This document shows positions 1 through 64,000 of a stretch of DNA of 64,000 nt, piece by piece. Each line of letters begins with the position of its first letter. Positions within the stretch are counted from its first letter, which is position 1. Below the pieces are notes generated by a model. The model saw nothing but the letters and a program-made list of their open reading frames with translations. It was not told where the DNA came from and did not search any database. The translations under genes were made by a program, and so were the position numbers. Source of the stretch: an uncultured Pseudoxanthomonas sp. Lineage in GTDB: Bacteria; Pseudomonadota; Gammaproteobacteria; Xanthomonadales; Xanthomonadaceae. Location of the stretch: contig CBFGZY010000007.1 of NCBI GenBank assembly GCA_965653375.1, positions 2,614-66,613 of the forward strand. The letters are read 5' to 3'.

Positions 1-605
1 AGCGGCAACTGGTACAGATCCGCCAGTTGGAAGCTACCGCCCTTCAGGTACAGGTAGATCAACCCGACCAGCATGAAGACCGAGCCCAGGAACGTGTACA
101 GGAAGAACTTCACCGACGCGTAGATACGACGCGGGCCGCCCCACACGCCGATGATCAGGAACATCGGGATCAGCATGGCCTCGAAGAACACGTAGAACAG
201 CATCGCGTCCATCGCGCAGAACACGCCCACCATCAGGCCTTCGAGGAACAGGAACGCCGCCACGTACTGGCTGACGCGCTTCTCCACCGATGTCCATGCA
301 CCGATCAATGCCAGCACCGTCGTCAGCGTGGTGAGCACGATCAACGCGACCGAAATGCCGTCGGCGCCCAGCGAATACCAGATCTTGAAGGCCGGTACCC
401 ACTCATGCTTTTCGACGAATTGCATGCCCGGATTGGCGAAGTCGAAGCCGGTCAGCAACGGCACGCTGAAAGCGAATGTCAGCAGCGCCACCGCCAAGGC
501 CGCCCAGCGGGCCAGTCCGGCACGGGCATTGCCCAACGCGAGCACCAGCGCACCACCGAGGATCGGCAGCCAGATCAAAATACTTAGCAAGGGCCAGTTC
601 GACAC
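1..605 (-). CDS. nuoM: NADH-quinone oxidoreductase subunit M (5' part only; runs off the window edge)
   Basis: Manual translation from GTG at 605 gives MSNWPLLSILIWLP...DGIS...FFEAMLIPMFLIIGVWGG...KFFLYT. It follows nuoL. Not in the ORF track. Confidence 0.95.
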   Translation of the reverse strand, partial: MSNWPLLSILIWLPILGGALVLALGNARAGLARWAALAVALLTFAFSVPLLTGFDFANPGMQFVEKHEWVPAFKIWYSLGADGISVALIVLTTLTTVLALIGAWTSVEKRVSQYVAAFLFLEGLMVGVFCAMDAMLFYVFFEAMLIPMFLIIGVWGGPRRIYASVKFFLYTFLGSVFMLVGLIYLYLKGGSFQLADLYQLP

Positions 606-651
606 GTGTGGTATCCGTTAGTTCAGCGCCAGAGGCGTCATTGCCAGGGCA

Positions 652-2898
652 TTACTGCCAAAACCGGATGAGCACGGCCAACAGTGCAATCAGGCCGAGG
701 ATCATCGCGAAGGCGTAGTGGTAGAGGAATCCGGACTGGCTGCGCCGCAACAGATGTGCCGCCAGGTCGACCAGGCGGGCACTGCCATTGACCGCCGCGC
801 CGTCGATCACATGCGTATCGATCGCGCGCGAGGCACGTCCGAGCTTGACGCTGCCGCCGGCCAGGCCGCCGATCCACAGATCGTCCATGCCGTACTTGTT
901 CTCCAGGATGCGGACCGGCAACGCGAAGGTCGCGCGCGCCTTCGCCGCCCACTCCGGCTTGAACAGGTACAGCAGCGTCGCCAGTGCGAAGCCCGCGAAC
1001 GCCAGCCAGAACGGCGGCGCGGTGAAGCCGTGCCAAGCGAACGCGGCCGGCCCGTGGAACGTTTCCTTCAACGCAGCGACCGTATCCGACGCCGGGTTGA
1101 TGAAATCGATGGCGCCCAGGAAGAAAGGCAGCTGCTGGTGATGGCCGCTCCAATCGGTACCGAACAGCATCGGGCCGATGGTGAAATAGCCGATCAGGAT
1201 CGAAGGGATCGCCAGCAGGATCAGCGGCACCGTCACCACCCAGGGCGACTCATGCGGCGTATGGGCGTGATCGCCATGGTGCCCATGCCCGTGATCGTCA
1301 TGGCCGTGCGCTTCATGCTCGTGCGCCAACGCGTGTTCCTGCGCTTCCGACTCCGCTTCCGGCGCCACGTAGTGCTCAGGCGCGGGATCGTTGAAGCGTT
1401 CCTTGCCGTGGAAGGTCAGATACAGCAAACGGAAGCTGTAGAAGCTGGTGACGAAAACGCCCGCCAGCACCGCCCAATAACCGTAGGTGGCGATGAAAGT
1501 GCTGGGGCCATGCACATCCGGCGGCGCCATCGTGCCCAGCTCGGCCAGCTTGGTGGCGAATTCGCCCGCCTGTTCCTTGTGGTGCTTGGCCGCTTCGATG
1601 ATCGTGTCTTTCGAATAGAAGCCCGCGAAGAACGGCGTTCCCACCAGCGCCAGGGTACCGATCAGGCTGGTGATGTAGGTAATCGGCATGTACTTGCGCA
1701 GGCCGCCCATCTTGCGCATGTCCTGCTCGTGGTGCATGCCGATGATCACCGAGCCCGCAGCCAGGAACAGCAGCGCCTTGAAGAACGCATGCGTCATCAG
1801 GTGGAACACCGCCGCCGAGTAGGCCGACACACCCAGTGCGACCGTCATGTAACCCAGCTGTGACAACGTGGAATACGCCACGACGCGCTTGATGTCGTTC
1901 TGCACGATGCCGATCAGGCCGGTGAAGAACGCCGTGGTGGCGCCGATGAACAGCACGAAATCCAGCGCAGTCTGCGACAGCTCGAACAGCGGCGACATGC
2001 GCGCCACCATGAAGATGCCGGCGGTCACCATGGTCGCGGCATGGATCAGTGCGGAAATCGGCGTAGGGCCTTCCATCGAGTCCGGCAGCCAGACGTGCAG
2101 CGGCACCTGCGCCGACTTGCCCATCGCGCCAATGAACAGACATATGCAGATGATGGTGGCAATGGACCAGACGGCCGGTGCGTCCAACACCTGCCAGGTA
2201 TTGCCGAACACGGTGATCGCGCCGGACCAGACCGGTATCGCCTTGCCGACCAGCAAGGTCGCATTGGCGAAGACGGTGGCGTAATCCAGCGTGCCGAACA
2301 TCAGCAGCACGCCGGCAATGCCCAGCAGGAAGCCGAAATCGCCGACGCGATTGACCAGGAACGCCTTCATGTTGGCGAAGATCGCGGTCGGCCGCTTGAA
2401 CCAGAAACCGATCAGCAGATACGACACCAGGCCCACCGCTTCCCAGCCGAAGAACAGCTGCAGGAAGTTGTTGCTCATCACCAGCATCAGCATGCTGAAG
2501 GTGAACAGCGAGATATAGCTGAAGAAGCGCTGGTAACCCGGATCCTCGGCCATGTAGCCGATGGTGTAGATATGCACCAGCAGCGACACGAAGGTCACCA
2601 CCACCATCATCATGGCGGTGAGCTTGTCGATCATGAAACCGACATGGCCGCTGTAGTTGCCGACTTCGAAGAAGGTGTAGATGTTCTGATTGAACGGCGA
2701 AGCACCCTGTCCTACCAGTTGGTACAGGACCCAGCCGGAAAGTGCGCAGCTGACCGCGACGCCCAGGATGGTGACGATGTGCGAACCGGCTCGGCCCACC
2801 TGCCGGCCGAACAGGCCGGCGATGACGCTGCCCAGCAGCGGTGCCAGCACGATGGCCAGCAGCACGTTCTTGGAAATCTCGACTTCCAGACCAGTCAT
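652..2898 (-). CDS. nuoL: NADH-quinone oxidoreductase subunit L
   Basis: 748 aa; motifs FFGWEAVGLVSYLLIGFW, GKSAQVPLHVWLPDSMEGPTPISALIHAATMV, HAFFKALLFL. Confidence 0.98.
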   Translation of the reverse strand: MTGLEVEISKNVLLAIVLAPLLGSVIAGLFGRQVGRAGSHIVTILGVAVSCALSGWVLYQLVGQGASPFNQNIYTFFEVGNYSGHVGFMIDKLTAMMMVVVTFVSLLVHIYTIGYMAEDPGYQRFFSYISLFTFSMLMLVMSNNFLQLFFGWEAVGLVSYLLIGFWFKRPTAIFANMKAFLVNRVGDFGFLLGIAGVLLMFGTLDYATVFANATLLVGKAIPVWSGAITVFGNTWQVLDAPAVWSIATIICICLFIGAMGKSAQVPLHVWLPDSMEGPTPISALIHAATMVTAGIFMVARMSPLFELSQTALDFVLFIGATTAFFTGLIGIVQNDIKRVVAYSTLSQLGYMTVALGVSAYSAAVFHLMTHAFFKALLFLAAGSVIIGMHHEQDMRKMGGLRKYMPITYITSLIGTLALVGTPFFAGFYSKDTIIEAAKHHKEQAGEFATKLAELGTMAPPDVHGPSTFIATYGYWAVLAGVFVTSFYSFRLLYLTFHGKERFNDPAPEHYVAPEAESEAQEHALAHEHEAHGHDDHGHGHHGDHAHTPHESPWVVTVPLILLAIPSILIGYFTIGPMLFGTDWSGHHQQLPFFLGAIDFINPASDTVAALKETFHGPAAFAWHGFTAPPFWLAFAGFALATLLYLFKPEWAAKARATFALPVRILENKYGMDDLWIGGLAGGSVKLGRASRAIDTHVIDGAAVNGSARLVDLAAHLLRRSQSGFLYHYAFAMILGLIALLAVLIRFWQ

Positions 2899-2905
2899 CA
2901 GTACA

Positions 2906-3211
2906 TCAGCCTTTGAGCGTATCGACTTCGGCGACGTTGATCGTGCGCCGGGTGCGGAACAGAGTGACCAGGATCGCCAGGCCGATAGCGGCCTCGGCGG
3001 CAGCCACCGTCAAAATAAAGAACACGAAGATCTGCCCGGCGGCGTCGCCCAACTCGCGCGAGAACGCCACGAAGTTGATGTTTACCGCCAACAGCATCAA
3101 CTCGATGGACATCAGCAGCACGATGACGTTCTTACGGTTAAGGAATATGCCCGCTACGCTGATGCAGAACAGCACCGCGCCCAGCGCAAGCAGATGGCCC
3201 ACAGTGATCAT
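2906..3211 (-). CDS. nuoK: NADH-quinone oxidoreductase subunit K
   Basis: 101 aa; LMSIELML and [12 protein letters not shown] motifs. Confidence 0.98.
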
Positions 3212-3888
3212 GGCGTGCTCCCTCCTTGTGTATTCCCCTCTTTAGCAACATCCACTGCAGCGGACGCGTCGCTTGGACGCACGGCTTTCACGGACGCCAT
3301 TTTCACCATGCGTACGCGGTCGCCGGCTTTCACCCGCGACTGCTCGCTGGGGTCTTGCGTCTTGGTGCCAGGACGCTTGCGCAGCGTCAGCATCACCGCC
3401 GCAATCACCGCCACGGTCAGGATCACCGCGGCGAACTCGAACGGCAGCAGGAACTCGGTAAACAGCGTACGCGCCAGCCAGGAAGTATTGGACGCGTCGG
3501 CCGCCGAAGCCGCGGCATTTGCCGGGAATGGCGTAGCCATCCGTGCCTTGATGCCGATCAGCACCAGCATCTGCCCCAACATCACCACGGCCACCAGCAA
3601 CCCGACCGGCAGGAACCGTACCCAGCCTTCGCGCAGCTTGACGATGTCGATATCCAACATCATCACCACGAACAGGAACAACACCATCACCGCGCCCACG
3701 TAGACCAGGATCAGCGCCACGCCCAGGAACTCGGCGCCGACCAGCAGCCACACGCAGGCCACCGAGAAGAACGTCAGGATCAGGCACAACACCGCATGCA
3801 CCGGATTGCGCACGCTGATCACGGCGCCGGCGGCAACCACCGCGACAGCGGCAAACGCGTAAAAGCTGATCAATACCCAGTCCATCAT
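3208..3888 (-). CDS. nuoJ: NADH-quinone oxidoreductase subunit J
   Basis: C-terminal part of ORF 3208..4245, starting MMDWVLISF; [33 protein letters not shown]. Confidence 0.96.
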
Positions 3889-3907
3889 GCTCTCTTTAGG
3901 AATGTTC

Positions 3908-4396
3908 TCAGCGGAAGGCGGCGTCGGCGGCGCGGCGCTCGGCGATCTCGGCTTCCAGCCGGTCTCCGATAGCCAGCAACTGCGGCTTGGTAACGATGTT
4001 CTGGCCACGCTTGTCGAAGTGGTACTCCAACAGATGCGTCTCCACGATCGAATCCACCGGGCAGCTCTCTTCGCAGAAGCCGCAGTAGATGCACTTGAAC
4101 AGATCGATGTCGTAGCGCGTGGTGCGGCGGGTGCCGTCCTCACGCGGGGCCGAGTCGATGGTGATGGCCAGCGCCGGGCAGACCGCTTCGCACAACTTGC
4201 AGGCGATGCAGCGCTCTTCGCCGTTGGGATAGCGGCGCAGCGCATGCAGCCCGCGGAAGCGCGGCGACTGCGGGAACTTCTCCATCGGGTACATCATCGT
4301 GTACTTCGGCTTGAAGGCGTACTTCAGCGTCAGCCACAAGCCCTGGGCAAGCTCCAGCAGCATCAGGCTCTTGAAGTAATGGACTACCTTATTCAT
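3908..4396 (-). CDS. nuoI: NADH-quinone oxidoreductase subunit I
   Basis: Two 4Fe-4S motifs, [12 protein letters not shown] and [12 protein letters not shown]; start taken at MNKVV. Confidence 0.97.
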
Positions 4397-4415
4397 CGCA
4401 GCATGCCCTTCAAAT

Positions 4416-5507
4416 TCATGCACCCTTCTCGAACACGCCGAAGAACGCCAACAACGCCGTCACCGCGATCCATGCGATGGTCAGCGGAATGAATACTTTC
4501 CAGCCCAGGCGCATGATCTGGTCGTAGCGGTAGCGCGGGAAGCTGGCGCGGAACCAGATGTAGGCGCTGGCGAAGAACAACACCTTCAGCAGCATCCAAG
4601 GCCAACCGCCCTTCCATACCCAATCCACCCACGGCGACACGTCACCGGTCACCCAACCCTGGATCGGGCTCAACCAGCCGCCAAGGAAGAAGATCGAGAC
4701 CAGGAAACTGACCAGGATCATGTTGGCGTATTCGGCCAGGAAGAACAGCGCGAACGCGGCGCCGGAGTATTCCACCATGTGGCCGGCAACGATTTCCGAC
4801 TCGCCTTCCACCACGTCGAACGGCGCGCGGTTGGTTTCGGCGACGCCCGACACCCAGTAGACGATGAACAACGGGAACAACGGCACCCAGAACCACTCCA
4901 GGAAACCGGCATCGCCCGCCTGCGCCATCACGATCTCGCTCAGGTTCAAGCTGCCCGCGGCGATCAGCACACCGACCAGGGCGAAGCCCATCGCGATTTC
5001 GTAGCTGACCACCTGCGCGGCGGAGCGCATCGCACCCAGGAACGCATACTTTGAGTTCGATGCCCAGCCGGCGATGATGATGCCGTACACGCCCATCGAG
5101 GTCATCGCCAACAGGTACAGCAGACCGGCATTGGCGTTGGACAGCACCAGCTTGGCGTCGAACGGCACCACCGCCCACGCGGCGAAAGCCGGCGCCAGTG
5201 TGATCAGCGGCGCGATGACATACATCGTCTTCTGCGCACTGCTGGGCTGGATGATTTCCTTGAACAGCAGTTTGAAGACGTCGGCGAAGGCCTGGAAGAT
5301 GCCCATGCCCACATACATCGGTCCGTGCCGCACGTGCATCCAACCGATCAGCTTGCGCTCCCATACCACGTAGAACGCGACCGCCACGATCACCGGCACG
5401 GCGATCGTCAGGATCTTCAATACGATCCACAGCACGGTACCGATGTCGCCCAGGCCGAAGAACCAATCGCGCAACGGACCTATCGCATTGATCAACAGTT
5501 CGTTCAT
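4416..5507 (-). CDS. nuoH: NADH-quinone oxidoreductase subunit H
   Basis: 363 aa; [20 protein letters not shown]...[15 protein letters not shown]. Confidence 0.98.
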
Positions 5508-7747
5508 GCGCTCACCACCGTTACACGGTCCGCACCCAGCGGCGCCGTGGCGCCATAGCCGCTTTCGATCCAGGCACTACCCGCAGCCACGCGCGCATCG
5601 ACGATTACCGGCAACGCCGCTGTGCCGTCGGCTACACGCACTTTGGCGACCTTGCCGTCGGACAGGCCATTGGCGGCCGCATCGGTGGGATGCAGCACGA
5701 TGCGCGCGCCGACGTTCAACGGATGCGCCTGCAGGGCTTCGGCGCGGCGTACGACACCATCGGTGCGATAGATCGCCGCGGTAACCGTCAACTCCAGTCC
5801 CTCGGAAGCGCGCGCGACTGGTTTGCTGGCCGACTGCAGGTTCGGTCCGCTCGCCGGCTGATTGGTGAGCGCCGCGCGCAGGTCTGCCAATTCGATGAAA
5901 TCGAAGCCAGGCAGTTGTAGTTCGCCACCCAGCGCACGCAATACGCGCCAGCCTTCACGGGCTTCGCCCGGCGGCTTGCCGCCCGCTTGAGTGCGCTGCT
6001 CGGTGCCATCCAGATTGGTCAGCGTGGCGTCGATTTCCGGCAGCGCGCCGATCGGCAGGATCACGTCGGCCACGGCACGCGTCGACTCGCACGCGAAATG
6101 GCTGAAGGCGACGACTTTCGCAGCGTTCAGTGCTTTCTGTGCGGCGGCGGTATCGGCGAAATCCAAGCCTGGCTCGATGCCGTAGATGACGTAGGCGCTG
6201 CGCGGTTCGGCAAACATTCCAGCCACGTCGCGCTGCGCAGGCAGCACGCCGTTGCGGGACAGGCCCAAGGCATTGGCACCCTGCGGGATGCGGCACAGCG
6301 AAGCGCCGGTCGCAGTGGCGAAGTCGGCCGTGGCGGCGCGAATTTGCGCGGCTGCCGGGTGGTTCTCGGCGATCCCACCGACGATCACCACGGCGTGGTT
6401 GGCGCCCTTGGCGACATCGCGCAATCCAGCATCGCTCAATGCCGCGGCGATCTGCGACGGCGGCACGATCCGCTTGCTGGCCTGATTGAAGGCGAAGTCG
6501 AACTCCACCGGGTTGACCACATGCACCTTCGCGCCCTTGCCGTTGGCCTTGCGGATGCGCTGGTGCAACAACGGGAGTTCGTGACGAATATTGGTGCCGA
6601 CCAGCACGATCACGTCAGCCCGCTCGATGTCCGCCAGCGGCAGCGCGAACGGCTGCGCGGTTGCGCCATCAGAGAAGTCGCGATTGTAGATGCGGTGATC
6701 CAGGTTGCCCGTGCCCAGCCCAGCAGCGAGCTTGGCCAGCAGGCCACCCTCTTCGTTCGAGGTGGCCGGATGCGCCAGCACACCCAGGCTGTCGCCCGAA
6801 TGCGCGCGCAGGATTTCGGCAGCGGCGTTCAGGCCTTCGGCCCAGGAGACTTCGCGCCATTGCCCATCGACCTTGCGCAGAGGCTTGAGCGCGCGGTCGT
6901 CGCTGTACAGGCCCTGGTGCGAGTAACGGTCGCGATCGGACAACCAGCATTCGTTGACGGCTTCGTTGTCGCGCGGCACCGCACGGAGGACCTGGCCACG
7001 GCGAACGTGCAGGAACAGGTTCGATCCCATCGCATCGTGGTAGCCGATGGATTCGCGCGCGATCAGTTCCCACGGACGGGCGCGGAAGCGGAATACCTTG
7101 TTGGTCAGCGCGCCGACCGGGCACACATCGGCGACATTGCCGGACAACTCGGTGGTCAGCGGCTTGCCGTCGTAAGTGCCGATCTGCAAATTTTCGCCGC
7201 GATACATCCCGCCCAGCTCATAGGTGCCGGCGATCTCCGCAGTGAAACGGACGCAGCGTGTGCACTGGATGCAGCGGGTCATTTCGGTGGCCACCAGCGG
7301 ACCGATATCCTCGTCCGGCACCACCCGCTTGCGCTCCTGGAAACGGCTGACCGAACGCCCGTAGCCCAGCGAAAGATCCTGCAGTTCGCACTCGCCGCCC
7401 TGATCGCAGATGGGGCAGTCCAGCGGATGGTTGATCAGCAGGAACTCCATGACGTTGCGCTGCGACTTCAACGCTTTGTCGCTGCGCGTCTGGACCTTCA
7501 TGCCTTCCATCACCGGCGTGGCGCAGGCAGGCGCCGCCTTGGGCATCTTCTCCACTTCCACCAGGCACATGCGGCAGTTTGCGGCGATGGCCAGCTTGTC
7601 GTGATAGCAGAAACGCGGAATCGGAATACCGGCCTTGTCGGCGGCCTGGATGATCATCGAGTTCTTGGGCACGACCATCGACTGCCCATCGATCTCGATG
7701 GTGACGTGGTCAGGCGGAACATTGGGATTTGCTGGCTGGGCGCTCAT
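5504..7747 (-). CDS. nuoG: NADH-quinone oxidoreductase subunit G (no N7 cluster motif)
   Basis: Start MSAQPANP at 7747. N1b CYH...NCRMC, N5 [15 protein letters not shown]4 CIQCTRC...CPVG. The N7 cysteine positions are replaced (YHDAMG...SDRDR). Confidence 0.97.
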
Positions 7748-7768
7748 GCTTGGGCTCCTGACGGAGCC

Positions 7769-7857
7769 GGGAATGGGGAATGGGGAACGGGGAATGGGCA
7801 AAGCCGTGCTTCGCTTTCCGATTCCAGGTTCCCGATTACCGGTACCCGGTTACCGCG
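7769..7857. repeat. Heptamer array (GGGAAT/CG)x4 plus an imperfect complementary array
   Basis: GGGAATG GGGAATG GGGAACG GGGAATG at 7769-7796; TTCCGA/TTCCCGA/TTACCGG-type units at about 7817-7857. Confidence 0.9.
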
Positions 7858-7868
7858 TTCGAACAGAC

Positions 7869-9200
7869 TCATGCGGCCACTCCCAACTTCTCATCCACAA
7901 TGGAACGTCCATTGGCGATGTAGTACTCGAACTCGTGCCAGAAGTGGCGCAGCATGCCCTGCACCGGCCAAGCGGCGGCTTCGCCGAATGCGCAGATGGT
8001 GTGGCCCTCGATCTGGCCCGCTGCAGCCTTCAGGGTATGCAGGTCTTCCAGCGTGGCCTTGCCTTCCACCACGCGCGTGATCATGCGGTACATCCAGCCG
8101 GTGCCTTCGCGACACGGCGTGCACTGGCCGCAGCTTTCCTTGTAGTAGAAGCGCGCGATGCGTTGGCAGGCGCGGACCATGCAGGTGGTCTCGTCCATCA
8201 CGATCACCGCACCCGAACCCAGGCCGGAGCCGGCCTTCTGGATGCTGTCGTAATCCATGGTCAGGCCCATCATGGTGTCGGCCGGCAGCACCGGCATCGA
8301 CGAACCGCCGGGGATCACCGCTTTCAGCTTGTTGCCGTTGCGCACGCCGCCGGCCATTTCCAGCAGTTCGGCGAACGACGTACCCAGGCGGATCTCATAG
8401 TTGCCAGGCCGGTTGACGTGGCCGGATACCGAGAAAATCTTCGGACCGCCATTGTTGGGCTTGCCGAGATTGAGGAACCATTCGGCGCCGTTGCGAATGA
8501 TCGCCGGCACCGAAGCGTACGTCTCGGTGTTGTTGATGGTGGTGGGCTTGCCGTAAAGGCCGAAGTTGGCCGGGAACGGCGGCTTGAAACGCGGCTGGCC
8601 CTTCTTGCCTTCCAGCGACTCCATCAGCGCGGTCTCTTCGCCGCAGATGTAGGCGCCCGCGCCCAGTGCGTTGTAGATATCGATATCGATACCCGAGCCC
8701 AGGATGTTCTTGCCCAGCCAGCCGTGCTGATAAGCCTCGGCGGTCGCTTCTTCCAGGTGCTCGAACGGCTCGTGATGGAACTCGCCGCGCAGATAGTTGT
8801 AGCCCACGCTGGAACCGGTGGCGTAGCAGGCGATCGCCATGCCTTCGATCACCGCATGGGGATTGAAGCGCAGGATGTCGCGATCCTTGGCCGTGCCGGG
8901 CTCGGATTCGTCAGAGTTGCAGAGGATGTACTTCTGCATGTCGCCCTTGGGCATGAAGCTCCACTTCAGGCCGGTAGGGAAGCCCGCGCCGCCACGGCCG
9001 CGCAAACCGGACTGCTTGACCATGTCGACCACGTCGGCCGGCGCGATCTTCTCTTCGATGATCTTGCGCAGCGCACTGTAGCCGCCGGTCTTCAGATAGT
9101 TTTCGTACGACCACGGCTTGTCGAAATGCAGCGTCGTGTAGACAACCTGATGTTCTTTGGGAGCAGGGCCGACAGGGCCTGATGTTTCGTGGTGTGCCAT
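7869..9200 (-). CDS. nuoF: NADH-quinone oxidoreductase subunit F
   Basis: Start MAHHE at 9200; [44 protein letters not shown]. Confidence 0.98.
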
Positions 9201-9204
9201 GTGC

Positions 9205-9732
9205 TTACTCCAGCCCGTCCAGCAACTCATCGACCTTCTCGGCCGAGAGCTTCTCGTGGTAGTGACCATTGATCACGACCACCGGCGCACCGCAGCAGGC
9301 GGCGACGCATTCTTCTTCGCGCTTCAGGTAGACGCGGCCGTCGGCGGTGGATTCACCCAGCTTGCAGCCCAGCTTCTCCTCGGCGTGCTTCACCAAGTCT
9401 TCGGCGCCGTTCAACCAGCAGCTGATATTGGTGCAGAACGCCACGTTGTTGCGGCCGACTTTTTCGGTCTCGAACATCGAATAGAAGCTGGCGACCTCGT
9501 AGGCCCAGACCGGCGGCAGATCCAGGTACTTGGCGACACCGGCGATCAGCTCGTCGGTCAGCCAGCCCTCGTTCTGCTCCTGCGCGGCATGCAAGCCCTG
9601 CAGCACCGCCGAGCGCTTACGGTCGGGCGGAAACTTGGACACCCAATGATCGATGTGCGCACGCGTCTTGTCGCTCAGCACGACCAGTGGATCGACATTG
9701 CGCGCGTTTTCGAAATTACCTGTGGCCCTCAT
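9205..9732 (-). CDS. nuoE: NADH-quinone oxidoreductase subunit E
   Basis: 2Fe-2S ligands CTNISC and CVAAC; VASFYSMF. Confidence 0.97.
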
Positions 9733-11030
9733 CGGTCCACCTCACCAAAGACAAGATCATAGGTACCGATCATCGCGACTACGTCGGGCAGCATATGGCC
9801 GCGCACGACGTGATCCATCGACGAAAGGTGAGCGAAGCCCGGCGCACGCAGGTGCACGCGGAACGGCTTGTTGGCCCCATCGGAAACCAGATAGCAGCCG
9901 AACTCGCCCTTGGGCGCTTCAACTGCGGCGTAAGTTTCGCCGGCGGGCACGCAGTAGCCTTCGCTGAAGAGTTTGAAGTGATGGATCAACGCTTCCATGT
10001 CGTCCTTCATCTCCTCGCGCGAGGGCGGCGACACTTTGAAGTTCTTGACCATCACCGGGCCGGGATTGGCGCGCAGCCAGTCCACACACTGCTTGATGAT
10101 GCGGTTGGACTGCCGCATCTCGGCCATGCGGACCAGATAACGGTCGTAGCAATCGCCATGGGTGCCGACAGGAATGTCGAAATCGACCGCGTCGTATTTC
10201 GCGTAAGGCTGCTTCTTGCGCAAGTCCCACTCGATGCCCGAACCGCGCAGCATGGCGCCGGTCATGCCCCAGGCGCGCGCGTCTTCCGGCGAGATCACGC
10301 CGATGCCGACGGTACGCTGCTTCCAGATACGGTTGTCGGTCAGCAGGGTTTCGTATTCGTCGACACGCTTGGGGAACTCGCGGGTGAAGTCGTCGAGGAA
10401 ATCCAGCAGCGAGCCTTCGCGGGCTGCATTGAGGCGCTTCAACGCCTTGCCCTTGTGCCAGGGCGATTCCCGGTACTGAGGCATGCGGTCCGGAAGGTCG
10501 CGGTAGACGCCGCCCGGACGATAGTAGGTGGCGTGCATGCGGGCACCGCTGACGGCTTCGTAGCAATCCATCAGCTCTTCGCGCTCGCGGAAGGCGTACA
10601 ACATGACCGCCATCGCACCCAGGTCCAATCCATTGGAACCGACCCACATCAGGTGATTCAAGATGCGGGTGATCTCATCGAACATGGTGCGGATGTACTG
10701 CGCGCGTTCGGGCGCCTCGATCCCCATGAGGGTTTCGATGGCGCGCACGTAGGCGTGCTCGTTGCACATCATCGACACGTAATCCAACCGGTCCATATAA
10801 CCGATCGATTGATTGAAAGGCTTGGATTCGGCCAGCTTCTCGGTACCGCGGTGCAGCAGGCCGACATGCGGATCGGCGCGCATCACCGTTTCGCCGTCCA
10901 TTTCAAGGATCAGGCGCAATACGCCGTGTGCGGCGGGATGCTGCGGGCCGAAGTTCAGCGTGTAGTTGCGGATCTCGGAGCGGCCGACGGCGGGGGTGCT
11001 GGGGGACGCGACAGGAGGTTGCATGCTCAT
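9729..11030 (-). CDS. nuoD: NADH-quinone oxidoreductase subunit D
   Basis: [37 protein letters not shown]. Confidence 0.98.
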
Positions 11031-11770
11031 GGTTTGGCCTCGCGTGCAGCCTGCTCGGAAGCGGCGCGTTCGCCGGCGGCGGTCTGGTAGCGTGCGTCGT
11101 CGCGAATGACGCGCGGCACCGAGACGCGCGGCTCGACCGACGTGACGGGCTCGTAGATCACGCGCTGTTTCTCTTCGTCGTATCGCACTTCAACGTTGCC
11201 GATCAGCGGGAAATCCTTGCGGAAAGGATGGCCGACGAAACCGTAGTCGGTCAGGATGCGGCGCAAATCCGGATGGCCTTCGAAAACGACGCCGAACAGG
11301 TCGAAAGTTTCGCGCTCGAACCAATTGGCGCCCGGCCAGATATCGGTCACCGAAGCGACCACCGGCACATCGTCGTTCGGCGCATAGCAGCGCACGCGCA
11401 GGCGTTGGTTGTGCTGATAGGACAGCAAGTGCACGACCACCGCGAAACGATGTTCCGGACCCTCGCCCCGAGGACGCTGATCCCAACTGAAACGGCCTGG
11501 ACCACCAAGACCTTCCACGCCGCGGCTGAAACCTTCCGACGACACATCGGAGGTGTCCCACTCATCACTGCCGTAGCTCAGGTAGTCCACGCCGGTGACA
11601 TCGATCAGCTGTTCGAAACCGAATTCATCGCGCAGCGCCAGACAGGCCGCATGCCAGTGCGAGGAAGGAACTTCCATCGTGACTTCGCCACGCGGCTCGG
11701 CAACGGCGACAGCCGCTTCCGGGAAGCGCGTGCGCAGACGATCAGTGAAATTTGCAGCTTGCTCGGCCAT
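11027..11770 (-). CDS. nuoC: NADH-quinone oxidoreductase subunit C (not fused to D)
   Basis: [40 protein letters not shown]. Confidence 0.98.
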
Positions 11771-11839
11771 GGGGCGTGGCGTGCTCTGGAGTGTGATGTT
11801 CGGGGGAAACTTGCCGGACTTGTCGAATCAGGGCCAGGA

Positions 11840-12394
11840 TCAGCGCGCGATGGTCTGCGTGCGCCAGATCTTTTTCTGCAGCTGCAGAATGCCGTAGACC
11901 AACGCCTCGGCCGTGGGCGGGCAGCCAGGCACGTAGATGTCGACCGGCACGATGCGATCGCAGCCGCGCACGACCGAATACGAATAGTGGTAATAGCCGC
12001 CGCCATTGGCGCAGCTACCCATCGAGATCACCCACTTCGGTTCCGGCATCTGGTCGTAGACCTTGCGCAGCGCCGGAGCCATCTTGTTGACCAGCGTACC
12101 GGCGACGATCATCACGTCCGACTGGCGTGGCGACGGACGGAACACCACGCCGTAGCGGTCCAGGTCCAGGCGCGAAGCACCGGCATGCATCATCTCCACC
12201 GCGCAGCAGGCCAGACCGAACGTCATCGGCCACATCGAACCGGTACGCGCCCAGTTCATCAGCGCGTCGACGCTGGTGGTCACGTAGCCTTTTTCCAGCA
12301 AGGGGTTGTCGCCTTCGGGACGCAAAATGTCGTCCACCCGCCCTTCCGGGATCGGGTTGGTCATCAACCGATCGATGGTTTGGATCACTCCCAT
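11840..12394 (-). CDS. nuoB: NADH-quinone oxidoreductase subunit B
   Basis: Start MGVIQ at 12394; [25 protein letters not shown]. Confidence 0.98.
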
Positions 12395-12741
12395 TCGAGC
12401 GCTCCCTTCTTCCAAACGTAAATAAAGCCGAGGAACAGCATGCCGACGAACAGGCCCATCGTGACCAGTGCGCGGGGGCCGAGCTCCTGGAAGACCAGGG
12501 TCCACGGAACGATAAAGATGATTTCCAGATCGAACACGATGAACTGGATGGCGATCAGGTAGTAACGCACGTCGAATTTCATGCGTGCGTCTTCGAATGC
12601 TTCGAAGCCGCATTCGTACGGCGACAGTTTTTTTGCGTCCGGACGACGCGGGCCGAGGAAACGTCCGACCACCATCAGCGTGATGCCGATGCCGGTGGCG
12701 ACGATCAAGAACAACAGGGTCGGCAGATAATTGGCCAGCAC
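12385..12741 (-). CDS. nuoA: NADH-quinone oxidoreductase subunit A
   Basis: GTG start at 12741 preferred; PYECGF, FIVFDLE, KKGALEW. Confidence 0.97.
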
Positions 12742-12968
12742 TCGCAATTCTCTTCTTGTCTTACCCGCCCCGCGCGAAGTCTACACGCCGTGAGCGTGCG
12801 CCTTGCGAAGGACTCTCGTTTCCATGAAACCGCATGGCATGCGGCCTTGCGCGGATGCGCTTGAAGCCTGGAGAAGCCACCTCGGTCCACGACCGGGGGA
12901 TTCGAGTCGCCAAACGGGGCACCGCGCGTATGTACGGCAATGCGCGCCACCAGCAACGAATCGGCGGG

Positions 12969-12998
12969 ATTGTAACGGTTAGTGAACTCGCTAGTAAA
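12969..12998 (-). promoter_or_regulatory. Candidate sigma70 promoter of the nuo operon
   Basis: Minus strand TTTACT-18 bp-TACAAT, lying between the tRNA terminator and nuoA. Confidence 0.6.
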
Positions 12999-13035
12999 CG
13001 ATAACCGCGTGGGAAGGCGTGTTCGGCAAAAACAG

Positions 13036-13059
13036 GAAAGCCCGCTTGCGCGGGCTTTC
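13036..13059 (-). terminator. Intrinsic terminator after tRNA-Leu (possibly bidirectional)
   Basis: 10-bp stem GAAAGCCCGC/GCGGGCTTTC with a GCAA loop on the minus strand; T-rich runs on both sides. Confidence 0.85.
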
Positions 13060-13117
13060 TTGCTTTTCGCGATACTCACGCGACCTTGACCGGCCTGCGC
13101 GGGAAACCGCATTGGAT

Positions 13118-13202
13118 TGGTGCCCAAGAGGGGACTCGAACCCCTACGACTTTCATCGCTACCACCTCAAGGTAGTGCGTCTACCAATTCCGCCACCTGG
13201 GC
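13118..13202 (-). tRNA. tRNA-Leu (anticodon GAG)
   Basis: GCCCAGGTGGCGGAATTGGTAGAC...CTACC-TTGAGGT-GGTAG...GGTTCGAGTCC...GGGCACCA; 85 nt, long variable arm, encoded CCA. Confidence 0.98.
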
Positions 13203-13264
13203 AATGACTTTTTATGTAACTCCAACATCTGCGCAACGGCGAAGCTGCGCCATTGTAGCTGCGG

Positions 13265-13723
13265 TCAGCCGCCCTGCGGCGGAGTCACCGGCGGCTGCTT
13301 GGCGGCGGACGCCGGCTCGGCTTCCGCCGGCGTCGCGGGCACCGAAAGCTGCGGCACCGTGGACGAAGCCGGAGGCGCCTGGATCGGCGCACTCGGCACG
13401 GTCGACGGCTTCGGCAGTTCGCCGACAGGCGCGGGCGAAGCCGGCGTCTGCTGCGACATCACGCCCAGATTCTGCTCCGTCGGCGGGCGAGCGCTGTGGG
13501 TCGCGTACCAGGCCATGAACAGGCTGATACCAAAGAAGGCCACCGCCAGCCACTTGGTGCTTTTGGACAGGAAATTGGAAGCGCCGCGCGAGCCGAACAC
13601 GGTGCCGGAGGCGCCGGCGCCGAAGCCCGAGCCCGCCTGTGCACCGGAACCGCGCTGCATCAGCACCAGCGCGATGATCGCGATAGCGACCAGCACGTAG
13701 ATAACATTGAGGGTCAGCATCAT
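13265..13723 (-). CDS. secG: Preprotein translocase subunit SecG
   Basis: VLMQRGSGA.AGSGFG.GASGTVFGS.G..NFLSK.T; tpiA-secG-tRNA-Leu synteny. Confidence 0.95.
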   Translation of the reverse strand: MMLTLNVIYVLVAIAIIALVLMQRGSGAQAGSGFGAGASGTVFGSRGASNFLSKSTKWLAVAFFGISLFMAWYATHSARPPTEQNLGVMSQQTPASPAPVGELPKPSTVPSAPIQAPPASSTVPQLSVPATPAEAEPASAAKQPPVTPPQGG

Positions 13724-13782
13724 TTCGAATTCATCTCAACCTATGGCAGACCCGGCCGGAAACGGTCGGGCCCAGTGAGGGG

Positions 13783-14541
13783 TTAGCCTCGTTCGGCCGC
13801 CGCTCGCGCGATGGCCAGGAAATCAGCGGCGACCAATGAAGCGCCGCCCACCAGCCCTCCATCGACATCAGGCTGCGCGAACAGTTCCGCGGCGTTGTCG
13901 GGCTTCACGCTGCCGCCGTAAAGGATCGGCAGTGAACTGACAATTCTAGCATCGCGTGCGGCCACTTCGCCACGGATGAAGGCGTGTACCGCCTGGGCCT
14001 GGTCGGGGGTGGCGGTTCGACCGGTGCCGATGGCCCAGACCGGCTCGTAGGCGATCGCCGCGTTCTCGAAGGCCTGTGGCCCGACCAAGTCGAACACGGC
14101 ACGAACCTGACCGCCGACATGGGCTTCCGTTTCGCCGCGCTCACGCTGCTCAAGCGTCTCACCCACACAGAGAATCGGCACCAGGCCGGCGTTTTTCGCC
14201 GCCAGGAATTTTCGGGCAACCAGCTCATTGCTGTCGTGGTGGTACTGCCGGCATTCGGAATGGCCGACGAGGCCATAGCGCGCGCCAACGTCCTTCAGCA
14301 TCGTCGCGGAAACCTCCCCGGTATAGGCCCCCTTCTCGTTGCAGCTGACGTCCTGGGCGCCAAAAAGAATGTCGCTTTCCGCGTAGTCCTCGATCAACTC
14401 GCCCAGATACGGCAGCGGCGGCAGGATCAGCACATCCACCGTGCTCAGTGGCAGGCCGGCGACGATTTCATTCATCAGTGCATGGGCAAATGCGCGATCG
14501 CCATGGAGCTTCCAGTTGCCAGCCACGATTTTGCGGCGCAT
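13783..14541 (-). CDS. tpiA: Triosephosphate isomerase
   Basis: AGNWK, AYEPVWAIGTG, LYGGSV, DGGLVGGASL; the HSERR motif reads HSECR here. Confidence 0.97.
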   Translation of the reverse strand: MRRKIVAGNWKLHGDRAFAHALMNEIVAGLPLSTVDVLILPPLPYLGELIEDYAESDILFGAQDVSCNEKGAYTGEVSATMLKDVGARYGLVGHSECRQYHHDSNELVARKFLAAKNAGLVPILCVGETLEQRERGETEAHVGGQVRAVFDLVGPQAFENAAIAYEPVWAIGTGRTATPDQAQAVHAFIRGEVAARDARIVSSLPILYGGSVKPDNAAELFAQPDVDGGLVGGASLVAADFLAIARAAAERG

Positions 14542-14685
14542 AAGACCAATTCCTATCCAGTTAGGCGCGCAAGGATACCCTTCCCTGCGCCGGCTGACGA
14601 CAGCCGGCCGCGCGAGGCGCGCCTTTGCATGCTTGATGGCGGGAAGCACCTACCCATTGAATCTGGAAAGTCGAACACCGGGCAT

Positions 14686-14716
14686 AGCTCGACTTACCTA
14701 GGCAAGTCGAGCTTTT
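14686..14716. terminator. Hairpin with a T-tract on the + strand (antisense to the flanking genes)
   Basis: Perfect 10-bp stem AGCTCGACTT/AAGTCGAGCT followed by TTT. Confidence 0.45.
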
Positions 14717-14816
14717 GGCCCGCGTCGCGATGGAGTCGGTAGCAGCCTCAGCCTCCAATGCCGTGGCACAGCGAAACCACATCGCTTGTGCCGAGGCATG
14801 GTGGCAAAGAAGGACG

Positions 14817-15755
14817 CTACTTGAGCTTGATTTCCCTCAACCGCTCTTCCAGATAGCCCTGCGCAGTGATCGGCTCCGGGTAGCGCTTGGGGTTGTCCGC
14901 GGTGATCGTGGACGGCAGCACATCGATGAGGAAATCGGGATTGGGGTGCAGGAAGAACGGCACCGAGTAACGCGGCTTGCGCGCCTCTTCTCCCGGCGGG
15001 TTGGTCACGCGATGGGTGGTGGATGGATACACGTGGTTGGTCAGGCGCTGCAGCATGTCGCCGATATTGACCACGATGGTGTCCGCTTCCGCGGTGAACG
15101 GCACCCATTCGCCCTTGCGCGACAGCACTTCCAGGCCGGCGGCGCTGGCGCCCACCAGCAGCGTGATCAGATTGATGTCCTCGTGCGCGCCGGCGCGCAC
15201 GTTGGGAATGTCATCCGTGGTGATGGGCGGGTAATGGATTGGCCGCAGGATTGAATTACCGGAGTCCGTCTTGTCCGCGAACCAGTTTTCCGGCAAGCCG
15301 ATGTGCAGCGCCAGCGCGGACAGCACGCGCGAACCCAGCTTGTCCAGATCCTGATACAGACCGTAGCCATGCTCGCGGAACCCGGGCACCTCTTCCGGCC
15401 ACAGATTGGCCGGCATCACCTCGGCGTATTTGGAATCGCGAGGGATTTCGCGGCCAATGTGCCAGAACTCCTTCAGATCGAAGTATTTCGAATCCTTGGC
15501 CGTTTCCACACCGAACGGGGTATATCCACGCGCACCGCCGCTGCCCGGCACGTGGTATTTGCGCTTCACCTCCTCGGGCAAAGCGAAAAACCGCTTGAGC
15601 ACGTCGTATGCGGCTTCGATGCGCGACGGCGAAACGCCATGGTTACGGATCCCGGCAAAGCCCCATTCGCGATAAGCCGCGCCCAGCTCGGCCACGAAGG
15701 CCTCGCGGTCGCTGTCGAAACGGGTGATGTCCAGGGTAGGAATACGTGAGGTCAT
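14817..15755 (-). CDS. Isopenicillin N synthase-family 2OG-Fe(II) oxygenase
   Basis: WGFAGI N-terminal DIOX_N-like region; facial triad HED...H (AHEDIN, TTHRV); RYS co-substrate motif. Confidence 0.9.
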   Translation of the reverse strand: MTSRIPTLDITRFDSDREAFVAELGAAYREWGFAGIRNHGVSPSRIEAAYDVLKRFFALPEEVKRKYHVPGSGGARGYTPFGVETAKDSKYFDLKEFWHIGREIPRDSKYAEVMPANLWPEEVPGFREHGYGLYQDLDKLGSRVLSALALHIGLPENWFADKTDSGNSILRPIHYPPITTDDIPNVRAGAHEDINLITLLVGASAAGLEVLSRKGEWVPFTAEADTIVVNIGDMLQRLTNHVYPSTTHRVTNPPGEEARKPRYSVPFFLHPNPDFLIDVLPSTITADNPKRYPEPITAQGYLEERLREIKLK

Positions 15756-15773
15756 ACGTGAACTCTATGCTTG

Positions 15774-15908
15774 TTTCCTTCCCCACCGGGAGAAGGTGGC
15801 GCGCAGCGCCGGATAAGGGAAGAAGGAAGACGAGTCACGGAACAAGCAAGGGACGATCCGTATCCTCATCCGCCCTTCGGGCACCTTCTCCCGGAGGGAG
15901 AAGGGAAA
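15774..15908. repeat. Inverted pair of ~45-bp palindromic repeats
   Basis: 15774-15819 and 15864-15908 are imperfect inverted copies sharing CCGGGAGAAGGTG and CGGAT.AGG; each arm is itself a hairpin. Confidence 0.85.
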
Positions 15909-15912
15909 ACAA

Positions 15913-17268
15913 TCAACTCACGGCACGCACGGCATCGGCCAATTTTTCCAGCGTCGCCTGCATCAGCGCATCGTCGTCGGCTTCCACCGTGACCCGCACC
16001 ACCGGCTCGGTACCGGACGGACGCAGAAATGCGCGGCCGCGACCGGCAACCGCAGCCTGTGCCTCGGACAATGCCGCCTGCACGCCAGGGGCTTCGACCG
16101 GCTTGGCACCATTGGTCAGGCGAACATTGATGGTCTTCTGCGGCACCATCACCAAGCCGTCCAGCGACTGGCGCAACGACTTGCCCGTGCGGCCCAGCAC
16201 TTCCAGCACCTGCAGCGCGCTGACGATGCCGTCGCCGGTGCTGGTGCGGTCCAGACAGAGCAGATGTCCGGAGGCTTCGCCGCCCAGAATGCCGTGCCTC
16301 TCGACCAGCGCCTGATGCACATAGCGGTCCCCGACTTTGGCACGGACGAACTCGATGCCGGATTCGCCGAAGGCTTTTTCCAGGCCATAGTTGGTCATCA
16401 GCGTGCCAACCACAGGACCGCGCAGGCGACCGCTCTTCTTCCAGTCGTTGGCCAGCACATAGATCAGGCCATCGCCGTCGACGATTTCGCCCTGCCCGTC
16501 AGCGAACAGCACACGATCGCCATCGCCGTCGAAGGCGATGCCCAGATCCGCGCCTGTTTCGCGCACGCGCGCCGCCAGCAGTTCTGGATGAGTGGACCCC
16601 ACGCCGTCATTGATGTTGAGTCCGTTGGGTTCCACGCCGATTGCTTCGACGCGTGCGCCGAGTTCGCGCAATACGATAGGCCCGACCTGATAGGTCGCGC
16701 CGTTGGCGCAGTCGACTACGATACGCATGCCCTGCAGATCGAATTGCCGCGAAACGGAGTTCTTGCAAGCCTCCACATAGCGGCCGATGGCATCGCGTGT
16801 GCGCACCGCCTTACCCAACTGTTCGGACGGCACGGTGCGGAACGGATGCTCCAGCGCCGCCTCGATGGCGAGCTCGGTCGCGTCGTCCAGCTTCTCGCCT
16901 TCGGCAGAAAAGAACTTGATGCCGTTGTCGTAGTGCGGATTGTGCGAAGCGGAAATCACGATGCCGCCATCGGCGCGCAGCGAGCGAGTCATGTGCGACA
17001 CCGCTGGCGTGGGCATCGGCCCCATCAATTCCACATCCACGCCCGCCGCCACCAGGCCGGCTTCGAGCGCCGCCTCGAACATATAATTGGAGATGCGCGT
17101 GTCCTTGCCGATGATCACCACCGGCTTGCGCCAATCGCCCTCGCTCTTGACCGAAGCGCGTAGCGCATGGCCGTAGGCATTGCCCAGCCGCAGCATGAAG
17201 TCGGCCGAAATAGGACCCTCGCCCACACGGCCGCGAATGCCGTCGGTGCCGAAGTATTTGCGACTCAT
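15913..17268 (-). CDS. glmM: Phosphoglucosamine mutase
   Basis: [37 protein letters not shown]. Confidence 0.97.
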
Positions 17269-17282
17269 GGGTGAAACTCCGA

Positions 17283-17380
17283 TAGCCGGTAGCCGGTAGC
17301 CGGTAGCCGACGGAGGTGGCCGCGTGATGAGACGATCGAGGTTCCCCTGGTAACTGCTCTTTCGGCTACCGGCTTCCGGC
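17283..17380. repeat. Heptamer array (TAGCCGG)x~4 with an inverted partner
   Basis: TAGCCGG tandem at 17283-17310; CGGCTACCGGCTTCCGGCT at about 17364-17380. Confidence 0.8.
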
Positions 17381-17398
17381 TCACGATTTCCCTATCCT

Positions 17399-18292
<894 letters not shown>

Positions 18293-18366
18293 GCGTTTCG
18301 GTGGTCCCGTTCAGGTTGGGCCAATTATTTAGCATGTCAGTTTAGCTCAGTCGCCGTTGAGGCAGG

Positions 18367-19170
18367 TCAGCTGTCCAGGGCTTGTCGCAGCGGAGTCAGG
18401 AATGCTGCGGCGCGGGATGCCGCGTCTTCGGCCCCTGCGGCCTCCGCCAGCGCGGTCACCAGTGCGCTGCCTACGACCACGCCGTCGGCATCGGCGGCCA
18501 TGGCGCGCGCACTGATGGCGTCCTTGATGCCGAAGCCCGCCGCCACAGGCACTTTGGAAAGCGCGCGAAGCTGGCGCAGGCGGTCGCTTGCGGCCACAGT
18601 GTCCAGCCGTTCCGACGCTCCCGTGACGCCGGCGAAGCTGACGTAATACAGGTACCCCTGCGCGTTGTCGCAAAGCATCGACAAGCGCTCGGCGGTGGTA
18701 GTCGGCGACGCCAGCGCGATCAGATCCAAACCGTGGCTGTTGAAGATCGAACGGGTTTCGGCCGCTTCTTCGGGCGGCAGATCAACTAGCAGGACGCCAT
18801 CCACACCCGCCTTCACCGCCTCGGCGGCGAAGCGCTCGCTGCCTTGGATCTCCACCGGATTCAAATAGCCCATCAGCACGATGGGCGTGGTGTCGTCCTG
18901 TTGCCGGAACACTTCCACCGCTTCCAGCACATAGCGCAGACCGGCGCCGCGCGCGAGCGCACGCTCGGAACTGCGCTGGATAGTCGGGCCATCGGCCATC
19001 GGGTCGGAGAACGGCACACCCAACTCGATCACGTCGGCGCCGGCATCCACCAATGCATGCATGACCGGCACCGTGGCCTCCAACGAAGGATCGCCAGCGG
19101 TGACGAACGGAATCAGGGCTTTGCGGCCAGCCGCCTTGAGATCGGCGAATTTTTGTTTGAGACGGGACAT
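18367..19170 (-). CDS. trpA: Tryptophan synthase alpha chain
   Basis: IELGVPFSDPMADGPTIQ, YYVS..GVTG, GFGI. Confidence 0.98.
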   Translation of the reverse strand: MSRLKQKFADLKAAGRKALIPFVTAGDPSLEATVPVMHALVDAGADVIELGVPFSDPMADGPTIQRSSERALARGAGLRYVLEAVEVFRQQDDTTPIVLMGYLNPVEIQGSERFAAEAVKAGVDGVLLVDLPPEEAAETRSIFNSHGLDLIALASPTTTAERLSMLCDNAQGYLYYVSFAGVTGASERLDTVAASDRLRQLRALSKVPVAAGFGIKDAISARAMAADADGVVVGSALVTALAEAAGAEDAASRAAAFLTPLRQALDS

Positions 19171-19193
19171 GGGGAAATTCCGAAGAGCGGAAA

Positions 19194-19318
19194 CAGGGAA
19201 CAGGGAACAGGGAACAGGGAACAGGGAACAGGGAATGGAAGGGCATCAGGTACGGAACGGTTGCAGGCAATCTTCATCTCCCGCTCCCGCTCCCGCTTCC
19301 GGTTCCCCGTTCCCGGCG
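19194..19318. repeat. Heptamer array (CAGGGAA)x6 plus an imperfect complementary array
   Basis: Six perfect units at 19194-19235; CTCCCG/TTCCCG-type units at about 19278-19318. Confidence 0.92.
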
Positions 19319-19322
19319 TCAC

Positions 19323-20540
<1,218 letters not shown>

Positions 20541-20640
20541 CGGTGGGTCCGGATCTATCGAGGCGCCCGCATCGGCGCCTGGCATTGCACCTTAGCGCAC
20601 AAGGAACCCGCTCAAAAGCTATAAAATCGGCGGCGATACC

Positions 20641-20653
20641 TCAGGAAAACTCA
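20641..20653. promoter_or_regulatory. LysR T-N11-A box, likely the TrpI recognition site
   Basis: TCAGGAAAACTCA lies just upstream of the trpI ATG, in the divergent trpI/trpB spacer. Confidence 0.55.
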
Positions 20654-20660
20654 CACATCA

Positions 20661-21545
20661 ATGAGCCGCCAGCTACCCTCCCTCAATGCCCTGAGGGCGT
20701 TCGAAGCCGCCGCCCGCCTGGAAAGCGTGAGCCGGGCGGCGGATGAACTGCATGTCACCCACGGCGCGGTGAGCCGGCAAATCCGGGCGCTGGAAAGCGA
20801 TCTGGGCCTGCCGCTGTTCACCCGTCAAGGCCGCGGCTTGGCGCTGACCGCTGCCGGGGTGCGCCTGCGCGATGCGGCCGACACCGCTTTCGCGCGACTG
20901 CAGGAAGCGTATTCGGAACTGCGCCGCGAGACCGGCCCCGCCGCACTGGTGTTGGGATGCCCGGCCAGCGTACTGGCGCGGTGGGTGATCCCGCGGCTGG
21001 AACGGCTGGGCCGGGAGCTGCCCTCGGTGAAGTTGCATCTATCGGCGCACGAGGGCGAATTCGATACGCGTCTGCCCGGGTTGGACGCGGCACTGATGCT
21101 GGCCGAGCCGCCCTGGCCCAGCCAGTGGCAGGTGTACGAACTGGCACCGGAATACATCGGCCCCGTGGTCAGCCCGCGCTATGCGGGCTACGCCGCGCTG
21201 CAGGAACAACCGGTTTCGGCACTGCTGGACGAAGCGTTGCTGCATACCGCGTCGCGGCCGCAGGCTTGGCGGAACTGGGCGACGCTGAATAGCTTGGACC
21301 CGTCCACGATGCGGTTCGGCACCGGGTTCGATCATCTCTACTATCTGCTGGAAGCCGCCGTCGCCGGCATGGGCATCGCGATCGCACCACAACCGCTGGT
21401 CAGCGAAGACATCGCCTCCGGCCGCTTGGCCGCACCCTGGGGCTTCACCCGCACCACCGGCACCTGGGCGCTTTGCGCACCGCAGCGCAGCGCAAATTCG
21501 CGGGTTGCCGAGTTGGCCGAGTGGTTGCGGCGGGAGCTGGGCTGA
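20661..21545 (+). CDS. trpI: LysR-family regulator divergent from trpBA (TrpI-like)
   Basis: LPSLNALRAFEAAARL.SV..AADELHVTHGAVSRQ HTH of the TrpI/GcvA/AmpR type; same divergent position as Pseudomonas trpI-trpBA. Confidence 0.85.
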   Translation: MSRQLPSLNALRAFEAAARLESVSRAADELHVTHGAVSRQIRALESDLGLPLFTRQGRGLALTAAGVRLRDAADTAFARLQEAYSELRRETGPAALVLGCPASVLARWVIPRLERLGRELPSVKLHLSAHEGEFDTRLPGLDAALMLAEPPWPSQWQVYELAPEYIGPVVSPRYAGYAALQEQPVSALLDEALLHTASRPQAWRNWATLNSLDPSTMRFGTGFDHLYYLLEAAVAGMGIAIAPQPLVSEDIASGRLAAPWGFTRTTGTWALCAPQRSANSRVAELAEWLRRELG

Positions 21546-21546
21546 G

Positions 21547-21730
21547 CCGGGAGCGGTGAGCGGTGAGCGGTGAGCGGGGGATGTTCGCGCGGGCACATAT
21601 CGGAAGGACTTCCCACACGGGGCCGCCAATTCCGGTGACAAGACTGCTACGGGAAGGGAGCTAGCCCCGCTCACCGCCCACCGCTACCAGCCGATTACCG
21701 GTTACCGGTTACCGGCTACCGATTACCGGC
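21547..21730. repeat. Heptamer arrays (GAGCGGT)n and (TTACCGG/CTCACCG)n
   Basis: GAGCGGT x3 plus variants at 21547-21580; inverted or related units at about 21669-21730. Confidence 0.8.
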
Positions 21731-22364
21731 TCCCCGCCCCATCGGCATGTCGTACCGCCTCAACGAAACGACGCATTTTTTCCGCATCCTTCTCGCCGGG
21801 TGACGATTCGATGCCGCTGGATACATCCACTCCCCAGGGATGTGCGGTGCGTATGGCGACGGCGACGTTGTCGGCGGATAGTCCACCGGCCAGCAAATAG
21901 GGCTTGTCCAGCGCGGTTGGCAATTGTTTCCAGTCGAAACGCTGCCCGCTACCGCCCTGCTCTCCCGCTGCATGCCCGTCAAACAGCAAACCGCTGGCGG
22001 AGGGATACTTTGCGATGGCGGCAAATGCACCTTCGGAATTTCCGCCCATGGCGATGGCCTTGAAGAATGGCCGGCCGAAACCGGCGCAAAACGCATCCTC
22101 TTCGGCGCCGTGGAATTGCAGGATATCCGGCTGGATGTCTTCGATGATCGTTTTGATCTCGGCGATCTTGTTATCCATCACCAACGCGACCACCGCGATT
22201 TCTTCCGGCACCAGATCGCGCAGCATTTTTGCCTGGCCCAGCAACAACCGCCGCGGACTCTGCGGCGCGAACACCAGGCCGATGTAATCCACACCCAACT
22301 CCACCGCAAGACGGACGTCTTCGGCACGGGTGAGGCCACAGAATTTGATGCGGGTTTGGGGCAT
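21723..22364 (-). CDS. trpF: Phosphoribosylanthranilate isomerase
   Basis: Start MPQTRIKFCGLT; LQFHG.E, GGSG..FDW, LAGGL, GVDVSSGIE. Confidence 0.97.
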   Translation of the reverse strand: MPQTRIKFCGLTRAEDVRLAVELGVDYIGLVFAPQSPRRLLLGQAKMLRDLVPEEIAVVALVMDNKIAEIKTIIEDIQPDILQFHGAEEDAFCAGFGRPFFKAIAMGGNSEGAFAAIAKYPSASGLLFDGHAAGEQGGSGQRFDWKQLPTALDKPYLLAGGLSADNVAVAIRTAHPWGVDVSSGIESSPGEKDAEKMRRFVEAVRHADGAGSR

Positions 22365-22506
22365 GGGAGACGGGAGACGGGAGACGGGAGCGAAAGGCTC
22401 TGCTTTACCTCCCCCGTTGTAAAGGGGGACTGGGGAGGATTTGCTTTTTTCTGTTGGGTTTCTACCGCAAAGAAAATCCTCCTGCCCCTTTTTTTGCGCT
22501 TTACAA
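22365..22506. repeat. (GGGAGAC)x3-4 array plus a degenerate inverted pair
   Basis: Heptamers at 22365-22392; GTTGTAAAGGGGGACTGGGGAGGATTT (22416-22442) is mirrored imperfectly at about 22474-22506. Confidence 0.75.
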
Positions 22507-22521
22507 CAGCCGAGTGGTTGG

Positions 22522-23361
22522 TCAAGGAGAAGACAATGCGAATCCCTTCCGCGGCTCATCGTGCAGCGGATGCGCCTTGTCCAGCGTCACCTCGCCTGGC
22601 AACGCCCATTGCGCGGGATACAGCGGGCTGACGAAGACCAGCCCATCCGGCGGTGCCGTTGGGCCGGCCAGGGTACGGTCACGGCCGGCCAGCAATTCGC
22701 CGATCCATGTTTCTGGTTGTTCGCCTCGCCCCACCAGCAGCAGCGAGCCGACGATATTGCGCACCATGTGGTGCAGGAAGGCGTTGGCCTGCACTTCCAC
22801 GATCACCTGTTCACCCTCGCGGCGCACCGATATCGATTGCAGATCGCGATTGGGATGCGGCGCCTGGCAATGCACGGTGCGGAAGGCGCTGAAGTCGTTT
22901 TCGCCCAACAGGGCCTGCGCAGCGCGATGCATGGCGTCCGCATCCAGTGGCAGCCGCTCCCAACTCAGGTACTGCCGCTCCAAGGCCGGACGCACTGCAC
23001 GATTCAGGATGCGATAGCGATAGCGGCGCGCGCGGGCCGAAAAACGAGCGTGGAAATCTTCCGGCATCGGCTGGCACCAGAGCACGCTGATCGAAGGCGG
23101 CAACTGCGAGGTGGTACCCAGGACCCAGCCGCGCGGACTGCGCGGGGCATTGCTGTCGAAATGCACGACTTGGCATTGCGCATGTACGCCGGCATCCGTG
23201 CGGCCGGCGCAGACGGTGGCGATGGGTTCATTGGCCACGAACGACAGCGCGTTTTCCAATGCTGCCTGCACGGTGCTCGCATCCGGCGTGCCGAGCTTGC
23301 TCAACCGTTGCCAGCCCAGGAATTCGCCGCCGTCGTATTCGACGCCCAGCGCGTAACGCAT
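22522..23361 (-). CDS. truA: tRNA pseudouridine(38-40) synthase
   Basis: [42 protein letters not shown]. Confidence 0.98.
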
Positions 23362-23389
23362 CAGAACCTCACGCCAATATCAGCCTGTG

Positions 23390-25138
23390 TCAGCCAATCT
23401 CGCGCAACAGCTGCAAAGCTTCGTCGCGTGCACGATCGTCGCCGCCCACGGCGACTTCGTTCAACAGGTCGCGCGCAGTAGCTACGTCGCCCAGATCCAG
23501 ATAGGCGACAGCCAGTTCCAGCCGTTCGCGCCCTGCCGGGGCCGGATTAAGCGGTGCGACCGTCGCCGCGCTATCGCCGGAGTGCCACGCGGGCTTGGCC
23601 GCCGCCTGCACAGGCTTCGACGCGCGCGCGGGCACGTCTACGGCTGGCAACGGCGCGGGTTCCGTAGCTTCGTCGGCCTCTTCGCGTGCTTCGGTATCTT
23701 GCGCAGGCGGCGTGGCGTTGGGCATGGCCGCCACCAACGCAGCGCTGTCGAAAATCGGCGCGCGCGACGGCACGACCGGCGCCACCCGCTTGCGGCGTTG
23801 CGACCAGCCCCAGGCCAAGGCACCGATCAGCAGCAGGCCCAAGCCCGCCCACATCCATACCGGCACACCGCCATCGCCTTGCGATTGCGCCAGGCGCTGT
23901 TGCGCGGCAGCCAGATCGCTGTCCTTCATTGCCAACAATTGTTCCTGCTGCTGCTTCAGCTTTTCCAGCTCGGCCACTTGCGCGCGCAACTCTTGTAATT
24001 CGGTTTCGCGCGCAGCCAGATCTTCCCTGGTCTGTTGCAGTTGCTCGTTCGCCAGCATGTCGCCCTCGCCGCCGGCACTGATGCCGGACTGTGTGCCTGG
24101 TGTTGTTGCCGCACTCGCCGCGGGCGGCGCGATTTCCAGCCGCGCCTCGGCCACTTGCGGCGCGGACGAAGTGGATGCCGGTCGCTGCACCGTGTCGGCG
24201 ACTGCCGCCGGTTGTGGAATCGGCCTGCGCGCCTGTCGCCATTCGGCGATCTGACTGCGCACCAGCGCCGCCGCCTCGGCCTCCTGCAACTGGGTTACTT
24301 CGGCCGGCTGTGGCAAACGCAATACCGCACCCTGCTTCAGCAGATTGATGTTGCCGTTGATGAAGGCTTCCGGATTGGCCCGCAGCAACGCCACCATGGC
24401 CTGATCCAGCGAATAGCCTTGCTGCGCAGCCAACGGCGCAGCGATCTGCGACAGCGTCTGACCGCGGCGTACAGGTGCCATCGCGCTACCGGCGTCGAAC
24501 GATGGCGCCGGTGCGACAGGAGCCTCTTGCGCCTGCGGAGTGGATGCAGCGGAAGGAGCCGCAGCAACCGGAGGAGGCGCTTCGGGAGCCGCGGTGGGCT
24601 CGGGCGGAAGCTCCGTCATCGCCGCTTCCGGCGTACGGACAATGAGATCGCTGGGTGCCGCCACCGGGGCATCGATGGGCGGTTGCCCCGCCGCAGCCAA
24701 CGTATTGGGCGTACTGACCAGCGCCGAGTACTCACGCACCAGGCGCCCTTGGCCCCAATCGACTTCGATCAGGAAATTGACCGCCGCCACGTCGACCGGC
24801 GTCCGGCTGGTGACGCGTATGACCGGCCGCCCTGACTCGTCCAGCGCGACCGCGAAGTCCAGTTCGTTGACCAGTCCCTGCGGACGCGGCAGCCCCACTC
24901 GTTCGAAAGTGACGGGCGAAGCCAACCGCGCGCGCAGTTGTTCCAGCTCGCCAGGTTCGTTGGAGATAACGGGGATTTCGGCCAACAACGGTTGCCCGGG
25001 CTGCGACTTGACCCGGATTTCGCCCAGGCCCAGTGCCATCGCGGCGCTGCTGCACAGCGCCAACGCCAGCCCGATCCAATATGCCGATCGATGTCTTGCC
25101 GAACCCGACACAGCCTCTCCCCGTCCTATCCCGGCCAC
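23390..25138 (-). CDS. fimV: FimV/HubP-family polar landmark protein (start uncertain)
   Basis: LGLGEI.VKS..GQPL.AEI, LysM-like G.TL..IA...ANPEAF..GNINLLK.GAVL, TM helix, C-terminal LELAVAYLDLGD..TAR.LL.EV; asd-fimV-truA synteny. Confidence 0.9.
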   Translation of the reverse strand: MAGIGRGEAVSGSARHRSAYWIGLALALCSSAAMALGLGEIRVKSQPGQPLLAEIPVISNEPGELEQLRARLASPVTFERVGLPRPQGLVNELDFAVALDESGRPVIRVTSRTPVDVAAVNFLIEVDWGQGRLVREYSALVSTPNTLAAAGQPPIDAPVAAPSDLIVRTPEAAMTELPPEPTAAPEAPPPVAAAPSAASTPQAQEAPVAPAPSFDAGSAMAPVRRGQTLSQIAAPLAAQQGYSLDQAMVALLRANPEAFINGNINLLKQGAVLRLPQPAEVTQLQEAEAAALVRSQIAEWRQARRPIPQPAAVADTVQRPASTSSAPQVAEARLEIAPPAASAATTPGTQSGISAGGEGDMLANEQLQQTREDLAARETELQELRAQVAELEKLKQQQEQLLAMKDSDLAAAQQRLAQSQGDGGVPVWMWAGLGLLLIGALAWGWSQRRKRVAPVVPSRAPIFDSAALVAAMPNATPPAQDTEAREEADEATEPAPLPAVDVPARASKPVQAAAKPAWHSGDSAATVAPLNPAPAGRERLELAVAYLDLGDVATARDLLNEVAVGGDDRARDEALQLLREIG

Positions 25139-25150
25139 GAATATAACGGC

Positions 25151-26176
<1,026 letters not shown>

Positions 26177-26265
26177 GTGGGGTGTTTTCGCGAATTAGAG
26201 ATAAGGGAACAACTGACGGAATGCGGGGCTGTGTTCGGGGAACCGACCGGCATGGCCGGGGTTCC

Positions 26266-27324
26266 CTACCGTTTGATCGCGGTTTTGCCGGTAATCGCGG
26301 TCTTGCCGGCGTTGTCGGCCGGGTTGGCTGCACGCAGCGCATCGCCATTGACGGGATTGGGTGGGTTTCCGGCAGCGGGGCCTTCGCCCAGCGCGGCGAT
26401 CAGGTTATCCACTGCCAGCGACACCATCGCACGACGAGTCGCCAGGCTGCCGCTGGCGATGTGCGGTGTCAGCACCACGTTGCGCAGCGCCAGCAGCTCA
26501 GGACGCACGGCAGGTTCGCCCTCGAACACATCCAGGCCCGCGGCAGCCAGACGGTCGCCGGCCAGCGCCTGCGCCAATGCGAGTTCGTCGATCAAGCCAC
26601 CGCGGGCGATGTTGACCAGCGTGGCGGTCGGCTTCATCTTCGCCAGCGCAGCGGCGTCGATGATGTGGTGGCTTTGCGGCGAATACGGCAGCACCAGCAG
26701 CAAGTGATCGGATTGCGCGAGCAGGCGATCCAGGTCGACATATTCGGCGCGGCAGGTTTGCTCGGTCTGCTCCGGCAGGCGGCTGCGGTTGTGATACAGC
26801 ACCCGCATGCGAAAACCCGCGGCGCGGCACGCGATGCCCTGGCCGATCCGGCCCATGCCCAGGATGCCCAGCGTGCTGCCATGCAGATCCACGCCCAGCA
26901 TCGATTCGAACGACCACTGCGTCCAGCGGCCCTCGCGCAGCCAGCGTTCGGCCTCGGTAATGCGCCGCGCGGTAGCCATCAGCAGCGCGAAACCGAAATC
27001 GGCGGTGGTTTCGGTCAGCACATCCGGCGTATTGGTCGCCACGATGCCGGCCTGCGTCAGTGCGGCGATATCGAGATTGTTGTAGCCCACCGCGACGTTG
27101 GCGATGGCGCGGAGCCGGGTGGCGCCTGCGATCTCTTCGGCACCGATGCGTTCGTTCAAGGTAGCCAATACGCCGTCCGCCTCGCGCAAGGCATCGGCGA
27201 TCTGCGCCGGGGTGTATTCCATCACCTGCGAAGGCGCGACCAGGTCGAAATGCGCGGCCAGCCGCCCGACGATATCGTCGAACAGCGGCTGCGACACCCA
27301 GACGCGGCGGCGCGGCTCAGCCAT
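26266..27324 (-). CDS. D-isomer-specific 2-hydroxyacid dehydrogenase (glyoxylate/2-ketogluconate reductase-like)
   Basis: [48 protein letters not shown]. Confidence 0.92.
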
Positions 27325-28435
27325 CGAAAGACCCGGGCTGCGTTTGGCCGGGAATCATCGGCGGGACCTCGCCCACGTCCCCGCACTGGGCACGATGGCG
27401 CAACGCCTGATCCATCAACACCAACGCCATCATCGCCTCGGCGATGGGCGTGGCGCGGATACCGACGCAAGGGTCGTGGCGGCCGGTGGTGATCACTTCC
27501 ACGGCTTCGCCCGCGACATCCACCGTGCGGCCTGGCAGGCGCAGGCTGGAGGTCGGCTTCAATGCGATGGAAGCGGTGACCTGCTGCCCGGTGGCGATAC
27601 CGCCCAGGATGCCGCCGGCGTGATTGGACAAAAAGCCTTGCGGGGTAATTTCGTCGCGGTGCTCGGTGCCCTTCTGCGCAACCGCGGCAAAACCGTCGCC
27701 GATCTCCACACCCTTGACCGCATTGATGCTCATCAGCGCCGCGGCTAGCTCGCCATCCAGCTTGCCGTAGATAGGCTCGCCCCAGCCTGCCGGCACGCCG
27801 TCGGCGACTACGTTCACACGCGCGCCGACCGAATCGCCGGACTTGCGCAGCGCGTCCATGTAGGTCTCCAGCTCTGGCACCTGCTCCGCGCAGGGCCAGA
27901 AGAACGGATTGTCCTCGACGGCATTCCAATCAAAGCCGTGCGGCACGACGTCACCCAGCTGCGATAGATATCCGCGCACCGTGACGCCATAACGCTGCGC
28001 CAGCCATTTTTTGGCAATCACGCCGGCGGCCACCCGCATGGTGGTTTCGCGGGCGGAAGAACGCCCGCCACCGCGTGGATCGCGAATGCCGTATTTCTGC
28101 CAATAGGTGTAATCGGCATGGCCTGGCCGGAACTGCTGGGCGATATTGCTGTAGTCCTTGCTACGCGCATCGGTGTTGCGGATCAGCAGCGCGATCGGCG
28201 TACCGGTGGTGCGGCCTTCGTAGACGCCGCTGAGGATTTCCACCTCGTCGGCCTCGCGGCGGGCGGAGGTGTGCCGGCTTTTACCTGTGGCACGGCGCTC
28301 CAAGTCGTGGCGGAACTCTTCCGGCGAAATCTCCAGCCCCGGCGGGCAGCCATCGACCACGCAGCCGATCGCCGGCCCATGGGATTCGCCGAAGGTGGTG
28401 ACCGACAGTAGTTTTCCGAAAGTGTTGCTGCTCAA
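27317..28435 (-). CDS. aroC: Chorismate synthase
   Basis: TTG start; [29 protein letters not shown]. Confidence 0.98.
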
Positions 28436-28448
28436 AATCGCTTCTCGC

Positions 28449-28517
28449 GTAGAGCGGAGCTTGCTCCGCTGCTCCGGTGTAACCCAGAGAGGACTCGCCG
28501 AGCAAGCTCGGCACTAT
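28449..28517. repeat. GTAG-type REP doublet
   Basis: GTAGAGCGGAGCTTGCTCCGCTGC (28449-28472) and an inverted copy ATAGTGCCGAGCTTGCTCGGC (28497-28517, minus strand). Confidence 0.88.
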
Positions 28518-28551
28518 CGGACGGAAAAACCGCCCGACCGGGTACCGCGCT

Positions 28552-29481
28552 TCATTTTCGCGCGTCGGCCAGCTCGCGGATGCGGGCGTTGTGGTGGATC
28601 AGCTCGGCGCATTCCACCGCGAAAATGCCCATCTGGCCCACCTTGAACTCGATCCAGGCGAACTCGACGTCGGGCAGCAGCTTGACCAGGGCGCGTTCGG
28701 ATTCGCCCACTTCGCAGATCAGCAGGCCTTCCTGGCTCAGGTGCAGCGGCGCATCGCGCAGGATCTTCAGCACCAGATCCAGGCCGTCGTCGCCGGCACG
28801 CAGACCCAGGTCGGGCTCGAAGGAGTATTCCTTCGGCAGCGCGTCGGTTTCGGCGTTGGTGACATACGGCGGATTGGTGACGATCAATTCGTAATGCTTG
28901 CCGGTCAAGCCGGAGAACAGATCGGACTTGATCAGCTGCACGTTGTCGGCGTGCAGGCGCGCCTTGTTTTCAGCCGCGAGCGCCAGCGCATCGTCACTGA
29001 GGTCTGCGCCGTCGACCTGCCAATCGGGGTTGTAGTGGCCCATGGCGATGGCGATGCAGCCCGAACCGGTACACAGGTCCAGCGCATGGTTCACCTCACG
29101 ACCGCCCAGCCATGGCTCGAAACCGGCTTCGATCAGCTCGGCGATCGGTGAGCGCGGCACCAGGGCACGCGAGTCGCTTTTGAAGCTCAAACCCGCGAAC
29201 CAGGCTTCGCCAGTCAGATAGGCCACGGGTACACGTTCGTCGACGCGGCGCTGGAACAGGGCCAGCACCTGCGCTTTTTCCGATGCCGTCACCCGTGCCT
29301 GGCCGTAGGCCGGGCCGATATCCGGCGGCAAGTGCAACGTATGCAGCACCAGATGCGTGGATTCGTCCAAAGCGTTGTCGTAGCTGTGCCCGAAGGTCAG
29401 TCCTGCGGCGTTGAAACGGCTGGCGCCGTAGCGGATCAGATCGATGATGGTGTGCAGTTCTGCGGCTGCTTCGGCAGTCAT
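28552..29481 (-). CDS. prmB: 50S ribosomal protein L3 N(5)-glutamine methyltransferase
   Basis: Start MTAEA; FGHSYDNA.DE, LVPRSPIAELI, LDLCTGSGCIA, NPPY; adjacent to aroC. Confidence 0.96.
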   Translation of the reverse strand: MTAEAAAELHTIIDLIRYGASRFNAAGLTFGHSYDNALDESTHLVLHTLHLPPDIGPAYGQARVTASEKAQVLALFQRRVDERVPVAYLTGEAWFAGLSFKSDSRALVPRSPIAELIEAGFEPWLGGREVNHALDLCTGSGCIAIAMGHYNPDWQVDGADLSDDALALAAENKARLHADNVQLIKSDLFSGLTGKHYELIVTNPPYVTNAETDALPKEYSFEPDLGLRAGDDGLDLVLKILRDAPLHLSQEGLLICEVGESERALVKLLPDVEFAWIEFKVGQMGIFAVECAELIHHNARIRELADARK

Positions 29482-29662
29482 GGCAAGGCTTCGGGGAGCG
29501 GCCCGTCGTTGGGGCACCCGATTATAGGGTGTGTCGCCGTGTTCGGAGCAGGCCGCGCCAGATATGACGACACGCCCTAGGTACTGGCCGGTATCATGGC
29601 GGGGTTGCCGCTTTTTCCGCCCGTAGATCGGGCCGGAGTGGCCTTTTCGAGACCAATTGCCC

Positions 29663-30316
29663 ATGTTCAACAAGAAAACCGGCCTGATCCTGCTAATAGC
29701 CTTGGCGGCCGGACTCGGCTTGCTCGCCGCCCAGAAGTTCTTCGGCACGGCATCGGTGTCAACACAGTGGCCGCAGACTCAGGCCGTTACCCTGTTTCCC
29801 CAGCCGCGCACGCTGCCGCCGTTCTCGCTGCGCCAATCCGACGGCACCCAGTTGGCCTCCGGTGAGTTGAATGGCCATTGGACCTTGGTGTTTCTTGGCT
29901 TCACGTTCTGTCCGGACGTCTGCCCAACCACGCTGACCGAATTGGCTCAGGCGCAAAACCAGTGGAAGTCGCTGCCCGACTCCACCCGGCCGCGCGTGTT
30001 GTTCGTATCGGTAGATCCGGAACGCGACACGCCGACCCGCATCGGCGAATACGCGCATGCGTTCCACCCGGATACGCTGGCGGCGACCGCCGACGTGCCT
30101 GCACTGGAGCAGTTCGCCAAATCGCTTGGCTTCGTTTTCATGAAAGTGCCCGGCGAACGCTTTGCCGAGAATCCGGAGGACTACAGCATGGATCATTCTT
30201 CGGCGATCGCTGTGTTGGACCCGCAGGGCCGGCTGACCGGTCTTATCCGTCCGCCGTTCAAGCCGCAGGCGATCGCCGCGGATCTGCAGACGCTGACCGA
30301 GGCGGCGGCGCGATGA
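29663..30316 (+). CDS. SCO1/SenC-family copper chaperone
   Basis: N-terminal TM helix; FTFCPDVCP (CxxxC); YSMDHS His ligand. Confidence 0.93.
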
Positions 30317-31167
30317 GGCTGGTTACTACCCTCACCTATGTGCTGCCGCACCGCTGGGCATCTTCGCTCGCGCGCCGCTTGGCGTATTCGTCTTCGCCAC
30401 GACTGAAGCAGTGGCTGATCGACACCGTCGTGCGCAAATTCGGTGTGGACCTGTCCGAAGCCGCGGAACCCGACCCCACCGCCTACCCCACTTTCAATGC
30501 GTTCTTCACCCGCGCGTTGAAAGATAGCGCGCGCGCGCCGGATCCGGACGCTAACGCGCTGCTGATGCCGGCCGATGGCCGAATCAGTCAATGCGGCCCC
30601 ATCGAAAACGGGCGCATCTTCCAGGCCAAGGGACAATCGTTTACCGCGGCCGAGCTACTGGGCGACGAACACGCCGCCGAGCCGTTCCATAACGGACTAT
30701 TCGCCACGGTGTATCTGTCACCGCGCGACTACCACCGCGTGCACATGCCGTGGAAAGGCAAGCTGCGCGAAACGGTTCACGTACCCGGACGGCTTTTCAG
30801 CGTGGGCACCGACGCCGTAGCCAGCGTTCCGCGCCTGTTCGCACGCAACGAACGCCTGGTCTGCCACTTCGACACCGACTTCGGCCCCATGGCCTCGGTG
30901 ATGGTGGGTGCGCTGCTGGTATCCGGTGTGGAGACTGTTTGGAGCGGCGTCGAGATTCCAGCTTATGGCGATGCCGTCACGGTGAAGGACTATCGTGGCG
31001 AGAATGTCGTGCTGGATCGTTTTGATGAGATGGCCCGATTCAACTACGGCTCGACGGTGATCATTTTGTTGCCGCCGGGTGTGGCGGAACTGGCGCCCGA
31101 GTTAAGTGCGGAATCGCCGGTCAGGCTTGGACAGGCGCTGGCACGGCTCCTTCCCGCCGTGCAGTAG
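30313..31167 (+). CDS. psd: Phosphatidylserine decarboxylase proenzyme
   Basis: [37 protein letters not shown], cleavage motif FNYGST. Confidence 0.95.
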
Positions 31168-31235
31168 CACGAAAATTCCGACGCGTTGCGACACGTTCAT
31201 GTCCTGGCGCCTCGTGTTTACGGAGGCGCCGCCGG

Positions 31236-32804
31236 CTACTTCTTGCAACTCTCCAACCTGATCGTCTGGCCCGGCTTTACGTTGTAGCCGGGGCCTTTGA
31301 TGCCGTTGCCGCGGGCCAGTTGTTTCAGATCGCATCGATAGCGTTGCGAGATGCGGCCCAGGGTATCGCCCTTGGCGACGCGGTATTCGCGCGCCTGTTC
31401 GGCCTTGGGTTCCGCCGGCTTCGGTTGGCCGGTCGCAACGGTGGTCGGAACGCCTTCCACCGGCGTCACATCGCCGACGGCCACGTTGCCACCCAATGAC
31501 CGGATGATCGCCTTAGCGGGATCGGCGGTTACCAGCGTGCGTGCCAGATCGGCACGCGGCCCGCTGACGCAGTAGCGGTTGTAAAGGCCTACGATCTTGG
31601 TATTGGCTTTCAACGTCGTGCCAGCGGGAATCCAGCTTTCCGCCTCATAGCGTGGATTGAGATTACGAAGCGCGCGCATGAATCCTTCGCGCGTGCCGCC
31701 GTTGCCCAGGCAGATGGTCAATTCGTAGATGGAACTATCCTTGGCCAGCTTCAGCGGCGCCGGCTGCACGGTAATCTTGGGAAATTCCAAGCCGTACTGC
31801 TTGGGGTGCAGGAACAGCCAGGCTGCGGCGATCACCATCGGCACGTAGTCGCGCGTTTCTCCCGGGAACTCGCTGTAGACCACGTCGTTCCAGAACCCCA
31901 GGCCAGGATTCTGCCGATACACGCGCGCAGCGCGTCCTTCGCCGCCGTTGTAGGCCGCCAGCGCCAATTCGATGTTGTTGTTCAACTCGCGCATGCGCTC
32001 ATTGATGTACGCCGCGCTGGCCTCGCCCGAGGCATATGGGTCGTAGCGTGTGTCAAAACCGCTGCCGTCCGGACCCAAGCCGAAACGGCGGCCGGTGGCA
32101 TACATGAACTGCATGGGCCCCGCGGCGCCTGCGCGCGAGGTCGCATGGACGCGTCCGTTGGATTCCTTGGCCATGATGCCGAACAGCAGCGCCTCGGGAA
32201 GCCGGTGGCTTTCCCAGCTGGGATACATCTCCGCCCGCATGTTCTGATAATTCTCGTAGCTGGTGATCAGCGCGCCGCGCATATCGGTCAGCCAGCGCCG
32301 GATGCCCGCCTGCACGGCCGGGTTGTACTGGACCATCTTGTCGAAGGCATGGCGCTGGTCGTTCAGCAGGGTCGCGGCGCGAGCAGCTTCCGGCACATTG
32401 CCCGCCGGAGCGATGCTGTGATCGCTGTCCTCTCCGATATCGGTGTCGGATGTTTCCTCGGACGCCGGCGATTCGGCGTCGGCGTTTTCCTTCAGCAACC
32501 GCTTGTAGGCGGTCAACAGCGTATGGACCTGGCAACCGCGCTGCTGGATGCAGGCGTCCATGATGTCTTCCATGTCTTCCAGCGCCGCATCGCTTTCGGC
32601 CGCGCCTTTGGGGTCGCTGTTGGCGATCAGGACCAAGCCGTCGCGATAACGCTTTTCTGCGGCAGCCATACGCGCATTGAGCGCCTCGATGGCGGCCTTG
32701 TCACGGGCGGAAACGCGCTGCGCCAATGCAGAGGGCGCCACCAGCAGCAACACAAGGACGGCCAGTGCAGGCCACGTACGAAAGAAAGCGTTTGGAGAAG
32801 GCAT
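31236..32804 (-). CDS. MltD-like lytic transglycosylase with a C-terminal LysM domain
   Basis: Signal peptide; SLT motifs ...KES, AAGPMQF, LALAAYNGGEG, ETRDYV; LysM YRVAKGDTL..I. Confidence 0.9.
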   Translation of the reverse strand: MPSPNAFFRTWPALAVLVLLLVAPSALAQRVSARDKAAIEALNARMAAAEKRYRDGLVLIANSDPKGAAESDAALEDMEDIMDACIQQRGCQVHTLLTAYKRLLKENADAESPASEETSDTDIGEDSDHSIAPAGNVPEAARAATLLNDQRHAFDKMVQYNPAVQAGIRRWLTDMRGALITSYENYQNMRAEMYPSWESHRLPEALLFGIMAKESNGRVHATSRAGAAGPMQFMYATGRRFGLGPDGSGFDTRYDPYASGEASAAYINERMRELNNNIELALAAYNGGEGRAARVYRQNPGLGFWNDVVYSEFPGETRDYVPMVIAAAWLFLHPKQYGLEFPKITVQPAPLKLAKDSSIYELTICLGNGGTREGFMRALRNLNPRYEAESWIPAGTTLKANTKIVGLYNRYCVSGPRADLARTLVTADPAKAIIRSLGGNVAVGDVTPVEGVPTTVATGQPKPAEPKAEQAREYRVAKGDTLGRISQRYRCDLKQLARGNGIKGPGYNVKPGQTIRLESCKK

Positions 32805-32957
32805 CAACTTCAATGTCGGCAATGTGAGGACGGAGGGTAGCCCCAGCGTCCCCAAAGGAGCAAGCCGCCGGCACAGGACAAGCCCGTGCACAGCCTGACC
32901 GCACACCGCCAGACAAGTTCAGCGGCTAGAATCTGCCGATCACTCAAGGGAAGCATC

Positions 32958-34460
32958 ATGGATCCGATTCTGCTCGGCAAAGGCATCACCGACGAAATTC
33001 CCGTGTTCCTGCAGCCGAAGTTCGGCAACCGGCACGGACTGGTGGCCGGCGCCACCGGCACCGGCAAGACGGTGACGCTGATGACGATGGCGGAAGGCTT
33101 TTCGCGCATGGGCGTGCCGGTGTTCATGGCCGACGTGAAGGGCGACGTGGCGGGGCTGGCGACGGCGGGCGACGGCAGCGAAAAGCTGCTGCAACGTGCG
33201 AAGGACATCGGCATCGCGGATTACGCACCAAGTGCCAATCCCGTCGTATTTTGGGATTTGTACGGCAAATTGGGACATCCCGTACGCACCACCGTGAGCG
33301 AGATGGGCCCCACCCTGATCTCGCGCATTCTGGAGCTGAACGACACGCAGTCGGGCGTGCTGGATATCGTATTCAAGCTGGCTGACGATCGCGGCCTGTT
33401 GCTGCTGGATCTGGAAGACCTGCGCGCGCTGCTGAACCTGGTGGCGGCCGAGCGCAAGGACATCTCCACCAGCTATGGCTTGGTCAGCGCGCAGTCGGTA
33501 GGCGCCATCCAGCGTGCGCTGTTGCGCCTGTCGCAGGAAGGCGGGGAAGCCTTCTTCGGCGAACCGGCATTGGAACTGGCCGACCTGATGCGCACGACCA
33601 CCGATGGCCGCGGCGTCATCGGTATCCTCGCCGCCGATCAACTGATCCTCAAGCCGCGCCTGTATTCCAGTTTTCTGCTGTGGTTGCTGTCGGAGTTGTT
33701 CGAAACCCTGCCGGAAGTAGGCGACCTGGACAAGCCGAAGCTGGTATTCGTCTTCGATGAAGCGCATTTGTTGTTCGACGATGCGCCCCCGTCGTTGCAA
33801 CAGCGCATCGAGCAAGTGGTTCGCCTGATCCGCTCCAAGGGCGTTGGCGTGTATTTCTGTTCGCAATTCCCCGACGACGTGCCGTCCAACATCCTGGGCC
33901 AGTTGGGTAACCGGGTGCAGCATGCACTGCGCGCTTTCACGCCACGCGACCAGAAGGCGGTGAAGACGGCGGCGGAAACCTTCGTGCCCAATCCCAAGCT
34001 GGACGTGGCGAAGGCCATTTCGCAGCTGGGCACCGGCGAAGCGCTGGTGTCGACCCTGCAGGAAAAAGGCATTCCCGCGCCGGTGCAACAGACGATGGTG
34101 TCGCCGCCACGCTGCCGGATGGGCGCCATCACCGAAGCCGAACGCGCCCAGGTGCGTGCCGGCAGTGTGGTGGGCATGAAATACGACACGGCGGTCGATC
34201 GTGAATCGGCATCGGAGATGCTGGCCAAGCGTGCCGACAGCACTTTGCAGGCAGCGGGTGCTCCGGCGGCGAAGACGGAACAGGACGATCCGGACGCGGG
34301 TGGCTTCGGCCAAACGGTAAAAGATGCGGTGTTCGGCACCAAGCGCCGCCAGGGCATCGTGGAAACCATGGCCAAGCAAACTGCCCGTACCGTCGGCAAC
34401 CAACTGGGCCGCCAGATCCTGCGCGGCATCCTGGGCAGCATTTTCGGTGGCAAGCGCTAA
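32958..34460 (+). CDS. DUF853/YjgR-family HerA-like P-loop ATPase
   Basis: NRHGLVAGATGTGKT Walker A, FVFDEAH Walker B, IRSKGVGVYFCSQ, LGNRVQHALRAF. Confidence 0.9.
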   Translation: MDPILLGKGITDEIPVFLQPKFGNRHGLVAGATGTGKTVTLMTMAEGFSRMGVPVFMADVKGDVAGLATAGDGSEKLLQRAKDIGIADYAPSANPVVFWDLYGKLGHPVRTTVSEMGPTLISRILELNDTQSGVLDIVFKLADDRGLLLLDLEDLRALLNLVAAERKDISTSYGLVSAQSVGAIQRALLRLSQEGGEAFFGEPALELADLMRTTTDGRGVIGILAADQLILKPRLYSSFLLWLLSELFETLPEVGDLDKPKLVFVFDEAHLLFDDAPPSLQQRIEQVVRLIRSKGVGVYFCSQFPDDVPSNILGQLGNRVQHALRAFTPRDQKAVKTAAETFVPNPKLDVAKAISQLGTGEALVSTLQEKGIPAPVQQTMVSPPRCRMGAITEAERAQVRAGSVVGMKYDTAVDRESASEMLAKRADSTLQAAGAPAAKTEQDDPDAGGFGQTVKDAVFGTKRRQGIVETMAKQTARTVGNQLGRQILRGILGSIFGGKR

Positions 34461-34475
34461 CGGCGATGCTTGGTT

Positions 34476-34544
34476 GGATGGGTCGAGCGCAGCTAAACCC
34501 ACCGATGTGTACAAGCGTTGGGGGTCGGTGCGCTCGACCCATCC
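34476..34544. repeat. REP-like inverted pair (second family)
   Basis: Perfect 16-bp inverted repeat GGATGGGTCGAGCGCA (34476-34491) / TGCGCTCGACCCATCC (34529-34544). Confidence 0.85.
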
Positions 34545-34580
34545 TCCCGCCCTTTTACATTTATCTTTAACCTTCGCACC

Positions 34581-35096
34581 ATGTCCCGCTGGCGTCCTCC
34601 CGCAGAAAAAAGCACCGCGCTGATCACCCGCGAGGGTCACGAGCGCCTGAAAGCCGAGCTGGACGAACTGTGGCGGATCAAACGCCCGGAAGTGGTCAAG
34701 GCGCTCGCCGCCGCCGCCGCCGAGGGAGACCGCTCCGAGAACGCCGAATACACCTACCGCAAGAAACAGCTCGGTGAAATCGACCGCCGCGTGCGTTACC
34801 TGAGCAAACGCCTGGAAATCCTGCGCGTGGTGGACACGCCGCCTACCGACCGGGAAGCCGTGTACTTCGGTGCACGCGTGGAATTGGAAAATGCCGCCAC
34901 CGGTGAGATGTCGCTCTACCGCATCGTCGGACCGGATGAGACGGATGCGGCGCGGGGCTATATCAGCATCGACTCCCCGCTGGCGCGTGCACTGCTCAAG
35001 AAGCGATTGGACGACGAAGTGGAAGCGCATCTCCCCGCCGGTATCACGCGCCTGGTGATCGTCGACGTCGGCTACGAAAGCGCAGCCGACAGCTAG
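34581..35096 (+). CDS. greB: Transcription elongation factor GreB
   Basis: LITREG...L..EL..LW...RPEV.......[22 protein letters not shown]; [11 protein letters not shown]. Confidence 0.96.
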
Positions 35097-35213
35097 GCCA
35101 TTTCACAATCTGGGCGCTGCAGGCCGTCAGCTTTCATGCTGCGGATGCGGCAATACTCGGATATCCGCGTCGATCGTCCTACACTGTGTTTTTCACCGCT
35201 ACGGATGATCGCC

Positions 35214-35873
35214 ATGGGTCACTGGATTTCGCTCGATACTCCTCGCGGGCCTATTTCTGCCTGGAAAGCCGAACCCGCTGGCCGGCCTCGCGCCGGGTTG
35301 GTCGTGGTCCAGGAAATATTCGGCGTCAACGCGCATATCCGCAGTGTCGCCGAGAGCTTCGCGGCCGAAGGCTACGCGGTTGTCGCGCCGGCTTATTTCG
35401 ACCTTATCGAAGCAGGCGTGGAGCTGGATTATGACGATGCGGGCATCGCCAGGGGCCGCGAACTGATTGCGCAGTTGGGATTGGAAGCCGCCCAAGAAAT
35501 CACTGGCGCCGCGGCCGATACGCTGAAAGGCCTGGGCAAGGTCGGCACGGTCGGATATTGCTGGGGCGGCACCGTCGCGTTGCTGGCCGCACTGCGCCTG
35601 GGACTGCCATCGGTCAGCTATTACGGCGCCCGCAATGGGCCATTTCTGTCCGAGAAACCCAAGGCGCCGGTGATGTTCCATTTCGGCGAGCGCGACGCGT
35701 CCATTCCGCCGGAGCGCGTGCAACAGCACCGCGAGATGATGCCGCAGATGGAAACCTTCACTTATCCGGCCGGCCATGGTTTCAACTGCGACGTCCGCGC
35801 CGATTACGACGCCGCCAGTGCGAGGCTTGCGCGCGAACGCACTTTGCGTTTCTTCGCTGAGCATCTGGCATGA
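35214..35873 (+). CDS. Dienelactone hydrolase-family protein
   Basis: VVQEIFGVN.HIR, nucleophile GYCWGG, ERD, HGF.C. Confidence 0.93.
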   Translation: MGHWISLDTPRGPISAWKAEPAGRPRAGLVVVQEIFGVNAHIRSVAESFAAEGYAVVAPAYFDLIEAGVELDYDDAGIARGRELIAQLGLEAAQEITGAAADTLKGLGKVGTVGYCWGGTVALLAALRLGLPSVSYYGARNGPFLSEKPKAPVMFHFGERDASIPPERVQQHREMMPQMETFTYPAGHGFNCDVRADYDAASARLARERTLRFFAEHLA

Positions 35874-36277
35874 GTGGTTTCATACTCGACGGACGACTGG
35901 AGCAGGACAGCGTCTTCGTTGCAGATGGTCCGCTTTCGCAAGTGCGGCTGATGAACGACTTGCGTTACCCGTGGCTATTGCTGGTGCCGCGCGTCGCGGA
36001 TGCGACCGAGTGGATCGAACTGGATGGCGGCCAGCAGCGGCTGTTGCTGGCGGAGATCAATCAGATCGGCGCCCTGCTCCGCAACGAGCCCGGCGTCGAG
36101 AAACTGAACATCGGCGCGCTGGGCAATATCGTGCGGCAATTGCACATCCATCTGGTCGGCCGGCGCGAAGGCGACGAAGCTTGGCCCGGCCCCGTCTGGG
36201 GAAAAGGCACAGCGCAGCGATTCCCGCCGGATAGGCTCCAGGCGAATGTCGACGCATGGCGCCAGAAGCTGAAATGA
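35870..36277 (+). CDS. HIT-family protein
   Basis: D.RYPWL.LVPR, KLNIGALGN.V.QLHIH...R...D.AWPGPVWG. Confidence 0.9.
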   Translation: MSGFILDGRLEQDSVFVADGPLSQVRLMNDLRYPWLLLVPRVADATEWIELDGGQQRLLLAEINQIGALLRNEPGVEKLNIGALGNIVRQLHIHLVGRREGDEAWPGPVWGKGTAQRFPPDRLQANVDAWRQKLK

Positions 36278-36966
36278 CACCTTCGTTCGAGCCGCTGTCG
36301 GACGATGCACTGTTGCTTCGCCTCGGCGACAGCATCGACGCCACGCTCAATGCGCAAGCGCATGCCATCGCATTACGACTACGCGAACAGGCCCCCTCCT
36401 GGTTGCGCGATCTGGTGCCCGCCTATGCCAGCCTGGCCGTCTTCTTCGATCCCCAACACATCGACAACGCCGATCCACACGCTCACGTGGCCGCCGCGGT
36501 AAAAGCGCTGCTGGGCACCCAGGCCATGATCACCTCACGCAATGCGGAGCCGGTAGAAATTCCTGTTTGTTACGGCGGCGAATCCGGACCCGACCTGATG
36601 GAAGCGGCGCGGCTGTGCGGTATCGGTCCCGATGAACTCATAGCGCGGCACACGGCAACGATCTATACGGTCGCGATGATTGGCTTCGCCCCCGGATTCC
36701 CCTATCTGCTGGGATTGGACGAATCACTGACGCTACCCCGATTGGATACGCCGCGCACGCGCGTGCCTGCAGGGTCGGTCGCGATCGGCGGCGCCCAGAC
36801 CGGCATCTATCCGCGTATGAGTCCCGGTGGTTGGCGCCTGTTGGGGCGAACGCCGCGGGTTCTCTTCGACGCCGCACGCGAGCCGCCATCCTTGCTTTCG
36901 CCGGGCGATCGGGTGCGCTTTGTGCCTATAGGCGCCGATGTCTTCGCGAATGAAGCCTCCCGATGA
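36274..36966 (+). CDS. pxpB: 5-oxoprolinase subunit B
   Basis: DLVPAYASL, EIPVCYGG..GPDL, GFAPGFPYL, PAGSVAIGG.QTGIYP..SPGGW. Confidence 0.93.
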   Translation: MTPSFEPLSDDALLLRLGDSIDATLNAQAHAIALRLREQAPSWLRDLVPAYASLAVFFDPQHIDNADPHAHVAAAVKALLGTQAMITSRNAEPVEIPVCYGGESGPDLMEAARLCGIGPDELIARHTATIYTVAMIGFAPGFPYLLGLDESLTLPRLDTPRTRVPAGSVAIGGAQTGIYPRMSPGGWRLLGRTPRVLFDAAREPPSLLSPGDRVRFVPIGADVFANEASR

Positions 36967-37916
36967 CTCAGTGGGAAGTGCTATCGCCCGGGTTGCAGAC
37001 GACCGTGCAAGACCATGGTCGACATGGCTGGCACCATCTCGGTGTCGCCCAGGCAGGCGCGCTGGACTTGTTTTCGTTGGAACTAGCCAATCGGCTGGTA
37101 GGCAATGAAGACGAACTTGCAGCACTCGAAATCACCCTGCACGGGCCAACGCTACGGTTGCGCCAACCTGCCCGCATCGCACTCACTGGGGCATCGATCG
37201 AAGCGTACTGGAATGGCGTCGCGCTGCCGACCGGACGCCCGGTGCAATTGCCGCCGGGCGATCTGAAGTTGGGCGGCATGCGCCACGGTGCGCGCAGCTG
37301 GCTGGCAATAGCGGGAGGATTCGACGTACCACTGGTGATGGGCAGTCGCAGCACCGATCTGCGCGGCGGTTTCGGTGGCTTGGAAGGCCGTGCGCTTCGC
37401 GCTGGCGATCGGTTGACGGCGGGCGGCGCTGTCGTTCCTGCGTTGGATACGCCACGGATCGCCAAATGGTGGATCGATGAGAGCGATATTCGGCAAGACC
37501 TGCCAATCCGTTTCGTCGCGTCTCCCGACCCCAGCGCGGATGCGCTTGGAACGCATCGATGGACCGTCAGTGTTCGCAGCGATCGTCAAGGACTGCGGCT
37601 GGAGGGACCTGCATTGACTTGTTCCAAAGGCAGCGGGATATCGGAACCCGTCGCGGTCGGCACCGTTCAACTTCCACCCGATGGCCAGCCCATCGTACTG
37701 CTGGCCGACGCGCAAACCGTCGGAGGCTATGCTCGGCTTGGCTACGTCATCAGCTGCGATCTGCCACGCCTGGCGCAGGCACGGCCCGGCTCGACACTGC
37801 ATTTCGTAGCGATCTCCGCGCCCGAGGCGCATCGGTTGGGACGGGAACATCGGCAGCAGCACGCACGCACCGCCATTGCCATCCGTCGGCAGCTGCAACA
37901 GGATTTCGGTGTTTAG
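36963..37916 (+). CDS. pxpC: 5-oxoprolinase subunit C
   Basis: TTVQD.GR.G, GA.D, S.RSDRQG.RL, G.VQLPPDGQPIVL.AD.QT.GGY. Confidence 0.93.
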   Translation: MTQWEVLSPGLQTTVQDHGRHGWHHLGVAQAGALDLFSLELANRLVGNEDELAALEITLHGPTLRLRQPARIALTGASIEAYWNGVALPTGRPVQLPPGDLKLGGMRHGARSWLAIAGGFDVPLVMGSRSTDLRGGFGGLEGRALRAGDRLTAGGAVVPALDTPRIAKWWIDESDIRQDLPIRFVASPDPSADALGTHRWTVSVRSDRQGLRLEGPALTCSKGSGISEPVAVGTVQLPPDGQPIVLLADAQTVGGYARLGYVISCDLPRLAQARPGSTLHFVAISAPEAHRLGREHRQQHARTAIAIRRQLQQDFGV

Positions 37917-38001
37917 TGGCTTCGACCGCCACGCCGTGCGGTGGCCGCCTGACCGGCAAAAAGCCGCATAATCGGCCTAACTATCTGAGTGGCTTGCCTG
38001 C

Positions 38002-38175
38002 ATGAAACGCAATTTCGTCCTGGCCGTGGTGTTGATCGTTCTTGGCGCCTTGTTTTTGTTGAACAATCTTGGCATTACGAATATCAGTCTGGGCGAGCTG
38101 ATTTCAAAGTGGTGGCCGGCGCTCCTGATCCTGGTGGGCATCAGCATGCTGCTGCGGGGCAATACCGCGAAGTAG
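38002..38175 (+). CDS. Small 57-aa two-TM membrane protein (LiaI/LiaF-TM/DUF5668-like), below the ORF-track cutoff
   Basis: Manual translation MKRNFVLAVVLIVLGALFLLNNLGITNISLGELISKWWPALLILVGISMLLRGNTAK*; two hydrophobic helices and a WP.LLI.VG motif. Confidence 0.8.
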   Translation: MKRNFVLAVVLIVLGALFLLNNLGITNISLGELISKWWPALLILVGISMLLRGNTAK

Positions 38176-38206
38176 CGGCGCAATGGCCGATAGGAAGGCA
38201 TACCCG

Positions 38207-38968
38207 ATGTCCAACGCAGCACGTATCGATTTCAATTGCGACTTGGGCGAAGGCGTTGGCGACGATGCCGCCATCCTTCCCTTCATCAGTTCCGCCAGCA
38301 TTGCCTGCGGCTTCCATGCCGGATCCCCGCAAACCATGCAGGCGGCGGTGGCATTGTGCCTGGCGAACGGTGTCGCGATCGGCGCCCACCCTGCCTTCCA
38401 GGATCGCGAGAACTTCGGTCGAACCGCGCAGGATATTTCTGCCAACGACGCTTACGCGCTCACCTTGTATCAGGTGGCCGCATTGGATGGCTTTACGCGC
38501 GCTGCCGGTGCTCGTCTGCACCACGTCAAACCCCATGGCGCGTTCTACAACCAGGCGGCGCGCGACCGCGATCTGGCCGGGGCTATCGCCACGGCTGTAC
38601 GCGATCACGACCCCGGGTTGATCCTCTACGGCTTGGCTGGCAGCGCATTGACAGCCGCGGGCGAAGCGCTCGGCTTGCAGGTAGCGCATGAAGCGTTTGC
38701 CGAACGCCGCTACGAAGCCGACGGAACCTTGACGCCGCGTAGCCTTCCCGACGCCAGCATCGAAGATGTCGCCACGGCCGCAGCGCAAGTCCGGCAGATG
38801 TTGCAGCATGGCGCGGTCATCGCGCGCACCGGCGAACGCGTACCACTGCGCGCCGACAGCATCTGCCTGCATGGCGATCGGCCCGATGCACCTGTGTTTG
38901 CGCGCGGCCTGCGGGCTGCCATCGAATCCTCCGGCTTCACTATCCAAACCATGGAGCGCACCGAATGA
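38207..38968 (+). CDS. pxpA: 5-oxoprolinase subunit A (LamB/YcsF family)
   Basis: DFNCDLGEG, SASIACGFHAG, GAHP...DRE.FGR, HVKPHGA.YN, EAFAER.Y, ICLHGD. Confidence 0.96.
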   Translation: MSNAARIDFNCDLGEGVGDDAAILPFISSASIACGFHAGSPQTMQAAVALCLANGVAIGAHPAFQDRENFGRTAQDISANDAYALTLYQVAALDGFTRAAGARLHHVKPHGAFYNQAARDRDLAGAIATAVRDHDPGLILYGLAGSALTAAGEALGLQVAHEAFAERRYEADGTLTPRSLPDASIEDVATAAAQVRQMLQHGAVIARTGERVPLRADSICLHGDRPDAPVFARGLRAAIESSGFTIQTMERTE

Positions 38969-39699
38969 ACTATTGGCCCCTGCTTGGCATCGCGGTGGTG
39001 GTCGCAGGTTTTGTGCTTCGTTTCAATCCGGTGCTGGTGGTGGTGGCCGCCGGATTGGTCAGCGGATTGCTGGCCGGCATCTCGCTGCCGGACTTGCTGG
39101 CGCTGCTGGGCAACAGTTTCATCGACAATCGGCCATTGCTGATGTTTCTGCTCACCTTGCCGGCCATCGGATTGCTGGAGCACTACGGATTGCGCGAACG
39201 TGCCCGCGAATGGATCGTCAGTTTCAAGGGCCTGACCTTGTCGCGTTTCCAGATTGCCTATCTCGGTTTACGCCAGCTGATGAGCATGGCGGGCCTGACC
39301 CATGTGGCCGGCCCTGCGCAAACGGTACGCCCGCTGGTGGCGCCCATGAGCGAAGCCGCGGCCGAGCGCACTTTGGGCGAACTGACCGAACATGACCGCG
39401 AACGCGTGCGTGCCAGCGCAGCGGCCACCGACAACGTGGGCTTGTTCTTTGGCGAGGACGTTTTCGTCGCGATCGGCGCAGTGCTGCTGATCCAAGGCTT
39501 CTACGCGCGCAACGGTATCGAACTCGAACCGCTGGCGATCGCGCTGTGGGCATTGCCTACCGCAGTAGCTGCATTCGTCATCCATGCGATCCGGTTGAAG
39601 TTGCTGCAGCGGCGGCTGGAACGCGAACATTTGGAACGCGAGCACGCTGCAAACGACGTGCCGGCCGACACGGTGGAGAGCACGAATGCTCAAGACTGA
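38965..39699 (+). CDS. DUF969-family membrane protein (putative 5-oxoproline transporter subunit)
   Basis: G..LRFNP.LVV, LP.IGLLE..GLRE, AAATDNVGLFFGED; follows pxpA. Confidence 0.88.
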   Translation: MNYWPLLGIAVVVAGFVLRFNPVLVVVAAGLVSGLLAGISLPDLLALLGNSFIDNRPLLMFLLTLPAIGLLEHYGLRERAREWIVSFKGLTLSRFQIAYLGLRQLMSMAGLTHVAGPAQTVRPLVAPMSEAAAERTLGELTEHDRERVRASAAATDNVGLFFGEDVFVAIGAVLLIQGFYARNGIELEPLAIALWALPTAVAAFVIHAIRLKLLQRRLEREHLEREHAANDVPADTVESTNAQD

Positions 39700-40654
39700 G
39701 TACCTCTTCTGGCTGATCGGCGCCTTCTTGCTGATCACAGCTTTGTTCAACCTGCGCGAACGCCGTTATGCGGCCGGTATTTTCTGGCTGGTGCTGGTAG
39801 CACCGTTCGCCTTCGGCACACAGATCCAGGCAGCGGCCAAGGCCGGCGTGCAATGGCCGGCGCAGGCAATGGGCATGGGCGTGATGGCGCTTGGCATTCT
39901 GGCAACACGCGGTCGCTTCAGCGTCGTCGCAGACACCCCACAGGCACATGCACGCCGGCAGGCGCTTTCCGACGTCCTTCGCAACAAGCTGTTCGGCCCG
40001 GCACTGGTGATTCCCTTGCTGACATTGCTGTTGTTCATTGCCAGCAAGTTTCTGCCCGGCATGGACACGTTCATGGATCCCAAGGCACTGACCTTGAGCT
40101 CGCTGGCATTGGCCAGTCTGGTGGCGCTGGCTGCCGCATTGTGGGTGACGCGCGCTCGGCCGTTGGAATCGCTGGGCCAGGGCCGGCGGTTGCTGGATTC
40201 GCTGGGCTGGGCGGTGCTGCTGCCGATGGTGCTGGCCACACTGGGCGGCGTGTTCGCCGCGACCGGCGTGGGCGAAGCCATCGCCAGATTGGTGGGTTAC
40301 GTGATTCCCGTCGAAAACCGCATGGCTTGCCTGCTGGCGTTCTCGCTGGGCATGGTGTTGTTCACCATCATCATGGGCAATGCGTTTGCCGCATTCCCGG
40401 TGATGATGGCCGGTATCGGCCTGCCACTACTGATCCAGAAGCACGGCGCGGATCCGGCGGTATTGGGCGCCATTGGCATGTTGACCGGATACTGCGGCAC
40501 CTTGCTGACGCCGATGGCCGCCAACTTCAACATCGTGCCGGCGGTGCTGCTGGAATTGAAAGACCAGTACGGCGTGATCCGCATGCAGGCGGCCACTGCG
40601 TTCTGGCTGATGGGTGTCAATGTGCTGCTGATGGCTTGGCTGTGCTTTCGATGA
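39686..40654 (+). CDS. DUF979-family membrane protein (putative 5-oxoproline transporter subunit)
   Basis: [45 protein letters not shown]. Confidence 0.88.
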
Positions 40655-40691
40655 GACAAGCGCTTCTGATTCACAGGGCGAGATACTGCCT

Positions 40692-41345
40692 ATGAAAGCT
40701 CCTCCTACCGTATTGCTAACCGGCTTCGCGCCCTTCGGCGGTGAAACCACGAATCCCAGTTGGGAGGCTGTTGTTGCGCTGGACGGCCGCCGTATCCGGG
40801 GGCACCGCGTGGTCGCCCGCCAGTTGTCGGTAACTTTCGGCGAATCGTTGAAAGCTCTCCGCGCGGCGCTTCGGGAAACCTCGCCTTCATTGGTCATTTG
40901 CGTGGGCCAGGCCGGTGGGCGCACGCAGTTGTCGCTGGAGCGCGTCGCCATCAATGTCGATGACGCACGCATTGCAGACAATGCAGGCTATCAACCCATC
41001 GACACACCGATTGCCGAAAACGGGCCTGCAGCGTATTTCAGCACGCTGCCCATCAAGGCACTACTGGCTGGCTTGCGCGACGCCGGCTATCCCGTCGAGG
41101 TTTCGCAGACTGCGGGCACTTACGTGTGCAACCATGTTTTCTACGGCTTGATGCATGCGCTGCGCAACAAACGCGCCGTGCGCGGCGGCTTCATCCACAT
41201 TCCGTATTCGCCCGTGCAAGCGGCCGCCCATCCAGGCGCAGCCAGCTTGTCGACGGAAGTCGTGACCGAAGCGTTACGCTTGGCCATTCGTATTTCGCTG
41301 ACGACGGCCGTCGACAGCAAGCTCGCCGCAGGAGCGGAACATTGA
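40692..41345 (+). CDS. pcp: Pyroglutamyl-peptidase I
   Basis: [47 protein letters not shown]. Confidence 0.97.
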
Positions 41346-41367
41346 AAGGCTGCGCCAGATAGATTCC

Positions 41368-41445
41368 TGTGGGAGCGATGTCGGTCGCGACCGTAAACAT
41401 CGACGTCGCGACTGACCGGTGCCGCGTGCCGGCACCACTTCCACA
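41368..41445. repeat. Degenerate GTGG-type REP doublet with a hairpin insert
   Basis: TGTGGGAGCGATGTCGGTCGCGAC and an inverted copy GTCGCGACTGAC[GGTGCCG/CGGCACC hairpin]ACTTCCACA. Confidence 0.65.
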
Positions 41446-41534
41446 AAGGCGCCATGTCGGCGCTGCCGCCATAAGGGCTGGCAACCAGCACAGAATGTCG
41501 CCTACATAAGCGAAAACACCGCCCTACAGAAATC

Positions 41535-42101
41535 TCAGGTACGCGGCAGCGTCACGCCGACCTGGCCCTGATACTTGCCGCCGCGATCCTTGTAGCTGGT
41601 TTCGCAAATCTCGTCGGATTCGAAGAACAGCATCTGCGCCACGCCTTCGTTGGCGTATATGCGTGCCGGCAGCGGCGTGGTGTTGCTGAACTCCAGCGTC
41701 ACGTGACCTTCCCATTCCGGTTCCAACGGGGTGACGTTGACGATGATGCCGCAGCGCGCGTAGGTGCTCTTGCCCAGGCAGACCACCAGCGTGCTGCGGG
41801 GAATGCGGAAATATTCCACCGTCCGCGCCAAGGCAAAGCTGTTGGGCGGGATGATGCACACGTCCGACTCCACATCGACGAAGCTGCCGCTGTCGAAATG
41901 CTTGGGATCGACGATGGTCGAGTTGATGTTGGTAAAGACCTTGAACTCGCGCGAGCAGCGCACGTCATAGCCGTAGCTGGAGGTGCCGTAGCTGACGATG
42001 CGTTCGCCGTTGGCTTGCTTGACCTGGCCGGGCTCGTACGGCTCGATCATCTTGTGCTGCTCGGCCATGCGGCGGATCCAAAGGTCACTCTTGATGCTCA
42101 T
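41535..42101 (-). CDS. dcd: dCTP deaminase
   Basis: [41 protein letters not shown]. Confidence 0.98.
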
Positions 42102-42200
42102 GCGGCAGTTCCTGTTCCTGAAATGGGGAAAACGTGTGGCTGATTGACGTCTCGCCGCGCCGCGCAAGAAGCGCGGAGATGGGCGCGAAAGTCCGCAATT

Positions 42201-42225
42201 GTAGAGCGGAGCCCGCCCCGCTGCT
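42201..42225 (+). repeat. Degenerate single GTAG-REP
   Basis: GTAGAGCGGAGCCCGCCCCGCTGCT, same family as 28449 and 56042. Confidence 0.7.
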
Positions 42226-42259
42226 CCGGCTGGCGCGGCAGCGAAACACCGGAAAGCAT

Positions 42260-43306
42260 TCAGACCAGCGAGGAAGCGATAGGCATCGCGGCACGCGGCC
42301 GCATCGCCAGATGGGCCGCCATCATCCGGGCCGTATGGCGATAAGCCTGGGCAACGGCCGAATCCGGGGCCGCCACGACCACCGGCTGGCCGGCATCGCC
42401 ATGTTCGCGGATGGCGATGTCCAACGGCAGCGAACCCAGCAACGGCACCCCGTACTGCGCCGCCATCCGCTGGCCGCCACCTTCGCCGAACAGATGTTCG
42501 ACATGGCCGCAGTTGGAGCAGGTATGCACGGCCATGTTCTCCACGATACCCAGCACCGGAACTTCGACTTTCTCGAACATCTTCAGTGCCTTCCTGGCAT
42601 CAAGTGTCGCAATGTCTTGCGGCGTGGTGACGATGACCGCGCCTGCGACAGGTATCTTCTGCGCCAGGGTCAGCTGGATATCGCCCGTGCCCGGCGGCAG
42701 ATCGATCAGCAAGTAGTCCAGATCGCCCCATAGCGTATCGGTGAATAGTTGGGTCAACGCCGAAGTCGCCATCGGCCCGCGCCAGATCATCGGCGTGTCT
42801 TGATCCACCAAGAAGCCGATCGACATCGCTTCCACCCCGAAGGCTCGCATCGGCTCGATGGACTTGTTGTCCGGGCTGTCGGGTCGCCCGCTCAGCCCCA
42901 GCATGGTCGGCACGCTGGGTCCGTACACGTCCGCGTCCAGCACCCCGACTTTCGCGCCCTCGGCCTTCAGTGCCAGCGCCAGATTGACCGCGGTAGTCGA
43001 CTTCCCCACCCCGCCCTTGCCGGAGCCGATGGCGATGACGTTACGGACCCGGGGCAGTGGCGAGAGATTGGGCTGGACAGCATGGGATACGACGCGAAAA
43101 TCCAGCAGGAATTCCGCCAACTGGGTTCCCTCCGCGGCCAGCAGCGCTCCGACCTGGCGCTCGATGTCCTGCTTCAGCCCTAGAGCCGGGTAGCCCAGAG
43201 TCAGTCGGACCTGAGTGGCGGTCTTCGGCCCCTGCACTTGGAAATGGGCCTTCGTATCCCCCAACCGTACCCCCTCTGGGGCCTCTATTTGTGACAGCTG
43301 TTGCAC
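42260..43306 (-). CDS. apbC: Fe-S cluster carrier ATPase ApbC/Mrp (start uncertain)
   Basis: [38 protein letters not shown]...C..CG. Confidence 0.95.
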
Positions 43307-43503
43307 TAAATTGCCTTTGGATTGGATATTTTTGATAACTACGTCACATTTTCAAATGTAACAGTCGTAACATGGGTTGTGCTATGGGCGCAGTCGTTAA
43401 TGTCGTGTTAACGTCAGACCACAGGACATTTGACGTGCGGCAGGGACTGACGGACCAGTCCAACGGGGGCCGCATCACCTTCTAGTTTAGGGGATTCACA
43501 ACT
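43289..43503 (+). promoter_or_regulatory. Upstream regulatory cassette of TBDR-1 (copy 1 of a duplicated ~215-bp element)
   Basis: Aligns block-for-block with 46476-46691; includes the identical 24-mer TTTCAAATGTAACAGTCGTAACAT and GTTAA-N7-TTAAC. Confidence 0.85.
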
Positions 43504-46353
43504 ATGTCATTTCGGAATATGACTGCGCCCAAGCGTAGTCGATTGAGCGCGGCCATGTTTGCCGTATTGCTGCTGCCCGTCGCCGGGGTCACGCTGGCCC
43601 AAGAGGCTGACGACGCCACTCCGGATACCAGTAATCAAGCTTCCAAGCCGACTGCCACGCTGGACAAAGTCACCGTCACCGGCTCGCGCATCAAACGCGC
43701 CGAGATCGAAGGCCCTTCACCCGTAACCGTGATCACCTCGGAACAGATCGAGCGTGAAGGCTTCAATACCGTCTACGACGCGCTGAATACCTTGACTCAG
43801 GCGTCGGGCTCCACGCAGAACGAAGTCTTCCAAGGCGGATTCACCCCCAACGCCAGCGTCATCAACCTTCGCGGCTTGGGCCCGGGGCGTACGCTGCTGC
43901 TGATCAACGGCCGCCGTGCCGCCGACTATCCGTTGCCTTACAACGGCCAGAGCAACTTCGCTAATTTCGGCAACATTCCTGCCGCGGCGGTCGATCGGAT
44001 CGAACTGCTCGCAGGCGGCGCATCCGCAATCTATGGCTCGGACGCGGTGGCGGGCGTCGTCAACGTCATCCTGAAGACCAACTACGAAGGCGACTTGATC
44101 AAGTTGCGTGGCAGCACGACGAGCCAAGGTGGACGCGACCGCGGCGACTTGCAGTGGATCGGCGGCAAGACCGGCGACAAGTGGAGCGTGACCTACGCTT
44201 TCGAATACTTCGCCAGCGAACCGCTGTACGCCTATCAGCGCGACTTCATGGACTCCAGCCTGGACAATCCATTGCCGCCCGATTACGTGGGCATCCAACC
44301 GATCGGTACCATGCGCGTGCGCCGTCGCACCGGCTCCACTGCTGGTTCCTATTTCGCTCCGCCAGCCGGCGCCTGCGAGCAACTCGGCGACGAGTGGGTA
44401 CGCTGGAACTTCCGAAGTGCTAACACGGCTGGTGTCATCACCAACCTGGGCCAGGCCTGCGGCACGTTCAACGACGTGGGTTACCAAACCATCGACAACG
44501 GTAACAACGACCTGTCGGGCTACGCCTATGGCACCTTCGAATTCGACAACGGCATGCAGGGGTGGGCCAGCTTGCAAGCGTGGAAGTCGGAAGCAAAGTA
44601 CGGCGCAGGCACCCAGTTCTGGGGCGGCCGCACAACCGGCGCTTTGTGGTTCGACCAAGGCTTCAACAACCTGGTCGACGCACAGCGCGTCTTCACGCCA
44701 CAGGAAGCCGGCGGCGTCGAGAAGCTGCTTGCGAAAAACGACGAGCGATCTTTTGACCTGGCCGTCGGACTGCGTGGTCAGTTCGGCGAGCGTTTCGATT
44801 GGGACTTGACGCTGTCCCGCGCCGAGTACGACGTCGAGACCGATCGTCCTCGCCTGCTGTCCACAGCCGTCAACGACTACTTCCTGGGTCCGCAATTGGG
44901 CACCCGCGTCGTCGGTGGCGTGACGTACCCGGTATACAGGCTAAATCAGAGCCGGTACTACTCGGCACTGACTCCTGAGCAGTTCGCCTCGCTTAATACT
45001 GTCGTCAAAACGAAGGCCGAATCCTACGTAAACCAAGGCAGCTTTGTAGTGTCTGGCGATCTGTTCGAACTGCCGGCCGGCCCGTTGGGTTTCGCCGCAG
45101 TACTGGAAGCCTCTCAGCAAGAATACGACTTAACGGCCGATCCGCGGATCCTGCCCGACTATACGGGTACGGATCGCCCCTACAACCTCACCGGCACCGG
45201 TGGCGGTGGTCAACGCGATCGTTATGCCCTGGGTGTTGAGTTCTCGGTGCCGATCCTGGAATCGTTGAAAGGCAGCATCGCCGGCCGTTTTGACAAATAC
45301 GACGACGTAACCGCCGTGGACGATGCAAAAACCTGGAATGCCGGCCTGGAATGGCGTCCCGTAGACAACCTGCTGTTCCGCGGCTCCTATTCCACCAGCT
45401 TCCGCGCACCCGACATGCACTACGTGTTCGCTGAACGCAGCGGCTCTTTCAGTGCCATCCTCGATACTCGTCGCTGCCTGGAAAGCGGCAGAACCACCGC
45501 GCAATGTCCGTCGACCGACGTGGTCACCAACTACACTGCCTTCGGCGTTCGTCAAGGCACGACCGATCTGACCGAAGAAACCGGTAACTCGTGGACGGCC
45601 GGCATCGTGTGGGACATCATCGATGGCTTGTCGGTCAGCGCTGACTACTACGAAATCGAACTGGAAGATGCGGTTGCCGATATCACTACCGCATACATCC
45701 TGGATGCTGAAGCAGGTTGCGTTACCGGCCTAACGCGCACTCGTCAGCCTTTTACCTTAGGCGCACCGGGTTCGGCTTTCTGTAACGACATGATCTCGCG
45801 GGTTTCCCGCCTCAGCGCACCTGGCACTCCGAACGACGGCCAGATCACCGAAATCCGTCGTGGTCCCATCAACCGTGCTTACCAGAGTGTCTCGGGCATC
45901 GACGCCACGCTGGACTATCGCCTCGATACCGATCGCCTGGGTGATTTCCGCATCCAGGTTGGCTACTCGCACACACTCGAGCAGAAGACGTCGCAGTTCA
46001 AAGGCGATCCGATTCTCGACTATCGCGATGATCTGACCAACTTCGATTTCCGTAGCCGTATCCGTACAACGGCGACATGGACAAAGGACGACTGGCAAGC
46101 ATCGGTCTTTATGCTCCGATACGGCAGCCTACCGAACTGGCAGGAAACCGGCCGCATCGCTCCTTACTTCATCTGGAATACAAGCGTTGGCAAGCAGATA
46201 ACCGAAGATATGCAGGTCAACCTGTACGTCAATAACCTGTTCGACAAAACTCATCCGCGAGACGATGGGTTCAACAGCTATCCGTACTTCTGGCGGGCCT
46301 ACAGCCCGATCGGTCGTGAGATCGCTCTGGAACTCCAGTACAAGTTCAACTGA
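43504..46353 (+). CDS. TonB-dependent receptor 1
   Basis: Signal peptide; TonB box LDKVTVTGSRIKR; plug NLRGLG.GRTL.LINGRR and IELLAGGASAIYGSDAVAGVVNVI; C-terminal beta-strand LQYKFN. Confidence 0.96.
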   Translation: MSFRNMTAPKRSRLSAAMFAVLLLPVAGVTLAQEADDATPDTSNQASKPTATLDKVTVTGSRIKRAEIEGPSPVTVITSEQIEREGFNTVYDALNTLTQASGSTQNEVFQGGFTPNASVINLRGLGPGRTLLLINGRRAADYPLPYNGQSNFANFGNIPAAAVDRIELLAGGASAIYGSDAVAGVVNVILKTNYEGDLIKLRGSTTSQGGRDRGDLQWIGGKTGDKWSVTYAFEYFASEPLYAYQRDFMDSSLDNPLPPDYVGIQPIGTMRVRRRTGSTAGSYFAPPAGACEQLGDEWVRWNFRSANTAGVITNLGQACGTFNDVGYQTIDNGNNDLSGYAYGTFEFDNGMQGWASLQAWKSEAKYGAGTQFWGGRTTGALWFDQGFNNLVDAQRVFTPQEAGGVEKLLAKNDERSFDLAVGLRGQFGERFDWDLTLSRAEYDVETDRPRLLSTAVNDYFLGPQLGTRVVGGVTYPVYRLNQSRYYSALTPEQFASLNTVVKTKAESYVNQGSFVVSGDLFELPAGPLGFAAVLEASQQEYDLTADPRILPDYTGTDRPYNLTGTGGGGQRDRYALGVEFSVPILESLKGSIAGRFDKYDDVTAVDDAKTWNAGLEWRPVDNLLFRGSYSTSFRAPDMHYVFAERSGSFSAILDTRRCLESGRTTAQCPSTDVVTNYTAFGVRQGTTDLTEETGNSWTAGIVWDIIDGLSVSADYYEIELEDAVADITTAYILDAEAGCVTGLTRTRQPFTLGAPGSAFCNDMISRVSRLSAPGTPNDGQITEIRRGPINRAYQSVSGIDATLDYRLDTDRLGDFRIQVGYSHTLEQKTSQFKGDPILDYRDDLTNFDFRSRIRTTATWTKDDWQASVFMLRYGSLPNWQETGRIAPYFIWNTSVGKQITEDMQVNLYVNNLFDKTHPRDDGFNSYPYFWRAYSPIGREIALELQYKFN

Positions 46354-46377
46354 TCGTTGTCAGTGGAGTCACACCCA

Positions 46378-46403
46378 AAAAGCCCGGCGCAAGCCGGGCT
46401 TTT
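46378..46403 (+). terminator. Intrinsic terminator after TBDR-1 (bidirectional form)
   Basis: AAAAGCCCGGC-GCAA-GCCGGGCTTTT. Confidence 0.9.
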
Positions 46404-46475
46404 CGATTACAAGGGCGACAACGATCTGGCAACGACATCTGGCAATGCACGCAGAAAGCCTCGTGACGGCTTTTA

Positions 46476-46691
46476 TTGTGACGTAGACCTCACTAAACCG
46501 CGGTCATTTGGGCGATTTTTGAGACTTTCATCACAATTTCAAATGTAACAGTCGTAACATCACCTTGTGGTATGGGCGCGGTCGTTAATGTCATGTTAAC
46601 GTCGGTCCACAGGACATTTGACCGTGCGGTGGGACCAAAGGACGGGTCCTGGGGGCCGCATCACATCGGATCGTTTTAGGGGATTCACCAC
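46476..46691 (+). promoter_or_regulatory. Upstream regulatory cassette of TBDR-2 (copy 2)
   Basis: Paralogous to 43289-43503, with conserved spacing and covarying hairpins. Confidence 0.85.
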
Positions 46692-49487
<2,796 letters not shown>

Positions 49488-49507
49488 TTCTGTTTTTGCG
49501 TGACATG

Positions 49508-49535
49508 GACCCGGCGGAAACGCCGGGTCTTTTTT
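49508..49535 (+). terminator. Intrinsic terminator after TBDR-2
   Basis: GACCCGGCG-GAAA-CGCCGGGTC followed by TTTTTT. Confidence 0.92.
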
Positions 49536-49760
49536 GCGTACCGCTTGGCGGCTTCCTTCGATGGTCAAGACCATCTCAAGATACACAAGACTCATCGCCA
49601 TTTAGGAAGTTGCAGAGCATCAAGCAAACAATCAACTCTGACCCAGCCTTGGCCAGGCTCATGTCAGGGAACCCAGCATTTTGAGTGCATGGTTAGTTCG
49701 GGGGTCCGCCCTGAGGTAATGACGACCAAGCATCACGACCACTTTGCATGAGGAAAATCG

Positions 49761-51761
49761 ATGAAGCATTCGCTGCCAGCCACGTTCTTGGCCGTCGCCG
49801 GAGTATTCGCACTCTCAAGCGCCGGCGCTGCAACCTTGCAGCCTGTTTCGGACTTTGTAAGTCATCCTACCTACAGCGCCGTCAAGATATCGCCGACCGG
49901 CGAATACTTGGCAATGACGGTCGACCGTGGGGATCAGGATGTTCTCACCGTCCTTCGGACAAGCGACCTGAAGCTGATCAAAGTCAACCAGCTGCCTGAC
50001 AAGAAAAGCGTTGGTTCATTCTATTGGACAAGCCCCAATCGGTTGATGTTCAACGCCATCAAGAAAATCGGCGGTTTTGCCCAGCCGTTCGCCACAGGCG
50101 AGTGGTTCGCCGTGAATGCCGATGGCACACAGCCACGTCCGCTGATCTTCTACGGAACACGAGACGCCACCCAGCGCGGGAAGACCGTGGGTGCGGAACG
50201 CTTTACATTGTTGGACACTTTGCAGGACGACGATGAGAACGTCATCATGCAAGTCACTTCACCACGGTCCTCGGAGGGCGTAGGCACCGAAGTGGTCCGC
50301 ATGGATACGCTCAACGGCCGTCGTACATCGCTCGGGCGCGCGCCGAAGGAAAACTGCAGCATTGCGCTGGATGCCGCCAAGCAGCCTCGCTTCGCCGTGT
50401 GCTCTTCCAGCAAGGACGAGGAAGGCGAGTTCGATGAGCGAAGCGAACTCTATCGGCGAGACGACAAGGGCTGGACGCTGGTCAATGCATCCAAATCGGA
50501 CGGCAAACATCTTGATGTCGTCACCACCACCAGAAATGGCACCGTCTATGCCAGCCAAGACGACGGAAAGTCGCCGCCTGCCATCGGCACATTGGATACC
50601 GCAACCGGCGCGTTCACTGCCCTGTTCCAGGATCCAGTCGCCGAAGTGTCCAACTACATCTGGTCGACGGATGAAACCACGCTCATCGGCGTGGTGACCG
50701 AGGCCGGTGCGCCTGCCGTCAAGCTGATCGATGAAGCCCACCCTGATGCGGAGATCTACGCCTCGCTGGCCAGTGCCTTCGAGGGGCAGATGGTGGATTT
50801 CTCCAGCTATACGCAGGACGGCAAGCGAGTGGTTGTCAGCGTATACAGCGACAGCAATCCCGGCGAGTTGTATCTGTACGACAGGGAGACAGGCAAGGCG
50901 CGCTTCCTGATGAGCAACCGGCCGCAGCTGGACAAGAAGCGCATGGCTTCGGTCAAACCCTTCAACTTCACCGCACGCGACGGCAAGCGCGTGTATGGAT
51001 ACCTGACGATTCCCCAAGGATCCAGCGGCAAGAACCTGCCCATGATCGTCAATCCCCATGGCGGCCCCATCGGTCCTCGTGACGACTGGGCGTTCAACTG
51101 GGAAACCCAACTGCTGGCTAGCCGCGGATACGCGGTCCTGCAGGTGAACTACCGCGGTTCCGGCGGGTACGGCAAGGCATTCCGGGACGCCGGTCATGGC
51201 CAGTGGGGCCAGGGCATCCAGAACGACATCATCGATGCCACCCAGTGGGCCATCAAGAACGGTTACGCGGACGACGAACGAATCTGCATCTACGGCGGTA
51301 GTTTTGGAGGCTACTCTTCGTTGATGGCACCGATTCGTGCACCTGGCCTATTCAAGTGCACTTTCGGGTACGTCGGTGTCTATGACATCGACATGATGTT
51401 CAAGAAAGGGGACATCCCGGAAAACGAACCCGGCCAGCGCTTTCTGCGTCGTACCCATGGCACCGATACAAAGACATGGGCCGAAAACTCACCCGCTCGC
51501 CGCGCAGCCGAAGTCAAGATCCCGGTATACCTGGCGGCAGGCGCGCGCGACGTCCGTACCCCGCCGGAACAAACCGAGTTGATGAACAAAGCGCTGATCG
51601 CTGCGGGCAATTCTCCGGAAGGCATGCTCATTCAATCCGGTGAAATGCACGGCTTTTACGACGTTGCCAATCGCGTGAACCTTTACACGACGATGTTGGA
51701 CTTCTTCGCACGCCACATCGGGGGCGAAGTCACCGTGGGCAACCCCAGCAAGACCGAATAA
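49761..51761 (+). CDS. Secreted S9-family (prolyl oligopeptidase-like) peptidase
   Basis: Signal peptide; N-terminal propeller; PHGGP, NYRGSGGYG, nucleophile GGSFGG, D (RDVRT), H (EMHGF). Confidence 0.93.
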   Translation: MKHSLPATFLAVAGVFALSSAGAATLQPVSDFVSHPTYSAVKISPTGEYLAMTVDRGDQDVLTVLRTSDLKLIKVNQLPDKKSVGSFYWTSPNRLMFNAIKKIGGFAQPFATGEWFAVNADGTQPRPLIFYGTRDATQRGKTVGAERFTLLDTLQDDDENVIMQVTSPRSSEGVGTEVVRMDTLNGRRTSLGRAPKENCSIALDAAKQPRFAVCSSSKDEEGEFDERSELYRRDDKGWTLVNASKSDGKHLDVVTTTRNGTVYASQDDGKSPPAIGTLDTATGAFTALFQDPVAEVSNYIWSTDETTLIGVVTEAGAPAVKLIDEAHPDAEIYASLASAFEGQMVDFSSYTQDGKRVVVSVYSDSNPGELYLYDRETGKARFLMSNRPQLDKKRMASVKPFNFTARDGKRVYGYLTIPQGSSGKNLPMIVNPHGGPIGPRDDWAFNWETQLLASRGYAVLQVNYRGSGGYGKAFRDAGHGQWGQGIQNDIIDATQWAIKNGYADDERICIYGGSFGGYSSLMAPIRAPGLFKCTFGYVGVYDIDMMFKKGDIPENEPGQRFLRRTHGTDTKTWAENSPARRAAEVKIPVYLAAGARDVRTPPEQTELMNKALIAAGNSPEGMLIQSGEMHGFYDVANRVNLYTTMLDFFARHIGGEVTVGNPSKTE

Positions 51762-51778
51762 GCGGCTACGCGTCGCAG

Positions 51779-51805
51779 GAATGGCCGGCTCAACGCCGGC
51801 CATTC
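51779..51805. terminator. Hairpin downstream of the S9 peptidase (weak U-tract)
   Basis: 11-bp stem GAATGGCCGGC/GCCGGCCATTC. Confidence 0.6.
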
Positions 51806-51906
51806 TTATGCACCATTCTTTGGCAGCGTGACTTCCGGTAGAGGCTATATCCGCTAGCTACCTACACAATCAGATCCCATCCACCGGCCGGTCATAGGAA
51901 GGATCC

Positions 51907-52737
51907 ATGGACACATTTCGTACAGCCGTCCGCACACTGATCATGCTGGGCATCTTGCTCGTCCCCGCTGCTGCGCTTGCGCAAAAATCATCCGCATCTG
52001 CGCCGCCGCCCGACCCCACAAAAGATCCTTTGATGCTGTCGGCAGGATTCCTGACCGCACATCCGGACCTGCGATATCGCCTGCTGGGCCTGGATGAGAT
52101 GAAGCAGGGCAAGCATGAGGACGCCTTCCGTTTCTTCCAGCGGGCCGCCTTCTACGCGGACAAACCATCGCAAGGCATGGTGGCCGAAATGCTGTGGAAT
52201 GGCCAAGGAACCGAACGCAATCCATCGCTGGCTTATGCATGGATGGATCTGGCGGCCGAACGCGGATATGCCGGTTTCCTCGGTCTGCGCGAACGCTATT
52301 GGAATGCGCTGACACCGGAGCAGCGGACACGCGCACTGGAGGAGGGCAAAGCGATCTACGCCAAATATGGCGATGCCGCCGCGCAACCCCGACTTGCGAC
52401 CGTCCTGCGACGGGAGCAGCGCAGGCTGACAGGCAGCCGAACGGGCTTTGCCGGAAACGTGCAGATCTACATCCCGGGCCCGGGCGGGTTCGAACAGATC
52501 GACGGGTCCAAGTTCTACGACGAGCGCTACTGGGACCCCAAGCAGTACCAGGCTTGGCATGACAGCATCTGGATGAAGCCCCGTGTCGGTCGCGTCAGCG
52601 TGGGCGAAATGGAGCAGGTCGGCGAAGGTGAGAAACCCGGCTCGCGCATCCCGGCGACAGCGCCACAGACCGACGTTGTGGAACCTACTACCCCAAACCG
52701 GGATGAGGACGGCCTGGGCACCCGGAAAGACGACTGA
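51907..52737 (+). CDS. Exported Sel1-like repeat protein of unknown function
   Basis: Signal peptide; AAFYADKPSQ..VAEMLWNGQG...N..LAYAW..LAAERG is SLR-like. Confidence 0.75.
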   Translation: MDTFRTAVRTLIMLGILLVPAAALAQKSSASAPPPDPTKDPLMLSAGFLTAHPDLRYRLLGLDEMKQGKHEDAFRFFQRAAFYADKPSQGMVAEMLWNGQGTERNPSLAYAWMDLAAERGYAGFLGLRERYWNALTPEQRTRALEEGKAIYAKYGDAAAQPRLATVLRREQRRLTGSRTGFAGNVQIYIPGPGGFEQIDGSKFYDERYWDPKQYQAWHDSIWMKPRVGRVSVGEMEQVGEGEKPGSRIPATAPQTDVVEPTTPNRDEDGLGTRKDD

Positions 52738-52834
52738 AGCCCTTCCTCCATACCCCACCGAATGCGGTATAAAGAACCCATCCCGCCGGCCTTCCCGCCG
52801 GGTGGGGCTCAACCAACATCCCTGGGAGGGGAAT

Positions 52835-53272
52835 ATGCGCAAGACACTGATGGCCGCCTGGCTGGCCGCCCCGCTGATGGCTCTGTCGATGTCGGCTGCC
52901 GCCGCCGATGCGGTGGGCACGTGGAAGACCATCGACAGCGACACCGGCAAGGAAAAATCCATTGTCGAAATCACCCGCACCCCCAGCGGCGTCCTGAGCG
53001 GCCGGATCGTCAAGCTGCTGAACCCCAGCAAGCCCAACCCGGTCTGCGACAAGTGCAAGGACGACCGCAAGAACAAGCCCATCACCGGCATGGAAATCAT
53101 CCGTGGCATGAAGGCCGACGGCACCGACGCCTGGAGCGGCGGCACGATCCTCAAGCCCGATGAAGGCAAGGTCTACAAGTCCAAGATGAAGCTGATCGAT
53201 GGCGGCAAGAAGCTGGAAGTCTCCGGCTGCATCGCCTTCATCTGCAAATCGCAGACCTGGGTCCGCCAGTAA
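52835..53272 (+). CDS. DUF2147-family secreted protein
   Basis: Signal peptide; G.WKTID..TGK.KSIV.I, G.I..P..GK.Y, L.V.GC...IC..QTW.R. Confidence 0.85.
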   Translation: MRKTLMAAWLAAPLMALSMSAAAADAVGTWKTIDSDTGKEKSIVEITRTPSGVLSGRIVKLLNPSKPNPVCDKCKDDRKNKPITGMEIIRGMKADGTDAWSGGTILKPDEGKVYKSKMKLIDGGKKLEVSGCIAFICKSQTWVRQ

Positions 53273-53370
53273 TCCCCTGAAACCAGCACGTCCATTGGCC
53301 CGGCACCGCCGGGCCAATGTGTTTTTGGAGCCCCATGCGATAATCGGCGTTCCCCCGCACGACACTCGCC

Positions 53371-55479
53371 ATGAGCCGCACTGCACTCGTCACCACTGCC
53401 CTGCCCTACGCCAACGGGCCACTCCACCTTGGCCACCTGGTCGGCTATATCCAGGCCGACATCTGGGTGCGGGCCAGGCGGTTGGCGGGAGACACCACCT
53501 ACTTCGTCTGCGCCGACGACACCCACGGCACGCCGATCATGCTGGCGGCGGAAAAGGCCGCGGTGACGCCGGAGGCCTTCATTGCCAATGTCCAGGCCAG
53601 CCATGAGCGCGACTTCGCCGCCTTTGGCGTGGACTTCGATCACTACGATTCCACTCATTCGCGCACCAACCGCGAACTGACCGAAGCGTTCTACGCCAAG
53701 CTGGATGCCGGTGGCCATATCGCCAAGCGCAACGTGGCGCAGTTCTACGACCCGGCCAAAGGCATGTTCCTGCCGGATCGCTACATCAAAGGCATCTGCC
53801 CCAACTGTGGATCGGCCGACCAATACGGCGACAACTGCGAGGTCTGCGGCGCCACCTATGCCCCGACCGACCTGAAGGAGCCGAAGTCGGTGCTGTCCGG
53901 CGCCACGCCGGAAATCCGCGATTCGGAGCATTACTTCTTCGAGGTGGGTGGTTTTCAGTCGTTCCTTCGCCAATGGCTGGCTGGCGATGTCGCCCTGGCC
54001 GGCGTCAAGGCCAAGTTGATGGAGTGGCTGGATGCCGAAGGCGGCCTGCGCGCATGGGATATCTCGCGCGATGCACCTTACTTCGGCTTCGAGATTCCCG
54101 GCGCCCCAGGCAAATATTTTTATGTGTGGCTGGACGCGCCCATCGGCTATCTCAGTAGCTTCAAGGCACTGTGCCAACGCAACGGCCTGGATTTCGAATC
54201 GCATCTCGTGGCCGACACGCAGACCGAACTGCACCACTTCATCGGCAAGGACATCGTCAATTTCCACGGTCTGTTCTGGCCCGCCGTGCTGCATGGCGTG
54301 GGCTACCGCGCGCCGACTCGCCTGCACGTCAACGGCTATCTGATGGTCGATGGCGCCAAGATGTCCAAATCGCGCGGCACCTTCGTGATGGCGCGGACCT
54401 ATCTGGACGTGGGTCTGGAGCCGGAAGCGCTGCGCTACTACTACGCCGCCAAATCCTCCGGCGGGGTCGATGACCTGGATCTCAACCTCGGTGATTTCAC
54501 CGCGCGCGTGAATGCCGACCTGGTAGGCAAGTTCGTGAATCTGGCCAGCCGCTGTGCGGGATTCATCGACAAGCGTTTCGATGGGAAGTTGGCCTCGGCG
54601 TTGCCGGATTCCGCTACCTATACTCGTTTTGTTGCCGCATTGGCGCCGATCCGCGAAGCCTACGAACGCAATGATCCAGCCTCTGCCATCCGGCAGACCA
54701 TGGCGCTTGCCGATGAAGCCAATCGCTATATCGACGACAAGAAGCCGTGGGTGATCGCAAAGGAACTCGATAACGGCCGCTCAGGCGCCGACGCCGAACT
54801 GCAGGCGGTGTGCACGCAGGGCTTGAACCTGTTCCGCGTATTGTCCGCTGCGCTCAAACCCGTGTTGCCGCGCACCGCCGCACAAGCAGAAGAATTTCTG
54901 GCCGCACCGGTCTACGCCTGGCGCGACTTGGACGCTCCGCTGCTCGCACACAGCATCAAGCCGTATTCGCCGCTATTCACCCGTATCGACCCGAAACTGA
55001 TCGACGCCATGACCGAAGCTTCCAAAGACACCCTTGCTCCCGCTGCCTCGCCGAACGCAGGAGCGACGCCAAACTCCGCTGGGAAAGCGGTCGCGACTGA
55101 CCGGCGCTCGCATGCCAGCGCCACTCCTACAAAGGAAGCTGCCGGCGGTTTGATCGGCATCGACGATTTCGCCAAGCTCGACCTGCGTATCGGCAAGGTG
55201 CTGGCATGCGAATTCGTTGAAGGCTCGGACAAACTGCTCCGCTTCGAACTGGATGCCGGCGAATTGGGCAAGCGGCAGATCTTTTCCGGCATCCGCGCCA
55301 GCTACGGCGAACCGGAAAAACTGATAGGCCGCAGCGTGGTATTCATCGCCAATCTGGCGCCACGCAAGATGCGCTTCGGTATCAGCGAAGGAATGATCCT
55401 GTCGGCCGGTTTCGATGGCGGCGCGCTGGCTCTGCTGAACGCCGACAGCGGCGCCCAGGCGGGTATGCCGGTACGCTGA
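53371..55479 (+). CDS. metG: Methionine--tRNA ligase
   Basis: TALPYANGPLHLGH, CADDTHG, Zn knuckle, KMSKS, C-terminal tRNA-binding domain (DFAKLDLRIG). Confidence 0.99.
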   Translation: MSRTALVTTALPYANGPLHLGHLVGYIQADIWVRARRLAGDTTYFVCADDTHGTPIMLAAEKAAVTPEAFIANVQASHERDFAAFGVDFDHYDSTHSRTNRELTEAFYAKLDAGGHIAKRNVAQFYDPAKGMFLPDRYIKGICPNCGSADQYGDNCEVCGATYAPTDLKEPKSVLSGATPEIRDSEHYFFEVGGFQSFLRQWLAGDVALAGVKAKLMEWLDAEGGLRAWDISRDAPYFGFEIPGAPGKYFYVWLDAPIGYLSSFKALCQRNGLDFESHLVADTQTELHHFIGKDIVNFHGLFWPAVLHGVGYRAPTRLHVNGYLMVDGAKMSKSRGTFVMARTYLDVGLEPEALRYYYAAKSSGGVDDLDLNLGDFTARVNADLVGKFVNLASRCAGFIDKRFDGKLASALPDSATYTRFVAALAPIREAYERNDPASAIRQTMALADEANRYIDDKKPWVIAKELDNGRSGADAELQAVCTQGLNLFRVLSAALKPVLPRTAAQAEEFLAAPVYAWRDLDAPLLAHSIKPYSPLFTRIDPKLIDAMTEASKDTLAPAASPNAGATPNSAGKAVATDRRSHASATPTKEAAGGLIGIDDFAKLDLRIGKVLACEFVEGSDKLLRFELDAGELGKRQIFSGIRASYGEPEKLIGRSVVFIANLAPRKMRFGISEGMILSAGFDGGALALLNADSGAQAGMPVR

Positions 55480-55536
55480 GCGTTGCCGCAACGTTGGCAT
55501 CGCAGCACGCATCCGGGCGCGGTACGCTCAACGACA

Positions 55537-55953
55537 ATGTCCAACGCCGATCTAATCGAACGCCTTGATCGCCTTTTGCCGCAGACTCAATGCGGCCAAT
55601 GCGGTTTCGATGGCTGTCGCCCATACGCCGAAGCAATGGCGCGGGGTGAAGCGCAGGTCGATCGCTGCCCGCCGGGAGGCGATGACGGTGCGCGGCTGTT
55701 GGCCAAGGCCTTGGGCGTCCCGCCGCTGCCCTACGACCGCAGCCGCGGCACGCACAAGCCAGCAGAAGTGGCAGTGATTGTCGAAGCCGACTGCATCGGC
55801 TGCACCAAATGCATCCAGGCCTGCCCCGTCGACGCCATCATCGGCGGCGCCAAGCATATGCACGTAGTGATAGAGCCACTGTGTACCGGCTGCGAGCTTT
55901 GCGTGCCTGCTTGCCCGGTGGATTGCATCCGGATGGTCGCGGCCGTCGGGTAG
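55537..55953 (+). CDS. Stand-alone RnfB/RsxB-like ferredoxin (short form)
   Basis: [17 protein letters not shown]...CPPGG, then [14 protein letters not shown] and [16 protein letters not shown]. Confidence 0.88.
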
Positions 55954-56117
55954 AGCGGAGCTGCACCGCGTGATCTTGTCGCATCGACAGTAACGATGCC
56001 CTCGCAACGGCAGGCAATAGCGGAAGCGCTACGCGCTTCTCGTAGAGCCGAGCTTGCTCGGCTGCTCTTCGCTCTGTGCAGGTCCAACTAAAAGCAGCCA
56101 AGCAAGCTCGGCTCTAC
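55950..56117. repeat. GTAG-REP cluster: one degenerate copy plus a near-perfect doublet
   Basis: GTAGAGCGGAGC at 55950 overlaps the TAG stop; GTAGAGCCGAGCTTGCTCGGCTGCT at 56042-56066; inverted copy at 56093-56117. Confidence 0.92.
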
Positions 56118-56137
56118 GAAGAGCGAAATCGGACCGT

Positions 56138-57094
56138 TTACTTACAAGCGGAACAAACCCGCTCCACCTTGTAGCCTTTGCCACGCAGTTTTTCGACCAC
56201 TCCGTCGCTACCCAGCAGATGGAGGGCACCAACGACGATCAGGGTGTCATCGGAATCGGACTCCGAGAGGCGGCGCTGGATCTTCGGCAGCCATGCGTTG
56301 TTGCGGTCGACGTTGATGCGTTGATAAAGGCGCGGATATTCGCGCTTCATTTCGCCGGCCATCTTGTTCCAGAGCAGGTCGGCATCGCCATTGCGCCAGG
56401 CGCGATGCAAGGCCTCCATCTCGGCCGGTCCTTTCTCGACCTGTTCCAATGCTTCGGAGATGAATTGCCGTTGCTCGGCCATGTCCATGCCATCCAGCAT
56501 GCGGATCTGATCGCTCGCCAGTTCCAGGCCTTCGGTCGGCTTTCCGGCCTCTTTAGCGTTCTCCATGAAATGAGTATCCAAGCCGAGCTTCGGGTCCAAG
56601 CCTTGCTTGGTCATCTCCAAAATGCTGATGGTCAGGCCGACGAACCACGGCTCGAAGGTAGCGAAGTTCGCCAGCGGCAGGCTGCTCTTGCTGGCGTAGT
56701 TCTGCAGCCTTTGCCACGTAGCGGCATCCAGATCGTCCTGCAAGCTCTTGCCATCCCGGCGTAGCGCTGCCTGCATCATCTGCGTCGGTAACGCGGCTGA
56801 TGCCATTTCCGCCGGCGACAGCTCGAACATCAGCGCTTCCGCATCTTCGAATGCCAGGCTCACATCACCGGACAGCGGGTAGTCGCTTGGCCGCAGCAAA
56901 TGGAACGAGCCCAACAGATACACTGCGTTGTCTTGGTCGGAAACCTTCCACAGTAACGGCACCGGCGGCGTTGGCTTGGCAGCTACCTTCGCAGGCGAAT
57001 CGGCACCGGCCGCGAAGGCCGTTGCAATCAGCGTCATGGCCAGCAGCAACGGCTTGATGGAGCGCGGTCGTTTCAGCATGAACATCCCTGTCAT
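56138..57094 (-). CDS. TraB/GumN (Tiki-like) family exported protein
   Basis: LLWKVS...N.VYLLGSFH, GLE...Q, RN..W, VVGALHL.G..GV...L; start chosen at the ATGA overlap with the upstream gene. Confidence 0.9.
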   Translation of the reverse strand: MTGMFMLKRPRSIKPLLLAMTLIATAFAAGADSPAKVAAKPTPPVPLLWKVSDQDNAVYLLGSFHLLRPSDYPLSGDVSLAFEDAEALMFELSPAEMASAALPTQMMQAALRRDGKSLQDDLDAATWQRLQNYASKSSLPLANFATFEPWFVGLTISILEMTKQGLDPKLGLDTHFMENAKEAGKPTEGLELASDQIRMLDGMDMAEQRQFISEALEQVEKGPAEMEALHRAWRNGDADLLWNKMAGEMKREYPRLYQRINVDRNNAWLPKIQRRLSESDSDDTLIVVGALHLLGSDGVVEKLRGKGYKVERVCSACK

Positions 57095-58050
57095 TGAATG
57101 GCGATGGGCTTGGCGTAGGCTTTTTCGCCAGCGGAAATGGCCAGGTTCAGCCGGTTTTCCGGTGGCGGCAGCGGACACGTCGCGTAAGGGGTAAAGGCGC
57201 AAGGCGGGTTGTAGGCACGGTTGAAGTCCAGCATCACCTTGCCGCCGACCGGCACCGCCACATCCAGGAAGCGCCCTGCCGGGTAGCTGCCGTGGCCACT
57301 GGTGCCATCGGCCAGCACGATGAACAACGGACCACCGGGCTGTCCGATGGTTTCCAGCCGATAGGTCGCGCCGTCGCGGCTGAATTCCACCACGCCGGGA
57401 TTGGGCGACTCGGTGGTGATGCCGATGATGTCGCCGATGGCCATCGTTTTACCGGCCGGGTGCGGGACGAAGCGGCCTTCGATCTGCCAAGCCGGATCCA
57501 CCGGCCAGTAATCGAGGCCGGCGAAGTTCAAGCGTGTCTCCGCATCCGCGTACTTCACCCGCAATGCATGGCGTCCGCCGCGTTCGATTATCGACAGATT
57601 CCCTTTGCCCTCGTCGAAACCAATCGTGCTGGGCAGTTCGCCGCGATCGCTTTGAAGTTCCACCCGTCCCTTCAATGGTTCGCCGTTCAACGTCAACGCC
57701 GCGCCGCGTTCCGGGGTGAAGAAAATTTGCTTGTTCTGCTGCGTCAGCATGCCCATCTTGGCCGGCCCCACCGCCAGCTTGATGCCGTTGCCGGCGCTGC
57801 TGCCGATGTAGTGCGCTTTGAGCTCCAGCCAATGCAAGCCAACCAGGCTGGTCCACCCGTCGGGCTTGAGCAACTCTTCTTCGCGTTGCTTTCGCCATGC
57901 GGCGTTGTCCGCCAGGAACTGCGCATCGGCCGTTTTCGTGGTCGACGCGGTTTCGCCTGCCGGTGCCGTTTCACCTGCAGTTTGGTCTTGTCCGCATCCG
58001 GCCAACAAAGCCGACAACATCATCACCCCAGCCCACTTACCACACCCCAT
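57091..58050 (-). CDS. DUF1684-family lipoprotein
   Basis: Lipobox LLAGC; DGWTSLVGLHW, D.TSG..SYPAGRFL, LDFNRAYNPPCAF...ATCPLPP.EN.L...I.AGEK. Confidence 0.88.
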   Translation of the reverse strand: MGCGKWAGVMMLSALLAGCGQDQTAGETAPAGETASTTKTADAQFLADNAAWRKQREEELLKPDGWTSLVGLHWLELKAHYIGSSAGNGIKLAVGPAKMGMLTQQNKQIFFTPERGAALTLNGEPLKGRVELQSDRGELPSTIGFDEGKGNLSIIERGGRHALRVKYADAETRLNFAGLDYWPVDPAWQIEGRFVPHPAGKTMAIGDIIGITTESPNPGVVEFSRDGATYRLETIGQPGGPLFIVLADGTSGHGSYPAGRFLDVAVPVGGKVMLDFNRAYNPPCAFTPYATCPLPPPENRLNLAISAGEKAYAKPIAIQ

Positions 58051-58051
58051 G

Positions 58052-59875
58052 TCATCGTCCTCGCAGGAACCAGCGGTCAATTTCGGCAACGGAAAAATGC
58101 GCCCAGGTTGGTCGGCCGTGATTGCATTGGCCGGAACGCTCGGTGATTTCCATTTCGCGCAGCAGCGCATTCATCTCGGGAATGGTCAGGCGGCGGTTCG
58201 CACGTACCGCGCCATGGCAAGCCATCGTCGACAATAGCTCATCGCGTGCGGCCGCAACCCGCAGACTTTCGCCATGCTCGCGCAGATCGGTCAGTACGTC
58301 GCGCAGCAGTGCTTCCGGATCGGCCTGTGCCAGCAACGCGGGCACGCTGCGTACGCTCAGCGACTGCGGGCCGCTGCGGGTGACGTCGAAACCGAGCGCC
58401 GCCAGCGTTTCGGCTTCGCGTTCGGCGGCGTCCGCCTCGCGTTCGGCAACAGCCATATTCAGCGGCACCAGCAGGGGCTGCGAGCGCAGGCCAATACCGT
58501 CGTGCGCCGACTTGAGCTTTTCGTAGCCGATGCGTTCGTGGGCCGCATGCATGTCCACCACGATCAAGCCATCGGCATTCTCGGCCAGGATGTAGATCCC
58601 GTGCAGTTGCGCGATAGCGAAGCCCAATGGTGGGACGCCGTCCGTATCCGTCGCCGGCATGACGACTGGCTGCATGTTCGCGCTATACGGCGACACACCG
58701 GCTGCCACCCCCATCGAACTATCCGGTGAAGAGGATGGCGTGGCGTACAACGCGGCATAAGCGGCGGGCGCTTCGGCCACTCGCAATCCCAGCGGCGACT
58801 GCTGCGTGGGCATCCAGGATGATGGCGGCGCGTAGCCGGCGGCGGCCGGCGATACCGCCGAGGCAACCACAGGCGTCGCACCTGCGCGTGTTTCCGCCAG
58901 TGCGTCGTGCAAGGTGCGGTAGACGAAATCGTGGACCAGGCGGCTATCGCGGAAGCGGACCTCATGCTTGGCCGGGTGCACGTTGACGTCGACGCGAGTC
59001 GGGTCGATTTCCAGGAACAGCACGTACGCCGGCTGGCGGCCATGAAACAACACGTCCTGATACGCCATCTTCACTGCGTGCGCGATGTTGCGGTCGCGCA
59101 CCGAACGGCCATTCACATACAGGTACTGCTGATCCGCGCTGGCACGCGAATAGCTGGGCTGCGCGATCCAGCCAAACAGCCGCAGACCGGCGCCACTGTG
59201 GCCGACCCGCAACGCCTGGCGGGCGAAGTCTTCGCCCAGTGTCTCGTTCAGGCGCGCCACCGATTCCAGTTCGTCCGGCTTGTAGCGCCGCGACGGCTTG
59301 CCGTTATGGGAGACGCGCAGTTCGATGTCAGGACGCGCCAGCGCCAGAGACCGCAGCCATTCTTCGATATGGCCCAGCTCGGTGCGTTCGGCGCGCAGGA
59401 ACTTACGGCGCGCCGGTACGTTGTAGAACAGTTCGCGCACTTCCACGGTGGTGCCGATCGCGTGCGGCTTGGGTACGACTTCGCCTACTTTGCCGCCTTC
59501 CACTTGCAGGGCGGCGCCATGCTCATCGTTGGCGCGGCGCGAGGACAGCAGGAAACGGCTGACCGAGGCAATGGAAGGCAGCGCTTCACCGCGGAAACCC
59601 AGCGTGGCGACCGATTCAAGGTCGTCCAGCGAAGCGATCTTGCTGGTGGCGTGGCGCGATACGGCCAGCGGCAATTCTTCCGGCGCAATACCGCCACCGT
59701 CGTCGCGAATGCGGATCAGCCGCACGCCGCCCTCTTCCAGATCGATATCGATACGTCGGGCACCGGCGTCCAGCGCGTTCTCCACCAATTCCTTGACGAC
59801 GGACGCGGGCCGCTCGACAACCTCGCCTGCGGCGATCTGATTGATCAGGGTATCGGGAAGCTGGCGGATGCTCAT
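58052..59875 (-). CDS. mutL: DNA mismatch repair endonuclease MutL
   Basis: [61 protein letters not shown]. Confidence 0.99.
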
Positions 59876-60058
59876 ATGGATGCCTCGTCTTGAGCACCTG
59901 TTGAGCGCGCAGCATTGCGCAGCGAGTGCACAGGCGTGCCTGTGCCAACGGTGATTGCGAACAGGGAAATTGCGGACAGTGGGCGGATCGGCACGTTCTG
60001 GCGGCGCGGTGGTGCCGTCGTCGGGAATCAGCCGTGATGATAGCCGAGGGCGCTGTCT

Positions 60059-60220
60059 AGTATGGTGCCCCGCAAATAGCTTGCCTGTCTGACGCCGTGG
60101 ATTGGCCCCCGAGCCAAGGCGCGAGGAGGAGGCATAGCGGGACTACGTTGACGACGAGCAACGCAGGATCGGGGGACAAGACCAAGTCAGACAGGTAAGT
60201 TATTTGTGGGACACCGTACT
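60059..60220. mobile_element. 162-bp MITE-like element with 35-bp terminal inverted repeats
   Basis: 60059-60093 versus 60186-60220 match at 30/35 positions; inner CCCCCGA/TCGGGGG pair; AAGGCG...CAACGCAG core; no ORF. Confidence 0.75.
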
Positions 60221-61857
60221 CAGGGCGCGCCCGCGGCACCGCCCGTCGCGACCCTGCGCGACTGCGCTTCTGCTTCCGCCTGCGCACGGGCGGCGAACAG
60301 CGTGCCCGGCGGCGGTTGCCGGGTGAAATAGGTATTGACGCCATCCAGCACGGCGCTGGCCACCTTGCGCTGATAAGCCGGATCCTTCAGGCGGCGCTCT
60401 TCTTCGGCGTTGGAGATGAACGCGGTTTCCACCAGCATGGCCGGTATGTCGGAGGTCCGCAGCACGGCGAAATTGGCGCGCTCGATGTGCGGCTTGTGGT
60501 TGTTGCCCACGCGCTTGAGACCTTCCAGCACATGATGAGCAGCATCTTCGGACGCTTTCATGTGGCCGCTTTGGGCCAAGTCCAGCAGCACCGACGACAA
60601 GGTGTTGTCGACCTTCTGCAAGGGCACACCGCCGATCAGATCGGAGGCATTTTCCTTGTCTGCCAGCCAGCGGGCGCGCTGCGAAGACGCGCCTTTCAGC
60701 GACAGCACGTACACCGACGACCCACGCGCGCTACGATTTTCCGCGGCGTCGGCGTGGATGGAAACGAACATGTCGGCACCCGCCGCGCGTGCCTTGCGGG
60801 CACGTTGCGGCAATGGGATGAAAACATCGTTGTCGCGGGTCAGATAAGCCTTCATTCCCGCCGTTGCGTTGATCTGGCGCGCCAATTCGCGTGCGATCGC
60901 CAGTACGACGTTCTTTTCGTAAGTGCCACCGGGGCCTACCGCGCCGGAATCCTGGCCGCCATGGCCAGGATCGATGGCGATGACGAGCGGTCGCGTGCCG
61001 GAACGCTTGGATGGCTCCGCCGCAGGCTTGGCTGCCGCTGTAGCAGGAATGGCCTGCTCCGTAATGGCCTGCCCCGTGCCGGACGGTTGATCCGCCACGG
61101 CGGCGTTCGCCCCTATCGGCGCAGGTTTGCCGGTGGCGATGGTGTAAGCGGGTGTCGTGAACGAAACGGTGCCAGCCGATGCCGGCGGCACATTCGCTGT
61201 CGCCTGTCCGTTGAGGATGGCCTGCGGCGACGGTTGGCTGCTCGTTGCTGTCGATGATGGCGTCGGTGGCGGAGCGTTCTGGGCCAACTCCTTCACCACC
61301 TGTGCGCTAAGCGCCGCGGTAGCGCGAGCCGCTTCAGCCTGTGGATCCACAGCCGCTGGCGGGGTCGCTTGCGAAGGCCCCGGTGAGGTAGCCGGCGTTG
61401 GAGCGGCGGAGGCTACCGCAGGGCTCGACGCCGGACTGGGCGCTGGACCATCCCCGGGCCATTCGATCACCAATCGCGCACCGCTGCCGTTGGGCTCCAT
61501 GCGTGGCTTCAAAGGCACGACAGAGGAGGCCAGATCGAACACGATGCGCAAAGTGCCGGGTGCCGGTTGGCCGGTACGTACGGATTTGATGATGCCGGCG
61601 CCAGCCGGAAGCGCGAGGCCCTTCACCGCACTGGAAGCCGGCAGATCGACGACCAAGCGGTCAGGACCCGCCAGCGATAACGTCTTGTATTCGCCCTTGC
61701 CCTGCAGCTGGATTTCCGCACGGGTGCCGGTGGCGCCTTGGCTCACGCGAATGGCGTTGACCTCGCCCGCCCACGCCGGCGCAATGCCGGCTGCCGCCAG
61801 CAGGCAAGCCATCACTGCGAGCCGGAAACTACGGATTGTGGGATTCCCCATGCGCAT
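60220..61857 (-). CDS. N-acetylmuramoyl-L-alanine amidase (AMIN + Amidase_3; AmiB/AmiC-like)
   Basis: Signal peptide; AMIN domain (PDRLVVDL); IDPGHGGQDSGA, EK...L, FVSIHAD, LVETAFISN; tsaE-ami-mutL synteny. Confidence 0.95.
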   Translation of the reverse strand: MRMGNPTIRSFRLAVMACLLAAAGIAPAWAGEVNAIRVSQGATGTRAEIQLQGKGEYKTLSLAGPDRLVVDLPASSAVKGLALPAGAGIIKSVRTGQPAPGTLRIVFDLASSVVPLKPRMEPNGSGARLVIEWPGDGPAPSPASSPAVASAAPTPATSPGPSQATPPAAVDPQAEAARATAALSAQVVKELAQNAPPPTPSSTATSSQPSPQAILNGQATANVPPASAGTVSFTTPAYTIATGKPAPIGANAAVADQPSGTGQAITEQAIPATAAAKPAAEPSKRSGTRPLVIAIDPGHGGQDSGAVGPGGTYEKNVVLAIARELARQINATAGMKAYLTRDNDVFIPLPQRARKARAAGADMFVSIHADAAENRSARGSSVYVLSLKGASSQRARWLADKENASDLIGGVPLQKVDNTLSSVLLDLAQSGHMKASEDAAHHVLEGLKRVGNNHKPHIERANFAVLRTSDIPAMLVETAFISNAEEERRLKDPAYQRKVASAVLDGVNTYFTRQPPPGTLFAARAQAEAEAQSRRVATGGAAGAP

Positions 61858-61932
61858 GCGCCGGATTCAATCACCAACCGGCCGGGAATGCAAGAATTTT
61901 TCCCTTAATAATCCGTAACCTGCCGCATGTTC

Positions 61933-62415
61933 CTATGCGACAGCGACAGATGGTCCCGGCAACTGCCTGTTATCCGCCAGCTGCACCAGCCAACGATGGC
62001 CCTCTTCCGACGCAGCAGTCAGCACCGCCGAGCGCCCAAGACCCTCCACCGCCAGCTCGACCCGCAAATCGGCCGGCGGTATTCCGCCACTACCGCGCTC
62101 CGGCCATTCCACCAGCCATAACGTCGCCACCGCATCGTCCAACCCCAGGAACTCCAGCTCGCCGGCGTCGCCAATGCGGTACAGATCCAGATGCCAGGCC
62201 TCGCCTTGCTCCAGCGGATAGCGTTCCACCAAGGTATACGTGGGGCTGCGGATGGCGCCTTTTACGCCCAGTGCCCGCAACATGGCGCGCGCCAAAGTGG
62301 ACTTGCCGGCACCCAGGTCGCCCTGCAGATGCACTACGGCCAGCGCGGGCCGTGTCGCCGCAAGCGCACGTCCCAGCGCTTCCGTTGCTTCGCTGTCAGA
62401 AAGAAGAATCCGCAT
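61933..62415 (-). CDS. tsaE: tRNA threonylcarbamoyladenosine biosynthesis ATPase
   Basis: GDLGAGKST, SPTYTLVE.Y, HLDLYR, VEWPE. Confidence 0.97.
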   Translation of the reverse strand: MRILLSDSEATEALGRALAATRPALAVVHLQGDLGAGKSTLARAMLRALGVKGAIRSPTYTLVERYPLEQGEAWHLDLYRIGDAGELEFLGLDDAVATLWLVEWPERGSGGIPPADLRVELAVEGLGRSAVLTAASEEGHRWLVQLADNRQLPGPSVAVA

Positions 62416-62424
62416 GCCGCGATT

Positions 62425-62557
62425 CTAGAGCTTGTTTACGCTTCGTCGCGAGCGAAGGCTGGCGGCCGTAGCGGTGTGGAGCGTAGTTGTGATGCGCGGG
62501 CATGGCGAGCACGCGCGCCCGCATGTTCGGGGGCAGGATCGTGGGCGCGCTTCTTAG
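62425..62557. repeat. Degenerate inverted-repeat element between nnr and tsaE
   Basis: The ends CTAGAGCTTGTTTACG and CGTGGGCGCGCTTCTTAG pair mostly through G-T; internal GCGGGC/GCCCGC hairpin. Confidence 0.45.
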
Positions 62558-64000
62558 GGGTTCGCCAACCTCCGCAGATGCGGCATGAGATCGGAAGGTA
62601 GCAAGCCGCGCTGGCCATCCCAAGCCGCGGCATCGCCAGCCATCGAATGCAGCAAGGCACCTGCGCTGGCCGCGTCGAACGCATTCAGGCCTTGCCCGCG
62701 CAACGCGGCAGTCACGCCAGTCAGCACATCGCCCATGCCACCCACTGCCATGCCTGGATTGCCGGCATCGATCACACGCGGTACATGGCCTGGCGCCGTC
62801 ACGACCGTGCCCGCGCCTTTCAACACCACGGCGGCACCGTAACGATCCGCGATCGCCTGCGCAGCAGCAAAACGATCGCCTTGCACGGCCGCGGTATCGG
62901 TATCGAGCAAACGTGCGGCTTCGCCCGGATGCGGCGTCAGTACGGCGTCGAGCAACGGCCGCGGTGCAGCTGCCAGCAGATTCAAGCCATCGGCATCGAT
63001 CACCAGCGGCTTGCTCGCCTCCATCGCCAAGCGAAACATCGCGCGCGACCATTCGCCCTGCCCCAATCCCGGCCCCAGCGCGATGCAGTCGGCGCGGTCC
63101 AACAACGGCTGCAGATCCTGATCGGATTCCACCGCCCGCACCATCGCTTCCGGTCGGCGGGCGAGCATCGCAGTGACGTGCGCTTCCCGCGTCGCCACGC
63201 TCAACAATCCCGTACCGCTGCGCAAAGCCGCTTCCGCACAAAGAATGACGGCGCCGCCGCTGCCGTGATCACCGCCGATGCAGAGCACGCGCCCGGACTC
63301 GCCTTTGTGGGTATTGCGCCGACGCGGCAACAGCCACAACGCCAACGCATCGGCGCTCAGCAAACTTGCGAAAGCCTCTGCGCTATCGAAGCTGGAAGCA
63401 GGCACTTCCAGCGTATCCAGATCCAATGCGCCGACGTATTCCAAGGCATCGCCGGTATACAGACCCGCGTGCCGCACGATGAACTGCAATGTGCGATTCG
63501 CCGTCACCGCAGCACCCGGTGCCGCACCGGTATCCGCATCGATACCGCTGGGAAGGTCCAGCGAAAAAACCGGCACCGCCTGTGTATTGATCGCATTGAT
63601 CAACCTTGACGATTCGGTGTCCGGCGCCCGCGCGAAACCGATACCGAATAGCGCGTCGACTACTATGTCGGCCTGCGCCAATTCCGCGGTGAACAGCTCC
63701 ACTTGCCCGCCCGCCGCGATGTAATCGGTACAAGCACGCTGAGCCAGCTCGCTGCGCGGCAGATGCGAAGGCAAATGCACTACCTGCACCACGCGACCCG
63801 AACGTCGCGCCAACTGCGCAAGCACATAGCCGTCACCACCGTTGTTGCCTGGCCCACAGACCACCACGATGCGTTGCGCTTGCGGCCAATGCAGCAACAG
63901 ATATCGCCAAGCCGCCAATCCGGCGCGCTGCATCAAAATGTAGCCGTCGCCTCCCAGCTGTTCCGTGGCGTGCGCATCCAACTGGCGGGCAGTCGAAGTG
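62554..64000 (-). CDS. nnr: Bifunctional NAD(P)H-hydrate epimerase/dehydratase (5' end outside the window)
   Basis: CGPGNNGGDG, DALFG.G, DLPSG, HKG..G, GPGLG, DADGL, TPHPGEA.RL, G.GDVL.G; the frame stays open to the window edge. Confidence 0.96.
   Translation of the reverse strand, partial: TSTARQLDAHATEQLGGDGYILMQRAGLAAWRYLLLHWPQAQRIVVVCGPGNNGGDGYVLAQLARRSGRVVQVVHLPSHLPRSELAQRACTDYIAAGGQVELFTAELAQADIVVDALFGIGFARAPDTESSRLINAINTQAVPVFSLDLPSGIDADTGAAPGAAVTANRTLQFIVRHAGLYTGDALEYVGALDLDTLEVPASSFDSAEAFASLLSADALALWLLPRRRNTHKGESGRVLCIGGDHGSGGAVILCAEAALRSGTGLLSVATREAHVTAMLARRPEAMVRAVESDQDLQPLLDRADCIALGPGLGQGEWSRAMFRLAMEASKPLVIDADGLNLLAAAPRPLLDAVLTPHPGEAARLLDTDTAAVQGDRFAAAQAIADRYGAAVVLKGAGTVVTAPGHVPRVIDAGNPGMAVGGMGDVLTGVTAALRGQGLNAFDAASAGALLHSMAGDAAAWDGQRGLLPSDLMPHLRRLANP

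Follow-up and report, generated by a model that had tools for sequence, protein, structure and literature searches.

Duplicated promoter and leader cassettes at two TBDR genes of an uncultured Pseudoxanthomonas, probable copies of a receptor-family control module

The centres of CRP sites lie at -61.5, -71.5, -82.5 or -92.5 in class I promoters and at -41.5 in class II promoters. A Clp-dependent promoter with an upstream Clp site has been described in Xanthomonas for engXCA (PMC6430473). With Clp-dependent Xanthomonas promoters and the class I CRP promoters of E. coli, the region described here shares a 16-bp dyad of the TGTGA-N6-TCACA type with A/T-rich flanks that precedes a weak sigma-70 promoter. 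The predicted centre of its box, approximately -81.5 when counted from a transcription start site (TSS) predicted 7 nt past the -10, differs from a class I position by no more than one base pair. In addition, the genome encodes a Clp orthologue on contig C13 (approximately 4000-4700, minus strand; Xanthomonas Clp PDB 3IWZ, E = 1.9e-124), whose aligned sequence, including the C-terminal DNA-binding region through RVSRQELARLVGCSREMAGRVLKKL, shows no change. The locus differs in that the boxes of the window (the whole 64,000-nt stretch of DNA analysed) are degenerate, with 8/10 and 9/10 matches, whereas those of relatives are perfect; both the TSS and the boxes are predictions.

Extended -10 (TGn) promoters with an overlapping operator are a second point of comparison. 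Like the locus, they have a TG at -15/-14 and a TAnnnT, their -35 is optional or weak, and between -35 and -10 lies an additional conserved element, at which a bound repressor would block RNA polymerase. The difference lies in the element itself, TTAA-N7-TTAA, the second half of which is fused to the -10 and which, in at least 25 genera, is nearly restricted to a single family of outer-membrane TonB-dependent receptors (TBDRs); it matches no operator that we could name. The PhoP box of enterobacteria, (T/G)GTTTA-N5-(T/G)GTTTA, normally replaces the -35. The cGTTAA-N5-TGTTAA of the locus likewise consists of two hexamers, N5 apart, in a direct repeat with a period of 11 bp, and its second half matches at 5/6, but membership was rejected, because its second hexamer coincides with the extended -10 and is not followed by a further -10. 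Finally, the predicted 5' leader resembles CsrA/RsmA-controlled leaders in having a GGA in a loop, a GGA at the Shine-Dalgarno (SD) sequence and a covarying stem, although its folding energy in the window is unremarkable.

A preliminary description of this DNA reported a duplicated promoter cassette, and the window sequence and its alignment confirm that both copies are present (Table 1). The copies align with approximately 83% column identity and three small indels, and a DNA search of the whole 4.3-Mb genome found only these two. Their ends had been placed at 43412 and 46600; however, homology continues for approximately 90 nt to both ATGs (43503/46691), so that the unit is approximately 215 nt long and includes the 5' leader. 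The proteins encoded downstream, TBDR1 and TBDR2, are only 52% identical. TBDR1 is followed by a likely terminator, and TBDR2 therefore needs its own promoter. With a probability of roughly 0.6, each cassette is a copy of an ancestral promoter-plus-leader module of one TBDR family of the Lysobacteraceae (Xanthomonadaceae sensu lato), operating by the mechanism inferred below. The hairpins behind the receptor genes also appeared in two other searches: a terminator scan called the one after TBDR1 (46381-46395) only as a minus-strand terminator-like site, and Rfam gave two chance-level BSnc120 matches (E ~0.2) at the hairpins after TBDR1 and TBDR2.

Table 1. Features of the two cassettes and adjoining genes (positions counted from the first letter of the window).
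Feature	Position	Strand	Remarks
Cassette copy 1	43289..43503	+	Promoter and 5' leader of TBDR1; intergenic region shared with divergent apbC
Cassette copy 2	46476..46691	+	Promoter and 5' leader of TBDR2
Box 1, copy 1	43289..43310	-	apbC GTG start (43306-43304), codons 1-6 (MQQLSQ), 4 nt of 5'UTR
Box 1, copy 2	46476..46497	-	Decayed relic of apbC 5' end: GTG AGG TCT ACG TCA CAA TAA
Candidate Clp/CRP-type box, copy 1	43332..43347		TGATA-ACTACG-TCACA, 8/10; centre ~-81.5 from predicted TSS
Candidate Clp/CRP-type box, copy 2	46520..46535		TGAGA-CTTTCA-TCACA, 9/10; same alignment position
Direct repeat GTAACA-GTC-GTAACA, copy 1	43358..43372	+	Core of 24-mer, ~-63 to -49; unique in the genome to the two cassettes
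Direct repeat GTAACA-GTC-GTAACA, copy 2	46545..46559	+	Core of 24-mer 46537-46560
Degenerate -35 hexamer, copy 1	43385..43390	+	TGGGCG; within the earlier TTGTGCTATGGGCGC box
Predicted core promoter, copy 1	43397..43414	+	TTAA-N5-TG-T-TAACGT; includes the earlier palindrome
Parts of core, copy 1	TG 43406-7; -10 hexamer 43409-14	+	Spacer TTAA at -24..-21; extended -10 TG; -10 hexamer TAACGT
Predicted core promoter, copy 2	46573..46602	+	-35 TGGGCG 46573-78; TTAA 46585-88; TG 46594-95; -10 TAACGT 46597-46602
Predicted 83-nt leader, TBDR1	43421..43503	+	ACAGGAC motif; P1/P2 hairpin 43435-43475, loop ACGGAC; invariant TTTAGGGGATTCAC 43486-43499 including SD
Predicted 83-nt leader, TBDR2	46609..46691	+	Hairpin 46624-46661, loop AAAGGACG; TTTAGGGGATTCAC 46675-46688
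TBDR1, 949 aa	43504..46353	+	Clade A of the family (tree); plug and barrel domains
Hairpin and T-run after TBDR1	46376..46408	+	Likely terminator; AAAAAGCCCGGCGCAAGCCGGGCTTTT
TBDR2, 931 aa	46692..49487	+	Divergent clade-B-like paralogue; absent in closest relative found (L084)

The core promoter was compared in 26, and later in 52, non-identical promoters from many genera. These 52 promoters have cGTTAAnnnCRTGTTAAsgT in common, which corresponds to an extended -10 (TG-n-TAAnnT) with a -35 located 18 nt upstream. A TG occurs in 51/52 of them and a TAnnnT in 50/52, and both window copies read TGT-TAACGT. TTGACA is matched in at least four of six positions, exactly 18 nt upstream of the -10, in 30/52 promoters against a background of 4%. 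In the window, the TGGGCG hexamer (3/6 to consensus, 18-nt spacer) aligns with the aTGaCA and gTGGCA of other genera, and what had been described as a separate operator box, TTGTG(C/G)TATGGGCGC, is this degenerate -35 region. The core is predicted to be a sigma-70 extended -10 promoter with a -35 that is weak in this genome. The spacer TTAA, 95-99% conserved across the family promoters, would be dispensable for sigma-70 recognition. A search with the core pattern TTAANNNCRTGTTAA returned 88 matches, compared to approximately 12 with a reversed control, in 78 of 301 family genomes and 25 of 64 genera. Among 30 sampled matches, 23 are followed by a TBDR of the same family starting 30-110 nt downstream (mostly 60-110 nt), approximately 19 are divergent from apbC and three lie behind another TBDR of the same family. 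A genome-wide regulon had been proposed, but a position weight matrix (PWM) scan of the own genome yielded none, with scores of 34.9 and 32.7 at the two cassettes and 19.7 at the next best site.

It is tentatively suggested, at somewhat less than even odds, that TTAA-N7-TTAA, joined to the extended -10, serves as the operator of a regulator that is undescribed, unlinked and specific to one TBDR family (likely a peptide-scavenging locus by apbC) in at least 25 Lysobacteraceae genera, and that operator and GGA-loop leader form a two-layer module that travels with each paralogue. Alternatively, the TTAA (-24..-21) and a C at -17 could belong to an unusual core promoter, in which RNA polymerase contacts them as a spacer or 'Z-like' element, offsetting the 18-nt spacer and weak -35 without a dedicated factor. 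The motif lies at a fixed distance from the extended -10 in all 52 promoters, a linked regulator gene was seen in no genus sampled, and the R at -16 fits TRTG, a known '-16 region' promoter motif. A general element should recur, however, whereas the PWM finds two sites only in the own genome and the pattern is nearly restricted to the TBDR family. A polymerase element is considered fairly unlikely.

Upstream of the core lies the second box of the preliminary description, where it had been parsed as ATTTTTGA-N8-TCACA. The N8 is wrong; the box reads TGATA-N6-TCACA in copy 1 and TGAGA-N6-TCACA in copy 2. At the same alignment position, TGTGA-N6-TCACA is matched 10/10 in five relatives, in each case close to -81.5 from the predicted start, and 9/10 in two others, and the cassette of the sister strain L084 carries a perfect box, TGTGACGTATTTCACA. 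Eight promoters of the genus have matches of at least 9/10, against a shuffle null of 0.18 per set, and the distance to the TTAA anchor is -57.5 (+/-2) in every one. This box, not the 24-mer, is the probable Clp/CRP-type site. Clp may bind it poorly in copy 1, because the match is only 8/10 and the second G of TGTGA is missing. A sigma-70-like promoter on the minus strand, TTGAAA-16-AAAAAT, can likewise be read from the AT-rich flanks of the box; in copy 1 it could be the promoter of apbC.

The window contains the 24-mer TTTCAAATGTAACAGTCGTAACAT at exactly two places (43350-43373 and 46537-46560; 0 expected in shuffles), and its 15-nt core GTAACAGTCGTAACA is present exactly twice in the 4.3-Mb genome. 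Its TGTAA-N6-TAACA had been considered CRP/Clp-like, but it has no dyad symmetry, the halves not being reverse complements. As a Clp site the 24-mer was rejected, as it is a direct repeat, GTAACA-N3-GTAACA, with A at both critical G/C positions. GTAAC-N4-(G/A)TAAC is kept at the corresponding position (approximately -56) solely in Pseudoxanthomonas-type promoters.

The first box had been noted to overlap the start of apbC in copy 1. This is correct, and together with the '17-nt spacer' it comprises the apbC start codon, first six codons and 5'UTR. When apbC is compared with its orthologue in L031 over 120 nt, 21 of 26 differences fall at third codon positions and the N-terminus is conserved. 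The 7-mers TTGTGAC and CACTAAA are in register across the copies, within the homologous block. Their homology is genuine, with the copy 2 version a relic of the apbC 5' end, in which six sense codons are followed by a stop. No such relic is present upstream of the second-position TBDRs of other species. Since box 1 is apbC coding sequence in one copy and its relic in the other, it is not a demonstrated operator.

In 8-10 further promoters of the genus, conservation is significantly higher at columns where the copies agree than at columns where they differ (0.75 vs 0.55, Mann-Whitney p = 3e-9), so the pattern of conserved boxes and diverged spacers exceeds chance. The idea of a natural footprint thus holds, and the boxes are conserved upstream of orthologous and paralogous TBDRs; the approximately four binding sites that it was said to expose were partly assigned to the wrong factors, and the boxes were reassigned from approximately 50 related promoters. 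All boxes are retained in an orthologous cassette that is 75% identical where the coding sequence (CDS) is 92% identical. In the arrays of L015, L022, L016 and L021, a separate cassette belongs to each second and third TBDR; every paralogue in tandem arrays beside apbC retains its own copy of the module.

The likeness of the two copies would have two reasons: purifying selection on the boxes, and movement and recombination of cassettes with genes, as suggested by the apbC start relic in copy 2 and by the lack of TBDR2 in the closest relative found. The same relic and missing gene would also fit recent duplication, horizontal insertion or gene conversion as the only cause, with the boxes being unmutated stretches that bind nothing. 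Both readings also draw on the decoupling of promoter identity from CDS identity: the TBDR1 and TBDR2 cassettes are 0.74/0.82 identical, with 49% protein identity in this comparison, while the TBDR1 promoter is only 0.52/0.72 identical to that of its protein orthologue in L015, although these proteins are 82% identical. Duplication alone is nevertheless improbable. The same boxes recur in 8-10 other species of the genus, the copies differ at positions that vary between species (the p-value given above), the core motif is conserved across 25 genera, and a 25-nt block in which the copies are at random-level identity, with perfect 7-mers on both sides in the alignment, is unlike uniform recent divergence.

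The scanned ORFs at 29.8-64 kb of the window yielded no transcription-factor domain, LysR/HTH included, and the loci sampled from other genera showed no regulator gene adjacent to the motif. The former result argues for control in trans, as had been stated. LysR-type regulators usually recognize sites with a layout such as ATAC-N7-GTAT; a T-N11-A dyad lies near -65, an activation site near -35, and the LysR gene is usually divergent. The GTTAA-N7-TTAAC palindrome, which does occur twice in the window (43396-43412 and 46584-46600; 0 expected), had been assigned to this class, and the 4-N7-4 dyad TTAA-N7-TTAA fits the usual layout. The palindrome stands, but its assignment to LysR is very doubtful. 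Agreement with T-N11-A is trivial, and the site covers -24 to -10, overlapping the spacer and extended -10, rather than -65/-35. No adjacent LysR gene was seen, either in the window or at the loci sampled from other genera, and the flanking G/C of the palindrome is lost outside Pseudoxanthomonas while TTAA...TTAA, both a direct and an inverted repeat, is kept.

The 5' ends of the leaders are inferred TSSs, and all positions relative to +1 are predicted. The leader hairpin is included in the minimum free energy (MFE) fold and shows compensatory pairs at positions 4 and 6 of P1 and 2-5 of P2; its loop has GGA or GGG in 9/9 of the sequences. Both the SD AGGGGAU and the UUUAGGGGAUUCAC surrounding the ribosome-binding site are invariant, and ACAGGAC is found near the leader 5' end. 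Compared with shuffled sequences, the leader folds have no extra stability (z = -0.7 to -1.2). That palindrome and downstream region form one cis-regulatory RNA starting upstream of the TTAA, with GTTAA/TTAAC as its first hairpin, is highly improbable: RNAalifold pairs columns 1-19 (CGTTAAT...GTTAACG) of the genus alignment with one compensatory change, but family-wide only TTAA/TTAA can pair (four A-U pairs) and the flanks lack covariation, the motif is enclosed by the -35/-10 signals and preceded by no acceptable promoter, no conserved upstream ORF begins at a conserved ATG/GTG, and an Rfam covariance-model search found no match in the cassettes.

The cassette is the control region common to a TBDR family across many related genera. 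It is thus a genuine and informative feature, though for the most part of an ordinary kind. In the mechanism proposed, an unlinked, family-dedicated factor, most simply a repressor, would gate transcription by binding TTAA-N7-TTAA, which extends over the spacer and the -10. The GTAAC repeats may be the target of an additional factor, and translation may be tuned via the GGA motifs of the leader in the fashion of RsmA/CsrA. Transcription from the weak promoter would be aided by Clp at a class-I-like position, and this input would couple transcription of the TBDR genes to c-di-GMP/DSF signalling.

The tandem TonB-dependent receptor (TBDR) genes TBDR1 and TBDR2 are flanked by the divergent apbC gene on one side and by genes for an S9 peptidase, a Sel1 protein and metG on the other. 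The two receptors share only 52% protein identity. Their upstream regions are about 83% identical in an alignment that contains three small indels and extends from 43289 and 46476 to both ATGs. The preliminary description of a duplicated promoter cassette was accurate: its identical 24-mer and its GTTAA-N7-TTAAC palindrome each occur twice in the window, exactly at the two cassettes, with 0 occurrences expected by chance. The repeated unit measures about 215 nt rather than the 124 nt first described, because the 5' leader is included. A whole-cassette DNA search of the 4.3-Mb genome returned the two copies only, and the 15-nt core of the 24-mer and the string TTGTGsTATGGGCGC are confined to them. 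The cassette is a real and well-conserved standard promoter-leader module of one TBDR family, duplicated with its gene. A hairpin (AAAGCC-TCGTGAC-GGCTTT) followed by TATT is located at the homology edge, at window positions 46450-46476, between the likely TBDR1 terminator (46376-46408) and copy 2.

Window positions of the two cassettes, the adjoining genes and the predicted promoter and leader elements
Feature	Copy 1	Copy 2	Remarks
apbC	42260-43306		minus strand, divergent from TBDR1
Cassette	43289-43503	46476-46691	promoter and 5' leader
Clp-type box	43332-43347	46520-46535	TGATA-ACTACG-TCACA, 8/10 (copy 1); TGAGA-CTTTCA-TCACA, 9/10 (copy 2)
Predicted -35	43385-43390	46573-46578	TGGGCG
Predicted extended -10	43406-43407	46594-46595	TG
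Predicted -10	43409-43414	46597-46602	TAACGT
Predicted transcription start	near 43421	near 46609
Predicted leader	43421-43503	46609-46691	about 83 nt from predicted start to ATG
Two-helix leader hairpin	43435-43475	46624-46661	present in MFE folds
TBDR gene	43504-46353	46692-49487	TBDR1, 949 aa; TBDR2, 931 aa

The core consensus, aTGaCA-N6-TTAA-nnn-C-R-TG-T-TAA-n-T-T-C, was derived from 52 non-identical promoters anchored on the TTAA motif. The TG is present in 51 of these and a TAnnnT hexamer in 50, and 30 of the 52 contain at least a 4/6 match to TTGACA exactly 18 nt upstream, against a background of 4%. Judged by its sequence, the core is a predicted sigma-70 extended -10 promoter. TTGTG(C/G)TATGGGCGC, previously proposed as a protein-binding box, is the predicted -35 region by family promoter alignment, in which its TGGGCG aligns with the aTGaCA of the consensus. 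Similarly, the second half of the proposed palindrome is the extended -10 of the core promoter.

Outside Pseudoxanthomonas, promoters do not keep the G...C that flanks the perfect palindrome; thus, the conserved unit is TTAA-N7-TTAA. The upstream TTAA, at about -24 to -21 from the predicted start, is 95-99% conserved, and this element and the C at -17 go beyond what sigma-70 explains. The TTAANNNCRTGTTAA pattern was found in 78 of 301 family genomes and 25 of 64 genera (88 sites, vs. about 12 with the reversed control), and in 23 of 30 sampled sites the start of a TBDR of the family lies 30-110 nt downstream, mostly at about 60-110 nt. In the organism's own genome, the motif PWM scored 34.9 and 32.7 at the two cassettes and 19.7 at the next best site. 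This gap, together with the TBDR-restricted pattern, indicates that the motif is private to this gene family and has no larger regulon. The genome scan for a regulon that had been suggested earlier, carried out with the PWM and the 24-mer core, identified no further convincing sites. TTAA-N7-TTAA-like strings upstream of about 10 of 55 TBDR genes differ in detail and in start-codon distance, and may be just AT-rich promoters.

The TTAA could be a spacer element contacted by the polymerase rather than an operator, but its restriction to one gene family favours a dedicated factor. A literature search for a known factor returned nothing specific. Neighbourhood clustering of 31 loci, plus 1.5 kb upstream of 30 more, revealed only apbC, dcd, further TBDRs and the S9 peptidase and no linked regulator; the earlier statement that no regulator is encoded nearby also holds for the ORFs scanned in 29.8-64 kb of the window, which contain no transcription-factor domain. 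The core motif is similar in format to a PhoP box, but this reading is ruled out, as the cassette site is the -10 itself. A minus-strand promoter was rejected because the motif has no A at -10 position 2 and is also present without a divergent gene. Sigma-54, ECF-type, RpoH, Fur, Zur, IHF, Fis and TyrR readings, compared by eye with known consensus sequences, misfit in spacing or key bases, and the only Zur-like string of the genome (contig C2, position 116429) looks unlike the cassette element. The orphan TTAA element is the sole part of the module left unexplained by known kinds.

A Clp (CRP-like protein) site was sought by scoring TGTGA-N6-TCACA across 130 nt upstream of the core. Matches of at least 9/10 were found in eight promoters, all of the Pseudoxanthomonas type (shuffles give 0.18). 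In each of the eight, the box centre is 57.5 (+/-2) nt upstream of the TTAA, which puts it near -81.5 relative to the predicted start. The box read earlier as ATTTTTGA-N8-TCACA is indeed conserved, but its parse was two bases off, and it is this Clp-type dyad. The cassette of a sister strain (locus L084) contains a perfect Clp box, TGTGACGTATTTCACA. The organism has its own Clp orthologue (match to PDB 3IWZ, E = 1.9e-124), the aligned sequence of which is unchanged through the DNA-binding region. Clp has the same DNA specificity as CRP and is released from DNA by c-di-GMP. In the cassettes, Clp would activate TBDR transcription from a class-I-like position. A Clp site is also located upstream of engXCA (PMC6430473).

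The 24-mer had been taken for the CRP/Clp-like site. It matches the CRP consensus at 8/10 positions, but it is not Clp-like because dyad symmetry and both critical G/C pairs are absent, and the Clp assignment is corrected from the 24-mer to the upstream dyad. The 24-mer core consists of two GTAACA units in direct orientation, GTAACA-GTC-GTAACA, and spans about -63 to -49 from the predicted start. GTAAC-N4-(G/A)TAAC is held at this position within the genus but not beyond it, and in the own genome the 24-mer repeat occurs at the two cassettes only. Genome scans with GTAAC-N4-GTAAC and TTGTGsTATGGGCGC gave no convincing sites beyond the cassettes. On the minus strand, a sigma-70-like match (TTGAAA-16-AAAAAT) encloses the Clp box of each copy (43328-43355 and 46515-46542). 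The copy-1 match faces apbC, for which it may serve as promoter; the copy-2 match would give rise to antisense RNA reaching into the TBDR1 3' end.

The anatomy of the leader resembles that of RsmA/CsrA targets, with a candidate GGA-loop hairpin and with UUUAGGGGAUUCAC around the ribosome-binding site. Across nine sequences, the hairpin shows compensatory changes in P1 (positions 4 and 6) and P2 (positions 2-5) and a single mismatch, and every loop contains GGA or GGG. UUUAGGGGAUUCAC is invariant in the genus, and its TAGGGGA core recurs in several other genera. The leaders also contain an ACAGGAC motif. In other genera the leaders differ, yet there too a small hairpin displays AGG/GGA (e.g. 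CGCCAAGGUCGGCA). The leaders fold with unremarkable energies (z = -0.7 to -1.2), and Rfam contained no family matching the leader or cassette. A conserved uORF from the invariant ATG/GTG was rejected, as the ORFs range from 2 to >52 codons with no peptide kept.

The first box, TTGTGAC-N7-(G/T)CACTAAA, was described as overlapping the apbC start in copy 1. Read on the opposite strand, 43289-43310 comprises the apbC GTG start with codons 1-6, plus 4 bases of 5'UTR. The 17-nt 'spacer' that follows contains the apbC ribosome-binding site. Over 120 nt, 21 of 26 differences between apbC and its orthologue at locus L031 are at third codon positions. At the N-terminus, about 50 aa beginning at the GTG precede the ApbC-model region (residues 51-335); this extension is kept in L031 and missing from L022. 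In copy 2, the minus strand of the box reads GTG AGG TCT ACG TCA CAA TAA, a decayed relic of an apbC-type start. No such relic was found ahead of second-position TBDRs in other species. The box, an apbC start in one copy and a relic in the other, is thus evidence of cassette origin beside apbC and no demonstrated operator. Speculatively, it can be read as TGTGA-N8-(G/T)CAC, with unusual CRP spacing and a centre 41 bp upstream of the Clp-type box.

Selection on the boxes and recombination both contribute to the similarity of the copies. In 8-10 other promoters of the genus, copy-identical columns are more conserved than differing ones (0.75 vs. 0.55, p = 3e-9), and an orthologous cassette only 75% identical, though its TBDR1 is 92% identical, keeps every box; both results uphold the earlier idea of a natural footprint. 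Promoter and coding histories disagree: the cassettes of clade-B genes (copy 2, L031 and L008) share 74-88% identity with cassette 1, and that of L015, the protein orthologue of TBDR1 (82% protein identity), shares only 52-72%. In the sister strain (L084:2246-5582, Logan DRR783068 contig, TBDR1 92% identical), compared with window 43289-49760, apbC and TBDR1 are followed directly by the S9 peptidase, and TBDR2 is absent; either the window lineage gained TBDR2 and copy 2 by insertion, or that of L084 lost them. The discordant histories, the sister strain and the relic suggest that TBDR2 and its cassette derive, through transfer or recombination, from a position next to apbC.

At L031 (3790-4003) and L008, which have a single TBDR by apbC, the cassette mixes informative sites of the copy-1 and copy-2 types, which fits recombination between cassettes as direct repeats flanking a gene. 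Outside the window, another tandem TBDR pair of the same genome (contig C17, about 19880-20170 and 23180-23470; N-termini MNCKTTKLR and MNCKTNKLR) shares a duplicated upstream cassette, TTTAATTCTTyC...CTAnnATCnGGCTACCCC; thus, duplicated promoter modules seem common in TBDR arrays.

Three sources supplied the related loci: 60 relatives searched at the DNA level, one genome from each species in a protein-guided scan, and the 301 family genomes searched for the pattern. The order dcd-apbC followed by one to three divergent TBDRs, often with an S9 peptidase after, was found in Pseudoxanthomonas, Lysobacter, Luteimonas, Stenotrophomonas, Vulcaniibacterium, Arenimonas and other Lysobacterales, and in arrays a separate copy of the module precedes each TBDR. 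Homologues of the receptor have generic database names. In Xanthomonas sp. (L017:3720-4000 and L018), the orthologue lacks the TTAA core motif and has an upstream inverted repeat, GTAACG-N11-CGTTAC, instead; the control region was therefore replaced in that lineage.

Although this kind of feature is not surprising, the results are useful for specialists: they give a precise and testable map of control for a widespread TBDR family adjoining apbC and often followed by an S9 peptidase. They also expose a family-private orphan TTAA promoter element, the binding factor of which could be fished with a 20-bp probe. A portable promoter-leader cassette is retained by tandem TBDR paralogues, which apparently also swap it, and this helps account for the growth and shrinkage of TBDR arrays in Xanthomonadaceae-like bacteria.

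Follow-up and report, generated by a model that had tools for sequence, protein, structure and literature searches.

A covarying GGA-loop hairpin in the leaders of two Pseudoxanthomonas TonB-dependent receptor genes, a candidate target of CsrA/RsmA

Introduction

The high-affinity binding site of the CsrA/RsmE proteins is an A-N-G-G-A-X hexaloop set directly on a stem (Duss et al., PMC4005645), and a CsrA dimer can bridge two sites lying 10-63 nt apart (PMC10746276). In Xanthomonas, RsmA/CsrA binds to GGA loops within the 5' UTR of hrpG and within that of virB (PMC3937308, PMC7286519). GGA motifs alone are nevertheless no guarantee of binding, since the GGA-bearing leaders of hrpC and hrpE are not bound by RsmA (PMC3937308). 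Another regulator, the small RNA sX13, also known from Pseudoxanthomonas, represses mRNAs with 4G motifs near the start codon, and its targets often have two of them (Schmidtke et al., PMC3771888).

Here we describe the leaders of two neighbouring TonB-dependent receptor genes (TBDR1 and TBDR2) in a 64,000-nt stretch of DNA from an uncultured Pseudoxanthomonas sp., hereafter the window. An earlier note on this DNA had proposed that both genes are preceded by a new cis-regulatory RNA with the pattern of a CsrA/RsmA target, and had named ligand sensing as an alternative.

Results

Gene layout and promoters

Each receptor gene would form a monocistronic unit in which a CRP/Clp-like box and an extended -10 sigma-70 promoter precede a leader of ~83 nt, the ORF and a terminator (Table 1). 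The upstream regions of the two genes are 85% identical, whereas the proteins share only 52% identity, and the homology between the two copies, which includes the promoter and the CRP-like box, runs ~90 nt further upstream than the earlier note had placed it. The leader appears to have been retained through an old duplication of the receptor gene. Peptidase genes neighbour the pair, making peptides a possible receptor substrate.

Table 1. Features of the two receptor units, with positions in the window
Feature	Position	Strand	Remarks
CRP/Clp-like box, copy 1	43333..43348	+	TGATAACTACGTCACA, TGTGA-N6-TCACA type; centre about -80.5 from predicted TSS of TBDR1
Predicted sigma-70 promoter, TBDR1	43385..43414	+	-35-like TGGGCG 43385-43390, 18-nt spacer with GTTAA box, extended -10 TGTTAACGT 43406-43414
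Predicted 5' leader, TBDR1 mRNA	43421..43503	+	83 nt, begins ACAGGACA; predicted TSS set 7 nt past the -10
GGA site 1 (A-GGA), copy 1	43424..43426	+	near leader 5' end
Two-tier hairpin, copy 1	43435..43475	+	outer stem 43435-41/43469-75, inner stem 43444-49/43456-61, hexaloop ACGGAC 43450-55, G-rich 3' internal loop 43462-68
Shine-Dalgarno block, copy 1	43486..43499	+	TTTAGGGGATTCAC; GGA site 3 at 43492-43494
TonB-dependent receptor 1 (TBDR1)	43504..46353	+	949 aa; Pfam Plug and TonB_dep_Rec barrel
Intrinsic terminator 3' of TBDR1	46381..46403	+	AGCCCGG-CGCAAG-CCGGGCT + TTTT, read from sequence
CRP/Clp-like box, copy 2	46520..46535	+	TGAGACTTTCATCACA
Predicted promoter, TBDR2	46573..46602	+	TGGGCG 46573-46578, 18-nt spacer, extended -10 TGTTAACGT 46594-46602
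Predicted 5' leader, TBDR2 mRNA	46609..46691	+	83 nt; TSS predicted as in copy 1
GGA site 1, copy 2	46612-46614	+	near leader 5' end
Two-tier hairpin, copy 2	46624..46661	+	outer stem 46624-30/46655-61, inner stem 46631-36/46645-50, 8-nt loop AAAGGACG 46637-44, GGA 46640-42
Shine-Dalgarno block, copy 2	46675..46688	+	TTTAGGGGATTCAC; GGA at 46681-46683
TonB-dependent receptor 2 (TBDR2)	46692..49487	+	931 aa; identity to TBDR1 52%

Transcription is predicted to start near 43421 and 46609. In the 45 leader sequences that we collected, as well as in other genera, the extended -10 has the invariant positions T-G-n-T-A-n-n-n-T, with ATGACA/GTGACA 18 nt upstream, and 39 of the 45 have a purine at the predicted +1. 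The TGTGA-N6-TCACA box, kept at equal distance in orthologous and distant leaders, may be a CRP/Clp site. An alternative promoter further upstream, combining a class II CRP box with a TAACAT -10, is less favoured than the downstream one: in distant leaders the GTAAC-N4-GTAACAT block is missing, whereas TGTTAnnnT persists together with the -35 at its 18-nt distance. Attempts to read the conserved boxes as sigma-54 or ECF promoters were discarded for their wrong spacings.

The promoter also bears on the upstream stem that the earlier note had counted as part of the RNA. Its ACGTCA/TGACGT pairing does exist in copy 1, but copy 2 has CGGTC/GACCG in a different register, covariation in a fixed register does not rise above shuffles, and a comparison of own with foreign duplex energies (-7.0 vs -6.6 kcal/mol) was negative. 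Because its 5' arm falls within the conserved extended -10 TGTTAACGT of both copies, this stem is probably not transcribed, and we no longer consider it an RNA element. Other helices fared no better, namely an anti-SD helix (AAUCCC/GGGAUU), a P0 helix (AUGGG/CCCAU) and a start-codon hairpin (UUGACA/UGUCAG), none of which differs from shuffles. A pseudoknot between a GGAU loop and a downstream AUCC was dismissed by eye, as leaders with a GGAC loop have AUCAC instead.

A covarying two-tier hairpin

The main structural observation of the earlier note holds in both copies. The outer stem is GUGCGGC/GCCGCAU in copy 1 and GUGCGGU/GCCGCAU in copy 2, and the inner hairpin changes its sequence yet remains paired, as GGACUG-ACGGAC-CAGUCC (43444-43461) and GGGACC-AAAGGACG-GGUCCU (46631-46650), with ANGGA in both loops. 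The two leaders likewise share ACAGGACA at 43421-43428 and 46609-46616, and the Shine-Dalgarno block TTTAGGGGATTCAC. The hairpin of copy 1 appears in both the MFE and the centroid fold, the SD region is predicted to be unpaired in the centroid folds, and the folding energy of the two leaders is unexceptional (z = -1.18 and +0.52).

The pairing is upheld in a wider alignment of 45 leaders belonging to Pseudoxanthomonas and to a few of its sister genera, where all 13 of 13 base pairs show compensatory, double-sided changes. In this alignment, which was fitted to the model, 89.6% of cells are paired, a share that drops to 25-57% after sliding of the 3' partner, and there are 78 compensatory cells compared with 19.5 +/- 5.1 in shuffles (0 of 500 shuffles reach the observed value). 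A sequence-only MAFFT alignment of 19 leaders gave 85.4% of cells paired and at most 52% after sliding. G-U pairs are frequent in the hairpin (30 GU at the first pair), which fits an RNA transcribed from the sense strand.

The hexaloop is found in 33 of the 45 leaders, with the logo A31-N-G32-G32-A30-X, and a GGA lies inside the hairpin loop in 40 of them; the loop lacks it in the other five, for example in leaders L221 (AAACCAA) and L222 (AGACCAA). Two further sites flank the hairpin. A 5'-proximal GGA stands at +3 to +10 from the predicted 5' end in 44/45 leaders, and downstream the SD sequence AGGGGAU is retained in 40/45, with GGGGA in the SD in 42/45. The GGA of site 1 lies 28 nt from that of the loop, which in turn is separated from the SD GGA by 40 nt (copy 1) or 41 nt (copy 2). 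Each 83-nt leader holds 3 A(N)GGA and 4-5 GGA motifs, counts attained by only 1.8% and 3.4%, respectively, of windows drawn at random from the genome.

Distribution

The leader is present in 31 of 78 Pseudoxanthomonas species, and the 45 sequences come from at least four genera. In its own genome, only TBDR1 and TBDR2 carry AGGGGATTCA, and the TTAA-N5-TGTTA promoter stands ahead of a receptor gene only at these two. Scanning metagenomes with the 14-mer TTTAGGGGATTCAC proved too short a pattern, since only 2 of 120 stretches held real leaders (L107 and L133). Among TBDR leaders of other genera, hairpins with a GGA loop are not in excess (4/15 vs 3.1 in shuffles). A cmscan search against Rfam 15 at E <= 10, proposed earlier, matched neither leader, and an Rfam E-value scan of positions 42000-48000 yielded only terminator-like noise, with weak matches at 46350-46408.

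Discussion

We lean towards considering both leaders as CsrA/RsmA-binding regions of translational control. CsrA control is probable because the conserved loop matches the best-known CsrA/RsmA binding site: the A-N-G-G-A-X logo is that of the published high-affinity CsrA/RsmE hexaloop. The GGA spacings of 28 and 40-41 nt fall within the bridging range of the CsrA dimer. The genome has one csrA gene, which encodes a canonical CsrA (68 aa; PF02599 match of 92 bits) that we take to be nearly identical to E. coli CsrA over its first ~50 residues. The CsrA/RsmA target pattern proposed earlier finds support in the covarying hairpin, the ANGGAX loop, the GGA motifs at the 5' end and in the SD, and a csrA gene in the genome; it loses its upstream stem. 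If the leader is a CsrA target, it belongs to a known kind of element and the label of new cis-regulatory RNA no longer applies; rather than a novel class of RNA switch, we probably have here a CsrA-controlled leader of the ordinary sort that had not been catalogued before.

In the mechanism that we envisage, the A-N-G-G-A-X hexaloop of the two-tier hairpin would serve as the high-affinity anchor, from which a bound CsrA dimer could reach the GGA within the SD AGGGGAU 40 nt downstream. CsrA on the SD would block the 30S subunit, so that receptor synthesis would be repressed when free CsrA is high. The 5' A-GGA, 28 nt upstream of the loop, might be a second bridging partner and may shield the 5' end, by analogy with flhDC and hrpG. 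CsrA binding, and repression as the sign of the regulation, are what we infer from this arrangement of sites. Against it, the SD site is GGGGA and not a strict A(N)GGA, and the 8-nt loop of copy 2 is predicted to have a lower affinity for CsrA. Further points against it are the five leaders with no GGA in the loop, the failure of RsmA to bind the GGA-bearing leaders of hrpC and hrpE, and the lack of an excess of GGA-loop hairpins among TBDR leaders of other genera.

Control mainly by sX13 is possible, if rather unlikely. The C-rich loops of this sRNA would pair with 4G/5G motifs, one being the SD AGGGGAU and the other a G-run that lies 3' of the inner stem, and thereby block ribosome binding; the role of the hairpin would be to position this upstream G-run, while its GGA loop would be incidental or serve a second regulator. 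The sRNA, which the earlier note had missed, is encoded in the same genome downstream of polA (RF02232, 87.9 bits vs a gathering score of 50). Its loop 1, CAUCCCCU, includes the exact 7-nt complement of the SD AGGGGAU, and CCUGGGG in copy 2 (46648-46654) complements CCCCAGG at the junction of loop 2 and the 3' stem, of which only CCCCA lies in the loop. Moreover, the SD block is invariant far beyond the needs of a Shine-Dalgarno sequence (40/45 leaders), and the invariance of AGGGGAUUCAC can be explained equally well by sX13 pairing. However, about 31% of Xcv genes have a 4G motif near the start codon, which is not sufficient for regulation (PMC3771888), so that finding such a motif here is weak evidence. 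The upstream G-run is retained in 22 of 45 leaders, as against 40 of 45 for a GGA-bearing loop, and sX13 pairing leaves unexplained both the covarying stem with its conserved GGA loop and the 5' GGA. Duplex energies between sX13 and the leaders are uninformative, G-rich against C-rich sequences pairing strongly in shuffles too. sX13 is a real rival or partner of CsrA at this leader.

It is improbable that the hairpin is instead a small element of unknown class that senses a ligand or a protein, such as a riboswitch-like aptamer or the target of its own RNA-binding protein, in which the GGA loop and the G-rich internal loop would be recognition elements unrelated to CsrA. Conserved unpaired nucleotides in the internal loop and hexaloop on a covarying scaffold, the failure of either leader to match Rfam and the confinement to one transporter family, often seen in riboswitches, speak for it. 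The element is, however, a single bipartite hairpin of ~40 nt with ordinary folding energy, and its variable loop positions coincide exactly with the N and X of the CsrA consensus. Alternative pairings, whether anti-SD or start-codon helices, are not conserved. No terminator was found 3' of the hairpin, nor any conserved SD-sequestering helix, which makes a riboswitch unlikely, and the ligand-sensing alternative of the earlier note finds no support for want of a conserved expression platform. We give little credence to the hairpin as the receptor of an undescribed factor, be it a small ligand connected with the uptake of peptides or a dedicated protein that binds RNA, that would couple receptor synthesis to the availability of substrate; if true, this would be a new, very small class of cis-regulatory RNA specific to Xanthomonad TonB-dependent peptide receptors. 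Equally hard to sustain is a generic 5' stabiliser or folding aid acting through RNase E protection or an open SD, with no trans-acting partner and a GGA due to loop stability or descent: it agrees with the 14-nt distance between the hairpin and the predicted 5' end and with the unpaired SD of the centroid folds, but leaves the conserved 5' GGA unexplained and would not lead one to expect four near-invariant loop positions (A, G, G, A) despite stem turnover.

To our knowledge, the CsrA/RsmA regulons of Xanthomonadaceae are known almost solely from virulence genes of plant pathogens. If CsrA control is confirmed, these receptors would provide a covariation-supported CsrA-type leader on nutrient-uptake genes of environmental Pseudoxanthomonas, tying outer-membrane scavenging, possibly of peptides, to a global carbon and stationary-phase switch. 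With 83 nt and three sites, the leader would be a clean, short model RNA for CsrA bridging and, possibly, for the interplay between CsrA and sX13 at a single Shine-Dalgarno sequence. The 45 sequences also make up a candidate new family of the Rfam type.

Comparison with known leaders

Structured 5' leaders ahead of TonB-dependent receptors are familiar from the cobalamin (btuB) and TPP (Xanthomonadales) riboswitches, from which the present leader differs in being a single small hairpin with no expression platform and no Rfam match. With Xanthomonas sX13 targets, whose 4G motifs are sites of translational enhancement or repression, it shares two G-runs near the start codon, the presence of sX13 in the genome and the exact 7-nt complement between loop 1 and the SD; for those targets, however, no conserved hairpin structure and no GGA loops have been described, and the upstream G-run is here only half conserved.

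Also comparable are the 5' UTRs of Xanthomonas hrpG, which is stabilised, and virB7, which is repressed. They come from the same bacterial family and have GGA in predicted loops, one of them at the RBS, and the 5'-proximal site of our leader might have a stabilising effect like that known for hrpG. Those leaders are nonetheless longer, at 189 and about 240 nt; no covariation-supported structure has been reported for them, and what they regulate are secretion systems, whereas the TBDR leader is short, conserved and would regulate an outer-membrane transporter.

A further likeness is to the hcnA leader of Pseudomonas protegens and the glgC leader of E. coli, both repressed by CsrA/RsmA/RsmE. In hcnA the RBS lies inside the high-affinity hairpin and the loop-closing pair is C-G, whereas in the TBDR leader the hairpin stands 40 nt upstream of a single-stranded GGGGA SD site and the closing pair is G-C. 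All of them nevertheless have a stem that directly bears an A-N-G-G-A-X hexaloop, which reads ACGGAU in hcnA, ACGGAC in TBDR1 and ACGGAU again in several of its orthologues, together with an additional GGA in the SD at a spacing that a dimer can bridge.

Conserved hairpin in the leaders of two receptor genes

The tandem genes for TonB-dependent receptors (TBDR1 and TBDR2) are each preceded by a leader containing a hairpin of two tiers, an outer stem of 7 pairs and an inner stem of 6. An earlier note, made from the sequence, had described this hairpin as covarying, and all the sequence elements that it listed were found in place. The covariation is real. Across 45 leaders aligned to a covariance model, 89.6% of the hairpin cells are standard pairs, against 25–57% after a slide of the 3' partner by 1–3 columns. 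Changes on both sides occur at 13 of 13 pairs. Compensatory cells number 78, where shuffles give 19.5 ± 5.1 and none of 500 attained 78; the covariation score is 0.417 against at most 0.107 when slid. As this alignment was fitted to the model, the count was repeated on a sequence-only MAFFT alignment of 19 leaders, where the hairpin is 85.4% paired (at most 52% when slid) with 10 compensatory cells against 4.3 ± 1.7. G-U pairs are frequent, which places the structure on the sense strand. Both the MFE and the centroid structures of the two window leaders contain the hairpin; the energy of the whole fold does not stand out (z = −1.18 and +0.52).

Other helices fared worse. The stem ACGTCA/TGACGT, proposed in the same note as an RNA element upstream of the hairpin, is not supported. 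It pairs perfectly over 6 bp in copy 1, and is shifted in register in copy 2 and most orthologues. In a fixed register it is 69.8% paired with a score of 0.158, against 68.2% and 0.151 in shuffles (a count pooled with two other candidate helices), and its 5' arm would lie outside the RNA if the predicted start site is right. The −10 hexamer and the arm following the first GGA seemed to change in a compensatory way; a comparison of own and foreign arms was negative (−7.0 versus −6.6 kcal/mol). Neither an anti-Shine-Dalgarno (SD) pairing AAUCCC/GGGAUU nor a hairpin enclosing the start codon was found to covary in the leaders.

Features of the tandem receptor locus (window positions)
Feature	Copy 1 or single	Copy 2	Description
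apbC	42260–43306		minus strand; flanks the pair on one side
CRP/Clp-like box	43333–43348	46520–46535	TGTGA-N6-TCACA type; ~80.5 nt upstream of predicted start
Direct repeat	43358–43373	46545–46560	GTAAC-N4-GTAACAT; between CRP-like box and promoter
Predicted extended −10	43406–43414	46594–46602	TGTTAACGT; TGGGCG 18 nt upstream
GGA site 1	43424–43426		A-GGA; at +3 to +10 in 44/45 leaders
Two-tier hairpin	43435–43475	46624–46661	GGA site 2 in loop
GGA site 3			within SD block UUUAGGGGAUUCAC
TBDR gene	43504–46353	46692–49487	949 and 931 aa; Pfam Plug and barrel domains
Intrinsic terminator	46381–46403	49508–49535
S9 peptidase gene	49761–51761		prolyl-oligopeptidase-family protein; flanks the pair on the other side

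Distribution and genomic context

BLASTN detected related leaders in 18 of the 78 Pseudoxanthomonas species genomes and, among 195 genomes of other genera (201-genome family sample), in none. With the covariance model, which was built from 19 leaders, the number rose to 31 of the 78; 8 of these 31 have a tandem pair ~3.1 kb apart, as in the window. The model also gave weak matches in three other genera. In TBDR leaders of other genera, GGA-loop hairpins are not over-represented (4/15 against 3.1 expected), so the element was acquired within this clade and is not general to the family. A GGA within ~12 nt of the predicted start occurs in 7 of 15 other-genus leaders (L027, L032, L034, L037, L040, L049 and L052), the rest of the leader being unrelated.

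Since each receptor gene ends in its own intrinsic terminator, the two form separate transcription units. Their proteins share 52% identity, whereas the ~190 nt upstream (43289–43503 and 46480–46691) are 85% identical, and this region does not recur in the 4.3-Mb genome. In other genomes the second leader of the tandem pair is far more diverged (48–81 bits against 83–121 bits for the first copy). The regulatory region has thus probably undergone gene conversion in the window's lineage. Peptide-processing genes surround the receptors, including, besides the S9 family protein, a pyroglutamyl peptidase (40692–41345) and DUF979 (39686–40654) in the 38000–41345 region, which fits a peptide-scavenging locus.

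Predicted promoter and upstream boxes

An upstream block, (A/G)TGACA, 18 nt, TGTTAAgGT, is common to TBDR homologues from Lysobacter, Luteimonas, Stenotrophomonas, Arenimonas, Vulcaniibacterium and unnamed Lysobacterales. The invariant letters of its second box in the 45 leaders and these homologues, T-G-n-T-A-n-n-n-T, coincide with the defining positions of an extended −10 element, and the hexamer varies freely at its three inner positions (TAACGT, TAAGTT, TAATGT, TAGTTT, TACGGT, TAATTT). A promoter would predict this pattern; an RNA arm would not. From the positions of the extended −10 and TGGGCG, transcription is predicted to start at ~43421 (copy 1) and ~46609 (copy 2); a purine stands at the predicted start in 39 of 45 leaders.

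The CRP/Clp-like box keeps its distance from this start in distant leaders of the genus, as expected of a class I activator site; it may be one, perhaps bound by Clp. The direct repeat, kept in the main Pseudoxanthomonas clade and absent from distant leaders, may be a transcription-factor site. A second GTTAA box in the promoter spacer (cGTTAAnnnCATGTTAAcG, 43396–43414; in the main clade, the inverted repeat CGTTAA-N7-TTAACG) is conserved ahead of TBDR homologues from at least six genera (loci L027–L053) and may be an operator overlapping the −10.

GGA sites and probable translational control

Three GGA sites are conserved in the predicted 83-nt leader. The display of a looped GGA together with one in the SD, also claimed in the earlier note, holds across the alignment, with GGA in the loop of 40/45 leaders and AGGGGAU kept in 40/45. 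The loop is a hexaloop in 33 of 45: A (31), N (A13/G11/C6/U3), G (32), G (32), A (30), X (U14/C10/A7/G2), its two variable positions being exactly N and X of the published CsrA/RsmE consensus. Copy 2 has an 8-nt loop, AAAGGACG, of a type bound ~tenfold more weakly in one study (PMC4005645). The spacings between sites (28 nt and 40–41 nt) fall within the 10–63 nt bridgeable by a single CsrA dimer (PMC10746276). The window leaders carry three A(N)GGA and four to five GGA in 83 nt, numbers that only 1.8% and 3.4% of random genome windows attain. The genome has one csrA gene, whose product we take to match E. coli CsrA almost completely in its first ~50 residues.

Besides the lack of an excess of GGA-loop hairpins in other genera, two points weigh against a CsrA reading: five of the 45 leaders lack GGA in the loop, and the hrpC and hrpE leaders contain GGA motifs, yet RsmA did not bind them (PMC3937308). 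Variant leaders of two genus-mates (L221 188–329 and L222 193–332) retain promoter, outer stem and SD; their inner loops, AAACCAA and AGACCAA, have no GGA, and a GGGGGAC run lies near their 5' end.

A rival to CsrA as regulator of the leader is the Xanthomonadaceae sRNA sX13, and the two may well act together. sX13 is a repressor of mRNAs that carry 4G motifs close to the start codon (PMC3771888), and its homologue in this genome, downstream of polA (RF02232, 87.9 bits; contig C9, L223 1190–1307, minus strand), has C-rich loops CAUCCCCU, CCUCCCCA and CCCCCCCU, of which the first (loop 1) contains a sequence exactly complementary to AGGGGAU. The CCUGGGG of copy 2 is complementary to CCCCAGG, which lies where loop 2 of sX13 meets the stem. 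Such pairing could account for the invariant SD block, but 4G motifs are common and insufficient for sX13 regulation (PMC3771888), the upstream G-run is kept in only 22/45 leaders, and the covarying stem with its GGA loop is left unexplained. A purely structural stabiliser would leave unexplained four near-invariant loop positions over stems that turn over. The ligand-sensing alternative of the earlier note, a riboswitch-like sensor, is unlikely, since cmscan against Rfam gave no match and the leaders have a single small hairpin, with neither terminator nor conserved alternative helix found in them.

The leader is best read, from its sequence, as an uncatalogued CsrA/RsmA-type translational control leader of two monocistronic receptor genes, possibly shared with sX13. 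A CsrA dimer would dock on the hexaloop and reach the SD GGA, blocking the 30S subunit, so that receptor synthesis would fall when free CsrA is high; repression as the direction follows the usual logic of SD-overlapping sites. The 5'-terminal GGA may take a second dimer or, alternatively, protect the 5' end in the manner known from flhDC and hrpG (PMC3937308). Xanthomonas CsrA/RsmA binds GGA loops in the hrpG and virB 5' UTRs (PMC3937308, PMC7286519), and the copy 1 loop, ACGGAC atop a 6-bp stem, compares with ACGGAU in the hcnA loop solved with RsmE (PMC4005645).

Follow-up and report, generated by a model that had tools for sequence, protein, structure and literature searches.

TonB-dependent receptors (TBDRs) reportedly contribute to carbohydrate utilization in Xanthomonas, whose CUT loci (carbohydrate utilization with TBDR) are said to have been described by Blanvillain and colleagues in 2007. 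In isopeptidase-type lasso-peptide clusters, a TBDR is accompanied by an AtxE2-type S9 isopeptidase and FecIR. RagAB of Porphyromonas gingivalis imports oligopeptides (bioRxiv 10.1101/755678). Peptide import has also been proposed for TBDRs that Wenzhouxiangella AB-CW3, a proteolytic predator, expresses at high levels, based on its proteome on peptone, casein, and prey cells (PMC7691419). Here, we analyzed a 64,000-nucleotide stretch of DNA from an uncultured Pseudoxanthomonas sp. (the window), for which an earlier note had put forward a TonB-dependent peptide-foraging locus.

Gene identities in the interval were assigned by Pfam and NCBIfam profile searches. Its left anchor, apbC/mrp (42260–43306, minus strand), encodes an Fe-S cluster carrier (NF008669, 410 bits vs a cut-off of 348; PF10609) and is transcribed divergently from TBDR1 (43504–46353), whose 949-aa product comprises a signal peptide, the TonB box TLDKVTVTG, a plug (PF07715), and a barrel (PF00593). 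The paralogous TBDR2 (46692–49487; 931 aa, plug and barrel domains) is 52% identical to TBDR1 over the full length. Further 3′ lie the genes for an exported, S9C-like oligopeptidase (49761–51761; 666 aa; PF00326, 165 bits), an exported Sel1-repeat protein (51907–52737; 276 aa), and an exported DUF2147 protein (52835–53272; 145 aa; PF09917, 110 bits) with a conserved CxxC, followed by the right anchor metG, for methionine-tRNA ligase (53371–55479; NF001100, 893 bits). All genes from TBDR1 to metG are on the plus strand and, by inspection, Sec-type signal peptides are present in all five proteins encoded between the anchors. The inventory given in the earlier note was thus real, as was its placement between apbC and metG, with mrp/apbC and metG being divergent neighbors in E. 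coli K-12. The profile searches likewise agreed with the note in finding neither glycosidase nor siderophore or Fur-type genes in the interval; nor did they find an inner-membrane transporter, a local regulator, or a second peptidase there.

The catalytic triad of the S9 enzyme (Ser514/Asp597/His630) could be located in the motifs GGS514FGG, ARD597, and EMH630, and its nearest solved relatives are 7c72, 5l8s, 3azo, and 8wt1. The Sel1 assignment appears only marginal, as the protein scores 32.3 bits against the PF08238 cut-off of 30.7, and it matches solved Sel1 proteins weakly. For the DUF2147 protein, we rejected the mechanical open reading frame (52583–53272) as over-long: 60 homologs begin at the equivalent of the ATG at 52835 (MRKTLMAAWLAAPLMALSMSAAA/AD), which we take as the true start.

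The claim that each TBDR has its own promoter cassette and terminator could be confirmed by reading the sequence. Cassette 1 (43307–43503, plus strand) consists of a half-conserved CRP/Clp-like box (TGATAACTACGTCACA), GTAACA repeats, TGnTATGGG, GTTAAnnnnnnGTTAACGTC, a leader hairpin (GTGCGGC...GCCGCAT), and the ribosome-binding site AGGGGA. Cassette 2 (46480–46691, plus strand) is a duplicate with identical box order, the two ~180-bp elements sharing 89% identity across a 92-bp core, and no copies besides those of TBDR1 and TBDR2 were found elsewhere in the genome. Relatives within the genus keep the cassette 5′ of the apbC-adjacent TBDR, the box there being a perfect TGTGA-N6-TCACA. Both TBDR terminators are G+C-rich hairpins with a T-run: the one 3′ of TBDR1 (46378–46404, plus strand) reads AGCCCGGC-GCAA-GCCGGGCT followed by TTT, with the terminator scan listing the identical hairpin on the opposite strand, and the Rho-independent terminator 3′ of TBDR2 (49507–49536, plus strand; GGACCCGGCGGAAACGCCGGGTCT followed by TTTTTT) was detected by the scan and is conserved 3′ of the last TBDR at six related loci. 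In every relative, a conserved terminator stands between TBDR and S9, and the TBDR promoter cassette is absent upstream of S9. A G+C-rich hairpin 3′ of S9 (51779–51805, plus strand; 11 bp, weak T-tract), read from the sequence and absent from the scan, is possibly a leaky terminator, and the scan identified another terminator between DUF2147 and metG (53293–53327, plus strand; 12-bp stem with nine G-C pairs, then TGTTTTTGG). TBDR1 and TBDR2 are separate transcription units, probably co-regulated with each other and not visibly with their neighbors. The locus is a loose gene neighborhood, not an operon, and we rejected a coherent utilization locus of the CUT or PUL kind given the lack of an inner-membrane transporter and a regulator, the conserved terminator between TBDR and S9, and a cassette not shared with S9.

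Most other families in the order have apbC directly adjoining metG, in the divergent orientation seen in E. coli. In the Lysobacteraceae, the two are separated by one to four tandem TBDRs of a family-restricted clade; among 400 sampled Gammaproteobacteria, only six yielded TBDR matches at E ≤ 1e-120. As judged from sequence comparison, the TBDR slot is specific to this one family. Of 48 complete apbC-to-metG intervals, 36 hold one TBDR, nine hold two, and three hold three, and one locus beyond these 48 carries four. TBDR1 and TBDR2 fall into separate subclades of the tree. TBDR1 has orthologs (77–84% identical) in Pseudoxanthomonas sp. LH2527, Lysobacter sp. Root916, and S. acidaminiphila; for TBDR2, which sits on a long branch, no ortholog above 57% identity was present in any genome fetched. 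The closest relative has flanks 90–96% identical to the window and a single TBDR that is just 53–55% identical; TBDR content turns over fast between species.

As a check on its proposal, the earlier note had named peptidase enrichment near this TBDR clade, and peptidases do recur beside members of the clade. Relatives carry S9 orthologs (60–93% identity) at the identical site. An S9 ortholog lies 3′ of the TBDR array in Pseudoxanthomonas, Luteimonas, Marilutibacter, Cognatiluteimonas, and Stenotrophomonas acidaminiphila and likewise in two same-family genomes assigned to two further genera. Other peptidases recur as well: in S. acidaminiphila, the genes 3′ of S9 encode an amine oxidase and a pair of M13 peptidases, and Lysobacter brunescens-type loci combine two TBDRs of the clade with an M4 peptidase, an amine oxidase, and a beta-lactamase-family protein. 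TBDR–S9 adjacency recurs independently in the unrelated Permianibacter lineage, with the order TetR-TonB-x-S9-TBDR-S9 in Permianibacter and TBDR-S9 in a second genome, and these enzymes belong to the subfamily of the window S9 (36–40% identical, full length). However, five of the seven TBDR contexts in that lineage are without S9, and the peptidase is present in only 19 of the 48 complete intervals. Sel1 is found in 15 of the 48, always 3′ of S9, and thus in 15 of the 19 S9-bearing intervals. Both genes are missing from the remaining 29, where the TBDR is kept; most Lysobacter-type loci lack the pair, and Arenimonas has the TBDR-metG arrangement only. In the tree, S9 adjoins TBDRs of at least three subclades, arguing that it is anchored to the site rather than to one receptor, although positional anchoring and clade-wide cooperation would fit this pattern equally well. 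In relatives, ten S9 paralogs lie away from any TBDR. In favor of a peptide role, an S9 paralog within the genome itself (40% identical) clusters with POT (PF00854) and OPT (PF03169) permeases.

What, then, might the receptors import? Automatic database names read 'iron complex outer membrane receptor' and the plug domain partially matches siderophore, heme, and B12 receptor models, which might suggest iron, heme, or siderophore uptake with S9 as an accessory protein. We consider this highly improbable: the NCBIfam matches are plug-only and far below cut-off (60–105 bits vs 220–1200), the best Fur-box matches upstream of any gene (8–10 mismatches in 19 positions) score no better than random, siderophore, heme-utilization, and ABC/PBP genes are absent from the locus, and the TBDRs exceed the typical length of siderophore receptors by ~200 aa. 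Neither was a CAZyme detected in the interval with Pfam and NCBIfam, nor a riboswitch at the locus; by all available sequence tests, the TBDRs are not of the iron, B12, or sugar type. Prospects are similarly slim for the uptake of a hydrophobic small molecule, in which DUF2147 would act as periplasmic carrier of the TBDR cargo. This protein has a lipocalin/calycin fold, its AlphaFold model (pLDDT 88) finding its best fold match in the lipocalin HP1028 (4inn; TM 0.72, E 6e-7); DUF2147 genes have been proposed as hopanoid-associated lipid carriers (bioRxiv 10.1101/2025.07.29.667474), and in most Lysobacter-type loci the gene lies directly 3′ of the TBDR, often in two tandem copies. Yet DUF2147, present in 43 of the 48 intervals, remains the neighbor of metG at two loci where other genes intervene, adjoins apbC in two TBDR-less loci of other families (whose flank ends before metG), and is missing from Arenimonas, which retains the TBDR. 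DUF2147 is probably unrelated to the receptors and, by position, belongs to metG.

A peptide cargo need not be nutritional. The receptors could import a specific modified or structured peptide (RiPP-like, sulfated, signal, or bacteriocin-like) rather than bulk peptides, with S9 serving as a linearizing or inactivating hydrolase as in the isopeptidase-type lasso-peptide clusters. TPR-sulfotransferase genes do occur within the slot of close relatives and beside other clade members (six loci), FecI/FecR-coupled transducers exist among clade members, and rapid TBDR turnover would suit a receptor for variable ligands or toxins; still, the window has neither sulfotransferase nor FecIR, lasso or other RiPP biosynthesis genes are absent from the locus, and S9 matches the Atxe2 lasso isopeptidase model weakly (61 bits, cut-off 400), making this scenario unlikely in our view. 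Possible, though less likely than not, is that synteny alone accounts for the arrangement, the array importing some other scarce nutrient (a glycan, a glycopeptide, or an unknown organic or metal complex) and S9–Sel1 and DUF2147 being unrelated exported housekeeping proteins co-inherited in one family. The separate transcription units, the dispensability of S9 and Sel1 in most loci, the varied TBDR subclades beside S9, and the apbC-adjoining DUF2147 genes would all agree with this, as would another family of the order, in which S9 adjoins apbC and no TBDR is present. Moreover, nearly all S9-linked cases stem from a single family and are consequently not phylogenetically independent, and the broader TBDR family is not peptide-specific, since some of its more distant paralogs are linked to a Tat-exported Asparaginase_2 and a LacI regulator (a glycan or GlcNAc-Asn-like arrangement) and others adjoin FecI/FecR. 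On the other hand, the Permianibacter lineage pairs the same TBDR clade and S9 subfamily in a wholly different context with a dedicated TonB, M4 or M13 peptidases adjoin other clade members, and the chance that one of three such S9 genes (~3900 genes) flanks a given TBDR is ~0.15% by rough estimate.

We therefore favor, tentatively and with not quite even confidence, the reading that the slot receptors serve oligopeptide uptake. Of the peptide-foraging proposal, the recurrent linkage to peptidases stands, as does the lack of iron, B12, or sugar signatures; the coherent utilization locus does not. In the scenario that we envisage, the ancestral divergent apbC–metG pair has been split in the Lysobacteraceae by a slot with one to four tandem TBDRs, large (~940 aa) nutrient-type transporters of a family-restricted clade, and in this genome S9, its constant partner Sel1, and DUF2147 lie 3′ of them under a different promoter. 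The TonB-energized receptors would carry oligopeptides or peptide-like compounds too big for porins into the periplasm, where S9—whose propeller would admit short peptides only—may trim them, and POT and OPT permeases with genes at other sites of the genome could take up the products. Both the periplasmic location of S9 and a functional coupling among the slot genes are presumed here.

Among described systems, the CUT loci share with the slot a large, non-iron xanthomonad TBDR adjoining an exported hydrolase for imported polymer fragments within a TBDR-rich genome. Unlike in CUT loci, the hydrolase is an S9 peptidase instead of a glycosidase, the slot comprises separate transcription units without an inner-membrane transporter or regulator, and receptor copy number varies from one to four at a fixed chromosomal position. 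Isopeptidase-type lasso-peptide clusters likewise pair a proteobacterial TBDR with an S9-family enzyme cleaving an imported peptide, and FecI/FecR accompanies some members of the slot TBDR clade; the window S9, however, is not an Atxe2 member, and the locus has neither lasso genes nor FecIR. RagAB and SusCD-type PULs offer a precedent for a proteolytic bacterium bringing oligopeptides through its outer membrane in a TonB-dependent manner (bioRxiv 10.1101/755678; PMC11817032), and the four ragAB alleles at one locus resemble the TBDR turnover described here. In contrast to RagAB, the slot has no SusD/RagB lipoprotein partner, the SusC/RagA model gives its TBDRs 22–38 bits (cut-off 368), and the lineage is gammaproteobacterial with a different barrel family. 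Wenzhouxiangella AB-CW3, in which peptide import is likewise a proposal and which we liken to the slot by description rather than by sequence, is related to the Xanthomonadales and, similarly to the window and its relatives, possesses species-specific, rapidly diversifying TBDRs (PMC7691419).

Every gene that the earlier note had listed between apbC and metG was recovered with Pfam and NCBIfam profiles and inspection of the translations. On the left flank, dcd (41535–42167) and apbC (42260–43306; NF008669, 410 bits against a cut-off of 348) lie on the minus strand. The plus strand then carries the two TonB-dependent receptor (TBDR, or TBDT) genes TBDR1 (43504–46353; 949 aa) and TBDR2 (46692–49487; 931 aa), an S9 peptidase gene (49761–51761; 666 aa; PF00326, 165 bits against 22.6), a gene for a Sel1-repeat protein (51907–52737; PF08238, a marginal 32.3 bits against 30.7), a DUF2147 gene whose product bears a signal peptide (PF09917, 110 bits) and metG (53371–55479), followed by rnfB. 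We place the DUF2147 start at 52835, in agreement with 60 homologs, the mechanical open reading frame (52583–53272) being too long. The receptors share 52% identity along their entire length, and the peptidase carries a Sec signal peptide together with GGS514FGG, D597 and H630, in the order Ser-Asp-His; the paralogy and the intact catalytic triad claimed for them are thereby borne out.

Upstream of dcd–apbC lies pcp, encoding pyroglutamyl-peptidase I (40692–41345). Together with pxpB-pxpC-pxpA (5-oxoprolinase) and DUF969/DUF979 membrane proteins, it forms a conserved cluster directly upstream of this pair, syntenic across Lysobacter and Pseudoxanthomonas. By synteny with positions 1529–6268 of a fetched locus (L047), the cluster occupies about 35000–41345 of the window, 2–8 kb from the receptors, and looks like a salvage module for pyroglutamyl peptides and 5-oxoproline.

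Both receptors have the two parts that define a TBDT in Pfam, an N-terminal plug (PF07715; 80 and 93 bits) and a C-terminal 22-strand barrel (PF00593; 105 and 106 bits), each above cut-off. Their N-termini, with signal peptides read by eye, run ...VTLA/QEAD... in TBDR1 and ...ATAFA/QEEQ... in TBDR2, followed by the TonB boxes TLDKVTVTG and TLDKVVVTG (common pattern TLDKV[TV]VTG). Outer-membrane barrels usually finish in a terminal aromatic residue, the BAM signal; here both receptors end in ...YKFN (46351–46353 and 49485–49487), one residue past the Phe, the consensus of their clade being EYKFx. Pfam detected no extra domain in either receptor that could serve as an N-terminal signaling extension, and their neighbors in the window are apbC and each other—with no ECF sigma factor or FecR genes, as would characterize a FecA-type transducer.

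A promoter/leader cassette of ~180 bp precedes each receptor (43307–43503 before TBDR1 and 46480–46691 before TBDR2). With 89% identity over 92 bp, the copies share one order of boxes: a CRP/Clp-like box, GTAACA repeats, TGnTATGGG, GTTAA-N6-GTTAACGTC, a leader hairpin (GTGCGGC...GCCGCAT, enclosing a GGAC...GTCC stem) and the ribosome-binding site AGGGGA. They are the only two across the 4.3-Mb assembly, which disposes of a wider cassette regulon and means that S9, Sel1 and DUF2147 do not share the cassette. Relatives within the genus also carry it before the apbC-adjacent receptor, and we found its exact motifs in close Pseudoxanthomonas relatives only. In L032 and L036, two of the genus relatives, the first box is an exact TGTGA-N6-TCACA. 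Its window counterpart is degenerate, with two mismatches that are not significant by themselves, and has the perfect copies at the same cassette position as its sole support. Judged by its sequence, the leader hairpin with its GGA motifs and AGGGGA ribosome-binding site looks like an RsmA/CsrA-type target. Box and GGA-rich leader together suggest, speculatively, global control (by Clp and/or an RsmA-type regulator) rather than substrate-specific control; this would fit a general scavenging role, a further speculation. Scores for Pho and FNR boxes were at random level, and the Rfam scan gave no support for a riboswitch or a known leader RNA before the receptors (best match, E=0.27). We also noted a one-mismatch CRP-like palindrome, TGTCAGTGGAGTCACA, between the TBDR1 stop codon and terminator (46358–46373), which may be due to chance.

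At their 3′ ends, TBDR1 is followed by a hairpin with a T-run (46378–46404) and TBDR2 by a canonical terminator (49507–49536), so that the private promoter cassette and terminator ascribed to each receptor are both in place. Seven genomes conserve the terminator 3′ of the last receptor, while the sequence upstream of S9 is not conserved; the search for a shared motif there yielded nothing common apart from the terminator that comes before S9 and the ribosome-binding site. Further along, a G+C hairpin of 11 bp whose T-tract is poor lies downstream of S9, and a strong terminator 3′ of DUF2147. The most likely transcription units predicted from these signals are TBDR1, TBDR2, S9(-Sel1-DUF2147) and metG with the genes that follow. 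We thus predict two independent receptor transcription units under one common control cassette, with S9 downstream and under separate control.

In E. coli, mrp/apbC and metG are indeed divergent neighbors, as had been claimed, with 131 bp between them. When we compared 30 apbC loci across the order, the gene directly opposite apbC was metG in 15 of 24 loci from other families and DUF2147 in two, and a TBDR in the window's own family (named matches place the window in Pseudoxanthomonas, Lysobacteraceae). The sole genome of this family with apbC and metG directly adjacent is a reduced one of 2 Mb. Since the two genes adjoin in other families and flank receptors in this one, the TBDR array is an insertion into an ancient divergent pair and characteristic of the family.

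To describe this slot, we collected 78 loci from a search with the clade alignment and more from whole-genome searches, calling genes with a GC3-based caller, tblastn and, for selected neighbors, Pfam. Forty-eight intervals were complete from apbC to metG; having been retrieved through the TBDR itself, they give frequencies that are conditional on its presence. They held one receptor in 36 cases, two in nine and three in three, with S9 in 19, Sel1 in 15, DUF2147 in 43 and an opposite-strand TPR-sulfotransferase in five; an additional locus, beyond these 48, has four receptors. Arrangements differ between genera: a TBDR alone separates apbC from metG in Arenimonas, TBDR and one or two DUF2147 genes in Lysobacter, and one or more TBDRs followed by S9-Sel1-DUF2147 in Pseudoxanthomonas, Luteimonas and Marilutibacter. 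In S. acidaminiphila, apbC is followed by TBDR-S9-Sel1, a minus-strand amine oxidase gene and M13-M13, metG lying elsewhere. The locus of P. mexicana DSM 17121 is of the one-TBDR form. In GCA_964253145.1, very closely related to the window, two TBDRs are followed by an opposite-strand TPR-sulfotransferase and then S9; the window has no TPR-sulfotransferase. Such cytoplasmic TPR-sulfotransferase genes recur among relatives in or beside arrays of the clade (L047:16034–17686(-), L032:10273–11886, L085:13628–15202(-), L126:12838–14436(-) and L119:3457–5475), and L047 has a second one between pcp and dcd.

The structures nearest to S9 are S9C-like amino-acyl or aminopeptidases (7c72, 5l8s, 3azo and 8wt1), and its catalytic domain can be aligned to the S9 structures 7c72, 5l8s and 3azo. 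Residues 25–400, where the N-terminal beta-propeller that gates oligopeptide access would be expected, have no Pfam match and align with S9 paralogs over their full length. The Sel1 protein has a single repeat stretch above threshold and weak matches to solved SLR proteins (E 4e-5 to 5e-3); it follows S9 in 15 of 19 cases, and we consider it a likely partner of the peptidase. The DUF2147 protein combines the PF09917 domain with a predicted eight-stranded calycin barrel. Its AlphaFold model from a 35-sequence alignment (pLDDT 88), which superseded a single-sequence model (pLDDT 45), best matched the H. pylori lipocalin HP1028 in Foldseek (4inn; TM 0.72, E 5.8e-7), and the sequence-profile match to 4inn has an E of 0.015. 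This fold agrees with a preprint that describes DUF2147 as lipocalin-like and a candidate lipid carrier (bioRxiv 10.1101/2025.07.29.667474).

The receptors are the least stable part of the interval. In the closest relative sampled, Pseudoxanthomonas sp. CCNWLY206-1, apbC, S9, Sel1 and metG are 96%, 93%, 90% and 91% identical to those of the window, and the single receptor is only 53–55% identical to either TBDR. Orthologs of TBDR1 (77–84% identical) occur in genomes with flanks that are no more similar, and no fetched genome has an ortholog of TBDR2 above 57% identity. In a FastTree tree of 114 sequences, in which some branches are long (TBDR2 included), the two receptors belong to separate subclades, both well supported (54 and 42 rows), and arrays elsewhere mix both of these with a third, more divergent group. 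Receptors adjacent to S9 are scattered over at least three subclades, a pattern that takes 13 label changes, no fewer than 11 of them imposed by supported branches; the anchor of S9 is thus the site, beside whichever receptor comes last, and not one receptor orthogroup. One unlikely reading of this turnover is that the slot serves as a cassette-exchange site for surface-exposed peptide importers. Alleles and copy number (1–4) would be swapped by recombination between strains and genera, with the ~180-bp promoter/leader, the near-invariant coding region for signal peptide, TonB box and plug, and the conserved terminator as homology arms; trimming in the periplasm would be a shared step, carried out by the anchored S9-Sel1 pair. 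Were this so, a strain could vary the peptides that it scavenges or escape receptor-using phages or bacteriocins, in a proteobacterial analog of ragAB allelic diversity.

What do these receptors import? We tentatively favor—as plausible, if a little short of probable—that they would bind and import oligopeptides, that S9, perhaps aided by the Sel1 protein, would trim these in the periplasm, and that POT and OPT permeases encoded elsewhere in the genome would complete uptake. Of the peptide foraging proposed in the earlier note, the non-iron, non-B12 character of the receptors and a recurrent TBDR–S9 adjacency held up; the adjacency, however, is facultative. A real, if on the whole doubtful, possibility is that it reflects inherited synteny and that the substrate is something other than peptides. 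Ten S9 paralogs found in relatives lack any TBDR within 10 kb, and in another family (f11) an S9 30–33% identical to that of the window sits directly downstream of apbC with no TBDR (L172:2–1228, L176:2787–3914). Seven clade members lie downstream of FecI/FecR-type genes (L090, L092, L093, L113, L116, L121 and L128, confirmed by Pfam in L090 and L092, with the open reading frames of L113, L116, L121 and L128 read only by eye); L090 and L092 also adjoin a metallophosphoesterase, and L090 a multicopper oxidase, and further clade contexts feature a tyrosinase, a radical-SAM enzyme or a histidine kinase. Synteny accounts less readily for Permianibacter (Pseudomonadaceae in NCBI), where a member of the clade with 50% identity to the window receptors occurs in a TetR-TonB-x-S9-TBDR-S9 locus, every gene product of which is an exported or envelope protein. 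A second genome of this lineage has TBDR-S9, but five of seven TBDR contexts in the lineage lack S9, and its S9 enzymes are 36–40% identical to that of the window over the full length, as distant from it as its own in-genome paralogs. Also against mere synteny, the TBDR on a low-GC contig (L127) precedes a protein without Pfam match that aligns with the N-terminal (propeller) region of these S9 enzymes, and off-site clusters of the Lysobacter brunescens type combine an M4 peptidase, a BBE oxidase, an amine oxidase, two TBDRs and a beta-lactamase-family protein. By a rough estimate, chance would place such an S9 gene beside ~0.15% of receptors (three among ~3900 genes), so two to three independent adjacencies are unlikely to be accidental, albeit in a small sample of independent contexts. 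The clade counts thousands of metagenomic relatives yet is nearly restricted to Lysobacteraceae—six of 400 evenly sampled Gammaproteobacteria had a match at E<=1e-120, four of them in the family—and hence offers few independent contexts for a class-wide neighborhood analysis. Rhodanobacteraceae are absent among the clade matches; the dssB TBDT is from Rhodanobacter R179 (PMC11928319). For the enrichment of peptidases that the earlier note had proposed to look for, a crude count (an adjacent peptide-bond hydrolase in ~8 of 25 distinct contexts) is suggestive, not decisive. Overall, the receptor–S9 association is recurrent but facultative.

Paralogs in the window's own genome point both ways. 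On contig C47 (7885–16120), an S9 paralog 40% identical to that of the window is clustered with a minus-strand POT gene, an OPT gene and a PD40-type S9; this cluster, which contains no TBDR, links the S9 subfamily with peptide assimilation and provides an inner-membrane step that the window lacks. Two receptor paralogs at greater distance, by contrast, suggest other substrates. The one on contig C4 (122743–132381; 41% identical) lies with a Tat-exported Asparaginase_2, a LacI-family regulator and a second TBDR of 1074 aa, an arrangement that recalls the N-glycan/GlcNAc clusters of Xanthomonas; it may be a locus of a glycopeptide or N-glycan type. Judged by N-terminal sequences only, two further genomes (G441 and G422) have a similar arrangement of Asparaginase_2-like, CutC-like and TBDR genes. 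On contig C9 (51782–58982), a FecI/FecR-coupled paralog (33–35% identical) is two genes from a fusion of Peptidase_S51 (cyanophycinase-like) and Asparaginase_2 (isoaspartyl-peptidase-like), which looks like a candidate for TonB-dependent utilization of cyanophycin or beta-Asp peptides; a related TBDR in another genome (G274) also adjoins an S51 protein. For the window receptors, we think it quite unlikely that one specific modified peptide is the substrate. Iron or haem uptake is very unlikely: the best NCBIfam matches to curated siderophore, haem and B12 receptor families reached 60–105 bits against cut-offs of 220–1200 and covered the plug only, and the best Fur-box match had 8–10 mismatches of 19, the random expectation. 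For the whole family-wide clade, "iron complex outer membrane receptor" is probably a misnomer in the databases. Just as improbable is a hydrophobic ligand carried by the DUF2147 protein, whose gene adjoins metG whatever its upstream neighbor, is frequently duplicated, and lies next to apbC in two loci of other families without a TBDR; tied to metG in this way, it is probably independent of the receptors. Tandem diverged DUF2147 pairs lie between TBDR and metG in many Lysobacter-type genomes (L059, L064, L072, L074, L075, L078, L080, L082, L089, L095, L100, L103, L126 and L131).

Proteolytic and predatory bacteria of soil and water draw on oligopeptides that exceed the porin size limit as a major source of carbon and nitrogen. 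To our knowledge, RagAB of Bacteroidota is the one system for which TonB-dependent import of peptides has been demonstrated; in Proteobacteria such import has been proposed by inference. The locus offers a small testable system—two receptors with one recognizable control cassette, one exported S9 peptidase, and natural variants of 1–4 receptors with or without the peptidase—that could reveal whether proteobacterial TBDTs import peptides and what sets their specificity, and could explain fast receptor diversification at a fixed chromosomal site. The idea itself is not new, since a TBDR–peptidase link was inferred earlier in Wenzhouxiangella (PMC7691419). Our literature search found no paper on this TBDR clade or on TBDR–S9 pairs in Xanthomonadales, nor a description of a fixed slot between divergent apbC and metG with 1–4 rapidly exchanged receptors, each with a private cassette copy, and an anchored S9-Sel1 pair.

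Among known systems, RagAB resembles the locus in concept only: the receptors score 22 and 38 bits against the SusC/RagA model (TIGR04056, cut-off 368), and Pfam found no SusD-like gene (a SusD/RagB partner) in the interval. Nor is the locus a lasso-isopeptidase cluster: in these, the S9 enzyme is Atxe2, an identity that we rejected for the window peptidase (NF033523, 61 bits against 400; no lasso biosynthesis genes at the locus). A CUT locus shares the pairing of TBDR and degradative enzyme—here two TBDRs and an exported S9, a peptidase and not a CAZyme—but also includes an inner-membrane transporter and a dedicated regulator, neither of which lies between apbC and metG. By analogy, the locus would work like a partial CUT locus or PUL in which a peptidase replaces the glycosidases, while being a member of neither.
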